NCBI GenBank assembly: GCA_964384785.1 | Contig: CAYLLH010000077.1 | Coordinates: 1-52,261 of the forward strand | Source of the DNA: an uncultured Thermoplasmatales archaeon | Lineage (GTDB): Archaea; Thermoplasmatota; E2; DHVEG-1 | Direction: 5' to 3' | DNA length: 52,261 nucleotides | Part shown: piece by piece, positions 1 through 52,261 of the stretch | Layout: each line of letters begins with the position of its first letter | Numbering within the stretch: position 1 is the first letter of the stretch | The notes under the pieces: model-generated | Told to the model about the DNA's origin: nothing | Database searches by the model: none | Seen by the model: the letters and a program-made list of their open reading frames with translations, nothing else | Program-made: the position numbers and the translations under genes

Positions 1-1
1 T

Positions 2-1951
2 GTAAATAGTGGAGAAGTAACACTTGAAACAACATTTAATGGCGGAGCAAGCGATGATGATTGGTTCAATGTTATAGATGAAGAAGGCGATGATTTAGAT
101 GTTGATGCAAGAGATAATGCTGGTAATCATTACACTGGAGTTGTTAATCAACCGTTACAGTTTGATGGAGATGTAACAGGCGGTACTTCGCCGTATACAT
201 ATTATTGGGATTTCGGAGATGGAGGCTCTTCAGATCAAATAGATCCAAGTCATACATATACAGAAACTGGAACATATACAGCTGAACTAACTGTTGTTGA
301 TGCTAATGGTTTAAGCGGAAGCGATACTGCTGATGTTGATATAGTAGATAATGATCTAGAAGCGATTTTATCAGGTCCTTCAAGTGCTGAAGAACATGAA
401 ACATTAGAATTTTCAAGCGAAGCGATCGGGGGCTACGGGTCTTACTTTTATGATATATACTTCGGCGATGGAGACTCTTTTTCTCAATATATGCAGACGA
501 ATCCAGAAATAGACTATCATTCTTATGTTGAACCCGGTGATTATACAGTTACATTAAATATTTTGGATCTTGCTACGGATGAAACAGCAACTGATCAGTA
601 TACAATCACAATATACAATGACAATGATTATTCTATGTCGGCATCATTATCTGGTGTTGATAAGGGAGACACCGGAGTCTCTTATGAGTTTACTGTTACA
701 GTTTCTGGAAGTGATACAGAATCACCTTATGACTACTATTTCGATTTCGGAGATGGTAACACAGAAACTTATACTTTTCAGACTAACACAAAAACCGTGG
801 ATCATTCTTATTCCTCATCGGGAGAGTATACAATTACAGTTGATGTTGTGGATGGAAATTTAGAAGAATGCTCAGCTTCTCATATTATAGATATAACAGA
901 TGGTTACCAAAATGATCCTCCAGTCCTTTCGAATCCTGATGTAAACCCGGATCCAGGTGATGAGAACTCATTATTTACCTATGAAGTATATTATTATGAT
1001 GCAGATGGGGATTATCCACAGAAGAAAAAAATACATATTTATGATAAACCTTCGAACAGTTGGTATGATAAAAATATGTATCTTCCACCAGGTGAAGATC
1101 TTCAAGAAAATTATGATGGAAGCGTTGAAGGAATCTACATTTATGAATTGGATGCTTCCTATCTTTCGCCGGGTACAGGAACTGATCACCAATATGCTTT
1201 TACTTTCAATGATGGAATGGCCGAACATGATGACGTTGACTATCCTATTCCATGGGCAAACGGTCCTGATTTACTCATGGATGCTTTAACAGCTGATGCG
1301 GGTGGACCTTATGAAGGCAATGAAGGCGACTCAATTCAATTCTATGGATCTGCAGAAGGTGGAACTGGCGGTTATACTTATGAATGGTTTTTCGGAGATG
1401 GAGGATATTCAACACAACAAAATCCTAGTCATACATATAACTATCATGATCAATGGACTGTTGAATTACAAGTAACAGATAGCAATGGAAACACAGATTC
1501 AGATTACACTACTGCAATTATCTGGGATTGGGTATCACCAGGCAGTCATGAGGACACAGACTGGTATCTTAATTCAGAAGGCAATGCTAGAGACGGTGAT
1601 ACATCTACATATACTTCCTATAGAAAATCTCATGCTGGAACAACTGATGAACTCATACTCAAACCGTCTAGTGGTTCAATGGAAATAAGTGGATTTAGAA
1701 TCGATGCAAAAAATGGAGATTATTTAGAAAAAATGATATTGGAATTTCATTATGGGTCTACAGAAGTTAAAAGAATATCATATTTCCCCAGTCAATGGAA
1801 TCATCATGCTTGGACAACAAATTCATTTTTAGATGATTGGGGTGGGGGAAGTCCAGTAACTGTAGATAGAGTCGAAATAACTTTTGAATGCTCAAAATCT
1901 TATTCGCTTCATTGGGCAAAAGTCTGGGAGTTTGAATTTGGAGTAACTTAA
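2..1951 (+). CDS. Secreted/surface PKD-repeat protein, 5'-truncated by the window edge
   Basis: The frame of ORF 491..1951 is open back to base 2 (VNSGEVTLETT...). It has repeated PKD motifs (YYWDFGDG..SHTY..GTYT..LTV; YFDFGDG; ADAGGPY..EWFFGDG..NPSHTY) and a C-terminal non-PKD beta domain (ARDGDTSTY...WEFEF). Confidence 0.85.
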   Translation, partial: VNSGEVTLETTFNGGASDDDWFNVIDEEGDDLDVDARDNAGNHYTGVVNQPLQFDGDVTGGTSPYTYYWDFGDGGSSDQIDPSHTYTETGTYTAELTVVDANGLSGSDTADVDIVDNDLEAILSGPSSAEEHETLEFSSEAIGGYGSYFYDIYFGDGDSFSQYMQTNPEIDYHSYVEPGDYTVTLNILDLATDETATDQYTITIYNDNDYSMSASLSGVDKGDTGVSYEFTVTVSGSDTESPYDYYFDFGDGNTETYTFQTNTKTVDHSYSSSGEYTITVDVVDGNLEECSASHIIDITDGYQNDPPVLSNPDVNPDPGDENSLFTYEVYYYDADGDYPQKKKIHIYDKPSNSWYDKNMYLPPGEDLQENYDGSVEGIYIYELDASYLSPGTGTDHQYAFTFNDGMAEHDDVDYPIPWANGPDLLMDALTADAGGPYEGNEGDSIQFYGSAEGGTGGYTYEWFFGDGGYSTQQNPSHTYNYHDQWTVELQVTDSNGNTDSDYTTAIIWDWVSPGSHEDTDWYLNSEGNARDGDTSTYTSYRKSHAGTTDELILKPSSGSMEISGFRIDAKNGDYLEKMILEFHYGSTEVKRISYFPSQWNHHAWTTNSFLDDWGGGSPVTVDRVEITFECSKSYSLHWAKVWEFEFGVT

Positions 1952-1972
1952 AAAAGGTTAAAAATCACTCAA

Positions 1973-1987
1973 TTTTTTCTTTTTTTT
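1973..1987 (+). terminator. Putative archaeal oligo-T terminator
   Basis: TTTTTTCTTTTTTTT tract about 20 nt after the PKD gene stop. Confidence 0.5.
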
Positions 1988-2209
1988 CGACAAAAAGTGT
2001 TAATTATTTTGTAAGGTTTTTATAACCATAACCTTTTATACAACGTTTTATTGCTGATAAACGCTCTTATTATCTTTTAAATATAATAAGATTTAAGAAT
2101 ATATAAAGATATACTGCTCTTTGTAAGTTGAGGAAGGCAGTTAATAAAAAATGTTGAGATGAGGTCACAGAAAAGGGGTAGGTTGGTTTATTATAAGTTG
2201 GAGAGTTAG

Positions 2210-3340
2210 ATGAAAATTGCGATGATAGGCTGGGAGTATCCGCCTTTTAAGGCAGGGGGTCTTGCGACCCATTGCTATGGGTTGACTCGTAGTCTTGCTG
2301 ATAAAAATGAAAAAGTTTATTTTTTTATGCCTAAAACTAAGCATAAAACCAGTAGTGATAAGTCTAATCTTGAAATAGTTGAAGTTGGAGAAACAGAAGT
2401 ATTTCCTTATGATCGACCTGAGGATAAGGAACTTGCTGGGAAGTTTTTTGATTCAGTTTACTATTATAATGATTTAGTTGTTGACCGGGTTAAAAAAACT
2501 GCTAAAAAAGTTGGTGGTTTTGATGTTATTCATGCTCATGATTGGCTTACTATGAAAGCAGCAGTAAAAGTTAAAGAAGAAACAGGCACTCCCTTGGTTT
2601 TAAGTATTCATTCCACTGAGTATGATCGTTCTGGTTGGATTTATCCAAATCAATGGTTTATTGACATTGAACGGGAGGGTATGCAGAAAGCTGATCATAT
2701 TATTGCGGTTAGTAATTTTACTAAAAATGTTATAGTTGAAAAATATGGAATTAATCCTGATAAAATAAGTGTGGTTCATAACGCGGTTCATCCAATCCCT
2801 GAGGATCAAAAACAAGAAATAGTGTTGTTTTTAGGCCGGTTGACTATACAGAAAGGTGCAGAGTTTTTCTTAAAGGCTGCTAGAAAAGTTTTGGATTATG
2901 AACCAGATACTCGTTTTGTGGTAGCCGGATCAGGTGATATGCTTCCTCGTTTGATACATCAATCTGTTAAAATGGATATGTCTGATAGAATGATTTTTAC
3001 AGGTCGTCTTACTGATGAAGAAGTTAAACATATTTATGGTATCAGCAGTGTCTATGTGATGCCTAGTGTTAGTGAACCATTTGGTATTACTGCTTTAGAA
3101 GCCATATCAGCAGGTACACCTACTATTGCTTCAAAAACAGCTGGTTTTTCTGAAGCCTTTAAAAACTGTCTTCGTGTTGATTTTTGGGATACTGATGAAA
3201 TGGCTAATAAAATCATTTCATTACTTCGTTATGATCCATTGCACCGGGTGATGTCTTGCGAAGGTAAAAAAGAAATAGATCTATTCACATGGGATAGAGT
3301 CGCAGATAAAACAGTTGATGTTTATAACATGGTTGGTTAG
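2210..3340 (+). CDS. Glycosyltransferase family 4 (glycogen-synthase-like)
   Basis: WEYPP..GGL N-terminus, HAHDW, HSTE, C-terminal PSVSEPFGITALEA GT-B motif; lies in an alpha-glucan cluster. Confidence 0.88.
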   Translation: MKIAMIGWEYPPFKAGGLATHCYGLTRSLADKNEKVYFFMPKTKHKTSSDKSNLEIVEVGETEVFPYDRPEDKELAGKFFDSVYYYNDLVVDRVKKTAKKVGGFDVIHAHDWLTMKAAVKVKEETGTPLVLSIHSTEYDRSGWIYPNQWFIDIEREGMQKADHIIAVSNFTKNVIVEKYGINPDKISVVHNAVHPIPEDQKQEIVLFLGRLTIQKGAEFFLKAARKVLDYEPDTRFVVAGSGDMLPRLIHQSVKMDMSDRMIFTGRLTDEEVKHIYGISSVYVMPSVSEPFGITALEAISAGTPTIASKTAGFSEAFKNCLRVDFWDTDEMANKIISLLRYDPLHRVMSCEGKKEIDLFTWDRVADKTVDVYNMVG

Positions 3341-3345
3341 AAAAA

Positions 3346-4530
3346 ATGACTTCGGTATGCATGTATTTTGAGGTTCATCAACCAGTAAGGTTGAATCGAT
3401 TTAGTGTTTTTAATATTGGAGATAAAAATAAACAAAAATATTCATATTTTGATGATAAACTAAATCATGATATTTTCAGAAAAGTAGCAAAAAAATGTTA
3501 TCTTCCTACAAATAAATTGTTACTTGATCTAATTGACCAATATGATGGAGATTTTCGCATATCTTTTAGTTTAACAGGAACTTTTGTGGAATTCTGTCAA
3601 AAGTATATGCCTGAAGTACTTGATAGCTTCAAAGAGCTTTTTAAAACTGGCTCGGTGGATATGATCGAGGAGACTTATTATCATAGTCTTTCTAGTCTTT
3701 TTGAAGATATGGATGAGTTTGAGGATCAAGTACGAATGCATAACGCTATGGTTAAAGACATTTTCAACTATAAACCACGAGTTTTCCGAAACACTGAAGC
3801 AATTTATGATAACCGTATCGCTAAAAAAGTCGCAGATATGGGTTATAAAGGAATTATGACAGAGGGTACTGAAAAAATACTACAGTGGCGTTCCCCGAAT
3901 TATGTTTACAAACCAACGAATTGTGATCTTAAAGTTTTGATGCGTAATTATAATCTTAGTGATGATGTAGGTTTTAGGTTTTCTTCACGTCTTTGGAAAG
4001 GATGGCCTCTTACTGCTGATAAATATGCTGGATGGCTTTCAAATAATCAAGGTGATTTAATTAATCTTTTCATGGATTACGAAACCTTTGGTGAACATCA
4101 ATGGACTGAGACTGGAATCTTTGATTTTTTAAAACATCTACCGGGTCATGTTTTTAATCATGATCATATGGATTTTGTAACAGTTAGCGAGGCTGTAGAA
4201 CGATATAACCCGGTTGGGGAAATTGATGTACCATGGGCAATTAGTTGGGCTGATGAAGACCGTGATGTAAGCACATGGCTTGGAAACGATATGCAGATAG
4301 CTTGTTTTAATGAAATAAAAAACATCGGTAGCCAACTTCGTGAAAAAAAAGATAAAAAATCTCTTGAAACATGGAGAAAGCTACAAACAAGTGATCATCT
4401 TTATTACTGCTGTACAAAAGGTCTAGCGGATGGTGATGTTCATGCATATTTCAGCCCATATGATGGACCATATGACGGTTTTATAAATTATATGAACATC
4501 TTACAGGATTTAAAACAAAAAGTAACATAA
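3346..4530 (+). CDS. Glycoside hydrolase family 57 (alpha-amylase type)
   Basis: GH57 conserved regions: FEVHQP, ETYYHS, FRNTE (nucleophile), MDYETFGEH (acid/base), QTSDH. Confidence 0.92.
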   Translation: MTSVCMYFEVHQPVRLNRFSVFNIGDKNKQKYSYFDDKLNHDIFRKVAKKCYLPTNKLLLDLIDQYDGDFRISFSLTGTFVEFCQKYMPEVLDSFKELFKTGSVDMIEETYYHSLSSLFEDMDEFEDQVRMHNAMVKDIFNYKPRVFRNTEAIYDNRIAKKVADMGYKGIMTEGTEKILQWRSPNYVYKPTNCDLKVLMRNYNLSDDVGFRFSSRLWKGWPLTADKYAGWLSNNQGDLINLFMDYETFGEHQWTETGIFDFLKHLPGHVFNHDHMDFVTVSEAVERYNPVGEIDVPWAISWADEDRDVSTWLGNDMQIACFNEIKNIGSQLREKKDKKSLETWRKLQTSDHLYYCCTKGLADGDVHAYFSPYDGPYDGFINYMNILQDLKQKVT

Positions 4531-4567
4531 ACTATTACTTTCATTCTCATTGGTGAGGAGAGACACT

Positions 4568-5809
4568 TTGAAAGTTACGCATTTTGTATGGGAATATCCA
4601 CCTGTAATCTATGGTGGACTAGGTACTTTTGCTGAAGAAATAACAAAAAAACAAAAATTTTTAGGGCATGATATCAATGTTTTTTCACTTAACCCTGGGA
4701 ATAAATACGATGAACTCACTGATTATGATGGAGTAAAAGTGTATCGTCCGAAAACTCTTGATTTAACAGAAACACTTCGTCTCTTTGCAGACTATGAACT
4801 AAGAGCCTGGGGTGATAATTTTAGTTTTTTTGCAGATGTAGTAGGTTACAATCTTACTTCTGCTTTTAGATTTGTAGATGAACTAACTCAAAAAAAGATA
4901 AAAAAACCAGATGTTATAGATGCTCATGACTGGCTGGGAATCCTTGCTGGTATGACAGTTAAACGCGAGATAGATAAACCACTTTTTTTCCATGTACATT
5001 CAACAGAAGTCGGTCGTTCAATCGGTCGTGGTTCTCATAACATCAAAGAAATCGAGTTTGAGGGTGGTCAAAACGCTGATTGTGTGATAACAGTTTCTTA
5101 TGCTATGAAAGATGAACTAGAAAAACTGGGTTTTCCATCACATAAAATACGTGTTTGTTGGAATGGAGTGGATCCAGATAAATATGATCCAAAAAAAATA
5201 AAACCTGAAGAAAAAAAGAATCTTCGAAAAAAATATGGAATAAATGATGATGAAAACATGCTTTTTTTTGTTGGAAGACTTGTCAATGTTAAAGGTGTGG
5301 ATTATCTAATAAAAGCTATGCCAGAAATCCTTTCTGATTTTCCAAAAACCAAGCTAGTAATACTAGGTGTTGGTGGATTAGTAAATGATCTACGAAGAAT
5401 CGCTGAAGAGACTGGTGTTTCTAATAATGTTATTTTCCGTGATGAGTTTGTTAGTGAACATGAAAGGATAATTCATTATGCAGCATCTGACTGCGTGGTG
5501 CTTCCATCTGTTTATGAACCATTTGGAATCGTTTGTACTGAAGCTATGAGTATGGCTAAACCAACTGTTGTTGGAGCACGTGGAACCAATGGTTTCCGTG
5601 AACAAATAATACCAGAGGGTGATGAAATGTCAGGTGTACATGTAGATGGAGGTAACTCTGGGGATATATCCTGGGGTGTAAAAAAATTACTTGGAATGAC
5701 TGACAAAGGAAAACATGTTGGAATAAATGCTAGAAAGAGAGTTCTTGAAAAATTTACATGGAAACATGTGGCTGAAAGAACAATAAACATTTATAAAGAA
5801 TTTAGTTAA
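4568..5809 (+). CDS. Glycosyltransferase family 4 (second glycogen-synthase-like paralogue)
   Basis: WEYPP..GGLG, DAHDW, HSTE, PSVYEPFGIVCTEA. Start moved from 4550 to TTG 4568, downstream of the GGTGAGG RBS-like motif. Confidence 0.88.
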   Translation: MKVTHFVWEYPPVIYGGLGTFAEEITKKQKFLGHDINVFSLNPGNKYDELTDYDGVKVYRPKTLDLTETLRLFADYELRAWGDNFSFFADVVGYNLTSAFRFVDELTQKKIKKPDVIDAHDWLGILAGMTVKREIDKPLFFHVHSTEVGRSIGRGSHNIKEIEFEGGQNADCVITVSYAMKDELEKLGFPSHKIRVCWNGVDPDKYDPKKIKPEEKKNLRKKYGINDDENMLFFVGRLVNVKGVDYLIKAMPEILSDFPKTKLVILGVGGLVNDLRRIAEETGVSNNVIFRDEFVSEHERIIHYAASDCVVLPSVYEPFGIVCTEAMSMAKPTVVGARGTNGFREQIIPEGDEMSGVHVDGGNSGDISWGVKKLLGMTDKGKHVGINARKRVLEKFTWKHVAERTINIYKEFS

Positions 5810-5841
5810 ATAAATTTGTTTGAGGGGATGAAAACAAAGTT

Positions 5842-7704
5842 ATGAAAGAATGGATTGTGACCAATGGTCTTGGGGGTTATGCTTCTCTTACTTTTCAAAG
5901 TACAAATACCCGGAAATTCCATGGACTATTAGTTTCTAGTCTTAACCCACCGACAGAGCGTTGGTGTTTTATCTCAAATGTTTTTGACAAGGTAAAACTA
6001 AATGGACATAGTTTTGATTTAAGAGTTTTCAAACCAGTTTACAGTTTTGATTATTTTCCCTGTTTTATTTATAATTTTGAAAATGTTCAAATCAAAAAAA
6101 CAGTTTTTATGCAACATGAAAAAAACACAACGATTATTAAATATGATATTAAAACCAAAAAACCAATAACTTTATTTCATAAACCAGTGGTTAATTCTAG
6201 GCATTTTTATGATCTTAATACTAGACGTGATTTGTTTTTTGAACAAAAACCTGTTAAAAATGGTGTGAATGTTAAAGTTGAAAACATTGACCGTGAGATC
6301 AAGTTTTTTTTAGAAGGTTCAAGTTATAGTTCTGATTTTGTCTGGGAGGAGTTTTATTATAAAAAGGATCATGAACGCGGGGATTCATGGATTGATAACA
6401 ATGCTGTTCTTGGTGATATTACAAAAAAAATTGATGGGAATTGTGTGTATTATCTTGTTTTAACTACTGAAAAAAATATTCCAAAGAATCCGGATAAGAT
6501 TTTTTCTAAAGAAATTGATAGAAGGAAAAAGATTTTTGAAGATTCTAAACTCCCTGAGAAGTTTGAAAAACTGGTTCTTTCAACTGATAATTTCATAGTA
6601 AATAAACAGGATAGTAAATCTGTTATCGCAGGTTATCATTGGTTTGGAGATTGGGGTCGGGATACCTTGATTTCTCTACCGGGTTTAGCACTGGTGACTC
6701 GTCGTTTTGATGATGCAGAAAAAATTCTTCAAAATTTTGCAAATTTTAGCAGAAATGGTTTGATTCCAAATGCTTTTATGGAACGTGATTCACAGCCTGT
6801 TTATAACACGGTTGATGCATCACTTTGGTATATAGATCGTGTTTTTCAATATTTGAAATATACAAACAATATTGGTTTTGTTGAAAAAAACTGGGATGTG
6901 CTAAACTCTATTATTGATGGTTACAAAAATGGTACAGAGCATGGTATTTTCATGGATGAGGATTTTTTGATTTCTCATGATTCCGGTCTTACATGGATGG
7001 ATGTTAAACTTGGTGATTATTATCCTACTCCTCGTGCTCGAAAAGCAGTGGAAATACAAGCTCTTTGGTATAACGCGTTAAAAATAATGAGTACTTTATC
7101 TGAAATTATTGGCAAAGACGATACTTATAGTTCTTTAACTGAAAAAGTTAAGGATAGTTTTGGATCAAAATATGATGATTTTTATGATGTGATAGATGCT
7201 CGTGATACTTCTTTTAGACCTAATCAAATCTTTCTTGTATCACTTGATTTCAACATGATTAATAGTAAGCTTCAGAAAAAAATTGTTGAAAATGTTGAAG
7301 ATAAACTTGTGACTGTTTTTGGACTTAAAACTCTTTCATCTGACCACTCAGAATACAAAGGAAAATATCTAGGGGATTACAACAAAGACTTAGCGTATCA
7401 TAATGGTACTGTTTGGCCATGGCTTCTTGGGCCGTTTATAACAGCTTATGTTAAAACACATGATACTACTTCTAAAACTCGAAAAAAAGCCTATAAAAAC
7501 TTTCTGCAGCCGATGCTTCAAATTTTTGGTGAAGAATGGGATGGCAGCATTAATGAGATTTTTGATGGAAACCCGCCTCATAATAAACGTGGTTGTATAA
7601 CTCAGGCTTGGAGCGTAGCTGAAATACTAAGATGCTGGGTTGAAAACATTGAAAATATTAAACCCGAGTTTGATGAGCATTTTTTACATAAAATACGCGT
7701 TTAA
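5842..7704 (+). CDS. Glycogen debranching enzyme (amylo-alpha-1,6-glucosidase)
   Basis: EWIVTNGLGGYAS N-terminal domain, AGYHWFGDWGRDT, TWMD, YHNGTVWPW, QAWSVAE. Confidence 0.92.
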   Translation: MKEWIVTNGLGGYASLTFQSTNTRKFHGLLVSSLNPPTERWCFISNVFDKVKLNGHSFDLRVFKPVYSFDYFPCFIYNFENVQIKKTVFMQHEKNTTIIKYDIKTKKPITLFHKPVVNSRHFYDLNTRRDLFFEQKPVKNGVNVKVENIDREIKFFLEGSSYSSDFVWEEFYYKKDHERGDSWIDNNAVLGDITKKIDGNCVYYLVLTTEKNIPKNPDKIFSKEIDRRKKIFEDSKLPEKFEKLVLSTDNFIVNKQDSKSVIAGYHWFGDWGRDTLISLPGLALVTRRFDDAEKILQNFANFSRNGLIPNAFMERDSQPVYNTVDASLWYIDRVFQYLKYTNNIGFVEKNWDVLNSIIDGYKNGTEHGIFMDEDFLISHDSGLTWMDVKLGDYYPTPRARKAVEIQALWYNALKIMSTLSEIIGKDDTYSSLTEKVKDSFGSKYDDFYDVIDARDTSFRPNQIFLVSLDFNMINSKLQKKIVENVEDKLVTVFGLKTLSSDHSEYKGKYLGDYNKDLAYHNGTVWPWLLGPFITAYVKTHDTTSKTRKKAYKNFLQPMLQIFGEEWDGSINEIFDGNPPHNKRGCITQAWSVAEILRCWVENIENIKPEFDEHFLHKIRV

Positions 7705-9393
7705 AACATACTGTTGAATCATACGGTTTGTGTTAAAAAACGAAGCATTAATAGCAATACAACTACGCATAGTACGAATCCAGTTATCACGGTCATCTTT
7801 GAATTTTGGTATAACCCAGTTTTCAAGTTTGTCATATAAATCGTTTTTATCGGTTTCATCATCTGATTGTTGATCATGTGTTTTTTCAGGGCCTATAGAC
7901 CAACCAGTTATGTTTTCTATACAACCCTCTAGCCACCATCCATCTAGTGTTCCAAACTGTGGAACTCCATTATGAGCAGCTTTCATACCACTAGTACCCG
8001 ATGCTTCTTTAGGCCGTCTTGGTGTATTCAGCCAGACATCTACACCTGATATCATTCTTTTAGCTATAGCCATATCATAGTTTTGGATAAACGTGATTTT
8101 CACACGGTCATCAATACTTTTTTTTACATCAAAAATTTTTCTGATTGCTTGTTTACCTGCTTCGTCTTTAGGATGTGCTTTACCAGCATAAATGATCTGA
8201 ATGGAACCATATTTATCAGTAATCTGAAGTAATCTATCCGGATCTGAAATTAACATATCTGGTCTCTTGTAAGGTGTTTGACGACGTGCAAAACCTATAG
8301 TGAAATCCTCATAATTCATACCAGCGTTATAATGCTTATTTACATAGTTGATAAGAGTCTGTTTAGCCGCCATATGTGCATCCCATATTTCTTGTTTATC
8401 AATACTAAACGCTGAACGAAGGGAGTATGCATCAGAACGCCAACCAGGTATATGTTTATCAAATAATCTTTGAAATGGTTCAGAAACCCATGTTGTACTA
8501 TGCACACCGTTAGTTATCGAGTCAATACTGTATCCTGGAAACATCGTACGTGAAACCTCGCCATGTTTTTTAGCTACACCGTTAACATAATGGCTGAAAA
8601 ATAAGGCAAGACGGGTCATATTAAGACGATTTTCAAAAGTAACATCATCAAGAATGAAATCAGGTAGGAGATTACCAATCATATTTTTTGCAAGCTGCAA
8701 ATCAAATTGATCATGACCTGCTGCAACAGGTGTATGGGTGGTAAAAACACATTGTTTACGTACTTTTTCTACATCATTAAAACGATCATACAATTCAAGA
8801 GTACCAAAAGCTGCATGACCTTCATTCATATGATGTCGGTCAATAGTTTTATAACCCAGTTCATGAAGCATACGAACACCGCCGATACCAAGAACTATTT
8901 CTTGAGCTAGGCGATATTTATTGTCCCCGCCATACAAATATTTTGTAAGCTCTCGATCCCAGTCATTGTTTCCTTCAACATTAGTATCCAGGAAAAAAAT
9001 CGGGACAATAAAACCACTAACACCCTTCACTGCGTAATACCAACAACGAATTTTTACTTCCCTACCTTCTATATTAACAGTTGTAGTGGTTGGAAGTTGT
9101 TCAAGAAAATTATCAACCGCAAACTCCATTGGTCGTTCACTTTGGTTACCATCTTCATCAATTTTTTGATAAAAATAACCTTTTTCAGAAAGAAGAGTAA
9201 CACCAACCAATGGTACATTAAGATCTGCACAAGATTTAATAGTGTCTCCAGCTAAAACTCCAAGACCACCACTATACGTGGGAATATTATCATCAATTCC
9301 TATTTCCATAGAAAAATAAGCAATTTTTGGTTTCCCACCGAGTTTAGCTTTCCCGCCACTGATGTTCTTTGAATTATCCTTCGTCTCCTGCAT
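7684..9393 (-). CDS. glgP: Alpha-glucan (glycogen/maltodextrin) phosphorylase, GT35
   Basis: AYFSMEIG, YSGGLGVLAGD, HMNEGH, FTTHTP, PLP-lysine motif EASGTSGMKAAHNG. Start likely ATG 9393 (ORF track gives 9426). Confidence 0.93.
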   Translation of the reverse strand: MQETKDNSKNISGGKAKLGGKPKIAYFSMEIGIDDNIPTYSGGLGVLAGDTIKSCADLNVPLVGVTLLSEKGYFYQKIDEDGNQSERPMEFAVDNFLEQLPTTTTVNIEGREVKIRCWYYAVKGVSGFIVPIFFLDTNVEGNNDWDRELTKYLYGGDNKYRLAQEIVLGIGGVRMLHELGYKTIDRHHMNEGHAAFGTLELYDRFNDVEKVRKQCVFTTHTPVAAGHDQFDLQLAKNMIGNLLPDFILDDVTFENRLNMTRLALFFSHYVNGVAKKHGEVSRTMFPGYSIDSITNGVHSTTWVSEPFQRLFDKHIPGWRSDAYSLRSAFSIDKQEIWDAHMAAKQTLINYVNKHYNAGMNYEDFTIGFARRQTPYKRPDMLISDPDRLLQITDKYGSIQIIYAGKAHPKDEAGKQAIRKIFDVKKSIDDRVKITFIQNYDMAIAKRMISGVDVWLNTPRRPKEASGTSGMKAAHNGVPQFGTLDGWWLEGCIENITGWSIGPEKTHDQQSDDETDKNDLYDKLENWVIPKFKDDRDNWIRTMRSCIAINASFFNTNRMIQQYVLNAYFM

Positions 9394-9543
9394 AACGACT
9401 TCTTCTCCATCCACCATGAAAACCAATAAACAAATATTGTTTTATAAAATGTTTTATTTTATAATTTAGTTACGTAGTTATACAATACATTTATTAATGT
9501 GTTCTGTTGTATTATAATAAAAAATTAGGATATTTGGTGGTGG

Positions 9544-9789
9544 TTGTTTATACCAGAAAAAGTTTGTAGTGTTTGTAGTCAAAAATTTTCATTGAGTAGA
9601 AATCCAACAGGTCTTGTTTTCGATGATTCTCTTTTTGTTTGTGAAACCTGTTGTACAAAACATTCTCATGATGAATTAAACCATCTTGGTGAATCTATGA
9701 TGAATGTTTCAGCTCGCGGTATGCCTATCGCTCTCTGGCTTATCCATGAGCAAAATAAGGATAAAACTATGATGTCTGTAAAAAGATAA
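9544..9789 (+). CDS. Small hypothetical zinc-finger protein
   Basis: CSVC...CETCC pairs; GGTGG RBS-like motif upstream of a TTG start; same strand as and just upstream of ipk. Confidence 0.65.
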   Translation: MFIPEKVCSVCSQKFSLSRNPTGLVFDDSLFVCETCCTKHSHDELNHLGESMMNVSARGMPIALWLIHEQNKDKTMMSVKR

Positions 9790-9845
9790 CCAAAACTCTT
9801 TTTTTAATCAAAATACTTTTTAAATAATATTCATTCACACAAGTT

Positions 9846-10622
9846 ATGCAAATAATCAAAATTGGTGGAAGTGTAATCACTGATAAATCCAAAAAGGATT
9901 CTTTTAAAAAAAATCTTATGGATAAGATTTCTTCTGAGCTTTCAAAATACAATAAGGATTTTATAATTGTTCATGGAGCAGGATCTTATGGTCATATTTT
10001 AGCAGAAAAATATGATTTAAATAATGGTTTTAAAAATACTGATCAACTTAAAGGTTTTTCAGAAACACTTTCATCTGTTCAGAACTTAAATACTTTGGTT
10101 TTAAAATCATTGCAAAACAAAAATATTAACGCTGTTTCGCTATCTCCTCATTCAATTATGAAGCTAAAAAACCATAATTCTTTTAAGTTTGATTTTGAAA
10201 TCTTTGATAATTTTTTAGATAAAGGTTTCAAACCTGTAACATATGGGGATGTAGTACTGGATTCAGAACTTGGTTTTTCAATCTGTTCCGGTGATCTTCT
10301 AATACTTTTACTATCTGATTATTACAAGCCTGATAGTGTGATTTTTTTGTTTGATGAAGATGGTCTTTACTCGTCTAATCCTAAAAAAAATAAAAACGCT
10401 GAATTTATAGAAAAAATAGATCTAGATGGTTTAGAAAAACTTACAACATCATTAGATGATCATGCAGATGTAACTGGTGGAATGCATGGAAAAATTGAAA
10501 CAATAAAAAAACTCTCCAAAAATGGCGTGGATACTTATTTAGTAAATGGTAATAAACCAGATCGTTTATACAAAATTTTGAATAAAGAAAAAACAAAATC
10601 AACTCAAATTAAAGGAGAATAA
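9846..10622 (+). CDS. ipk: Isopentenyl phosphate kinase (amino-acid kinase family)
   Basis: IKIGGSVITDK, VHGAGSYGH, SGD, DVTGGM; directly upstream of fni and GGPP synthase. Confidence 0.92.
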   Translation: MQIIKIGGSVITDKSKKDSFKKNLMDKISSELSKYNKDFIIVHGAGSYGHILAEKYDLNNGFKNTDQLKGFSETLSSVQNLNTLVLKSLQNKNINAVSLSPHSIMKLKNHNSFKFDFEIFDNFLDKGFKPVTYGDVVLDSELGFSICSGDLLILLLSDYYKPDSVIFLFDEDGLYSSNPKKNKNAEFIEKIDLDGLEKLTTSLDDHADVTGGMHGKIETIKKLSKNGVDTYLVNGNKPDRLYKILNKEKTKSTQIKGE

Positions 10623-10630
10623 GAAAATTT

Positions 10631-11686
10631 ATGAATCAAACAGAGAGTCGAAAACATGAACATGTTAAAATTGCGTTAGAAAAAAATGTTTCTTCTTCTC
10701 ATAACTATTGGGATGATATATTCTTGTCTCATAATGCTCTTCCTGAATTAAACAAGGAAAAAGTCGATCTTACAACCACTGTTTTTGGTAAAAAAATTGG
10801 TATGCCTATAGTGATTTCTGGTATGACTGGTGGATATGAAAAAGCAGAAAAAATAAATGAAAATCTTGCAGTTGCTGCTGAAAAGTTTAGAATACCTATG
10901 GGTTTAGGTTCACAGAGGGCAGCTCTTGAAAATCAAGAACTCAAAAAAACTTATAATGTTGTAAAAAATTTTGATATACCTATTGTTTTTGGAAACATTG
11001 GCGCTTCTCAAATAGTTGAATGGGGTCATGAGAAAACCCTTGAATATTCAAATCAAATGGTTGACATGGTAGATGCCGATGTTTTAATGGTCTGTCTTAA
11101 TTTTTTACAGGAAGTAATTCAGCTTGAAGGTGAAGCTGATGCAGAGGGTTGTTTTGAAGCTATTAAAAATTTGGCTGAAGATTTTGATAAACCTGTGATG
11201 ATTAAAGAATCCGGTGCTGGTATTTCTTTTGATGTAGCAAAACGTCTTTCTGAAACAAAAATCTCGGGGATAGATATCGGTGGTCTCGGTGGTACTAGTT
11301 TTGCAGCAATAGAGCATTATCGGGCTAAAATGAATGATGATGATCTTCATGCTCGTGGTGGTAGAACTTTTTGGAATTGGGGTATTCCAACACCTGCATC
11401 ACTTCTTGAAACAGGTAAAGCAACAGATTGGAAACTACCTGTTTTTGCTACAGGTGGAATCAGAAACGGTTTAGATGCAGCAAAAGCAATGGTTCTTGGT
11501 GCCGATGCTGCTGGCGTAGCTCAAGCTATCCTTGGTCCTGCTCATAAAGGAAAAAAAGAAACTATTTTTGAAATAGATGCATTTTATAAGGAACTCAGAG
11601 CAGCTATGTTTCTTGTAGGAGCAGAAAACGTCAAAAAATTACGTGATACTGATTATATTTTTAAAGGTGCAGATTTATGGATTTAA
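10631..11686 (+). CDS. fni: Type 2 isopentenyl-diphosphate delta-isomerase (FMN-dependent)
   Basis: RKHEH, GMTGG, GSQR, NFLQE, KESGAG, GGTSFA, GGIRNG. Confidence 0.95.
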   Translation: MNQTESRKHEHVKIALEKNVSSSHNYWDDIFLSHNALPELNKEKVDLTTTVFGKKIGMPIVISGMTGGYEKAEKINENLAVAAEKFRIPMGLGSQRAALENQELKKTYNVVKNFDIPIVFGNIGASQIVEWGHEKTLEYSNQMVDMVDADVLMVCLNFLQEVIQLEGEADAEGCFEAIKNLAEDFDKPVMIKESGAGISFDVAKRLSETKISGIDIGGLGGTSFAAIEHYRAKMNDDDLHARGGRTFWNWGIPTPASLLETGKATDWKLPVFATGGIRNGLDAAKAMVLGADAAGVAQAILGPAHKGKKETIFEIDAFYKELRAAMFLVGAENVKKLRDTDYIFKGADLWI

Positions 11687-12660
11687 AAACAGAGCTTAAA
11701 AAAAGACAAGAATTTTTTGATACACAACTTGAAAAATTTCTTAAAAATGATCATCCGAAACGTTTGTATGATGCAGCAAGACATCTCCCTTTGGCTGGTG
11801 GTAAACGATTGCGTCCTGTTCTTTCGATGATTTCATGTGAGTCAGTTGGTGGTGATGTTAGTCGTGTTATTCCTTTGTCTATTGCTATCGAACTTATTCA
11901 TAATTTCACTCTTGTTCATGATGATATAATGGATAAATCTGAATTACGTAGAAATATGCCAGCGGTACACGTTGAATATGGTGAACCCACTGCTATAATG
12001 GCTGGTGATCTTTTGTTTGCCAAGGGTTTTGAGTCAGTTCATAGAACTATTGGGGATTGTGATGTTTTTAAAAATGTAGAATATGGTTTAATTGACACGA
12101 TCCGTGAAATCTGTGAAGGTCAACAGCTCGATATGGATTTTGAAAAAGAAACACTTATCCCTGAGGACAACTATCTTGAGATGATTCTTAAAAAAACAGC
12201 TGTGTTTTTCCAGTATTCTTGTGAAGCAGGAGCTATTCTTGGCGGAGCTGATCGTGATAAATCTAACGCTCTTAGCGAGTATGGTAAACATCTTGGTTTG
12301 GCTTTTCAAATCCATGATGATTACTTGGATATGAGTAGTGATGCTGAAACACTTGGAAAAGACATAGGTAATGATATTCGTAATGGTAAAAAGACTTTGA
12401 TAGCGGTACATGCTTTAAACAATGCTGATGATGCTGATTTAAAGGTTTTAAAAAATATTTTTGGTAAACTTGATGCAACTGATGATGAAATAAAAAAAGT
12501 TTATAATGTTTTTAGAAACACAGGTTCTATTGATTATGCTAAGACTAAGGCTTTGAAACATTGTGAAAAGGCAAAAAATGCATTGAATGTTTTAGCCGAT
12601 TCTGATTCGAAAAATATTCTTATTGGTTTAGCAGAATATTCTATTACAAGAGAGAAGTAA
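11677..12660 (+). CDS. idsA: Geranylgeranyl diphosphate synthase (polyprenyl synthase)
   Basis: GGKRLRP, FTLVHDDIMD (FARM), RR, GQQLD, KT, FQIHDDYLD (SARM). Confidence 0.9.
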   Translation: MDLKTELKKRQEFFDTQLEKFLKNDHPKRLYDAARHLPLAGGKRLRPVLSMISCESVGGDVSRVIPLSIAIELIHNFTLVHDDIMDKSELRRNMPAVHVEYGEPTAIMAGDLLFAKGFESVHRTIGDCDVFKNVEYGLIDTIREICEGQQLDMDFEKETLIPEDNYLEMILKKTAVFFQYSCEAGAILGGADRDKSNALSEYGKHLGLAFQIHDDYLDMSSDAETLGKDIGNDIRNGKKTLIAVHALNNADDADLKVLKNIFGKLDATDDEIKKVYNVFRNTGSIDYAKTKALKHCEKAKNALNVLADSDSKNILIGLAEYSITREK

Positions 12661-12666
12661 ATTTTT

Positions 12667-14385
12667 ATGTCAAATGAAACAAAAATTCAGGAAACCGCAG
12701 AAAAATATGCTCTTCAAAACGCTATTCAGTTTGATGGAGAAGCTAATTTTAAAGCAGTTATCGGAAAAGTGATAGGTCTTCTAAAAAAAGAAGGATTTTC
12801 TCCTAAAGATATAGTTCCTGTTGTAAAAAAAATTGTTAAGGAAATAAATCAGCTTGATGTTGAAGAACAAACCCGGAGACTTGAAGATATTGCTCCTGAA
12901 TTACTTGAAAAAAAGAAAAAAGACCGGGATTATAGTCTAGCTGATCTTCCAAACGCTGAGAAGGGTAAGGTTGTAACTCGTTTTCCACCTGAACCAAATG
13001 GATACCTTCATATCGGTCATGCAAAAGCCTCTATTGTTGATTCAGAGTATGCTAAAATTTATGATGGTAAGTTCATCCTTCGTTTTGATGACACTAATCC
13101 AGAGAATGCTATTGAAGAGTTTTATGATGCTCAGAAAAAAGATCTTGAATGGCTTGGAATAAGTTGGGATGAAGAATACTGCACATCTGATAATATTGAT
13201 AAACATTACAAGCTTGCTGAACAACTAATAAGTCAGGGTGATGCCTATGTTTGTACATGTGAATCAGAAAAAATCCATGAATATCGTTATGAAGGAATAG
13301 AGTGTGAATGTCGTCATTGTGAACAAACAAATAGTCTTGAGCAATGGCATAAGATGCTTGATGGCAGTTTAGATGATGCTATTTTGCGTCTTAAAGGCGA
13401 AATGACTTGTGATAATACAGCTATGCGTGATCCAACATTGTTTAGAATAATTGAAAAACCTCATCCGCGGCAGGGTGATAAATACCGTGTTTGGTCAACA
13501 TATGATTTTGCTGGAGCCGTTGAAGATAGCCTAAGTGGAGTTACTCATCCATTCAGGACTAAGGAGTATGAACTTCGTGATGAATGTTATTTCAGACTGC
13601 TTGATCTTTTAGGCTTACGTAAACCTAATCTTATGGAATTTGCTAGGTTAAATATAGAAGGTATGCCTGTTTCTAAAAGAAAAATTAAACCATTGATTGA
13701 TGAAGGAAAAGTAGAAGGTTTTGATGATCCGAGACTGCCAACTTTAAGAGGTCTTCGTAGACGAGGAATAACTCCTGAGGCAATCAAAAGATTTGTTTTA
13801 AAACAAGGGATTTCTAAATCAGAATCAACAGTTACATTTAGTATCTTAGAATCAGAGAATCGAAAAGTTATTGATCCTGTTGCTAAACGTTATTTTTTTG
13901 TAAAAAACCCTGTGAAAATAATAGTTGAAAATGCTCCTAAGAAAAAACAAAAAATAAGCCTTCATCCAACAAATAAAGAACTCGGCTTTAGAACTGTTGA
14001 AACAAAAAACATTTTTTACATTCAAAAAGAGGACCTTGAAACAATAGATGAGGGTGAAATTTTTAGATTGAAAGACCTTTATAATGTAAAACTTTTAAGA
14101 AAAAACGATGAAAGCATAGGAGAATACGCTGGAGAGAAACTAATACAGGATTCGGCTAAAATACAATGGACAACAGACAAATACCTACCTATAAAAGTGT
14201 ATATTTCTCATATGCTTTTTGAAAACAACAAATTCAACCAAAACAGTCTGGAAAAAATAGAAGGTTTTGCTGAAGAGGCATTATCAGATTTAAAAAATGG
14301 TGAGATAATCCAGTTTGAGCGTTTTGGTTTTGTAAGAATAGAAAAACAAAACGATGAAATAAAAGCATTTTTTACTCATAAGTAA
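12667..14385 (+). CDS. gltX: Glutamyl-tRNA synthetase, archaeal type
   Basis: RFPPEPNGYLHIGH, LRFDDTNP, SKRK, DDPRLPTL, QFERFGF; N-terminal archaeal extension. Confidence 0.96.
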   Translation: MSNETKIQETAEKYALQNAIQFDGEANFKAVIGKVIGLLKKEGFSPKDIVPVVKKIVKEINQLDVEEQTRRLEDIAPELLEKKKKDRDYSLADLPNAEKGKVVTRFPPEPNGYLHIGHAKASIVDSEYAKIYDGKFILRFDDTNPENAIEEFYDAQKKDLEWLGISWDEEYCTSDNIDKHYKLAEQLISQGDAYVCTCESEKIHEYRYEGIECECRHCEQTNSLEQWHKMLDGSLDDAILRLKGEMTCDNTAMRDPTLFRIIEKPHPRQGDKYRVWSTYDFAGAVEDSLSGVTHPFRTKEYELRDECYFRLLDLLGLRKPNLMEFARLNIEGMPVSKRKIKPLIDEGKVEGFDDPRLPTLRGLRRRGITPEAIKRFVLKQGISKSESTVTFSILESENRKVIDPVAKRYFFVKNPVKIIVENAPKKKQKISLHPTNKELGFRTVETKNIFYIQKEDLETIDEGEIFRLKDLYNVKLLRKNDESIGEYAGEKLIQDSAKIQWTTDKYLPIKVYISHMLFENNKFNQNSLEKIEGFAEEALSDLKNGEIIQFERFGFVRIEKQNDEIKAFFTHK

Positions 14386-14488
14386 AGTTTTTAAGCTTTT
14401 ACCTGTTTTATTTTCTTAGTTAACAGATTGGGATGCCAAAAAAATTAGCTGATTTGTTACATGCTTTAGAGGATGGGATATAATAAAG

Positions 14489-15178
14489 ATGAAATCATCA
14501 AAAATAAAAACATATCTATTTTTAATATCATTATTAGGAATACTACTATCTTTTGGTACCGCTTCAGCAGCTGAACCAATACGACCTGATAGCCCAGTTG
14601 GACTTTCTATCGCAGTTATTATTGCTGCAGTAGCCGCTGTTATCGCATATTTCACTTTTGGAGGCATTAAATATGTTACAGCTGATAATGTTCTTGATAA
14701 AGAAGTAAGAAAAAATTTGTATGAGTACATTGATGAATACCCTGGTTCTCATCTTCGTGAAATAGCCAGGGAGCTTGAGTTGAAACCAAGTAATGCAGCA
14801 TGGCATCTACGTAAACTAGAACAAACCAATCTTGTTAGAAGTCGTAACATTGGTGGTAAAAAAGTTTTTTATCTTGTAGAGGGTGGAGTAGAGGCACGTA
14901 AACAGGCAGTAGCTGAATCAATACTAAAAAACAAAAACGCTAGACAAATCCTAAACTATCTAGCCAACAACCCTGGTAAACATCTGCTAGAAATAGCTCA
15001 TGCTTTGGATATGAATCATCACACCGTTAAATGGCATATAGATAAAATGTATGACGCAGAACTTATAGATGGAGATACAACAAATTCAGCTTACCCAGTT
15101 TATTATCCTACTGAGCTGGGTTGTAAATCTATTGATGGTGCCATGGAACGTTTTGAGAAACCAACAGTTCCAGCCTAA
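14489..15178 (+). CDS. Membrane-anchored transcription regulator with two winged-HTH domains
   Basis: Signal-peptide-like N-terminus, then a TM helix, then two wHTH repeats (YPGSHLREIARELEL..HLRKLE; NPGKHLLEIAHALDM..WHIDKM). Confidence 0.78.
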   Translation: MKSSKIKTYLFLISLLGILLSFGTASAAEPIRPDSPVGLSIAVIIAAVAAVIAYFTFGGIKYVTADNVLDKEVRKNLYEYIDEYPGSHLREIARELELKPSNAAWHLRKLEQTNLVRSRNIGGKKVFYLVEGGVEARKQAVAESILKNKNARQILNYLANNPGKHLLEIAHALDMNHHTVKWHIDKMYDAELIDGDTTNSAYPVYYPTELGCKSIDGAMERFEKPTVPA

Positions 15179-15221
15179 AAAAAATTTATTTTTTTTTTAA
15201 AAAAGTAGAAGAATATTTTTT

Positions 15222-15494
15222 TTACATTCTTCCTACATCTGTTACTTCTGCTGAATCAACATTTTCTACTGTTTTAATTGATTCAACAACAGGATCTAAA
15301 CCACCTTCTGTGTCAGGAACTGCAACTGTTACATTGAGTCCTTTTAAACCAAATGCTACATTTTTAACTTCAATTTTACCAAGTTTTGCCGGGGCTTTAA
15401 CAACTTTTTTTATATCTTCAATCATCTTGTTGATTTTTTCGTCTTCTATAACTTCAGCTGGCATAACTCGAATTAAACCTATTACTTCACCCAT
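15222..15494 (-). CDS. ef1b: Archaeal elongation factor 1-beta
   Basis: MGEV..RVMP, VAFGLKGL, EGGLD, C-terminal AEVTDVGRM; about 90 aa. Confidence 0.93.
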   Translation of the reverse strand: MGEVIGLIRVMPAEVIEDEKINKMIEDIKKVVKAPAKLGKIEVKNVAFGLKGLNVTVAVPDTEGGLDPVVESIKTVENVDSAEVTDVGRM

Positions 15495-15543
15495 TTTTCA
15501 ATTGTCACCTCTATGAATCTACTAATAGTTTGTCTATTTTTTT

Positions 15544-15708
15544 TTATGGTCCTGTGAATCCACATTTTTTACATGTGTATTTTACACTTTGTTCCCTGCA
15601 ACTGCCGCATCTTCCAATTATCTCTTCGCAAGTTGGGCAAGGAAATGATGTGTAACCTCTTTTTATCAGGTTTTTTCCACAGGATATACAATTTTCTGCC
15701 TGTTTCAT
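15544..15708 (-). CDS. Small Zn-ribbon protein (DUF1610/HVO_2753-like), not in the ORF track
   Basis: Hand-translated 54 aa MKQAENCISCGKNLIKRGYTSFPCPTCEEIIGRCGSCREQSVKYTCKKCGFTGP. Four CxxC pairs and the GFxGP terminus; usual archaeal position upstream of aEF-1beta. Confidence 0.92.
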   Translation of the reverse strand: MKQAENCISCGKNLIKRGYTSFPCPTCEEIIGRCGSCREQSVKYTCKKCGFTGP

Positions 15709-15767
15709 AGAGATGCCAGAATAAAGGTTCTATTATTAAAATGTGACGTATCAAAAACAGAGTAAAT

Positions 15768-16868
15768 TTAAGGTTTACATTCAAATTCAGGTTCAACATT
15801 TCTTATTTTATCCAATGAAAATGATAAAACTGCTTTAAAAACATGATACTGAAAGATAGCTCCTACAATGAAAGGCAGATAGAATGTTACAAGTCTGAAT
15901 AGTAACATAAAAACACCGATAGGTGAACCGCTACCTGATCCTATTAGGACACTATAAAGACCAACTACGCTTAGTTCAGCAACACCAGTGCTACCCGGGG
16001 TAGTGGGCATCATAATTATAACTAGTAAAAGTATCTGAGCCGCGATAGACTCAATAAAAAAAGGCGGTAGACCAAGACCCATAAGAATCATAGAAGGAAT
16101 CAAAAAACCTGTAAACCAAAAAATAATTGTAAAAAAAGCAGCTATTAGAAATGTTCTCTTTTCCTTTTTAACAAAACATGTCATGCTGGCATGAAAATTA
16201 TCTACTTCTCTGTTGATTCTTTCTATTACTCTCGATTCTTTTTCCCTTTTTTTGAAAAATCTGCTAATTTTACTATTGATCCATACAAGAAAAGATTTTA
16301 TTTTATCAGGTTTTTTTAAAGCATATAAAAAAAGAAATAATAATAGAAGGAAGAAAGCAACACCAATTGTTAAACCAAATTGTAATTCATTGCTGTTTAT
16401 ATTTTTTTGAAATATGAAAAAAGCAAAAGGAACGCTACATAACATAAAAACCGCATCCAGAAGTCTTTCTCCAAGAACTGCACCTGTAGCACTACCTGTG
16501 CTCATACCTTCCTTTTTTAAAAGATAGATTCTTACAGGTTCCCCACCAGCCATTGATGGAGTAACACATGCTAAAAAAAGATTAGCAAGAACTGTTTTCG
16601 TTGAATCAAAAAAACTAATTTTTAGATTTTTATCTATTGCATTACTAAGTATTTGTAAACGTCCACTCCAAATAAGCCAATAAATTATCTGTAAAATTAT
16701 TGCAATAAACAAAAATTCATATCTTATTTCACTTTTTTTTAATGTTTGAATTGTTTCTGCATCAAGTGTAAAATAGAGTATAACCAGGATTACTGCAACG
16801 CTTAAACTGATGCTGATCAGCATAGGTATTTTTAGAGTTTTCTCTGAATTTTTGTTTTTATCAGGCAC
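15768..16868 (-). CDS. Flippase-like membrane protein (UPF0104 / lysylphosphatidylglycerol synthase TM family)
   Basis: Multiple TM helices; VTPSMAGGEP, ERLLD, PTTPGSTGVAE, FRLVTFY. Confidence 0.85.
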   Translation of the reverse strand: MPDKNKNSEKTLKIPMLISISLSVAVILVILYFTLDAETIQTLKKSEIRYEFLFIAIILQIIYWLIWSGRLQILSNAIDKNLKISFFDSTKTVLANLFLACVTPSMAGGEPVRIYLLKKEGMSTGSATGAVLGERLLDAVFMLCSVPFAFFIFQKNINSNELQFGLTIGVAFFLLLLFLFLYALKKPDKIKSFLVWINSKISRFFKKREKESRVIERINREVDNFHASMTCFVKKEKRTFLIAAFFTIIFWFTGFLIPSMILMGLGLPPFFIESIAAQILLLVIIMMPTTPGSTGVAELSVVGLYSVLIGSGSGSPIGVFMLLFRLVTFYLPFIVGAIFQYHVFKAVLSFSLDKIRNVEPEFECKP

Positions 16869-16956
16869 GGAAAGAAGTAATTTTAACTGTTATATATGTC
16901 ACTTATGGTTTAAAATTTTAAAAAACACTTATATAAAAAACTTTAAACAAAAAACT

Positions 16957-17000
16957 TATCACTGAGAAATCATTCTCAGAAAAACATTCTATCAGTGATA
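16957..17000 (+). promoter_or_regulatory. Nested/alternative inverted repeats in the 5' leader of the radical SAM gene
   Basis: TATCACTGA (16957-16965) pairs with TCAGTGATA (16992-17000); CTGAGAA (16962-16968) pairs with TTCTCAG (16973-16979). TATA-like TTATATAAA lies at about 16929. Confidence 0.5.
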
Positions 17001-17005
17001 CACTT

Positions 17006-17956
17006 ATGAAAAAATTACCTGTTAAAAGATATATGGAAGCTGCTAAATATGCAGCAAAAAACCGGTTTGCTGGTGAAGCAATATATCCATTTTATGCTTC
17101 TTATAAAGTAACTCATAAATGTAGTTTAAGATGTAGTTTTTGTAATGTCTGGATGGAGGATACACCTGATCTGGAAAAAAAAGATGTTTTCAAAGTTCTT
17201 GATAATATAGCAAATTCAAGCATTATGGTTCTTAGCCTTGAGGGCGGCGATCCGCTTGTTAGAAAAGATCTCGGTGAAATACTTGAATATGCACACAAGA
17301 AACCATTTTATTTGTTTTTTACAACCAATGGACATCTTTTAGACAAACGGCCAATGGAAGAATACGGTAAACATATTGACTATCTCCATATAAGTATCGA
17401 TGAAGGTCATGGAAATACAGAATTTTTTGAAAGACTAGAAGAATTTCAAAGTTACGGCCCTGAAATATGTATTCAAATAGTGGTCACAAGAGATACAGTT
17501 AATGCTATTGAAGATAAAGTTAAGAAAATATATGATGTTGGTGCTAGAACTGTTATTATGCCCGCGTGTCATCTACCTGGAACAGATGATTACTATCCTG
17601 ACCCAGAAATTTTTTCAAAAGAAATAATTAGGCTTAAGAAAAAATACAAAAATACTATTACAACCCCTGAAGGTTTTCTAAAAAATATCCAGAAACCTCA
17701 TGGTTGTAGCACGTCATCTATTATTATCGACTCTGATGGAGGACTTTTTTATCCTTGTAGAACTATTGGACAAAGACTATTTGATTTAACAAAAGGTTCA
17801 CTAATGGAGTTTTTAGAATCTGAAAAGGCTCATGAAGCAAGAATTGAGATGAAAGAATGCAATCAACGATGCGGATGGTATCAGTATTTTGCAACTGATG
17901 CGTTTTCCTCACCGAAATCAATACTTACATCTCTTTCTCCATACTTATTCAAATAA
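17006..17956 (+). CDS. Radical SAM protein with C-terminal SPASM/twitch-like Cys cluster
   Basis: CSLRCSFC (CxxxCxxC), EGGDP, TTNG, SID; C-terminal C..IIIDSDG..YPC..C..C. Confidence 0.88.
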   Translation: MKKLPVKRYMEAAKYAAKNRFAGEAIYPFYASYKVTHKCSLRCSFCNVWMEDTPDLEKKDVFKVLDNIANSSIMVLSLEGGDPLVRKDLGEILEYAHKKPFYLFFTTNGHLLDKRPMEEYGKHIDYLHISIDEGHGNTEFFERLEEFQSYGPEICIQIVVTRDTVNAIEDKVKKIYDVGARTVIMPACHLPGTDDYYPDPEIFSKEIIRLKKKYKNTITTPEGFLKNIQKPHGCSTSSIIIDSDGGLFYPCRTIGQRLFDLTKGSLMEFLESEKAHEARIEMKECNQRCGWYQYFATDAFSSPKSILTSLSPYLFK

Positions 17957-18112
17957 AAAACTACAGAATCATATTATCTTAATATTAATCGATGGGGACT
18001 ATAGCTTAACATAATTTTTAAATTGTTTACAAAAATTAAGGTCTCTTATGATGATAAACATGGTAAAAGAATTGATATAGAAAAAACGTTATTTCTTTTT
18101 TTGTTAAGCTTT

Positions 18113-18472
18113 ATGTCTGATATTAATTTAGTAAAAGTAGAAAACATTAAAGAAGCAAAAAAAGAAATTAAGAAAATCGGCAGCGATCCAAATAGCGTAG
18201 ACATCATGGCTCCTAAAATGATTCTACGAATTATAAAACTTGAAAATGTTATTTTACAGGATGCTATTATAATAAAACAAGACATGTTATCTATTGGTGG
18301 AGAGGTAGCGGTTCCAAGGAATACTTTTGAGTTAAAAGATAAAAAAGCAGATATCTTAATAGTTGGGAACCTTAGACAACTAAACATTCTTGTCGATAAA
18401 CTAAATCGTCATTATCCACGTTTAAAAAAAATATCTAAAAAACTATCAGATTTTCTAAATGGTGTTGAATAA
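18113..18472 (+). CDS. Stand-alone N-terminal accessory domain of long-form dihydropteroate synthase
   Basis: EIKKIGSD..IMAPK..IIKQDMLSIGGEVAV..LIVG..QL..KL resembles the N-terminal extension of long FolP proteins; lies immediately upstream of folP. ATG 18113 preferred over TTG 18023. Confidence 0.7.
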   Translation: MSDINLVKVENIKEAKKEIKKIGSDPNSVDIMAPKMILRIIKLENVILQDAIIIKQDMLSIGGEVAVPRNTFELKDKKADILIVGNLRQLNILVDKLNRHYPRLKKISKKLSDFLNGVE

Positions 18473-18477
18473 TAATC

Positions 18478-19332
18478 ATGAGGAATAAGACTTTTTTATC
18501 AAAAATTAAAGAAAAAACTTTGATTATGGGTATTTTAAATGTAACCCCTGATAGTTTCTCGGATGGCGGAAAATTTTTTAGTGTTGATAAAGCGGTAAAA
18601 CAAGCTATTTTAATGGAAAAACAAGGAGCTGATATAATTGATATCGGTGGCGAGTCAACTCGTCCAGGTGCTAAACCAATTACGTTAAATGAAGAAATAG
18701 ATCGAGTTATTCCTGTTGTTGAAGAACTTGTAAAAAAATTAAATGTTCCATTAAGTATAGATTCTTATAAATCAAAACTAGTAAAAAAAGCTCTTGATTG
18801 CGGAGTTTCAATGATAAATGATGTGACTGCCCTGCAGGGTGACAAACATCTTGTTAATTTAATCGCTGAATATAATGCTCCACTATGTTTGATGCATATG
18901 AAGGGAAATCCACGAGATATGCAGAAAAACCCTGAATATGATGACATAATATCTGAAATCAAATCGTTTCTAAAAGAAAGAGCTGAATTTGCAATTTTTA
19001 ATGGAGTTAAAAAAGAAAATATAATCATTGACCCAGGTATTGGTTTTGGGAAAAGAACTGGAAGAGGCGTTGAAGACAACATTGAAATAATTAAAAGACT
19101 CGATGAATTAAAAAAACTTGGTTATCCTGTACTAATCGGCGCATCAAGAAAAACATTTATTGGAAATATTTGCGGAGGAAAAAAACCTGTTCCTGTTCAG
19201 AAACGAATGGGTGGAAGTATCGCTGCGGCTTTAATGGCTGTAAATAATGGAGCAGATATCATAAGAGTTCATGATGTTCAGGAAACACGTTGTGCATTAG
19301 ATATAATAAAACATTTTGTTTATAAAGTTTAA
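18478..19332 (+). CDS. folP: Dihydropteroate synthase (bacterial type)
   Basis: MGILNVTPDSFSDGG, DIGGESTRPG, MHMKG, DPGIGFGK, SRK, RVHDV. Confidence 0.95.
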   Translation: MRNKTFLSKIKEKTLIMGILNVTPDSFSDGGKFFSVDKAVKQAILMEKQGADIIDIGGESTRPGAKPITLNEEIDRVIPVVEELVKKLNVPLSIDSYKSKLVKKALDCGVSMINDVTALQGDKHLVNLIAEYNAPLCLMHMKGNPRDMQKNPEYDDIISEIKSFLKERAEFAIFNGVKKENIIIDPGIGFGKRTGRGVEDNIEIIKRLDELKKLGYPVLIGASRKTFIGNICGGKKPVPVQKRMGGSIAAALMAVNNGADIIRVHDVQETRCALDIIKHFVYKV

Positions 19333-19373
19333 AACTTAAGCTTTTCAAATGAATTTTAGCCTATTTTGTGCAG

Positions 19374-19405
19374 ATGCATATGCATGTAATTATGTATGTA
19401 ATTAT
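19374..19405. promoter_or_regulatory. Palindrome and repeats upstream of the EarA-like gene
   Basis: ATGCATATGCAT perfect palindrome (19374-19385); ATGTAATTAT direct repeat (19384-19393, 19396-19405); two overlapping TATGTA (= TACATA on the - strand). Confidence 0.45.
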
Positions 19406-19469
19406 TCATGAGATAGGAATTTTTATTAATGGTTTACTTATTGCTTATAATATAAAAGGGTGGAATGGG

Positions 19470-19805
19470 ATGCAGGATGACAAGGAGAATGCGTTTTCTC
19501 CTGAAGAACTGAGACCTTTGGTTATTCGTTCTTTAAGGAGAAGTAATGTTCGTAAACGTATCGCAGAATATTTATTTGAGATTAGCCCCAGCGGTAGCTA
19601 TACCTCAGATATTGCTTATAACGTTAAAACTACTCCAACAAATGTTATAGGTGGTATAAGAGGTATGAAATCTCGTTACAGAAATGAGGAATCTCTTATA
19701 GGTTTAAACTTGGTAGAACAAGTTGATACAAGTAAAAATATTAAGATTTATCGACTTACTGATTTTGGTAAAGAAATTATAAAACAAATGAAAGATAAAG
19801 ACTAA
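19470..19805 (+). CDS. EarA-family (DUF1495) winged-helix transcription factor
   Basis: IRSLRRSNVRKRI..YL..I.P..SY.SDIA..V...PTNV.G..RGM..RY....SL..L.LVE...YRLT..G matches the pattern of the methanococcal archaellum activator EarA as I recall it. Start ATG 19470 (ORF track gives 19368). Confidence 0.75.
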   Translation: MQDDKENAFSPEELRPLVIRSLRRSNVRKRIAEYLFEISPSGSYTSDIAYNVKTTPTNVIGGIRGMKSRYRNEESLIGLNLVEQVDTSKNIKIYRLTDFGKEIIKQMKDKD

Positions 19806-19880
19806 TTTTATTATAAAATTTTTTTTATATATAGTAGGGTTTTTTTAAACTTATGTCGAATTTTTAATAGTTCTCTTTTT

Positions 19881-20837
19881 TTATTTTTTCATTTCTATGA
19901 TGTCCAGTATCCTATTGTATGCATTTGCAGTTGGTGCTATACCTGAGGGTGCTACTCTCCATTTTACTTGAATTGTATGGTCGCCTGATTCTAATTCTGT
20001 TATATAATTAAAAGCTAAAGTAAAAGTGCTGTCCCCGGATACAGAGGTACCTTTTCTTGTAGTAGGTATTACAGGATCGCCATCAATATGAAGCATTATT
20101 TGAACAGCTTCTTCTGCAACACTAGCACTAAAAACCCCGCTAAATAGTATTAGTAAAGGATTGTTGCCTGTTGTTATATTTAAGGTTGCATAGGTTAGAT
20201 TAACAAATTCATCTTGTTCCATTGTTGAATCTAAACCTACACCTAAACTAGTGTTCTTTTGCCAAAATTCTGTAACAGCATTCTCTGCAATATCGTCCGT
20301 ATCAACCGCTCCATCTTGAATATGATCAGAATTAATGCTGTCATCCTGAATGTTATCTTCATCAACAGAATCCTCTTGTAGTTCATCAATTCCTACGGCG
20401 TCAGAACCAATATCATCTTCGGTAATTGTGTTATCAAGAATCTTTTCACTGCTAATAGTGTTGTTAGCAATATCAACATTTTTTATATTGTAATCCTTTA
20501 TTTTTTCACTTGTTATTGAATTATTGCCAATAAATGATACATTTAAATAAAGTAAGTCTAAAACTGTTTGAGTAAGATGATTTGTTCCAATAGAAGAATC
20601 TTTTATTCTGGAAATTCCAGTAGTATTAATATCATTATCAGTTATTGTTCCATCAGCAATATCTTCAGTTGTAACAGTGTTATCAGCTAATTTACTTGAA
20701 GTTACAGCACTATTACCAATTTTTTCTGAATCAATACTTCCGGATTTAATTTCGGTATCAGGTTGAACAACAACAGCTGCTAATATGGCAACTAATGATA
20801 ATATAATTGCCAAAAATGGTAACATTCTTTCATTCAT
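19881..20837 (-). CDS. Membrane-anchored/secreted protein with decapeptide repeats (fibre-like) and a C-terminal beta-sandwich
   Basis: N-terminal hydrophobic helix; many (I/L)xxxx(V/I)(T/D)xx(K/D) repeats; C-terminal beta-rich domain (GDHTIQVKW). Confidence 0.7.
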   Translation of the reverse strand: MNERMLPFLAIILSLVAILAAVVVQPDTEIKSGSIDSEKIGNSAVTSSKLADNTVTTEDIADGTITDNDINTTGISRIKDSSIGTNHLTQTVLDLLYLNVSFIGNNSITSEKIKDYNIKNVDIANNTISSEKILDNTITEDDIGSDAVGIDELQEDSVDEDNIQDDSINSDHIQDGAVDTDDIAENAVTEFWQKNTSLGVGLDSTMEQDEFVNLTYATLNITTGNNPLLILFSGVFSASVAEEAVQIMLHIDGDPVIPTTRKGTSVSGDSTFTLAFNYITELESGDHTIQVKWRVAPSGIAPTANAYNRILDIIEMKK

Positions 20838-20970
20838 ATTTTTCCAACCTCACCAATATTAAACAAAATCAACTACATTTTATAAAAACTTATTTAAAAA
20901 TTTTAGAAAAAAATTTAGAAAATTAATAATTATTTCAATCAAAAAATAGAAGAAGAAATAAAAATTTTTT

Positions 20971-21492
20971 TTATTTGATTTTTACTTTTTTAGGTTTATC
21001 TTTAGGTTTCGGTTCTACTTTGGGTAACATAACTGTAAGAACACCGTTTTTTATCTCAGCTTCTACGTTATCTGTTTTAAATTCCTCAGGTAATTCCATA
21101 GATCTGAAGAATTTTTTTTCTGTTCTTTCTTTTCTTAACCAATTCTTGTTTTTTTCATCTTTAGTTTCCTTTTCTTCAGCTGATACTTCAATGGTGTTTG
21201 ATGTTACTTCTATATTCACATTGTCTTTTGTGATCCCGGGCATTTCTATATTCATCTCATAATGGTCTCCATGATCTACCACATCTGTCAAAGGCGCTCT
21301 GTTTTGATATGATGAAAGCAGGTTTTCCCTGGGACCCCAGAATAGATCATCGAAATTCGTTCTGAATTGGTCAAATAACTGATCCATTTCATTCCATATA
21401 TCATATGGTCTTCTTTCTGTTATTTCAGTACTATTTTTTTTGTCTTTCCTTTCTATTGGTAATTTGTCTTTTACTTTCTTTCCAAATCCCAT
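20971..21492 (-). CDS. hsp20: Small heat-shock protein (Hsp20/alpha-crystallin)
   Basis: DVVD...EMPGI.K.NV.I, ER...FFRS.ELP, AEIKNGVLTV.LPK. Start ATG 21492 after GGAGGT. Confidence 0.93.
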   Translation of the reverse strand: MGFGKKVKDKLPIERKDKKNSTEITERRPYDIWNEMDQLFDQFRTNFDDLFWGPRENLLSSYQNRAPLTDVVDHGDHYEMNIEMPGITKDNVNIEVTSNTIEVSAEEKETKDEKNKNWLRKERTEKKFFRSMELPEEFKTDNVEAEIKNGVLTVMLPKVEPKPKDKPKKVKIK

Positions 21493-21683
21493 ATTCCTTT
21501 CTACCTCCATCAAATTTTTGTATTAATAATTTATATGAACTTCTATAAAAATTTTACGTTTTTATTAAAATTCTAAATTTATTTATATTTTTTTAAAAAT
21601 TAAAAAAAGTTTTTTAACTAACATTCCTTACGACGTATAAAACTAGGACTCAAAAATATTGGGATGTTCTGGAGGGATAATCT

Positions 21684-22067
21684 TTGGCAAAAATCTTAAT
21701 AGTGGATGACGACCCTGATGTCATAACTTCTATAAAAATTGGTCTTAATAAACTATCAAATAATTATGATATAATAGGTGCAAACAGTGGACTGGAATGC
21801 ATTAAACTTTTAAAATTAGGTGCAAAACCTGATATTATTTTACTTGATATAATGATGCCAAAGATGAATGGTTGGGAAGTCTATGATCATATGCAGACAA
21901 ACCGAGAATGGGCAGATATACCAGTTATTTTTGTAACAGCCTTGGATGATCGTGAAACACTTCAGAAAGGAATGCAGACTAACACTTATTGTATAAAAAA
22001 ACCTTTTAATCTAGGTGAACTTAAAGAAAAAATTGAAAGAGTTCTTTCTGGAGAAACTTTTTTCTAA
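21684..22067 (+). CDS. Stand-alone response-regulator receiver (CheY-like)
   Basis: ILIVDDD, PDIILLDIMMPKMNG (phospho-Asp), VTA, KPF; GGAGG upstream. Confidence 0.92.
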   Translation: MAKILIVDDDPDVITSIKIGLNKLSNNYDIIGANSGLECIKLLKLGAKPDIILLDIMMPKMNGWEVYDHMQTNREWADIPVIFVTALDDRETLQKGMQTNTYCIKKPFNLGELKEKIERVLSGETFF

Positions 22068-22124
22068 AATATTTTTTTAGGTTATTAGAAAATATCATTA
22101 ATAACTACAGGATTACGAGTTGTT

Positions 22125-23483
22125 GTGATACATATTATGGATCCAGTTTGTCCTTTAGATTATCGTTACGGTAGAGAAGAAATAAAAAAAATTTTTGGTG
22201 AAGAACAAAGACTGCAGTTTTTACTTGATGTTGAAGGCGCTCTGGCTCGTGCTCATGCTAAACTTGGTAACATTTCACAAAAAGATGCTGATGAGATATC
22301 TAAAAAAGCTTCTGTTAAACTTGTAAAGGTAGAACGAGTTAAGGAGATTGAAGTCGAAACCAAACATGATATAATGGCTGTAACGCGTGCTCTTGCAGAA
22401 CAATGCAAAGGCGATGCTGGAAAATATGTTCATCTAGGAGCAACTAGTTATGACATTGTGGATACGGCTAATGCTCTTCAGTTTGCTGAATCAACAGATG
22501 TTATAAGAAAATCTTTAAAAGAACTAAGAAACACTTTTGTTAACTTGGCTAAAAAACATAAAAAAACTTTGATGCCAGGGCGCACTCATGGTCAACAAAC
22601 TATTCCTATAACATTTGGTTTGAAAATGGCAGGTTATGCCATGGAATGCGACCGTCATCTAGAAAGACTCTATGAAACTAAAAGCCGTATTATGGTCGGT
22701 AAACTTTCTGGAGCAGTTGGAACGGGTGCAGCATTAGGATCCAAAGCTAAAAGACTTCAGCAGGAAATGCTTAAAAACCTTGGTTTAGGTTTTGAAGATA
22801 TAAGCACTCAGATAGTCTGCAGAGATCGTTATAATGAACTTATAAGCGTCCTTTGTAACATTGTTACAAGTATGGAAAAGTTTGCAACAGAGATTCGTAA
22901 TCTTCAACGTGATGAAATAGGGGAAGCAGCTGAAGCATTTGAATCAAAAAAACAGGTTGGCTCTTCTACAATGCCTCATAAAAAAAACCCGATCACATGC
23001 GAGCAAATCTGCGGCCTCTCTCGGATTGTACGTGGTTTTATGATACCAACTTATGAAAACGCGATACAATGGCATGAAAGAGATCTATGTAATTCATCTT
23101 CTGAACGGTTCATAATTCCACATAGTCTAATACTAACCGACTGGGTTGTATACCAAACAAACAAGGTTTTCAAAAACTTGAAAGTTTACCCAGATCGTAT
23201 GAAAAAAAATCTAAAGATAACAAAAGGTCTTCCTATGGCTGAATCCTTGATGACAACTCTTATCGGTAAAGGCATGGGCAGGGGTGATGCTCATGAACTT
23301 ATGCGAAAAACAGCTCTTAAAGCTGCAGCTGAAAACAAAACCTTAAAACAGGTTTTTCTTGAGGAAAACAAAAAACTTAACAAGCTTTCTGAAAAAGAAA
23401 TCGATGAAGCACTTGATCCAAAAAATTATTTAGGTTTCACTGAAGAAATGATTGATCGAGTCATCAAAAAACTAGAAAGATAA
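22125..23483 (+). CDS. purB: Adenylosuccinate lyase
   Basis: PLDYRYG, KHD, HLGATS, GRTHGQ, GSSTMPHKKNP, WHERD. Start may be ATG 22137. Confidence 0.96.
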   Translation: MIHIMDPVCPLDYRYGREEIKKIFGEEQRLQFLLDVEGALARAHAKLGNISQKDADEISKKASVKLVKVERVKEIEVETKHDIMAVTRALAEQCKGDAGKYVHLGATSYDIVDTANALQFAESTDVIRKSLKELRNTFVNLAKKHKKTLMPGRTHGQQTIPITFGLKMAGYAMECDRHLERLYETKSRIMVGKLSGAVGTGAALGSKAKRLQQEMLKNLGLGFEDISTQIVCRDRYNELISVLCNIVTSMEKFATEIRNLQRDEIGEAAEAFESKKQVGSSTMPHKKNPITCEQICGLSRIVRGFMIPTYENAIQWHERDLCNSSSERFIIPHSLILTDWVVYQTNKVFKNLKVYPDRMKKNLKITKGLPMAESLMTTLIGKGMGRGDAHELMRKTALKAAAENKTLKQVFLEENKKLNKLSEKEIDEALDPKNYLGFTEEMIDRVIKKLER

Positions 23484-23493
23484 GTGATAAAAC

Positions 23494-24534
23494 ATGAATG
23501 ATTTAGAAAAAATATCATCTAACGCTGAAGAAATTATTAAATTTGAAGAACTAAAAAAGGTTTTACAAAAAGATAAAAAACGAGCTTATATTGGTTTTGA
23601 ACCTTCTGGAACAGTACATCTGGGTTGGAAGATTTGTACCAATAAAATCAATGATTTTTTAGAAGCTGGTTTTGATTTTAAGGTTCTTCTCGCGGACTGG
23701 CATGCCTATATCAATGACAAACTTGGTGGAGACCTTGAAAAAATTAAGCTTTGTGGAAAATACATGGAGCATTGTTTTGCAGCAATGGGTGTAGATACAA
23801 GTAAATTATCATTTGTGTATGCAAGTGAATATGTAGATGACCCGGATTACTGGGAGCTTGTTTTACGTGTTTCAAAGGCTACAAGTGTTGCCCGTGTTAA
23901 ACGCGCTATGGATATAATGGGTCGTAAAGAAGATGAAGCAGAAAAAGATCTTTCTAAACTGTTTTATCCAGCAATGCAAGTTTCAGATATTTTCTATTTT
24001 GATTTAGATGTAGCTTATGGGGGTATGGATCAACGACATGCCCATATGCTAGCTCGTGATGTTTCAAAAAAACTAAATCGTAAACCCCCTGTTGCAATTC
24101 ATACACCTCTCCTAACAGGCTTACAGGCTGGAGGTCGTATGGATCCAACTGAGGTTAAAATGAGTAAAAGCAAACCTGATTCTATGATCTCTATTCATGA
24201 TAAACCAGAATCAGTTAAAAATAAAATAAAAAAAGCATTTTGTCCAGAAAAACAAGCAAAAGGAAATCCTATCCTTGAACTATGTAAATACATTATTTTT
24301 CCAGAACTAAAAAATGAAAATTTTGTTATAAAACGACCTGAGAAATGGGGTGGAAACCTTGAATTCTCTTCATATGAAGAACTCAAAGAACAATATACAG
24401 AAGAACTCCATCCTCTTGATTTAAAGAATGCTACTGCAGATTACATAAATCAAATCCTTGAACCAGTCCATGAATATTTTGAAAAAAACTCTGAAAGTCT
24501 TGAAATAATAAAAAAACTGGATATCACTAGATGA
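23494..24534 (+). CDS. tyrS: Tyrosyl-tRNA synthetase, archaeal type
   Basis: YIGFEPSG.VHLG, ADWHA, YPAMQVSD, GGMDQ, KMSKS, LHPLDLK. Confidence 0.96.
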   Translation: MNDLEKISSNAEEIIKFEELKKVLQKDKKRAYIGFEPSGTVHLGWKICTNKINDFLEAGFDFKVLLADWHAYINDKLGGDLEKIKLCGKYMEHCFAAMGVDTSKLSFVYASEYVDDPDYWELVLRVSKATSVARVKRAMDIMGRKEDEAEKDLSKLFYPAMQVSDIFYFDLDVAYGGMDQRHAHMLARDVSKKLNRKPPVAIHTPLLTGLQAGGRMDPTEVKMSKSKPDSMISIHDKPESVKNKIKKAFCPEKQAKGNPILELCKYIIFPELKNENFVIKRPEKWGGNLEFSSYEELKEQYTEELHPLDLKNATADYINQILEPVHEYFEKNSESLEIIKKLDITR

Positions 24535-24557
24535 TTATCCATTTCATAATTTTTTTT

Positions 24558-25394
24558 TCAAATATTTTCAATTACTTGTTCTGCTTTAGAAATTAGAATT
24601 GCAGCATCCTCTGGTTCAATCCTTCTTTCATTTAATCTTTCAACTTGATGAATAAAGTTTTCTAAAATTCTTATTGCAGCATTATCAATATCTCTGTCGA
24701 TTAGAAATTCTGCTATCCTTAATTTGATTTTCAATCTCCATTCAATTCTCCAATTTAAATTCATTTCTTCAAGAGAATCAATAAGATCATCAATAGTTGC
24801 AATAGATTGGTAAATTATTTCTATATAAACCTGAGTACAAAAAACAGCTGCACCATAATGACAATAATCGGCACAAATACCGATTCCAATGGACTCTAAA
24901 TCTTCATCCAACCATTTTTGTTCAGTGAAAGGATTTAGTTCCCATGTATGCGATGCAGTCTCCCAGCTTCCTCGCTTTCTTAATTCTATTGGTTCTGAGA
25001 AACTTATTTCTTCTGAGTTTTCATTATATAAAAGTAATTTAAAACTAGAACTTGGAAAATCAGTTATAAACCTGCCATATACTGTTATTTTTTCTATTTT
25101 ACCAAAATCTGAGGGATTTATTTCGTATACATCTTTTGCTCCATCAGTAGACGTACCAATATATGTAGTTGTATCATCTGCTTTTTCTTCATCGACTTCT
25201 GAATAACCGGTTCCACTTCCAGGTATCCATTCAGTTATAATGTCTCCTGTGGGTCTTAAAACACAAACCTCAAATTGCTCTTCTTCGATTTCTTCTTCAG
25301 ATGATGCAGAAACAGGACTAGCTACAGCTAACAAAGCTAATGTTATAAACAAAACTAAAAATTTTTTATATTTACTTTTAAACTTCCCCGTCAT
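24558..25394 (-). CDS. Secreted hypothetical protein with a C-terminal helical (FIMAH-like) domain
   Basis: Signal peptide (KKFLVLF..VSA); beta-rich core; C-terminal AIRILENFIHQV..RI..DA..LI..A. Start ATG 25394 after GGTGA (ORF track gives 25514). Confidence 0.65.
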   Translation of the reverse strand: MTGKFKSKYKKFLVLFITLALLAVASPVSASSEEEIEEEQFEVCVLRPTGDIITEWIPGSGTGYSEVDEEKADDTTTYIGTSTDGAKDVYEINPSDFGKIEKITVYGRFITDFPSSSFKLLLYNENSEEISFSEPIELRKRGSWETASHTWELNPFTEQKWLDEDLESIGIGICADYCHYGAAVFCTQVYIEIIYQSIATIDDLIDSLEEMNLNWRIEWRLKIKLRIAEFLIDRDIDNAAIRILENFIHQVERLNERRIEPEDAAILISKAEQVIENI

Positions 25395-25533
25395 GTTTTC
25401 TTCACCCATCCAAATAAATTTATAGATAGTATATTTTCTTTTTTTAACTATTATAAAGATTTCCTGTAAAAACAACCAAAATGGTAAACTAAAAAGCAAA
25501 TTGGTTATACCCAAATATTAGTTCTATTTATAT

Positions 25534-26910
25534 TTAACCAGGATAGCGTTTTGAAAGAATATTTGCAGAAATTTTTAATGAAATAAACAAAAACACAATC
25601 TCAAAAAACAAAATCAGCAAAAAAACCCAATGATAATAACTAATATTTAACTGGATAAAACGTGCAGCATATGTAATTATTCCTAAAAAAATAAATAAAA
25701 TCATAGCGATACTATAAAGAAGCATAATATCTGATTTTTTACCAACATATTTAACTCCTAATGGAACTGAAAATAGTACTCCTGCGATAAAAGAAAAAAT
25801 GATAAACCATATCAGATAGAAAAAATCGGTAAATCCAAGAAAAATAGAAATATATGGAATAAAAGGAAGAGTTGCTATAAAACACAATGTTAAAGCAGAA
25901 GTTTTACCGTAAATCATAAGATCATTTTTAACAGGTACATGTTTCACTATCCACATTGTTTTTTCTTCATTTAAAAAAAGATTCAAAGCGGGAAAAACCG
26001 CTGTATAAATTACTACAACATAAACTCCAAGGAAAACAAACATAGCAGGAAGAAAACCACCATAAATATTTCTTACTGTATCAGGTATCAGTATTTCATC
26101 GCCATAAAGATAAAAGTATCCTGATGCAAAACCAACTATTGCTGATGTAAAAATATAGCTGAAAAACAAATTATCACGCCACAAAATTGTAGTCTCCTTA
26201 TGAAAAATAGCTTTTATTATCCCACGTTTTTTTGAAAGATTCTTGTTTCTTTTACGTTTCTTTCTACGAATATAAAGATAAGATGAGATGCTATTTTTAA
26301 TACTCCATGTTATATGAATAACTGCAAGTGGAAGTGTTAACGATACAAAATACATGTTTCTAGAGTAAAGATAAAAACCAACAAGTATTGCAGTAGGAAT
26401 AATCCGTATTATCTTTGGTGAAAAATAATTGATACAGATACTTCCACCAATGCAGGTAGCTGTTATCACACCCGTTGTAAATACAAGATATTCAACAGGG
26501 TAAAATGTGTTAATCCCTAATTGATTAACAATAATAAGATAAAGTGAAGAAAAAGAAAACCATATCAAAAGATTAGTAAGAAGAATATACAAAAAAACCT
26601 GAAAACTTGTTTTTATCTGTTTTTCATGTGTTGAAAGTGCATAAGTTATTTCATGGGATTTTATGAAATTATTATAAAAATCAACAGTTGATTTAACAAA
26701 AAAGATAAAGAAAATAATAAAAAACACATCATTAAGTTCAACATCTATATTTGTATCAATCCTTGTTACAAGCAAAGTAGTCACTGCAAAAGTTGCAATT
26801 GAGAAAAAAATCATACCCGTAAAAAAAAGATATAAAATCGGTGATTCTTTGAATTTTTTTATAAGCCCTCTTGAACTTTCAATGTACAACAATTTTGTAG
26901 TTTCAAACAT
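25534..26910 (-). CDS. Polytopic membrane protein, probable ABC exporter permease
   Basis: About 12 TM segments; KE...LWRD and NEEKTMWIVKHVP motifs typical of ABC-2-like permeases; follows an ABC ATPase gene. Confidence 0.75.
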   Translation of the reverse strand: MFETTKLLYIESSRGLIKKFKESPILYLFFTGMIFFSIATFAVTTLLVTRIDTNIDVELNDVFFIIFFIFFVKSTVDFYNNFIKSHEITYALSTHEKQIKTSFQVFLYILLTNLLIWFSFSSLYLIIVNQLGINTFYPVEYLVFTTGVITATCIGGSICINYFSPKIIRIIPTAILVGFYLYSRNMYFVSLTLPLAVIHITWSIKNSISSYLYIRRKKRKRNKNLSKKRGIIKAIFHKETTILWRDNLFFSYIFTSAIVGFASGYFYLYGDEILIPDTVRNIYGGFLPAMFVFLGVYVVVIYTAVFPALNLFLNEEKTMWIVKHVPVKNDLMIYGKTSALTLCFIATLPFIPYISIFLGFTDFFYLIWFIIFSFIAGVLFSVPLGVKYVGKKSDIMLLYSIAMILFIFLGIITYAARFIQLNISYYHWVFLLILFFEIVFLFISLKISANILSKRYPG

Positions 26911-26919
26911 AAAACACTT

Positions 26920-27621
26920 TTATCCTTTATTTGCAAAATACGATTTTTCTATACTGCCATATTTATCGATAAGATTAGCTACTTTGTCAAAACATGTAAC
27001 CTGTCCTTTCATCAAAAAATATACAACATCTGCTACTTTTTCAACAAGCTCAGTGGAATGAGTAGCAATAATTGTGGTTCCTTTCTTGTTTTTAATAAAA
27101 TCTTGAATGGCTCTAGAAGTTAATGGATCCAAACCATAAACGGGTTCATCAAGTAGAAGATTATTAGGATCATGCATGATAGCAGTAATAATTGAGATTT
27201 TTTGTTTCATACCTTTTGAGTAAGAACCAATTTCATAATCCAAAAAATCGGTTATCTCTATCATTCTTGAAAGCTTGTTTATTCTTTTTTCAGCATCTTT
27301 CATTTTTCTAAGTGATGCTATATAATGAAGAAATTCTCTACCCGTGAGCCGGTTATACATCTCAGGCATCTCAGGAAGATAACCAATCCTTTCTCTTGAT
27401 TCAACAGGTTTTCTATTTATCTGAATATCATCGATTTTAACTCGACCTTGATCAAATGGAATAATTCCTGTAATAATTTTTAGAAGAGTGCTTTTACCTG
27501 CGCCATTCTCTCCCATAATAGCTATTACTCTTTGATTTTCAAATTTAAAACTAACATTGTTTAAAGCAATTATTTTTCCATATTTTTTAGTAAGATTTTC
27601 AACAGTAATCATAAAAAACAA
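26920..27621 (-). CDS. ABC transporter ATP-binding protein
   Basis: GENGAGKST Walker A, YSKGMKQK signature, LLLDEP, H-loop. Confidence 0.93.
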   Translation of the reverse strand: MFFMITVENLTKKYGKIIALNNVSFKFENQRVIAIMGENGAGKSTLLKIITGIIPFDQGRVKIDDIQINRKPVESRERIGYLPEMPEMYNRLTGREFLHYIASLRKMKDAEKRINKLSRMIEITDFLDYEIGSYSKGMKQKISIITAIMHDPNNLLLDEPVYGLDPLTSRAIQDFIKNKKGTTIIATHSTELVEKVADVVYFLMKGQVTCFDKVANLIDKYGSIEKSYFANKG

Positions 27622-27762
27622 TTTTCCAATTAATGTAAATAATAATCACTTAAAAAAACATACCCTTCAGATTTTTAATTGTGATAAAACGATTTTACTT
27701 ATAACTGTTTAAACATCACTTATTTTAATTATTTATATATAAACAATATTATACGATACAAA

Positions 27763-28242
27763 ATGAATAGAAAACAAATTTACTACATTATCTCAATAGC
27801 TGTTTTTTTTATACTAGTTTTATCATTTGCGGGTTTTACGTATTATGCTGATGCAGAGGCAGTATCTAAAACTCAAATAAAAATCCAAAATCTAAATCTT
27901 ATAAAAATTCATTCTAATGGTGTAAAACTTGGTTTTACTGTAAACTTTGTAAACCCTTCAGATCGTGAGATAAATGATTTGTCATCTGATTTTGATATTT
28001 ATATTGATGGTATTAAGATCGGGTCTGGTAGTTTTTCAGATATAGATATTAAACCATATGATTATACCTCTAAACAAATGACGGTTATGGTATCTTATTC
28101 TGGTCTTGCACAATCTGCGGTTAATGTTATAAAAAATTTTATTTATGTTCAAAAAACAGGTTTTACGATTAAAGGAACAATAAAAGTGGATACATTATTT
28201 GGATTAACTGAAATATCTCAAAAATTTATAGCCGCTAACTAA
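27763..28242 (+). CDS. LEA type 2 (WHy-like) membrane-anchored protein
   Basis: N-terminal TM, then V.NP...I....FDIYIDG.KIGSG....I.P pattern. Confidence 0.7.
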   Translation: MNRKQIYYIISIAVFFILVLSFAGFTYYADAEAVSKTQIKIQNLNLIKIHSNGVKLGFTVNFVNPSDREINDLSSDFDIYIDGIKIGSGSFSDIDIKPYDYTSKQMTVMVSYSGLAQSAVNVIKNFIYVQKTGFTIKGTIKVDTLFGLTEISQKFIAAN

Positions 28243-28256
28243 TTATAATTTAGAAA

Positions 28257-28688
28257 ATGAATAAAAAAATGAATAAAATAGATAATCATTACTCAGAGGA
28301 TTTAATTGCTCCATGCGGTATGAACTGCCGGATTTGTGTTGGTTATTTTGGATATACAATGGCTGGAAAAAAAAGAAAAATGAGGTGTGTTGGTTGTAAT
28401 CCATCTGGTAAAAGTTGTGCTTTTTTAAAAAAGTATTGTAATAAACTTACCAAAAAGGAGGTTAATTATTGTTATGAATGTAGTGATTTTCCTTGTATTC
28501 ATCTAGAGAAAATTGATAATACATATCGTGAGAGATATGATATGAGCATTATTGAAAATCTTAAATTTATAAGAGATAAAGGATTGAACGATTTTTTAGA
28601 ACAACAAGAAGAAAAATATAGATGCCCTGAATGTGGCGGGGTTGTTTGTGTTCATAATAATATTTGTTACAACTGTGAATCTGAATAA
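28257..28688 (+). CDS. Cys-rich DUF3795-like protein
   Basis: IAPCGMNCRIC, CVGC, CYECSDFPC, NL..I...G, C-terminal CPECGG..C.H...CYNC. Confidence 0.8.
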   Translation: MNKKMNKIDNHYSEDLIAPCGMNCRICVGYFGYTMAGKKRKMRCVGCNPSGKSCAFLKKYCNKLTKKEVNYCYECSDFPCIHLEKIDNTYRERYDMSIIENLKFIRDKGLNDFLEQQEEKYRCPECGGVVCVHNNICYNCESE

Positions 28689-28697
28689 TTATTTTTT

Positions 28698-29486
28698 TTA
28701 TATCCATTCCATTAGTTGTTCTGCGTCATTGAAAAGTTTTGATCTTACAAGTATTGTAACTGTGAGTGCTGTAATTATTCCACCGCCAACAATCATTAAG
28801 TAAACTATTATTTGGTATTCTGCTGCAAGTATGGGGTCAGTTCCAGCTATCAACAGTCCAGCCATAGCTCCAGGGATAAAAATTACTCCTAGTGTTTTCA
28901 ATCGATCAATAGTTGGTATCAAACTTGCTCGTACACTTAGTCTTCCGTATTCTTCCAATGCTTCTTTTGAATTTGCTCCAAGAGATAGTTTGGTTTCTAT
29001 AGCAGTTCGATTTAGTTTTACTTCTCTTAGGAGTCTTTCCATTGATATTGAACATATTGCCATGCTGTTTCCAAATGCCATACCTGCTAATGGTATAATG
29101 AATTGTGGTTTTAGGGGCATAGCTTGTGAGGCTGCTAGAACTATTAATGCTAATGTTGCTCCTGCAAGGATTGCTGGTGTTGTAACTTCATAAGCATGTG
29201 GTACACCTGTTGCTCTTTTTGCAGATGTATAACCGCTTACTAAAACCATGGTTCCTATTAAAATCCATATTAGAAAATACCAGTATTCAAAATCAAATAA
29301 AAATGTTAAAAACAGAGCAATCAATGCAAGTTGTCCTCCACCTTTCCCAATAGCTACTGTAAATTCTTTTCCGATATCAAGTTTTTTTATGATAGATATA
29401 ATAATTACTATAACTAAAAGTATCATCACCATTCCAAGTATAACAAGACCCTGCTCCCAAGAATAGGGTATGCCTACTTCAGTCAA
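28698..29486 (-). CDS. ABC permease, FetB/UPF0014 family
   Basis: IIPLAGMAFGNSM, LGA, LIPTID..KTLG...IPGAM.G.L.AG.DP..AAEYQ. TTG 29486 overlaps the upstream stop codon (TTGA). Confidence 0.85.
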   Translation of the reverse strand: MTEVGIPYSWEQGLVILGMVMILLVIVIIISIIKKLDIGKEFTVAIGKGGGQLALIALFLTFLFDFEYWYFLIWILIGTMVLVSGYTSAKRATGVPHAYEVTTPAILAGATLALIVLAASQAMPLKPQFIIPLAGMAFGNSMAICSISMERLLREVKLNRTAIETKLSLGANSKEALEEYGRLSVRASLIPTIDRLKTLGVIFIPGAMAGLLIAGTDPILAAEYQIIVYLMIVGGGIITALTVTILVRSKLFNDAEQLMEWI

Positions 29487-30163
29487 TATGCTCCTCTCCA
29501 TTTGAAATCAGAAGTTTTGTCTATACTTTTTACAACACCTTCTTTTATGTTAGCAATCCTGTTGCATACTCTCATGGCTTGTTCTACATAGTGAGTAACC
29601 CAGATAACAGTTAAATCAAGGTCTTTTGAGGACCCAACAATATTTTTTTCTACTTTTTCAACATTTTTAGGATCCACTCCGCTTGTTGGTTCATCTAAAA
29701 GTAGAATATTAGGGTTTAATGCTAAAGCCCTAGCAAGCCCCACTCGTTTTTTTTCTCCACCTGATAGTTTTTCCGCCTTTTTTTGTAAAAAATTTTTTGG
29801 AAGACCCGAATGTTCGATACATTGGTAGATATAATCTTTATCGATTTCTCCGATAAGTTTTGGTCCATATGATACGTTTTCGTAGACTGTTCCAGGTAAC
29901 ATTACGCTTTCTTGATGTACCATTACAATTTTTCTTCTTAGATTCACTGGTTTAATTTTTTTTATGTTTTCATTTTGAAAAAATATTTCTCCTTCATCTA
30001 TTTCTATAAGACGGTTTATACATCTAAGAAGGGTTGATTTTCCACTGCCGCTGGGTCCAACAAGTCCAAGTATTTCACCTTTTTTGATATTAAGATTTAT
30101 TCCTTTTAGTATTGGTTTGTTTTGTAGATTTTTTTTAATGTTGTCGATTCTTAGAATTGTCAT
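29483..30163 (-). CDS. ABC ATP-binding protein, FetA-like
   Basis: GPSGSGKST, LSGGE, LLLDEPT, VTH; translationally coupled to the FetB-like permease. Confidence 0.9.
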   Translation of the reverse strand: MTILRIDNIKKNLQNKPILKGINLNIKKGEILGLVGPSGSGKSTLLRCINRLIEIDEGEIFFQNENIKKIKPVNLRRKIVMVHQESVMLPGTVYENVSYGPKLIGEIDKDYIYQCIEHSGLPKNFLQKKAEKLSGGEKKRVGLARALALNPNILLLDEPTSGVDPKNVEKVEKNIVGSSKDLDLTVIWVTHYVEQAMRVCNRIANIKEGVVKSIDKTSDFKWRGAY

Positions 30164-30169
30164 TGTTTT

Positions 30170-30466
30170 TTAGATCACCTCGGATTCAAGTTCTTTTATG
30201 AATTTTTTTAGTTCTTCTAGTGTTTTGTTTCCTTTTTTTGTGGTATGATATATTTTTCTTATTTTTCCTTGAACATTTTTCTTTTTGATTTTTAGTAGTT
30301 TTTTGTTGTTCATTTCATGTAGAATTGGATATAGTGTACCTGGGCTGATTTTATAACCGTGTTTTTTTAGTTCTTCTATCATCCATGCTCCATAGATTCC
30401 TTCTTTTTTTGCATGATGCAATATATGGATTCTTATGAATCCTAGGAGTATTTTTCTTTCATACAT
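30170..30466 (-). CDS. PadR-family transcriptional regulator
   Basis: HILHHA...IYG..M.EEL..HGY.ISPGTLYP.LH..RK.Y..T.KG. Confidence 0.9.
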   Translation of the reverse strand: MYERKILLGFIRIHILHHAKKEGIYGAWMIEELKKHGYKISPGTLYPILHEMNNKKLLKIKKKNVQGKIRKIYHTTKKGNKTLEELKKFIKELESEVI

Positions 30467-30470
30467 TTAT

Positions 30471-30504
30471 TATCGAAAAACGATATCGGTATTCGATATA
30501 TAAA
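30471..30504 (-). promoter_or_regulatory. Tandem operator TATCG-N5-CGATA x2 plus TATA box of the padR-fetAB operon
   Basis: TATCGaaaaaCGATA (30471-30485) and TATCGgtattCGATA (30484-30498), abutting TTTATATA on the - strand (30497-30504) and lying just upstream of the padR ATG. Confidence 0.75.
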
Positions 30505-30563
30505 TTTTATTAAAGTAACAAAAAATGATAAAATTAAAAAATTAAAGAAACTAAGATACTTTT

Positions 30564-30701
30564 TTATGCCGAGGTAGTTATTATTGGGCTTTTTTTGTAT
30601 ATGTGATCCAGTTTTAACTTTAGATTTCCCCCGCATAACGGACAAGACCTTAATCTTCTTGTGAAACGTGCATGGCATTTTTCGCATTTCATATCAATCA
30701 T
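30564..30701 (-). CDS. Small zinc-ribbon protein, not in the ORF track
   Basis: Hand-translated 45 aa MIDMKCEKCHARFTRRLRSCPLCGGNLKLKLDHIYKKSPIITTSA; CxxC..CPxCGG; GAGGG upstream. Confidence 0.6.
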   Translation of the reverse strand: MIDMKCEKCHARFTRRLRSCPLCGGNLKLKLDHIYKKSPIITTSA

Positions 30702-30876
30702 ATTTTTCCCTCAGAACTAAAAAGTTAATTTCACAGTATAAAAAATTGACGTTTTAATAATCGACTTATGACGAAAAAAATTAAATATATAAAATTAATT
30801 TAACTAATCTAACAGAAACACTAACATTCTTGCTAAATCATAAAAATATGTTAAAAAAATACAATTTTTAATAATT

Positions 30877-32679
30877 CTATTTTTTATTTAATAATCCACC
30901 ATGTTTATATATCTCAATTTGTGATTTTGAAAAAGGTTTAGCATGATAAGTTTCATTTTTTGTTTTATTTTTTATCAAACCTGTTTCAAAATCAACCTCA
31001 AGGATATCTTTATCATCAATTTTTTTTGTTATACCCTCGACTATCATTATCGGCATAGCATTATTGATCGCGTTTCTTTCATAGATTGATCCAAATGATT
31101 CAGCTATAATCACACTTACACCAAGACTTTTGAAACAATCAACAGCTTGCTGACGGCTGCTTCCACATCCAAAGTTTTTACCAGCAACTACTATATCACC
31201 CGGTTCTACTTTTTTTGCAAAATCTTCATAACCTTTTAGATTATCAAAAGTATATTGACCCATTTCTTCAATATCTGTGATACTAAGATATCGGTTATGA
31301 TATATCATATCTGTATCAATGTTATCCTTCTGAATCAACCATGCTCGTCCTTCAACTTCCATCGGTGAATCATATTTTTTTGTTTTTTGTTTTGATTCAA
31401 AAATTTTTTCAGAGGATATTTTTGCTTTTTCAGCATTACTAGGGATTCTATCCTCAGTATTTATGTACCCTGAAACAAGGGATGCTGCAACTGTCGCTGG
31501 AGATGCAAGATATACATCTCCTTTTCCTTGTTTACCTGTATAATTACGGTTTCCAGTTGAAACTTCTACTTCGAATTCACCTGTTTGACCAATTTGACCT
31601 GCAGCACAACCTGCGCATCCTGCACTTCCAATAAGCGCTCCTGCATCTTTGAATATTTTAATAAGTCCTTCATCAAGACATTGTTTCCAAAGTTTATCAG
31701 TACTTGGAACTATTTTTAAAACACGATCTGGTGAAATTTTTTTGTTTTTCAAAACTTCTGCAGCAGAACGCATATCAGAAATACGGCCATTGGTACAACT
31801 ACCTATGAAACCAGAGTCTACTTTTACATTTTTTAATTGATTCACTTTTACTACATCTTCAGGATGACCTGGTCTAGATATCATTGGTTTGATGTCATCA
31901 ATATCGATTTCTATTGTTTTTTCATAATCTGCATCATCATCTGCATATACAGGTTCAACTGAGACATTCATTTTTTTGTAAAAATCTAAAACATATTTGT
32001 TTGGTGGGAAAAAAATTATTAACCCTCCCATCTCAGTTGCCATAGAAGCAATAGTGATTCGCCCATCTAAAGATAATTCATCAATATATTCTCCATATAT
32101 TTCACAAGCATAACCAAGAAGTCCATTTGCTCCAATTTTTTCAAGCATCTTAAGAACAACATCTTTAGCAGAAGTTTTTTTGTCAGGTTTACCTTTTAAA
32201 ACAATTTTAAGAGTAGGCGGGACCTTGAACCAGATTTTTCCATGAGCCCAAGCATGAGCAATATCTTTATCGCCCATTCCCTGTCCAAAAGCACCAATAG
32301 CACCCAAAATATTTGCATGAGAATCAGTACTTATTATTGTGCCACCAGGTTTTGCGATACCTTCATCAATTACAATATGTGTTCCTATTCCCTGGTTTAT
32401 ATCATAAACTTTGATGTTGTTTTTTCTAGCGAAACGACGACATATATGCTGATTTGCGGCATATTTTTGATCACAACCACCAGGGTTACAGTCAAAAGTA
32501 AAAAATGTTTTTTCAGGATCATCAACAGAAAGATTATTTTCTTCAAGATTTTTAACTACATTTGCTCCACCGAAATCACGAGCTGCTCGTACATCAATAG
32601 TTATATCTATTATATCTCCAATTTTTGCTTCCTGAATGGAATGTTTTTCAAAAATTTTTTGAATTATAGTCTTACCCAT
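30877..32679 (-). CDS. Aconitase-family hydratase, fused large (LeuC/HacA-like) and small (LeuD/HacB-like) subunits
   Basis: TDSH, GSCTNGR, GCAGC (Fe-S ligands), STGNRNY.G.QG, LASP; C-terminal swivel domain NIDTD..Y, GKNFGCGSSR, ERNAIN. Confidence 0.88.
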   Translation of the reverse strand: MGKTIIQKIFEKHSIQEAKIGDIIDITIDVRAARDFGGANVVKNLEENNLSVDDPEKTFFTFDCNPGGCDQKYAANQHICRRFARKNNIKVYDINQGIGTHIVIDEGIAKPGGTIISTDSHANILGAIGAFGQGMGDKDIAHAWAHGKIWFKVPPTLKIVLKGKPDKKTSAKDVVLKMLEKIGANGLLGYACEIYGEYIDELSLDGRITIASMATEMGGLIIFFPPNKYVLDFYKKMNVSVEPVYADDDADYEKTIEIDIDDIKPMISRPGHPEDVVKVNQLKNVKVDSGFIGSCTNGRISDMRSAAEVLKNKKISPDRVLKIVPSTDKLWKQCLDEGLIKIFKDAGALIGSAGCAGCAAGQIGQTGEFEVEVSTGNRNYTGKQGKGDVYLASPATVAASLVSGYINTEDRIPSNAEKAKISSEKIFESKQKTKKYDSPMEVEGRAWLIQKDNIDTDMIYHNRYLSITDIEEMGQYTFDNLKGYEDFAKKVEPGDIVVAGKNFGCGSSRQQAVDCFKSLGVSVIIAESFGSIYERNAINNAMPIMIVEGITKKIDDKDILEVDFETGLIKNKTKNETYHAKPFSKSQIEIYKHGGLLNKK

Positions 32680-32698
32680 CTAAAATTCACCAAAACCT

Positions 32699-33481
32699 TT
32701 ATTTTTTTTCTTTAGGAATATCTTGTTCCTTAGGGCCATCATACCCCGCCTCAACTTTAAACATTTTTCTCATAGGTTTAAAATCAGTTTGCTCTTCATA
32801 TACTTGAGCAGTAAGACCAGCTACACGCCCCAGTAAGAAAAAACCTTTGCCAAGACGCCAGTCAAAACCCATATCACTACTAATAGCAGCAATAGCTCCA
32901 TCAACATTTATAGGAAGTTTACGACCCAGTTTTTTTTCTAGTTCTTTTTCAATAGATTTTGCAAGAGCTATATGATCACCATTTATACCAAGTTCTTCTG
33001 ATAATTCAAATAAACGTTTAGTCCTCGGGTCTTCGGTATGTACTCGATGCCCAAAACCAAGAATCCGTTCATGTTTTTCACGAGATTCCTTTACTAAAAT
33101 CTCAGCGGTTTCTTCAATGGAGAGTTTTTCTTTTTCCATACGTTTTATTCCATGTTGAAAAAACTTTGCCCCTTTCTCAATTGCTCCTCCATGAGCATCA
33201 CCGATACTTAAAACCCCTGCTGCAACAGCTGTAGGTAAAGGAACACCGCCACTAGCAACCACACGAGATGCCATAGCACTAGGTGGTGTCACTCCATGAT
33301 CAATACAAGCCGTAAGAATGGCATCCATCATTTTACCATGTTCTTTAGATGGCAGCTCGCCTTTTAAAAGTAAATAGACAACATGAGCGAAAGGAATATT
33401 TCCAATCAAATCTTCCTGACGATAACCTCGAGTTACAAGATGATTAGGTTCAACTTTTGTTATTTTACTATCCCATTCCAT
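32699..33481 (-). CDS. Citryl-CoA lyase (short citrate-synthase-fold protein)
   Basis: 260 aa; DHGVTPPS, HGGA, GFGHRVH..DPR, NVDG, GR..GL. The length fits the stand-alone citryl-CoA lyase class rather than a full citrate synthase. Confidence 0.82.
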   Translation of the reverse strand: MEWDSKITKVEPNHLVTRGYRQEDLIGNIPFAHVVYLLLKGELPSKEHGKMMDAILTACIDHGVTPPSAMASRVVASGGVPLPTAVAAGVLSIGDAHGGAIEKGAKFFQHGIKRMEKEKLSIEETAEILVKESREKHERILGFGHRVHTEDPRTKRLFELSEELGINGDHIALAKSIEKELEKKLGRKLPINVDGAIAAISSDMGFDWRLGKGFFLLGRVAGLTAQVYEEQTDFKPMRKMFKVEAGYDGPKEQDIPKEKK

Positions 33482-33488
33482 ATTTTTT

Positions 33489-34979
33489 TCACTCCTTAAC
33501 TCTATAAATCACATCTAAAAGCGTTCCATCACGCCATTTAGTAACACCAATTATTTCATCACCAAGATCAAGCTTTGGTGGTCCTCCTGTTTCATCATAA
33601 GCCATATCACGTAAATCCTCAATTTTTACAAGATTAACTTTGTCTTTTACTTTTTTAATTAAATCTTTCCTACGAGGATTAATAGCTATTCCTTCATTTG
33701 TAACAATTGCATCTACTACATCACCAGGTGTTGTAAGGGTAGTTACACTATCTCTAATCACAGGTATTTTTTTTCTAAAAACAGGAACCGTGGCTATTGT
33801 TAATCCTGCTGCTGAGCAGGTGTCTTGATGACCTCCTATTCCATGTAACAACCGTCCATCACTATGTGTGTTAACATTGATATTGAAATCTACATCTACT
33901 TCTGTAGCTCCAACAATGGTTGTATCTAAACCATCTAAAAAACGACCTTTATTTGATGGGTCAGCATAATGCCCAATATCGGTTATGAGTTTACGGTTTT
34001 CAGCTAAAAATCTTATTGATTCCACATCAAAACATTGCAAGCCGTATACATTTTTAACAAGCCCTTTTTTGTACATGTTTACAATATGCTCTGTAACTCC
34101 ACCTGTTTCACAAGATGCAAAAACATTTTTTTCTTCTAGTTTTTCTTCAAGATATTTTAATGCAGCTAGAGATATACCACCAGCTCCTGCTTGAAAAATC
34201 ATACCGTTTTTGATAAGACCTGCTGCATCCATCAAATTAATGCATTCCTTACCTATCCCTAGTTTCATTGGATCAGTTGTTAGTTTTAAAGAGCCACTAA
34301 CAATATTATCGGGATCACCAATGCAGTCAACTTCTACTACATAATCAACATTTTTTTCTGATATTTCTTGAAGTGGACAAGGTCTTTCCACAAGATTATC
34401 TGTTACTACTATTACTTTGTCAGCTTTTTCTACATCTGCCTGGGAATAACAAATTGGTCCAAAAGCACTTTTTCCAATAAGTCCTGTACAGTTACCCCGG
34501 TTATCAGCTGTTGATGCTGCAACAACTGCGATATCAATTTTTAGTTCACCGTTTCTAACAGCCGCCCATCGCCCTCCATGTGAACGTAAAATTACTGGAT
34601 GAGGTAAAGGATTTTTTGAAACATAATCTCCAACTGTTCCATTTATACTTCCTTCAATACGGGTTACTGTTCCTTCTTCAATATGTTCGATAACTGGCTT
34701 ATGTACAGGGAATAAAGCGGTTTGAGCAAGCCGTAGGTTTTTAGCTCCAAGCTCACGAATAGTTTCAAGTGTAAGATTTACTACATAGTCTCCATTCCTT
34801 AGTTGATGATGAAAACTTATTGTCATTCCATCTTTAAGACCACTTTTTTTCAAAGCATCCTTTAAAGTTACTATTTTAGAATCACAACGATTTTTACTAG
34901 CACCAGAAAACGGTTTTATTTTTTCACCATTAAGATCAGTGGGAACATCACGGTCTGCAGCATTTTTCACAAAACCCAT
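33489..34979 (-). CDS. citF: Citrate lyase alpha subunit-like CoA/ACP transferase
   Basis: GLKDGMTISFHH.LRNGD, RSHGGR, GN..G..G, FQAGAGG, LD....GATEVD.DFN.NV, GGHQD, TTPG..VD..VT..GIA.NP, RDG...D. Confidence 0.88.
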   Translation of the reverse strand: MGFVKNAADRDVPTDLNGEKIKPFSGASKNRCDSKIVTLKDALKKSGLKDGMTISFHHQLRNGDYVVNLTLETIRELGAKNLRLAQTALFPVHKPVIEHIEEGTVTRIEGSINGTVGDYVSKNPLPHPVILRSHGGRWAAVRNGELKIDIAVVAASTADNRGNCTGLIGKSAFGPICYSQADVEKADKVIVVTDNLVERPCPLQEISEKNVDYVVEVDCIGDPDNIVSGSLKLTTDPMKLGIGKECINLMDAAGLIKNGMIFQAGAGGISLAALKYLEEKLEEKNVFASCETGGVTEHIVNMYKKGLVKNVYGLQCFDVESIRFLAENRKLITDIGHYADPSNKGRFLDGLDTTIVGATEVDVDFNINVNTHSDGRLLHGIGGHQDTCSAAGLTIATVPVFRKKIPVIRDSVTTLTTPGDVVDAIVTNEGIAINPRRKDLIKKVKDKVNLVKIEDLRDMAYDETGGPPKLDLGDEIIGVTKWRDGTLLDVIYRVKE

Positions 34980-34987
34980 TTTTTTTG

Positions 34988-35509
34988 TTACACCATCCCT
35001 TTTTTGATGTGAAAATCTATAAAATCACAATGATGAACGATTACACTTTCAGCTGAACGTTCACATTTATCTCCTTCATGGCTATGAGCATAAATGATCA
35101 GTACAACTTCGTCAGGAAGACCAAGTTCCCTAGCAAGCAATGCGCCTGATACAGGATGGCGGAATTTTTTACCATACTCTCCTTTCACAACTTTTCCATC
35201 CACAACATCATACTCTAGAAGTTTTCCAACATCATGAAGCAATGCGCCTGCTATCAAAAAATCAAGATTAATATCTTCATCGCGTTCATCAAAAACTGCT
35301 TTAGCAAGATGAGTTATCCTTTTTGTATGATCAGTAAGTTTCCCTGAGTTTTCAAAAAGCAAAGTAAAAGGAACATCCTCAAGTGTTTTCCAACCACGAA
35401 TATCTGATGCTTTTTTCCAAACCTGAACTACTTTATCTTTTAGTTCATCATCCTTAATCCAACTTAATTCTTCAGCAAAAACAGATTCAATCTTTTTTAT
35501 ATCTACCAA
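34988..35509 (-). CDS. HD-domain protein (metal-dependent phosphohydrolase fold)
   Basis: PFTLL, H, GALLHDVGKLLEY, RHP.SG, HSHEG, HHCDF. Start likely TTG 35509 (ORF track gives 35533). Confidence 0.85.
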   Translation of the reverse strand: MVDIKKIESVFAEELSWIKDDELKDKVVQVWKKASDIRGWKTLEDVPFTLLFENSGKLTDHTKRITHLAKAVFDERDEDINLDFLIAGALLHDVGKLLEYDVVDGKVVKGEYGKKFRHPVSGALLARELGLPDEVVLIIYAHSHEGDKCERSAESVIVHHCDFIDFHIKKGMV

Positions 35510-35634
35510 CGAAATACCCCCAGATTGTTTCAATGTAATCCAAAAACTATGATATTAACGTTCTGACTGTTAAATAAAAAAAATTTAAATCAATGAATGA
35601 TTTAATCTTTGGATTTTGAGGAGAATAACATTTC

Positions 35635-35907
35635 ATGAAATATGATGTAGTAGCCGTTGTTTGGAATGATGCATTTGAGTTTGAAGAATCAGAATTGGAT
35701 TCAGATAGTTTTGAGCTTTCACCTACTTTTCAATGTGGGCTTTTAATAGACGAAGATGATGAAAAAATAAGACTTGCGCATAGTTACAGTATTGATCATG
35801 ATGAACATGATTTTATTGTTATACCTAAAGCAATTATTGTTAATAGGAAAAAATTAGGTGAATTTGATAGTAAAACTAAAAAGATAACTCTTTTTAATAA
35901 TATATAA
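35635..35907 (+). CDS. Small acidic hypothetical protein (Sm/SH3-like beta fold suspected)
   Basis: VVWNDA...G.L..ED...I.LA.S...IPK..I pattern; GAGGAG RBS. Confidence 0.65.
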   Translation: MKYDVVAVVWNDAFEFEESELDSDSFELSPTFQCGLLIDEDDEKIRLAHSYSIDHDEHDFIVIPKAIIVNRKKLGEFDSKTKKITLFNNI

Positions 35908-35916
35908 AAAAATTAT

Positions 35917-36153
35917 TCATTCGAAATCTGATCCTAGGTAATAACCACAATAGGAGCATTCATTACCGTCGATAGGTTGATTGCAGTTTGGGCATACTCC
36001 TGAGGTATCAAAATTTTGGATTTCATCCTCTTCTATTGTAGAGCCGCAATCCGGGCAAACATAGGTATTTTCCTCGCCATTGGGGGAAGGCTTCATTGAT
36101 GCACCGCAATTTGGACATACAATTTTTTTTTCCATATCCATCACATATTCCAT
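35917..36153 (-). CDS. Double zinc-ribbon protein
   Basis: CPNCG, CPDCG, CPNC, CSYCG; GGAG upstream. Confidence 0.75.
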   Translation of the reverse strand: MEYVMDMEKKIVCPNCGASMKPSPNGEENTYVCPDCGSTIEEDEIQNFDTSGVCPNCNQPIDGNECSYCGYYLGSDFE

Positions 36154-36268
36154 TTATTTCAACTCCAATACTAAATACTGGTGTAGCATTTTATCTGTTC
36201 TAAAAATAATAATATATAAACTCTTTGTGGTAAAATGTCAAAAAAGCAATACATGAATAGTTGTAAAG

Positions 36269-36379
36269 ATGAAAATGGGAAGGAGAAGAGGTGATTTAGA
36301 GGGGGTAATTGGATGGGCATTCTCTAAAAAACATCTAATTTTTTTTTTGAGGCTTCATCCCTTCCCATTTAACCTTCAT
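36269..36379 (+). other. Long nested intergenic inverted repeat (candidate structured RNA or DNA element)
   Basis: AAATGGGAAGG (36273-36283) pairs with CCTTCCCATTT (36360-36370); nested pairs ATGAA/TTCAT, GAAG/CTTC, AGGTG/CATCT and TTTAGAG/CTCTAAA. Confidence 0.5.
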
Positions 36380-36572
36380 TTTTAGAAATAGTTTAGCTTT
36401 TAAGTTCTTTTTTCGCATATGGGTATTCAAGGACATGTGCAACTCTTGATACATTAGTAAAAAAATAGTATTTTTTGATAAAAAACCTTCTTCTGATAAG
36501 GGTTGTACAGAAACCTTTAATAATTTATAATAAAAAAATATAAATTAGAAAATAAAATAAAGCTGGTGTTCG

Positions 36573-38015
36573 ATGAACTTTAACTCTAGGAGAATTAGGA
36601 AAATAGATGCAATAATAGTAGTAGCACTGATAATTATATCAGCTGTAATACTTTTTGAAGCAGGATATTTTCCAGAAGAAACTGAAAAAGAAACACCAGA
36701 AATGCGTTTTATAAAAGATAATGAAAAGAACACACTCATCTTAGTTTTCATCTCAGGTGAAGATTATAACTGGAATGAATTCGAAATACAAGGGAATTGT
36801 GATACTTCAGATTTGTCAGGTAGTGTTGATCCAAATGATATGATTAAAAATTGTTTCGGGAAAATTGTTATAATATATAAACCCACAGAAGAAATTATTG
36901 GTAGTTGGGTTTTTGAGGAAGAAAAACCTCCAGGCTCAATATTTCTACCAAATAAACAAGTAGTATCTCCAGAGGATGAGGGATCTCATTATAACAAGCT
37001 CTTGGTGAATCGTGAATGGTGGACATGGACAAGTGTTTTTGATAAAGATAGTGATTTAGCTGGTTGGACTATAACTATTAGTTTCATGCATCTAGCAAGA
37101 GGTGATCTTATGGCTACATTGAAACCTGATGCAATGGTTTTAACACTTCATAGCCCTGATGGAGAAGAATACGGTGGTATCATAAATAAGGAACGCGGTC
37201 TTGGTCTTTTAAATAAACCAACATTACAGGCAGGTTCACCTGGTGTAGATATTAAATTTGAAAAATCATGGGTTGAAGGAACTGCATCTGAAGATTGGAA
37301 GATATATGCAGTAGATAACGACATAGATGCAAATCATGACATAATTGTAGATGTAAATTGTCATGTTGAATCAGATCCTATCTGGACGAGTAAAGGACTT
37401 TTTGATAAAGGAGATAACAGCATAGCAAGCTATATTTTTACAGGAGTTGAGATGACTGGAATCATTAAAATTGATGGAAAAGAACACAATGTTAAAGGTA
37501 TCGGTCATCACCATCATACCTGGTCAAATGGTTTGTTAAAATCATTTATTAAAGGCTGGGATTTCTGCCATATGAAACTTGACAATGGATGGAATATATA
37601 CTACAGTAAATATCATTTGATAACATCCGAAAGAAGTCTATCTGATACTTCAAAAATAAACCCATATACTAACGTTATTGTAACAGCAGATAACGGTCAT
37701 ACTATAACTGAACTTAAAAACATACAGATTCAAACAGATTCAAAAACAATTTTTGGAAATGTTAAAATACCTACAAATATAAACATTCAAGCAGAACCAG
37801 ATATAACTCAGACTTTGTTGAAAACCTATGGAATAAAACTTAATATTGATGTTGAAACAGATAATATTTATGAAAAAGTTTTCAATAGTGTTCCAAAAGT
37901 AGGAGTTAATATTGGACGATCAAATATAGATGGCAATCTAGTTTGGACTGAAGATAACAAAAATTATGATGTAGATCTAAAAGGAACAGGTTCTCTTTGG
38001 ACTATGAGACATTAA
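36573..38015 (+). CDS. Membrane-anchored extracellular protein with an AttH/CrtC-like (lipocalin-like beta-barrel) domain
   Basis: N-terminal TM; H...EWW.W motif, G.I.IDG....V.G.G..H.W, GWDF..M.LDNG. Confidence 0.6.
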   Translation: MNFNSRRIRKIDAIIVVALIIISAVILFEAGYFPEETEKETPEMRFIKDNEKNTLILVFISGEDYNWNEFEIQGNCDTSDLSGSVDPNDMIKNCFGKIVIIYKPTEEIIGSWVFEEEKPPGSIFLPNKQVVSPEDEGSHYNKLLVNREWWTWTSVFDKDSDLAGWTITISFMHLARGDLMATLKPDAMVLTLHSPDGEEYGGIINKERGLGLLNKPTLQAGSPGVDIKFEKSWVEGTASEDWKIYAVDNDIDANHDIIVDVNCHVESDPIWTSKGLFDKGDNSIASYIFTGVEMTGIIKIDGKEHNVKGIGHHHHTWSNGLLKSFIKGWDFCHMKLDNGWNIYYSKYHLITSERSLSDTSKINPYTNVIVTADNGHTITELKNIQIQTDSKTIFGNVKIPTNINIQAEPDITQTLLKTYGIKLNIDVETDNIYEKVFNSVPKVGVNIGRSNIDGNLVWTEDNKNYDVDLKGTGSLWTMRH

Positions 38016-38024
38016 AAAAAAATA

Positions 38025-38411
38025 TTATTTTTTTATTTCAACATCCCCAGTATCAGCATCTACTTTTATTTTGTCACCAGTTTTTATTTTTTTAATATCA
38101 ATCTTGTCTACACAGGGAATACCAGATAGAATTGCACCCGTTGCTACAATGGTTTCTGTTTCCTCGTTAATGATGGCTTTAGGTCCCACACCATTTTTTG
38201 CAAGACCATAAATAACATAGCTTCCCACTGTTGATCCTTTTCCACATGGAAAAACAAGGATTTTATCTTTGATGTTTTCTCCTTCAAGAGGATTTCCTTT
38301 TTCAATGATAATACCGGTTTTAGGGTCAACATTTCCATAAAATCCAATCGGTTCCTTGGATACTATTGCTTCCCCTTCTGCTTTCCCTGGACTAATGGTT
38401 CTTCCTTTCAT
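38025..38411 (-). CDS. Aconitase X small (swivel) subunit; phosphomevalonate dehydratase small subunit (DUF126)
   Basis: G.AEGEA.VS..PI.FYG.VDP.TG, GKGSTVGSYV, IP.VD; ATGA overlap with the large-subunit gene. Confidence 0.9.
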   Translation of the reverse strand: MKGRTISPGKAEGEAIVSKEPIGFYGNVDPKTGIIIEKGNPLEGENIKDKILVFPCGKGSTVGSYVIYGLAKNGVGPKAIINEETETIVATGAILSGIPCVDKIDIKKIKTGDKIKVDADTGDVEIKK

Positions 38412-39592
38412 AGCTGCCCCTCCACAAGTTTATCAATATTTTGAAAAGCTACTTTTTGTTTACAGAAACCTGGTAAATATTTCGCTGCTTTGCCACTATT
38501 AACACCAGTGGTATGATACCCCATCTGCTCAATTGGGCTTACAACCATACAGGTATCAGCTACAATGTTACCTCCAGCTTTTACTATAATATCATTATAA
38601 CCCATGCGTTCAGCTGCCTCTTTGACCATACGGCTTGTACAAATCCAAACAGGTTTTTTAAGTTTCTTTCCCTCAAGTTTTTCTGAAAGTCTTGATATTT
38701 CTTTTAGCGAGGCATGAGGGCATCCCAATATCACAATGTCAGGATTATTCCCAGAGCTGAGTTCTTTATAGGCATTGTCAATATCTTTTTGTGTAACCGT
38801 TATCTTTTCAAGATTTTTTTTATCAACCTGATCTGCTTCAGGTGTCAGATCTTTAACATGATAAATAGCTACAGCTCCGCTAGCTGCCATAGCCGCACCA
38901 AGACTTTTGAGTTGATCAGTATCAGCGTTTTTTATACCAGTAAAATAAGGAATCTTGTTTTTTACTTCTTTACCAACAATATAGCCCAGTGCACCGAAAT
39001 CAGAGTTAAAATTTACATCTGCTTCAACTTTTATTTCATAATCCGGCTGACGGTTCTCCCAGAGATGAAGACCATAATTTGCAGTCCTGCCACATAATGC
39101 AGCTGCAAGAGCACTAGGTCCTCCTTCTCGGTTTGTACGAGCACCGATAACACTGTTTGAAAAACTAACTGCACTGCTTTCACTCCATGCAATATGCTCT
39201 CGGAAACGTGGTAGATTCCCTGCAAGGTATGGTGTGCAAGTACTAGTTACAACGATTCCCATTTTTTTAAAAGCATCCATAATACGAAGCTGATTTTTTG
39301 CAAAATCTTTTGGAAAACCAAGTTTTTTCCAGTTTTCCAAATCCATACCAGCTGGATTAAGATAAGTTAAAACCTTAACTTTAGCATTTTTACCAGCCAT
39401 ATCTTCAAGGAATTCTGTTCCCGGGTCACCAATTGATTTATAGGAGACTCCTGCAACCTGAACTGATCCAACTGGTATCATCTTATCAGCACCATAGATC
39501 TCACCAAGTCGAACAAGCAATCTAAACATTCGTTCCATTACTTCGCCTTGTTCACCATCAAGGATTTGTTCTTCTTTTTTTGTAAGATACAT
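38408..39592 (-). CDS. Aconitase X large subunit; phosphomevalonate dehydratase large subunit (DUF521)
   Basis: GVSYKSIGD, CTPY, WSESSA, ARTNRE, GCPH, DTCMVVSP, NSGKAA.Y; context of mvk and ubiD. Confidence 0.9.
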   Translation of the reverse strand: MYLTKKEEQILDGEQGEVMERMFRLLVRLGEIYGADKMIPVGSVQVAGVSYKSIGDPGTEFLEDMAGKNAKVKVLTYLNPAGMDLENWKKLGFPKDFAKNQLRIMDAFKKMGIVVTSTCTPYLAGNLPRFREHIAWSESSAVSFSNSVIGARTNREGGPSALAAALCGRTANYGLHLWENRQPDYEIKVEADVNFNSDFGALGYIVGKEVKNKIPYFTGIKNADTDQLKSLGAAMAASGAVAIYHVKDLTPEADQVDKKNLEKITVTQKDIDNAYKELSSGNNPDIVILGCPHASLKEISRLSEKLEGKKLKKPVWICTSRMVKEAAERMGYNDIIVKAGGNIVADTCMVVSPIEQMGYHTTGVNSGKAAKYLPGFCKQKVAFQNIDKLVEGQL

Positions 39593-39678
39593 AAATAATC
39601 ATTTCTCCCCTTAAATAAGAATATTCTCTCTTTTTGTTAATAACAAAATCGTTATTTTATTGTTTTTGTTATATTGCA

Positions 39679-41067
39679 TTATGTTTCTAAATAACTAATT
39701 AGAAATTCATCCCATTTTGTATCCAGTAAAAACTCATGTTCTCCATATGATTTAGGAAGATTTCCACTGTAACCCGTATAATAATTATATAATCTCATTG
39801 TTTCCGGAAAATGAATGCTAAGACCGTGTGCTCTGTCAATATCTGTTTTTTTTATTTCTGGAATGGTCTTGTTCAAGTTTTCAATTACATCATCGCATAA
39901 TTTTTTTAGATAATCTTCATTTGTATTATTTTTTAAATTATCAACAAAATCATATAGGTCAACAAAGCAATCATAAGCAAAAATTTCAAAACTATATCTT
40001 GTATATATTATCCATAGTTTTTTGAATTTACAATTACATTTACCATATTCAATTGTTTGGTTTCTTGCTTTATTTACTGTTTTTTTGGTTTCCTCTGTCG
40101 ATATATGTAATAAGAGATATTCTGAAAGATTATCAACAGAATTTTTTAAAGTAACAATTTTACTATTATCGATAACAGCTGTTGAGGTATGGTGTTTAAC
40201 TGTATGTAAAGCTTTGATTGAAAGATTATTAAAAAACCTGTTTAACCAGGGTAGTTTTTTATTTTTGTATTCTTCATAATAATAAAAAGATTCAGGATCC
40301 AAATTTTCTGGTGCTTTACATGAAAATTCAAGGGGTGTCATAGAGGTATTGTTATGTAGATCTCGTAATGCATCTGTAAACTGTGGAATTACAGTTTTTT
40401 CCGGAAAACAGTCTTGCATTCCAATAATATAATCAACTTTATCTCTAAGCTCATATGCAAATTCGATCATACCATTTGCACATGATACAAATAAGACATC
40501 AATTATTGAACCAGTTTTTTCATTAACTTTTCCAAAAACTTCCGCTAGTTTAGGGATAGATACTCCACTACTTCCATCTGAACTATCGCGTATACAAAAT
40601 TCTTGCCAACCTCTACCTCCTGAAATATGTGGGATCAATGCATAATTTTCTGCAGGATAATGATTAATAGTTTTTGTACAGAAAATTTCTAATGTATTGG
40701 GGTTACTTGTATCAACTTCATCCGGCCAATTAAAAACAGAGTTAAGATTTATTTTTTTACCTGTTTTATTAATATAAATTATTTCTGAATCCCCTGTTTC
40801 TAATCCATCAAAACATACAACTAAATTTAGGTCTTCATTCGATCCTATTTTTGTGAGGTTTCCAAACATATCTTCTTTGTAGATATACATTGGGTCATTA
40901 TCATAGCATAAATAATACATCACAGTCCATTTTTTAATATCTTTTTCATTAGAGGAGATTTTTATACTTTTTTTATCAGTGTTAAATTTTTTTCCAAAAG
41001 TAACATTTGAAAACAAAAAAATCGCAATTAGAAGTATTGCCAACAATTTATAGTTCATTTTTATCAA
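39679..41067 (-). CDS. Secreted clostripain-like (peptidase C11) protein
   Basis: Signal peptide; WTVMYY..DN, NL.V.FD, E.D...P.TL..F, YPA.NYALI, C..GM.E.AY, VDLYDF, GLSI.FP, W.EF. Confidence 0.8.
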   Translation of the reverse strand: MIKMNYKLLAILLIAIFLFSNVTFGKKFNTDKKSIKISSNEKDIKKWTVMYYLCYDNDPMYIYKEDMFGNLTKIGSNEDLNLVVCFDGLETGDSEIIYINKTGKKINLNSVFNWPDEVDTSNPNTLEIFCTKTINHYPAENYALIPHISGGRGWQEFCIRDSSDGSSGVSIPKLAEVFGKVNEKTGSIIDVLFVSCANGMIEFAYELRDKVDYIIGMQDCFPEKTVIPQFTDALRDLHNNTSMTPLEFSCKAPENLDPESFYYYEEYKNKKLPWLNRFFNNLSIKALHTVKHHTSTAVIDNSKIVTLKNSVDNLSEYLLLHISTEETKKTVNKARNQTIEYGKCNCKFKKLWIIYTRYSFEIFAYDCFVDLYDFVDNLKNNTNEDYLKKLCDDVIENLNKTIPEIKKTDIDRAHGLSIHFPETMRLYNYYTGYSGNLPKSYGEHEFLLDTKWDEFLISYLET

Positions 41068-41144
41068 TATGTTATATAATCATATATTTATAAATCTTAA
41101 GTATTGGATAACATTCAAATTTGTTGATTCTATAATTAGATAAA

Positions 41145-41462
41145 TCATAATTTTTTCTCTAAAAGCTTACAGTTTTTGATTACTTCATCTATTTCTTTTT
41201 TTGAAGCATTATTTATATGAATTCCACCTACTGCAACCACGACCTTTTTATATTTCCTGCAGGCTTTTTCTGCAATAGGCTTTATAACAATATGGTCCTT
41301 ATGAGTTCCATATTTTAAAATCTGGCATTTTTTATTTGGTACGCATAAAATAGTTGTACCAATATGGGATTTCTCCCCGCCACCAACAATTATTAAAAGA
41401 TCATCTTCAATTTTTTGTTTTTTAAGCCAAACTTTGGTTTTTCCATTACCTGAGGTAATCAT
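41145..41462 (-). CDS. LpdD-like protein (putative prenylated-FMN chaperone)
   Basis: DLLI.V.GG...HIG, HKD, V...GIH.NNA...EI pattern of the LpdD family; overlaps the UbiD gene by 17 nt. Start ATG 41462. Confidence 0.7.
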   Translation of the reverse strand: MITSGNGKTKVWLKKQKIEDDLLIIVGGGEKSHIGTTILCVPNKKCQILKYGTHKDHIVIKPIAEKACRKYKKVVVAVGGIHINNASKKEIDEVIKNCKLLEKKL

Positions 41463-42756
41463 CCAAATCAACTTTTTTGTAGGTTACTGTTTCATATTTT
41501 TCTTTATCTATATCAGATGGAATGGTTGCATCAACACCGACTTTTGCAGTACGTGTTTTTTTACCAGGCTCATGAATACCAGATGGATCTAATGAACTAC
41601 CAGGTTGGTCTTTTTTAACTACAAGGTCTTTATCTGCTTGAAAACGAGTGGCTATAGCCCATTCAACCGCCTCAGGATCATAAATATCTACATCTTCGTC
41701 AACTATAACCACATGTTTCATACTTCCATGTCCTAAAAATGCTGCATCAATAGCTTTTTTTGGGTCATCAGGTTTTTTCTTTTTAATTTGTACTATTCCA
41801 TGTAGCCAGCTGCCGCCACCGATGGTTACAAGTACATTTTTACAGTCACAAACTTTGTTCACCTCATTGTAAATAGTAGGCTCTTTGGGCATTCCCATAA
41901 GTGTTTTATGTTCCAAACGACCCGGGATCAAAGCTTGATACATTGCATCTTTTCTATGAGTGATACAGTCAACTACAAACACTGGTTCTTGACGTTCGAA
42001 ATCACGAGTTTCAGTTAAATCAACAAATGGGCCTTCCTTGTCTAATTCACGTGTTAAACGTCCTTCAAAAACAAACTCTGACTCCGCTGGAACCTCCAAG
42101 TCTTTTGTTTTACATTTAACCATTGGTGTTTCATCAAGGGCATTAGCGATACTAAACTCATCAACATCAGCGGGAGGTCCTAATGATGCTGCAACCATCA
42201 CAGGGACACTGTTACCTATGCATACAGCCATCTCAAGATCTTCATCGATTTTATCATAAGTAGTACGAGTCTGTCTTTTTTTTATAAGACGTGCAGTAAA
42301 ACGATTTTTTCCTACTTGCATAAGGCGATGATAACTAACATTACGGCCAGAATCAGGATCTTTAATAGTTGCAACCGTAGCAGAACCATACCGCCCGCCA
42401 TCACCTTTTAAATGATACAGAATCGGAATCTTATCTAGATCAGGTTTATCAATCACGACTTCTTGACAAGGAGCATTATTTACAATCTCAGGTTTTTTTG
42501 GATTATTTAAAGCATCAGCAAGTTTAAACAAAAGTTCTTCTTTTTTTGTTCCCAATCCTTCAGCTATGATATCACGGTTGCTTGTGATACCTGAAAAAAC
42601 TGGGTAATCAAAACCTTTAACATTATCAAAAATAACAGGTTGTTCATCAAGTGAATAAATAACATTAGCTACTTCATATTCATGTGATACTGGTTTTTTT
42701 ATCCGTGTTAGTTTACCCTCTTTTTCTAGTTTTTTTAAAAAATCACGAAGGAGCAT
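41446..42756 (-). CDS. UbiD-family decarboxylase, probable trans-anhydromevalonate 5-phosphate decarboxylase
   Basis: NVSYHR, EGPFVD, GGGSWLH, K.V..VD.D.D, EWA.ATRFQ, SSLDPS, G.DAT; start directly abuts the mvk stop; aconitase X nearby. Confidence 0.88.
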   Translation of the reverse strand: MLLRDFLKKLEKEGKLTRIKKPVSHEYEVANVIYSLDEQPVIFDNVKGFDYPVFSGITSNRDIIAEGLGTKKEELLFKLADALNNPKKPEIVNNAPCQEVVIDKPDLDKIPILYHLKGDGGRYGSATVATIKDPDSGRNVSYHRLMQVGKNRFTARLIKKRQTRTTYDKIDEDLEMAVCIGNSVPVMVAASLGPPADVDEFSIANALDETPMVKCKTKDLEVPAESEFVFEGRLTRELDKEGPFVDLTETRDFERQEPVFVVDCITHRKDAMYQALIPGRLEHKTLMGMPKEPTIYNEVNKVCDCKNVLVTIGGGSWLHGIVQIKKKKPDDPKKAIDAAFLGHGSMKHVVIVDEDVDIYDPEAVEWAIATRFQADKDLVVKKDQPGSSLDPSGIHEPGKKTRTAKVGVDATIPSDIDKEKYETVTYKKVDLDDYLR

Positions 42757-43707
42757 CTACCTGTTACCATCCCTTCTTGCGCCAACCACGGTTTTCACGG
42801 TTTGAAAACCTTCTTTTTCAATAGCTGTTGCAACTTCATCCTGAAGATCACGACCAGGGGTTAAAGCTATCATATTTCCACCAAGTCCTCCACCAGTTAG
42901 TTTTGCTCCATAGGCTCCATGATCACGTGCAAGTTTAACAAGAAAATCTAGTTCTTTACTAGAGACATCTATCTGCTGAAGGAGTTTATGGTTTTCATCC
43001 ATTAGTTTACCTATTTCTTTTATATCCTCATTTTGAAAAGCATCTTTAGCTAGGTATGCTATGTTTTCAGCTCTATTGAAAATTTCTTTGTATTTCTCAG
43101 GTTCTTTTTCTTTTCTTTCTTTTACACCAGCAACAGCTGCAGCAGTATCTGCTACTTTCCCAGTATTACCTATAACTATTTCAACTGGTCTAGCAACAGA
43201 AATAGGATCTATTACTTTCCCGTCTTCTTTTTGAAACCAGATGAGTCCTCCAAAAGTTGATGCTGCGTTATCAACACCAGAGGGTGTTCCATGATATCCT
43301 TTTTCTCCTTCATAGGCAATATTATTTATTTCTTCATCTGATAGATCTAAAGTAAAATGGTCATCTAAAGCTCTAGCTATTGCCACACAGGATGCTGCAC
43401 TAGCGCCTATTCCACTAGCACAATACAAGTTACCTTCTAAAACAATATTTACTCCTTTTTTTGATAAATCCAGATTCATTTTATTGACAATGTTATCAAT
43501 CGACACCTTTTGCTGATCTATCTTATCTTCCTTATACTTTGGAGTTGCTTTTCTATTATCCTCTAGATGCCATCCTGGTTTATCAGATTCCTCAACTTTT
43601 GCCACAGTATACTTTCCTATTGCGGAAACAATAGATGGTACACCATAGACTACAAAATGTTCATTAAACAAAATAGCTTTTCCAAAACCTATACCCTCGC
43701 CCGTCAT
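42757..43707 (-). CDS. mvk: Mevalonate kinase (GHMP family)
   Basis: GKAILFNEHFVVYG, SGIGASAA, HGTPSGVDN, GAKLTGGG.GG. Confidence 0.93.
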   Translation of the reverse strand: MTGEGIGFGKAILFNEHFVVYGVPSIVSAIGKYTVAKVEESDKPGWHLEDNRKATPKYKEDKIDQQKVSIDNIVNKMNLDLSKKGVNIVLEGNLYCASGIGASAASCVAIARALDDHFTLDLSDEEINNIAYEGEKGYHGTPSGVDNAASTFGGLIWFQKEDGKVIDPISVARPVEIVIGNTGKVADTAAAVAGVKERKEKEPEKYKEIFNRAENIAYLAKDAFQNEDIKEIGKLMDENHKLLQQIDVSSKELDFLVKLARDHGAYGAKLTGGGLGGNMIALTPGRDLQDEVATAIEKEGFQTVKTVVGARRDGNR

Positions 43708-43818
43708 AAAACATCACATATTATCTGAGATTTCTTCGGTATATTCTCCATTTTTTTTTGCATTCCTGAAATACCATAAACAGTATATGATTTTTATGTT
43801 TAATAAAACCAACATATT

Positions 43819-44781
43819 TTAAAAAGTTTTTTTAGGTTTCACCTCTGTTAGTGAAGCAAAAAAACCTGCAACACCCATCGACATATCAGTTATTAAAAAA
43901 CCCAAGAGTGATACAACAAAAACTTCAGCACCGCCCACATCATATAGGGTTGTAAAAATAAAAACTGCAGCAAATTCTCTTGTTCCTATCCCTCCAAAAC
44001 TGATTGGTATAAAACTTATAACATTAGCAACAGTAAACAGTAATAAAAAATGCAGATAAGGAATCTCTAAATTCAACGCTATTACTAAAATGTAATATTG
44101 ACTAAAAATTAAAATCCATGTTGTAATCCCAAGAAGAAACGGAAAAAATAAATTACGTATTTTTGGAAAATCTTCATAAAATGTTCCAACAAAATCATTT
44201 AAAATATTTTTAGCTTTTTTTGGAACAAAATATTTAATTAAAAACCCTAAAATTTTTTCTCCTCTGTTCTTATTTACAAAAAACAATATGAAAACAAAAA
44301 ATGTTACAACCCAGATTATAACACCATAAAAAACCTGAGGAAGAGACGTTGATATAAGTAACGCCCCAAAAAGTAGCATAATATAAAGCGAAGATGTGTG
44401 AACCGCGGTTTCCATAAATGTATTTATGAAAAGTTTACCATATGGTTCACCAGTTTTTTCTTTCATATATGGTATACGAACCATTTGACCTGTGTAACCT
44501 GGTGTTATACATCCATAAAACAAGCCTATAAGAAGAATTTTTAATGATTTAAAATAACTAAGTTTTATTTTCTGCTCTTTTTGTATTAGCCTCCATGCAT
44601 AGTTTCTAATTAAAGCACGAGGTATTGTTATACACAAAGATAAAACTATGAAAACAGGTTTAACTGCAAGAAAAGCTTCCTTAATATCCTGCAAATCTAA
44701 ACTATATATCACATATGTAAAAAGAATTAAACCAATTATAGGAAGAAATTTTTTCGCATGTTTGAAAATTTTTAATTCCAT
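43819..44781 (-). CDS. Flippase-like membrane protein (UPF0104 family)
   Basis: IG.FYG.ITPG..G...R..Y, IPISFGGIGTRE; multiple TM helices. Confidence 0.85.
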   Translation of the reverse strand: MELKIFKHAKKFLPIIGLILFTYVIYSLDLQDIKEAFLAVKPVFIVLSLCITIPRALIRNYAWRLIQKEQKIKLSYFKSLKILLIGLFYGCITPGYTGQMVRIPYMKEKTGEPYGKLFINTFMETAVHTSSLYIMLLFGALLISTSLPQVFYGVIIWVVTFFVFILFFVNKNRGEKILGFLIKYFVPKKAKNILNDFVGTFYEDFPKIRNLFFPFLLGITTWILIFSQYYILVIALNLEIPYLHFLLLFTVANVISFIPISFGGIGTREFAAVFIFTTLYDVGGAEVFVVSLLGFLITDMSMGVAGFFASLTEVKPKKTF

Positions 44782-44903
44782 TTATAGTAGGGATAACCTA
44801 TTGTTTTTTATGTATTCTCATAATTTTTTATCCTTTTTAGTTTGTACAAAAATTTATTTATAACATATCTTTTTAAAACCATATATAAAGGAAGATATCT
44901 AAC

Positions 44904-45479
44904 ATGGGGGATTTTTACAGAAAATATAACAATTTTTACTGGAGGATCATAGATTATCTATCATATAAAATTGAAAAAATAGGGCAGTTTTACGAGAAAA
45001 ATATTGGCAATCAATATATCAAAGAAAGCCAGTTTTTTGATATCTCAAAATCAAAAAAAATACTACATATCGGATGTGGATCATATCCTTTAACAGCTAT
45101 CATACTTGCAAAAAAATTTAATAAAAAAGTATCTGCAATAGACCGAAATCCAAAAGCTGTTGAAAAAGCAAAAAAAATAGTTAAGAAAAAAAACCTTCAA
45201 GATAAAATCAATGTTTTTTGTGCTGATGGGAAAAACTATCAAATAAATGGATATGACACGGTTATAATTTCAGGTTGTACAATTCCTTTTGAAAAGATTA
45301 TGTTAAATGTTTTTAAAACAACAGAACCCGGTAGTAGAATTATTTCAAGAGTTTCATCAGATGAAAAACAAAAAATCAATGATATGATTCATTGTTTTGA
45401 GAATATTTCAGTTTTAAACCATATAGTTAATTGTTCTTTTCCATTTAAATGGGATTCCTACATGTTTCATAAAAAATAA
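44904..45479 (+). CDS. Class I SAM-dependent transferase (nicotianamine-synthase-like motif)
   Basis: ILHIGCGSYPLTAI, AID...AV..A, ADG, YD.VI, I..R. Confidence 0.75.
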   Translation: MGDFYRKYNNFYWRIIDYLSYKIEKIGQFYEKNIGNQYIKESQFFDISKSKKILHIGCGSYPLTAIILAKKFNKKVSAIDRNPKAVEKAKKIVKKKNLQDKINVFCADGKNYQINGYDTVIISGCTIPFEKIMLNVFKTTEPGSRIISRVSSDEKQKINDMIHCFENISVLNHIVNCSFPFKWDSYMFHKK

Positions 45480-45542
45480 TTATTTTATTTCTGTTTAATG
45501 TTTATATAAAATAAATCCTTTTTTGTTTTTTAGAATATTATA

Positions 45543-47210
45543 ATGAAAAACTTAAACTCCAAGATTAAAAAAATTATAAATTTTTTTCCAATTGTTGGAT
45601 TAATAATCTTAATCTATATTTTATCAACTATTGATCTTGCAAAAATTTTAGAGGTTTTTTCTAAAATTAATCCTTTTTATTCTTTTTTAGCTTTATTCTC
45701 AGTATTACCTGTGGTTTTACTTTCAAATATTCAATGGCAGATTCTTCTTAAAAAACAAAAAATCAATGTCAGTTTTTTTTATTCTTTAAAAAACATTTTC
45801 ATAGGTTATTTCTATGGTTTTATTACACCCGGAGGCTTTGGGGCGTATACTCGTTCGTTGTATCTGAAAACGGAAAGTGGTTGTTCTCTTCCTAAATGTG
45901 TTTCAAATATTATTATTTTTAACACAATAGATTTTCTTTCACTTCTTCTGCTGGGGATATTTGGGGGTTTAATACTTGGTAGTTTATTTCCATCTATTTT
46001 TTTTGCTTTAATCTTTGTGTTTATTATAGTTGTTTTTTTGTTTTTGTTTTTTCTTAAAAAAGATACATCTAAGTTTTTTTTCAAAAAAATCATACAAAAA
46101 CAGTTTTTTTCAAATTATAAGGATAGACTCTCTGATTCTATAGATGATTTTTATCGTGATCTACCTGGTTTTAAAGATGTTTTTTTGCCTTTTTTGATAT
46201 CTGTTTTTGGTTGGTTGGTTCGTTTTTCTATTTTCTTTTTGATTTCAAGATTGTTTTTGGTTGATGTAGAGTTTTATTATTTTATTTTAATTGTAGCTGT
46301 TGCAAATTTTGTGGGCTCGATACCTGTATCTATTTATGGGTTGGGTACTCGTGATGCTGCTTTGATTTCTCTATTGTCTGTTTTTGGTGTTTATCCTGAA
46401 AAAGTTTTGGCATTGTCTTTGTTTTGGTTTGCTGTTATCTGGTTGTGTCCTAGCGTTATTGGAGCGTTGATTACTTTTTTTGAAACACGTTGTGTTAAAA
46501 AATCTGTTTTATCTGGGGAAAAAGTTGAGAATTTTACTCGTTATATGGAGAGATATCCTGAGTTGTATAGACATCTTGTTTCTTATGTTGAAAAATATTT
46601 AGATAAAAAATCTAAATCATCTGTTGTTCTTGATTTAGGTTGTGGACCGGGTTTGCTTTTAAGGGAAATGGAAGATTTGATTTATATTTCTGATATGATT
46701 GGTTTAGATAAAGATTTTAAAATGCTTGAAATGGCTAAAGAAAAATCCAAAAAACCGGTTTTTATTCAAGGTTTTTCTGATAATATTCCTTTAAAGGATG
46801 ATTCTTGCGATGTGATTGTTTCTCGTTTTAGCCTTACTTATTGGAATAATCCTTTAAGATGTTTTTCTGAGATAAAACGTGTTTTGAAACCGGGTGGTTT
46901 TTTTGTTTTAGAGGCTCTTAATCGTGATTTCTCTTCTTGGAAACTATTTCTTATACGAATTCATATGAGTTTTAAGTTTGCCGGATCTGATGTTGTTCGT
47001 TATCATGTTAAGGCTTATGATTCAGCCTTTAGGAAGAGGGATATTTTGAAACTTTTAGATGATGAAGGTTTTATTGTTAAAGAATCAGAGGGTAATGTTT
47101 CAGATTGGAGATTTATTTTTGTTGCAAAAAATATTAATAAAAAGATTTTTAAACAAATAATATTATATTATTTTTTGATTTGTTTACTAAATTTTTTTTG
47201 GGAGGTGTAA
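45543..47210 (+). CDS. Fusion of a UPF0104 flippase-like TM domain and a C-terminal class I SAM methyltransferase
   Basis: N-part: IGYFYGFITPGG.G, IPVSIYGLGTRD. C-part: VLDLGCGPG, GLD, IP..D.S.D, E..RVLKPGG. Confidence 0.82.
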   Translation: MKNLNSKIKKIINFFPIVGLIILIYILSTIDLAKILEVFSKINPFYSFLALFSVLPVVLLSNIQWQILLKKQKINVSFFYSLKNIFIGYFYGFITPGGFGAYTRSLYLKTESGCSLPKCVSNIIIFNTIDFLSLLLLGIFGGLILGSLFPSIFFALIFVFIIVVFLFLFFLKKDTSKFFFKKIIQKQFFSNYKDRLSDSIDDFYRDLPGFKDVFLPFLISVFGWLVRFSIFFLISRLFLVDVEFYYFILIVAVANFVGSIPVSIYGLGTRDAALISLLSVFGVYPEKVLALSLFWFAVIWLCPSVIGALITFFETRCVKKSVLSGEKVENFTRYMERYPELYRHLVSYVEKYLDKKSKSSVVLDLGCGPGLLLREMEDLIYISDMIGLDKDFKMLEMAKEKSKKPVFIQGFSDNIPLKDDSCDVIVSRFSLTYWNNPLRCFSEIKRVLKPGGFFVLEALNRDFSSWKLFLIRIHMSFKFAGSDVVRYHVKAYDSAFRKRDILKLLDDEGFIVKESEGNVSDWRFIFVAKNINKKIFKQIILYYFLICLLNFFWEV

Positions 47211-47219
47211 ACAAAAATT

Positions 47220-48500
47220 ATGAAAAAAGAAAAAATATGTGCAATTTTGTTTGCAGTGGTTTTGTTAGGTGTTGTTTTTATACCTGCAGGTAGCAGTATT
47301 AAAAAATTAAATATTTCTGATATTAGTTCTGATGATGAAGATACTAAAATTTATCTTTGTAGAGTAGAGCATTATCTTGAAATTGTTGCAAAAAATAATA
47401 CTAGTGATTTTTTTGTTAAATATGCTTTTCCACCAGATTATTTTTATCAAGTTCCTATCTATTTGCAAATTTTGAATGGTACAACCTCTGAGATTATCGG
47501 TTATAAAATTGAAAATGACACAGATAAATCTCCTAATAAATTTGTAAATTTTAGTTTAACAGGTATGGAGAAAAATGAACATCGTATGATACATTTCACA
47601 GTTTGGGTTTTACTTAAAAATTATAGTTTTGATGATCTTCCTGAATCACAAAGTTTTCCAAATATTTCCAAGCTTCCAGATTATACAAAAAAATGGTTGG
47701 TTGAAACAAATTCTTCTCAAAAAAATAATATTTTTATCCGTATGAAATCGTTTCGTTTTAAACTTTTTAACAATGATCTAATTAGTTATACAAAAAAAGT
47801 TTCTACATTTATTAAAAATCATAGATACTTGTTGTTTCTTATACAGTTAAAGTTTGGTTTCTTTTTTTCTCAGGATGCAGTTACAACTTCATTTATCAAT
47901 GGTGAAAATGTTGGAAGAAGCCATCTAGCTTGCGCTCTTCTAAGAAATCAAAACATTCCAAGTAGAGTTCTTCTTGTGAATAATGATCAAGGATTTTGGA
48001 CTCAAATGCATTATATGGTTGAATATTATATTCCAGATTATGGTTGGGTGTTACTTGATACTACTGCTGGAGAGACTCCGTACAATACTAACAGGCAGAT
48101 TATCAATCGTATTTGTTACCCAGAAGATGAAAATAATACTAAAACAGATTACATTTTTAGGTTTATGACTCATGAGGAGCGTTGGATGTGGTTTAGCAGT
48201 CCATTAGTTGAACCATTGTATATCGATTGTGATAATGGTAGTAAATCTCAGATGTTTTATGAAAACACTGTTGAAACCTGTGAACTTGTTGCTGATGCAT
48301 GTTTTGATTGGACTACACACATGTTTAACAAATATCAAAATTATCTTGGAAGAAATCTTAGCGGTTCAAATGAAATATTTTTTGATAATGCTGTAGGTTT
48401 TCAATGGAATGCTATTGAGAATCTTAACAATGGCGATTCATTACAGTATTATTATTTTATAGAGCGAGCCTGTGAGGAATACAATAAAATAACTGTTTAA
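47220..48500 (+). CDS. Secreted transglutaminase-like domain protein
   Basis: Signal peptide; ALLR..NIP.RV, H...EYY.P.YGW...D.T; GGAGGTG RBS. Confidence 0.78.
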   Translation: MKKEKICAILFAVVLLGVVFIPAGSSIKKLNISDISSDDEDTKIYLCRVEHYLEIVAKNNTSDFFVKYAFPPDYFYQVPIYLQILNGTTSEIIGYKIENDTDKSPNKFVNFSLTGMEKNEHRMIHFTVWVLLKNYSFDDLPESQSFPNISKLPDYTKKWLVETNSSQKNNIFIRMKSFRFKLFNNDLISYTKKVSTFIKNHRYLLFLIQLKFGFFFSQDAVTTSFINGENVGRSHLACALLRNQNIPSRVLLVNNDQGFWTQMHYMVEYYIPDYGWVLLDTTAGETPYNTNRQIINRICYPEDENNTKTDYIFRFMTHEERWMWFSSPLVEPLYIDCDNGSKSQMFYENTVETCELVADACFDWTTHMFNKYQNYLGRNLSGSNEIFFDNAVGFQWNAIENLNNGDSLQYYYFIERACEEYNKITV

Positions 48501-48513
48501 AAAGAAGGGTTTT

Positions 48514-49245
48514 TTGTATTTGAATGGAGAAACAAACAATGTTTATAAAAAAATTAAAGGCTCTTTGTTAATTTTTATAATAAACTTTTTTGTTTTTTCT
48601 CTGGGTTTTATATCTTTGATTATTTATATTCAAATAATTTTTTTCTTTTTTGATTTTCAACAAATTTTGCATGTTTTCTTTTTACCTTTTTTTATAACAT
48701 TTGGATTGTATCTCACAGTAATTTATCAGTTATTAATCTCAGGGTTGATAATACATGTTTTTAATATAAAATATAAACCTGGTGTTTATCCATATAATTT
48801 TCAGAATAGTATGTCTTTTCGTTGGATTCTTGTGTGTATTCTTTATAATCCGCTTAGAAAAATTATTGAAATCATTCCTGTTGGTAGTATGAAATATGTT
48901 TATCTTAGATTGCTTGGTATGAAAATTGGTGAAAACACGCTGGTTGGTGGAACTATTAAGGATCCGTGTCTTACTGAATTTGGTGATAATGTTACCATGG
49001 GTGAATACTCAATTGTGTATGGTCATATCCAGGATTTTGAGAATGAAATTATTTCTATGGATAAAGTAAAAATTGGGAATAATTGTGTTATAGGTGCTGG
49101 TGTTATTATTATGCCTGGTGTAACTTTTGAGGATAATGTTAAACTTGCAGCGGGTGCAGTGGTTCCTAAAGGTAAAACTTTGAAAAAAAACACTGTTTAT
49201 GCTGGTGTTCCAGCTAAAGAAATTAAGAAAAAAAAATTAGATTAG
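48514..49245 (+). CDS. Membrane-associated left-handed beta-helix acyltransferase
   Basis: Two N-terminal TM helices; RLLGMKIG, hexapeptide repeats (KIGNNCVIGAG.IIMPGV), GVPAK. Confidence 0.82.
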   Translation: MYLNGETNNVYKKIKGSLLIFIINFFVFSLGFISLIIYIQIIFFFFDFQQILHVFFLPFFITFGLYLTVIYQLLISGLIIHVFNIKYKPGVYPYNFQNSMSFRWILVCILYNPLRKIIEIIPVGSMKYVYLRLLGMKIGENTLVGGTIKDPCLTEFGDNVTMGEYSIVYGHIQDFENEIISMDKVKIGNNCVIGAGVIIMPGVTFEDNVKLAAGAVVPKGKTLKKNTVYAGVPAKEIKKKKLD

Positions 49246-49260
49246 ATTTTTTTTTGTTGT

Positions 49261-51120
49261 CTACAGGTTTATAAAATTGTTTGGTAGTAGTGTCTGTAAT
49301 ATTTCAATGATTTTTTGGTATAGATTCTGTAAAAAAATACTCCATGGGTTTTCTATTGATGATGATTTTTTTATACTTACACTTACACCTATGTTTTTTG
49401 TTTCATCATTTGAATCTACAGTTATTGTTCCAGAGTAATCATTTCCTTTCTGAAGTTGTTCTGTATCTAATGTAACTGTTACTGTATCGCTTTGTCCTCC
49501 GTTTAAAGAACCAGATGTTTTACTAAGGCTTATCCAGTTTTTGTTATCGGATGCACTCCAGTCTAGTTTCTGCCAACCGTTTTCATCGAAATCAGCAAGG
49601 TTTTCAACTGAGAATGTTTTAGATGGGTTTTCATCCTGTTTTACTTCACCAAAGCTAAGTGTGGATGGTGAAACACTTATTTCTGGTTCATATAGTTCTT
49701 CATTGTAAGTATCTGTTATTTTAAACCAGACTTTTGCGTTATTGATTCCATCACCCATGGTTGTATAGTAACCTTGAGAATCAGGACCCGATGTATCATC
49801 ACCTGTTAGTTCACCAGTTATAAGATTGTATGTTCCATGATAGATTGCAGGTCTGTAATCTGGTGTTTCTTGATCTTTTCCTCCACCTGGGTAAGCGCTA
49901 ACATCTGCTAGGTCATCTTTTAAGATTATTCCTTCTTCAAGGAATTTATCGTTATCCATTAATTTTAGTGTAACTTCAATTGTTGATTTATCTGTGTAAA
50001 AAATATGTTCTGCTTGTGGTTCCCATGTGTAATCTGAATTATAACCGAAACTTCCAAGATCTTCTGTCCACATGTTATAGTTGAATTGTTGTTTTGTTTC
50101 ACCCGAAACTATAGCTCCTGCACGATAATACCATTCAGGTTTGTTAAAAGGTGGTTCTATTGGATCAAAATCTCCTCTATCAGGATCGTTTGTGATTTCT
50201 TTTATTGTGAATGTGATTTTTTCCTCTGTTTCACTTGGTGGTCCATGATAACCATTTACAAAACATGCTGAGTAACCGACGCTGCTGCATCCGTATTCGA
50301 TGTACATGTAACCATTATCTCCCCAACCAGGACCCCAGCTGTTTTTAATAATCCAAGCACCATCTGATCCCATGTTATCATCCCATCCGACAATTGTTAT
50401 TGCATGGTTTACATTTCCTGAAGCATGATCATCATAGACATAGCTTCCATCATAACTACTCCAGTCATTTGTAGCTTTAACAGCTGCTGATACAGGACCA
50501 TAATCCATTATTGCTTGTTTTATATCCTCTGTTGGTGGAACGCTTCCTTCACCACCTATAAAAGCCCAATCTTCAACTATGTACTGATGATCATAAGGTC
50601 CACCGCAGGATTCATCAGATTCACTATACGGAAAATTATCCTCTAGTACTGCTCCAAATCCTCCGCATCTTCCTGTTTTATATTGATGGTAGTTATGAGC
50701 CCACCATCCGCCGTCACATCCCCATCCATCACGGTTGCAGCTAACAAGCCATTGCTCGGAGAGATCCACTGTTATTCCTTCACGTATTTTTATAGCACTT
50801 TCAAGTGGTGCCACGGTTCCAAAAGCCCAACAGCTTCCACAATTACCTTGATCTTTTACTGGTGTTACTCCGCCTTCATCACGCCAGTCAAAACTTGATG
50901 GTTGACCAGCGGAGGTTGTCATAAAATAAAATTTCACATCCTCCCACCAATCCTCCGTGGGGTTAAATCCACAGAGGTCTTCAATACTTCTTCCATCTAG
51001 TAAATCTTGTTCTTCTTCTGCTTTAACATTGGTGTTTACAAAAAAACTGCCTGTTCCTGCAGCTAGCATTATAAAAACTGCTGCAAAACATATTGTTCTT
51101 TTAATTTTTTTATTTTTCAT
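49261..51120 (-). CDS. Secreted papain-family (C1A) cysteine peptidase with a C-terminal BACON-like domain
   Basis: PSSFDWR, QGNCGSCWAF, NHAI.IVGW, KNSWG..WGD.GY; WISLS..SG.L..G C-terminal domain; GGAGGT RBS. Confidence 0.92.
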   Translation of the reverse strand: MKNKKIKRTICFAAVFIMLAAGTGSFFVNTNVKAEEEQDLLDGRSIEDLCGFNPTEDWWEDVKFYFMTTSAGQPSSFDWRDEGGVTPVKDQGNCGSCWAFGTVAPLESAIKIREGITVDLSEQWLVSCNRDGWGCDGGWWAHNYHQYKTGRCGGFGAVLEDNFPYSESDESCGGPYDHQYIVEDWAFIGGEGSVPPTEDIKQAIMDYGPVSAAVKATNDWSSYDGSYVYDDHASGNVNHAITIVGWDDNMGSDGAWIIKNSWGPGWGDNGYMYIEYGCSSVGYSACFVNGYHGPPSETEEKITFTIKEITNDPDRGDFDPIEPPFNKPEWYYRAGAIVSGETKQQFNYNMWTEDLGSFGYNSDYTWEPQAEHIFYTDKSTIEVTLKLMDNDKFLEEGIILKDDLADVSAYPGGGKDQETPDYRPAIYHGTYNLITGELTGDDTSGPDSQGYYTTMGDGINNAKVWFKITDTYNEELYEPEISVSPSTLSFGEVKQDENPSKTFSVENLADFDENGWQKLDWSASDNKNWISLSKTSGSLNGGQSDTVTVTLDTEQLQKGNDYSGTITVDSNDETKNIGVSVSIKKSSSIENPWSIFLQNLYQKIIEILQTLLPNNFINL

Positions 51121-51134
51121 ATTTTTTTACCTCC

Positions 51135-52196
51135 CTACAAAATTTTTATATTAATATTTTCAAGAAAAATTATTATTTTTTCAAAAAATGGGAATTGTTT
51201 TAAAAAATTAAATAAGAAAACATTGTTAATATTGCTTGATTTTTTAACTTCTACTTCATCAGATATTTCATTGCTGTATTCATGGAATCCTGCGTTATAC
51301 CAGTCTTTTACTTTTGCTGTGATTGTGTATGTTCCTTTGTTTTCATATGTATGGGTTTTAGATACAGTGGTTTCACCGTTCATTATTTGGTCTTTATCAT
51401 CCCAGAAACCTGTGTCAGTTGTTGTTCCATCACCCCAGTCTATTGTGACGCCTATGTAATCTCCTTGACCTGAGGTGGGTCTATAATCTGGATCCTCTAC
51501 ATCCATGTTTAGTGTTATTTTTTTTCCATCTTTGTTTATTTCATAATCTGTTATAGTTGGTGCCGTGTTATCATAAGATAGATACCAGTTGTCCTCTAGT
51601 TTGTCTTCTTCTGTTGTTGTGTTCCATTTTGTGCTAAGCCATCCTTTGTTTTTATATTCACATTTTAAAACGATTGAGTTTATGAATTCTTCAGAGTCAC
51701 CGCCTATGTTATGCCATGCGGGACAGAACCATTCGCGTGTGGGTGTGAAATCAAAATATATTGTCCCCTGTTGGTCATCATCTCTACCGGGTCGGTCTTC
51801 TGTTTCATTGTACCATCCTTCATCATTTTCTGGTGTTATACTTGCCCATGAACCACATCCATAATGTAGATTTACCCTGTCTATTGAAAAATTCCAATAA
51901 TCTTGTTTTAAGCTTCCTTCAACGAGTTCCCAGTTGGCTTGTAATCTTATTGTTTGTCCTATCTCAAAAATTGTGTCGCTTATTATTGAGGGTGTGTTAA
52001 AAGTTATATCTACATAGTTTTGATCAGGATCATCTATGTATTCCATTTTCATAGAACCTATATCTACTGTTAAAATATCATTATTGTTTTCTTGAGATAT
52101 TGTTTCTGTTGAGTTGGCTTGGACATTAAAAAAAGTCAATGATAGCATCAAAAAAGCAGTAAGAGCTAAAATACTCTTATTTCTAATTTTATGTAT
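51135..52196 (-). CDS. Secreted PKD-domain protein
   Basis: IDWGDG...HTY...GTYTIT..V.D. The frame is open to 52211; a complete signal peptide needs a start at about 52196 (ORF track gives TTG 52151). Confidence 0.78.
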   Translation of the reverse strand: MHKIRNKSILALTAFLMLSLTFFNVQANSTETISQENNNDILTVDIGSMKMEYIDDPDQNYVDITFNTPSIISDTIFEIGQTIRLQANWELVEGSLKQDYWNFSIDRVNLHYGCGSWASITPENDEGWYNETEDRPGRDDDQQGTIYFDFTPTREWFCPAWHNIGGDSEEFINSIVLKCEYKNKGWLSTKWNTTTEEDKLEDNWYLSYDNTAPTITDYEINKDGKKITLNMDVEDPDYRPTSGQGDYIGVTIDWGDGTTTDTGFWDDKDQIMNGETTVSKTHTYENKGTYTITAKVKDWYNAGFHEYSNEISDEVEVKKSSNINNVFLFNFLKQFPFFEKIIIFLENINIKIL

Positions 52197-52261
52197 AATA
52201 CTGCCCCCTTTTTAATCCAAACTTATAATGTAACAATTTTTATATAAATATTTCTGAAAAA

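Follow-up and report, generated by a model that had tools for sequence, protein, structure and literature searches.

A conserved archaeal gene cluster pairing CitF with citryl-CoA lyase: a candidate operon for ATP-free, carrier-protein-free citrate cleavage

Citrate is known to be cleaved in three ways: by the carrier-dependent citrate lyase, by ATP-dependent systems that consist either of ATP-citrate lyase (ACL) or of citryl-CoA synthetase (CCS) paired with citryl-CoA lyase (CCL), and by citrate synthase running in reverse. The last of these, as in the reversed oxidative TCA cycle, takes one enzyme and free CoA and yields acetyl-CoA. The bacterial citrate (pro-3S)-lyase (EC 4.1.3.6) is formed by CitD, CitE and CitF with the accessory proteins CitC, CitG and CitX, and works through a carrier-bound thioester at no cost in ATP per turnover. 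In the CCS/CCL pair of Hydrogenobacter thermophilus (6HXP, 6HXQ), free citryl-CoA is made by an ATP-dependent ligase and cleaved with net formation of acetyl-CoA, and in the two-subunit ACL, represented by Methanosaeta concilii ACLY-A/B (6HXI/6ZNW), citryl-CoA is cleaved by a CCL-type module. In Clostridium tetanomorphum, citramalate lyase (alpha subunit EC 2.8.3.11; class described in PMC8085960) likewise combines a class II CoA-transferase with a lyase, and has an Fe-S hydro-lyase step alongside it in a fermentation pathway.

The locus described here lies in a window of 52,261 nucleotides, the whole stretch of DNA that was analysed, on contig CAYLLH010000077.1 of an 87.7% complete genome (GCA_964384785.1) from an uncultured sediment archaeon of the Thermoplasmatales. 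The initial annotation had recognized four closely packed minus-strand genes, and an ORF scan and profile searches bear out both the packing and the family assignments. In order, the cluster comprises an HD/HDIG-domain metal-dependent hydrolase (34988..35509; 173 aa, TTG start), a CitF-type (class II) CoA-transferase (33489..34979; 496 aa), a CCL of the citrate-synthase fold (32699..33481; 260 aa), and a fused LeuC-LeuD-type hydro-lyase of the aconitase superfamily (30877..32679; 600 aa; PF00330 and PF00694), with gaps of 8, 7 and 19 nt between them. A longer ORF of the HD gene spans 34988-35533 and starts at a TTG at 35533, which is probably not used; the TTG at 35509 has GGGGG before it and fits the N-termini of HD orthologues in an alignment, in agreement with the end coordinate first assigned. 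The upstream non-coding region (35510..35634, minus strand), read by eye, includes the GGGGG ribosome-binding site and, near 35571-35580, a TATA-like stretch rich in A and T (TTTTTATTTA); it is likely to be the promoter and leader of the operon. A T-rich tract past the aconitase stop codon (30830..30876, minus strand, also read by eye) likely marks the operon's end.

The CoA-transferase scores 511.5 bits against the CitF equivalog TIGR01584 (cut-off 501.45), matches PF04223 at 1.1e-137, and aligns with the Salmonella CitF structure 1XR4 at 5.2e-112. It is proposed to be an acetyl-CoA:citrate CoA-transferase that would act on free CoA esters (EC 2.8.3.10); the entry for this activity in PMC8085960 names free acetyl-CoA and also acetyl-dephospho-CoA as donors. 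The lyase scores 303.3 bits against NF004866 (cut-off 245) and matches the H. thermophilus CCL structure 6HXP over its full length at 3.2e-72, compared with 2.5e-19 (6QCL alpha-subunit chain) and 2.5e-07 (6HXI alpha chain) for the ACL module. It carries the motifs IDHG (position 60), GFGHRVH (142), DPR (151), NVDG (192) and LGRVAG (217), and residues H62, H145, R153, D194 and R219 are unchanged in 31/31 aligned orthologues. We take the His, His and Asp residues to be catalytic and the Arg motifs (DPR, GR) to bind oxaloacetate, as they do in citrate synthase. A fusion of CitF to CCL is absent among the 120 longer CCL homologues listed, of 765 at E<=1e-30 (8000 candidates scored); these 120 join a citrate-synthase domain to CoA-binding and/or CoA-ligase domains, and none contains PF04223.

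We put the probability that the HD-CitF-CCL(-aconitase) cluster is an operon for ATP-free, carrier-protein-free citrate cleavage at roughly 0.65. In the first step, CitF would shift CoA from acetyl-CoA to citrate, yielding acetate and free (3S)-citryl-CoA (EC 2.8.3.10). In the second, CCL would cleave citryl-CoA to oxaloacetate and acetyl-CoA (EC 4.1.3.34) and so restore the acetyl-CoA primer, the net reaction converting citrate into acetate plus oxaloacetate. The carrier CitD and the lyase CitE of the classical citrate lyase would both be displaced by CCL.

Set beside CitDEF, the proposed system has in common the CitF alpha subunit, an acyl exchange followed by cleavage of a citryl thioester, the net reaction, and a turnover that takes no ATP; it differs in that the operon lacks CitD, CitE, CitC, CitG and CitX, its lyase is of the unrelated citrate-synthase fold, and the intermediate would be free citryl-CoA instead of a carrier-bound thioester. 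With CCS/CCL it shares a closely homologous lyase, a free citryl-CoA intermediate and, in related clusters, the HD gene together with an enzyme of LeuCD type that has the same RYLSIT loop, but here acetyl-CoA would hand its CoA to citrate in a transfer reaction, with no ATP-dependent ligase involved, and the product would be acetate rather than net acetyl-CoA. A CCL-type module that cleaves citryl-CoA is also the point of contact with ACL, whereas the window's cluster contains no ATP-grasp or CoA-ligase domains, and the ACL module is no more than a distant relative of its CCL. The C. tetanomorphum citramalate lyase, compared here by description only, is dependent on a carrier protein, uses a CitE-type lyase and acts on citramalate. 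The reversed oxidative TCA cycle, named in PMC13147460, has in common the ATP-free cleavage of citrate by an enzyme of the citrate-synthase fold; in the proposed system the thioester would instead come from a CoA-transferase, and acetate would be released. No description of a pairing of CitF with CCL was found in the literature searched.

The initial annotation had pointed to the lack of CitD, CitE, CitC, CitG, CitX and CCS in the window, and genome-wide profile searches and tblastn likewise found no such set. CitD (PF06857) has 0 matches in the source genome and is present in 0/107 genomes of the family. CitE (PF03328) has 0 matches in the source genome, and the CitD::CitE fusions of relatives, used as tblastn queries against it, matched nothing at E<=0.01. 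Stand-alone HpcH-type aldolases occur in 8 family genomes, never beside CitF, in addition to weak matches. CitC, CitG and CitX (PF08218, PF01874, PF03802) were found in 0/5 genomes searched, namely the source genome, one 95%-complete congener and three CitDE-type relatives. With regard to CCS, PF00549 matches only the ACL alpha subunit in the source genome, tblastn with CcsA gave no match there, and tblastn with CcsB matched only pieces of ACL and one candidate ORF on contig C48. The explanation that CitD had merely been missed in an incomplete assembly was rejected on its absence from all 107 family genomes.

These searches also bear on a very improbable reading, in which the genes lie side by side but belong to no common pathway, or in which an unrecognised carrier is needed by CitF while CCL serves ACL or another system. 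An assembly that is 87.7% complete leaves room for such a carrier, but the 107 genomes without CitD count against one, as does the lack of any conserved small ORF inside the operon loci. A second, orphan CitF does occur on a different contig of the same genome, and in two Thermoplasmata loci (L017 and L034) CitF is followed by HD with no adjoining lyase; on the other side, the genome's ACL bears its own CCL domain, and CitF and CCL are almost invariably adjacent elsewhere.

CCL lies immediately downstream of CitF, at a distance of a few bases, in 73/74 genomes with a CCL over the cut-off, and the sole exception is at the start of a contig. The HD gene is upstream of CitF in 61/61 evaluable loci, a further 12 being cut by contig ends, and of 71 evaluable loci, 46 have the aconitase-type gene after CCL and 25 lack it. 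Because the identical order returns in dozens of genomes, the arrangement is not due to chance, and the cluster first recognized on a single contig is strongly conserved. The CCL-linked CitFs, including that of the window, form one clade in a phylogenetic tree (SH-aLRT 99), which suggests that they have one origin. Among the closest 80 CCL loci in metagenomes, CitF is upstream in 46 and CCS in 18, and more distant arrangements include CCL-HD-CitF (L194) and CitF-CCL (L177).

The same chromosomal slot is occupied by other modules in related genomes. A CCL-domain match at about 1e-55, mostly in frames of about 715 aa, occurs in seventeen family genomes without CitF, and in the 3 of these 17 that were examined the slot carries the ATP-dependent HD-CcsA-CcsB::CCL. 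In sister families the slot holds HD-CitD::CitE-CitF (4 loci), and the two module types never occur together in one genome. Since CCS::CCL and CitD::CitE-CitF share the slot behind the same HD gene, CitF and CCL would be expected to do the same job.

Elsewhere in the source genome, contigs C68 and C81 carry a genuine, full ACL operon, together with a monomeric IDH and a PRK07229 aconitase of its own. The reading as citrate cleavage put forward in the initial annotation holds up as far as the absent partners and the conserved cluster are concerned, and is qualified by this operon: the genome is already equipped with ACL, so that some physiological reason is required for a second system that cleaves citrate. 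A search of the source genome with PF00285 also detected no canonical citrate synthase, its matches being confined to CCL and the alpha subunit of ACL. This is one argument for operation in the opposite direction, an improbable alternative in which CCL would condense acetyl-CoA with oxaloacetate to form citryl-CoA and CitF would hand the CoA to acetate, activating it as citrate is formed and making the pair an energy-conserving citrate synthase from which the aconitase would move citrate on towards isocitrate and 2-oxoglutarate; the genome's ACL, however, could already run in reverse. The reactions of CitF and CCL are both reversible in principle, but thermodynamics strongly favour cleavage: for the formation of citrate from acetate and oxaloacetate the standard free energy is close to zero, and micromolar oxaloacetate would hold citrate at sub-micromolar levels. 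Finally, the presence of IDH genes in the genome and of an aconitase-type gene after CCL in 46/71 loci would suit an outflow towards 2-oxoglutarate, whereas cleavage is the known role of CCS::CCL and CitDE-CitF, the modules that take the place of CitF-CCL at this locus.

The product of the fourth gene has the fold of the aconitase superfamily and scores 403.4 bits against NF001614 (cut-off 385). It falls below the aconitase equivalogs (PRK07229, 318.9 bits against 612; TIGR01342, 249 bits against 719) and equally below those for LeuC and LeuD (TIGR02083, 328 bits against 610; TIGR02084, 140 bits against 246), and its nearest structures are those of two M. jannaschii proteins, LeuCD (4NQY, 3VBA) and HacAB (4KP2, 2PKP). 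Cys295, Cys355 and Cys358, presumably the ligands of a 4Fe-4S cluster, are invariant in 44/44 orthologues and are also found in the genome's PRK07229 aconitase. The recognition loop, RYLSIT in the window and RYL[S/H/A/T][I/V]T across orthologues, is uncharged and of the isopropylmalate-isomerase type, lacking the loop Arg of the M. jannaschii homoaconitase chain (YLRT). With neither an aconitase equivalog nor this Arg, citrate is not assured as the substrate on the sequence. An identity as the LeuCD of the ordinary leucine pathway was rejected, there being no LeuA-type synthase in the genome. More broadly, no LeuA/CimA-type (HMGL-like) synthase scores over the cut-off in the source genome, and 37/46 genomes with the aconitase cassette also lack one; the enzyme therefore does not serve ordinary leucine synthesis.

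The properties of this hydro-lyase lend themselves to a further reading, unlikely in our judgement, in which the substrate is a citrate analogue, with 2-methylcitrate and acids of the citramalate or homocitrate type as candidates. The CoA ester of the analogue would be made by CitF and cleaved by CCL, and isomerisation of the analogue would fall to the LeuCD-type enzyme. The uncharged loop and the proximity to the M. jannaschii isopropylmalate/citramalate isomerase and homoaconitase fit this reading, as does the scarcity of LeuA/CimA-type synthases, but the enzyme is dispensable in 25/71 loci. A citramalate CoA-transferase is listed among the class II transferases in PMC8085960, and related bacterial clusters include a TIGR00139 'homoaconitase', Iso_dh and PrpD; the modules swapped in at the same slot are nevertheless citrate-type (CitE TIGR01588-like, CCS-like). 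The lyase itself argues for citrate, through its full-length match to an enzyme characterised with citryl-CoA and its retention of the DPR and GR Arg motifs. To our knowledge, there is no enzyme of the citrate-synthase fold that uses pyruvate or 2-oxoglutarate.

Returning to citrate cleavage as the preferred reading, the earlier suggestion that the pathway is fed by the aconitase is its weakest part: an Fe-S hydro-lyase does belong to the operon, but it is present in only 46/71 loci and has an isopropylmalate-isomerase-like loop. Where it is present, the fused LeuCD-type enzyme is probably the link between citrate and either cis-aconitate or isocitrate.

The HD protein belongs to the HD superfamily of metal-dependent hydrolases by its fold and its conserved His and Asp metal ligands, and matches PF01966 at 7.7e-11 as well as the HDIG domain TIGR00277. 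In a 40-sequence alignment H61, D93, K96, H118, H142, H160 and D162 are invariant; H92 is kept in archaeal copies, but 4 homologues have I or L in its place, namely three from bacteria and the one at the Thermoplasmata MAG locus L017. Searching the PDB by sequence gave 0 matches, and a Foldseek search with the AF2 model (pLDDT 96.9) retrieved only generic HD folds, the best being the HD domain of YhaM (TMq 0.70). Matches in the ESM Atlas are confined to clusters named 'HD domain-containing protein'. Each of the three types of citrate-cleavage module is accompanied by the HD protein, and we infer from this pattern that it is a conserved accessory of the operon. It is the best-conserved partner, yet it has no place in the proposed citrate-cleavage chemistry.

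A broader reading can be offered only tentatively and, taken jointly, is doubtful. It would see a single HD-headed slot that accommodates three interchangeable chemistries, all proceeding by way of a citryl thioester: the carrier-type CitD::CitE-CitF, the ATP-driven CcsA-CcsB::CCL and the CoA-transferase-driven CitF-CCL. The last of these would represent a third kind of citrate lyase, neutral in energy, for glutamate fermentation, running from 2-oxoglutarate through isocitrate and citrate to acetate and oxaloacetate with isocitrate dehydrogenase and an aconitase-type enzyme, and citryl-thioester chemistry would depend on the HD protein as an obligatory helper.

If citrate cleavage by CitF and CCL is borne out, it would add a further route to those known, with parts recombined from two systems that are usually kept separate, in the form of a simple and testable two-enzyme system. 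It would bear on the modularity of ACL, CCL and citrate synthase in the course of evolution, and it draws attention to a conserved HD protein and to a class of LeuCD-type enzymes with the loop RYLSIT. A widespread group of sediment archaea would then be misjudged wherever CCL is taken to indicate the reverse Krebs cycle, or where CitF without CitDE is flagged as an incomplete citrate lyase. Were the broader reading also true, abundant protein-degrading sediment archaea would be able to ferment glutamate redox-neutrally to acetate and pyruvate without B12.

Four tightly spaced genes on the minus strand of the window encode, in transcriptional order, an HD/HDIG protein (34988-35533, assigned by family profile search), CitF (33489-34979; TIGR01584 equivalog 511.5 bits, cut-off 501.45; PF04223 1.1e-137), a citryl-CoA lyase (CCL; 32699-33481; NF004866 303.3 bits, cut-off 245) and a fused aconitase-superfamily protein (30877-32679; PF00330 and PF00694; NF001614 403.4 bits, cut-off 385). 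The intergenic gaps are 8, 7, and 19 nt, and the HD gene probably starts at 35509 with a TTG codon that has GGGGG ahead of it and matches the N-termini of orthologues. The ORFs, gaps and family profiles agree with the arrangement reported in the initial annotation. In a census of 118 genomes of the order, including a family subset of 107, CitF was present in 88 genomes (36 of the 43 high-quality ones) and CCL exceeded its cut-off in 74. The gene immediately after CitF, in the same orientation, is CCL in 73 of these 74 genomes, the exception being at a contig start. Mapping of the window's proteins onto 73 fetched foreign loci placed the HD gene ahead of CitF in 61/61 evaluable loci, with 12 more ending at contig edges. 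The gene following CCL was the fused aconitase in 46 loci, a conserved protein of 439 aa without a Pfam match in 21, another gene in 4, and cut in 2. The operon is thus real and strongly conserved, with HD, CitF and CCL as its core and the aconitase as a common but dispensable fourth member. Named loci encoding CitF at 57-93% identity belong to MAGs of Thermoplasmatota, Thermoplasmata or Thermoplasmatales archaea. In lineages further away, two metagenome contigs combine these genes differently: CCL-HD-CitF in L194 (GC 0.59; CitF 45% identical) and CitF-CCL without HD in L177 (GC 0.50; CitF 52%, CCL 64%).

Together, CitF and CCL would convert citrate to acetate and oxaloacetate through free citryl-CoA. 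Each of the two half-reactions is defined with (3S)-citryl-CoA, so the stereochemistry fits the pairing. The CCL aligns over residues 3-259 with the Hydrogenobacter thermophilus CCL structure 6HXP (3.2e-72) and retains the motifs IDHG, GFGHRVH..DPR, NVDG and GR..GL. H62, H145, R153, D194, and R219, which are presumably the catalytic His/His/Asp and oxaloacetate-binding Arg residues by analogy with citrate synthase, are invariant in 31/31 aligned orthologues. CitF matches Salmonella CitF (1XR4) at 5.2e-112. The donors listed for EC 2.8.3.10 include free acetyl-CoA and acetyl-dephospho-CoA (PMC8085960), and class II transferases are described as acting through a ternary complex with no covalent enzyme intermediate (PMC9196870).

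The window is contig C77 of an assembly that spans 1.62 Mb in 112 contigs and is 87.69% complete and 0.01% contaminated. The absence of citD, citE, citC, citG, citX and citryl-CoA synthetase (CCS), originally claimed from the window, extends to this assembly. Profile searches returned no match to CitD (PF06857) or CitE (PF03328), and tblastn with CitD::CitE fusions from related archaea and bacteria found none at E<=0.01. CitG, CitX and CitC were found in none of five genomes searched (this one, a 95%-complete congener, and three CitDE-type relatives). The PF00549 CoA-ligase domain occurs only in the alpha subunit of ATP-citrate lyase (ACL), tblastn with the CCS subunit CcsA gave no match, and CcsB retrieved only ACL pieces and one 644-aa ORF on contig C48. 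On these searches, neither a carrier system nor a CCS is available to CitF and CCL in the assembled 88% of the genome. A complete, true ACL operon lies on C68:96-4116 and C81:1-4865 (L210, L211), contigs that overlap at a contig break; its subunits match Methanosaeta concilii ACLY-A and ACLY-B (2.5e-153 and 2.4e-162), and it also contains an aconitase (PRK07229, 966 bits), a monomeric NADP-isocitrate dehydrogenase (TIGR00178, 1253 bits) and an Iso_dh-family gene. The genome therefore has two putative systems for cleaving citrate, and a canonical citrate synthase was not found, since PF00285 matches only CCL and the ACL alpha subunit. A second, orphan CitF (C25:4830-6383, L006; TIGR01584 538.7 bits) is not adjacent to any lyase, carrier or HD gene and is long-branched in the CitF tree; orphans like it occur in other Thermoplasmatota MAGs (L019-L021).

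The strongest argument that CitF and CCL form a working citrate-cleavage unit is the swapping of modules at one slot. CitD is absent from all 107 family genomes and present in 5/8 and 1/2 genomes of two sister families, where a CitD::CitE fusion immediately precedes CitF and again follows the HD gene. These loci face the same divergent gene as the CitF-CCL operon, in the window a 480-aa ORF at 36573-38015 (plus strand) that adjoins the HD gene. This ORF has no Pfam match and is a putative membrane protein, judging from hydrophobic N-terminal stretches in the translations of its homologues; its position beside HD is kept in most related loci at 35-50% identity, with any citrate module type. Seventeen family genomes that lack CitF have a CCL-domain match of ~1e-55, mostly in ~715-aa frames, and the three of these that were fetched encode HD, a CcsA-like ATP-grasp protein, and a CoA-binding/CoA-ligase/citrate-synthase fusion. 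This CcsA-CcsB::CCL module and CitF-CCL never occur together in one genome of the order census. Three non-equivalent routes for making and cleaving a citryl thioester therefore occupy one slot. In locus L040 (G006, sister family), the gene after HD-CitF encodes a full-length citrate-synthase-fold protein of 360 aa, 68% identical to the CCL portion of the CcsB::CCL fusion, and the arrangement resembles an intermediate between module types. In the archaeal HD-CitD::CitE-CitF loci (L119-L122, in G002-G004 and G009), the CitD-like domain has Glu where most aligned bacterial CitDs have the Ser of an ES(G/S)D motif, and CitG, CitX and CitC were absent from all three such genomes tested. The usual mode of loading may not apply to this carrier domain, although this is only a hint because the same Ser is also missing in some Veillonellales CitDs.

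A CitF tree built from 43 rows (quick IQ-TREE, SH-aLRT support) groups the CCL-linked CitFs in a single clade (99). Its sister comprises two Thermoplasmata CitF-HD loci, followed outward (86) by the CitFs of three bacterial MAG loci in CitD::CitE-CitF-HD-aconitase clusters; the CitFs of archaeal CitDE-type loci group with canonical bacterial CitFs in the tree's other half. Because the CCL-linked sequences form a single clade whose nearest relatives are HD-linked, the CitF-CCL pairing originated a single time, within a CitF lineage that was by then linked to HD. The order CitD::CitE-CitF-HD is seen in L018, L022, and L036 (one FCB group MAG and two labelled 'uncultured bacterium'). L022 and L036 alone have a 132-aa protein with no Pfam match between CitF and HD, and L018 and L036, not L022, have a fused 'homoaconitase' after HD (TIGR00139 855 bits, tested on L036); L036 also carries Iso_dh and PrpD-family genes.

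The HD gene is linked to all three module types. Its AF2 model (pLDDT 96.9) retrieved only generic HD folds with Foldseek (first the YhaM HD domain, TMq 0.70, followed by HDDC2-type nucleotidases), and a PDB sequence search gave no match. Archaeal copies keep the usual HD metal ligands without variation; three bacterial homologues and Thermoplasmata MAG locus L017 have I or L in place of the His of the 'HD' pair, those of L018, L022, and L036 carrying Ile.

The nearest structures to the linked aconitase are Methanocaldococcus jannaschii isopropylmalate/citramalate isomerase and homoaconitase. The protein falls under the aconitase and LeuC/LeuD equivalog cut-offs, and its three cluster cysteines are invariant. 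The small-domain recognition region, described as important for substrate in PMC7308503 (citing Jeyakanthan 2010), reads RYL[S/H/A/T][I/V]T; at the same place the M. jannaschii isopropylmalate isomerase chain has RYLVYT and the homoaconitase chain PYLRTT, so the loop of the linked aconitase is uncharged. An ordinary leucine enzyme was rejected because an HMGL-like synthase over cut-off is missing from this genome and from 37/46 genomes carrying the aconitase cassette. RYLSIT/KYLSIT loops also occur in split LeuC-LeuD pairs right after CCL in more distant metagenomic clusters. These clusters (L182, L189, L193 and L197) have the order Iso_dh-LeuC-LeuD(KYLPLT)-HD-CcsA-CcsB-CCL-LeuC-LeuD(RYLSIT), so that a CCS/CCL module and the same HD gene lie between two distinct LeuCD-type pairs. 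The 'RYLSIT' class thus recurs as a CCL partner whichever activating enzyme is present, which favours a role on citrate or cis-aconitate.

The operon's neighbours in the window are housekeeping genes: those for glycogen metabolism and for the archaeal mevalonate pathway (AcnX, a UbiD-like protein and a GHMP kinase among them), tRNA synthetases and a clostripain-like peptidase. The glycogen cluster (2210-9426) comprises two GT4 glycogen-synthase-like genes, GH57, a debranching enzyme and a phosphorylase. On either side of the operon lies a small Cys-rich, zinc-ribbon-like ORF (30442-30687 and about 35917-36152, both minus strand). The ORF at 30442-30687 overlaps the beginning of a PadR-family regulator gene (30170-30466), and FetA/FetB-like ABC transporter genes come after that regulator (28698-30163).

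A literature search found no paper describing a CitF-CCL pairing, and the reverse-Krebs-cycle markers treated in papers on these archaea are solely of the ACL or CCS type (PMC9802188, PMC11287216). CitF and CCL would work like the CitDEF citrate lyase, yet the pair lacks three of the four features that define CitDEF; compared with CCS/CCL systems, the operon has a bona fide CCL but no CCS. The best reading is that it encodes a new carrier-free, ATP-free variant of citrate cleavage. The reaction that turns citrate into acetate plus oxaloacetate is near equilibrium at standard conditions, and physiological oxaloacetate levels strongly favour cleavage, suggesting that CitF and CCL operate in the lyase direction. 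Unlike ACL, the pair would yield acetate rather than acetyl-CoA and spend no ATP, which suits catabolism. Speculatively, ACL would then serve acetyl-CoA supply in this organism, and the CitF-CCL pair might support the breakdown of substrates such as citrate, or glutamate by way of 2-oxoglutarate and its reductive carboxylation.
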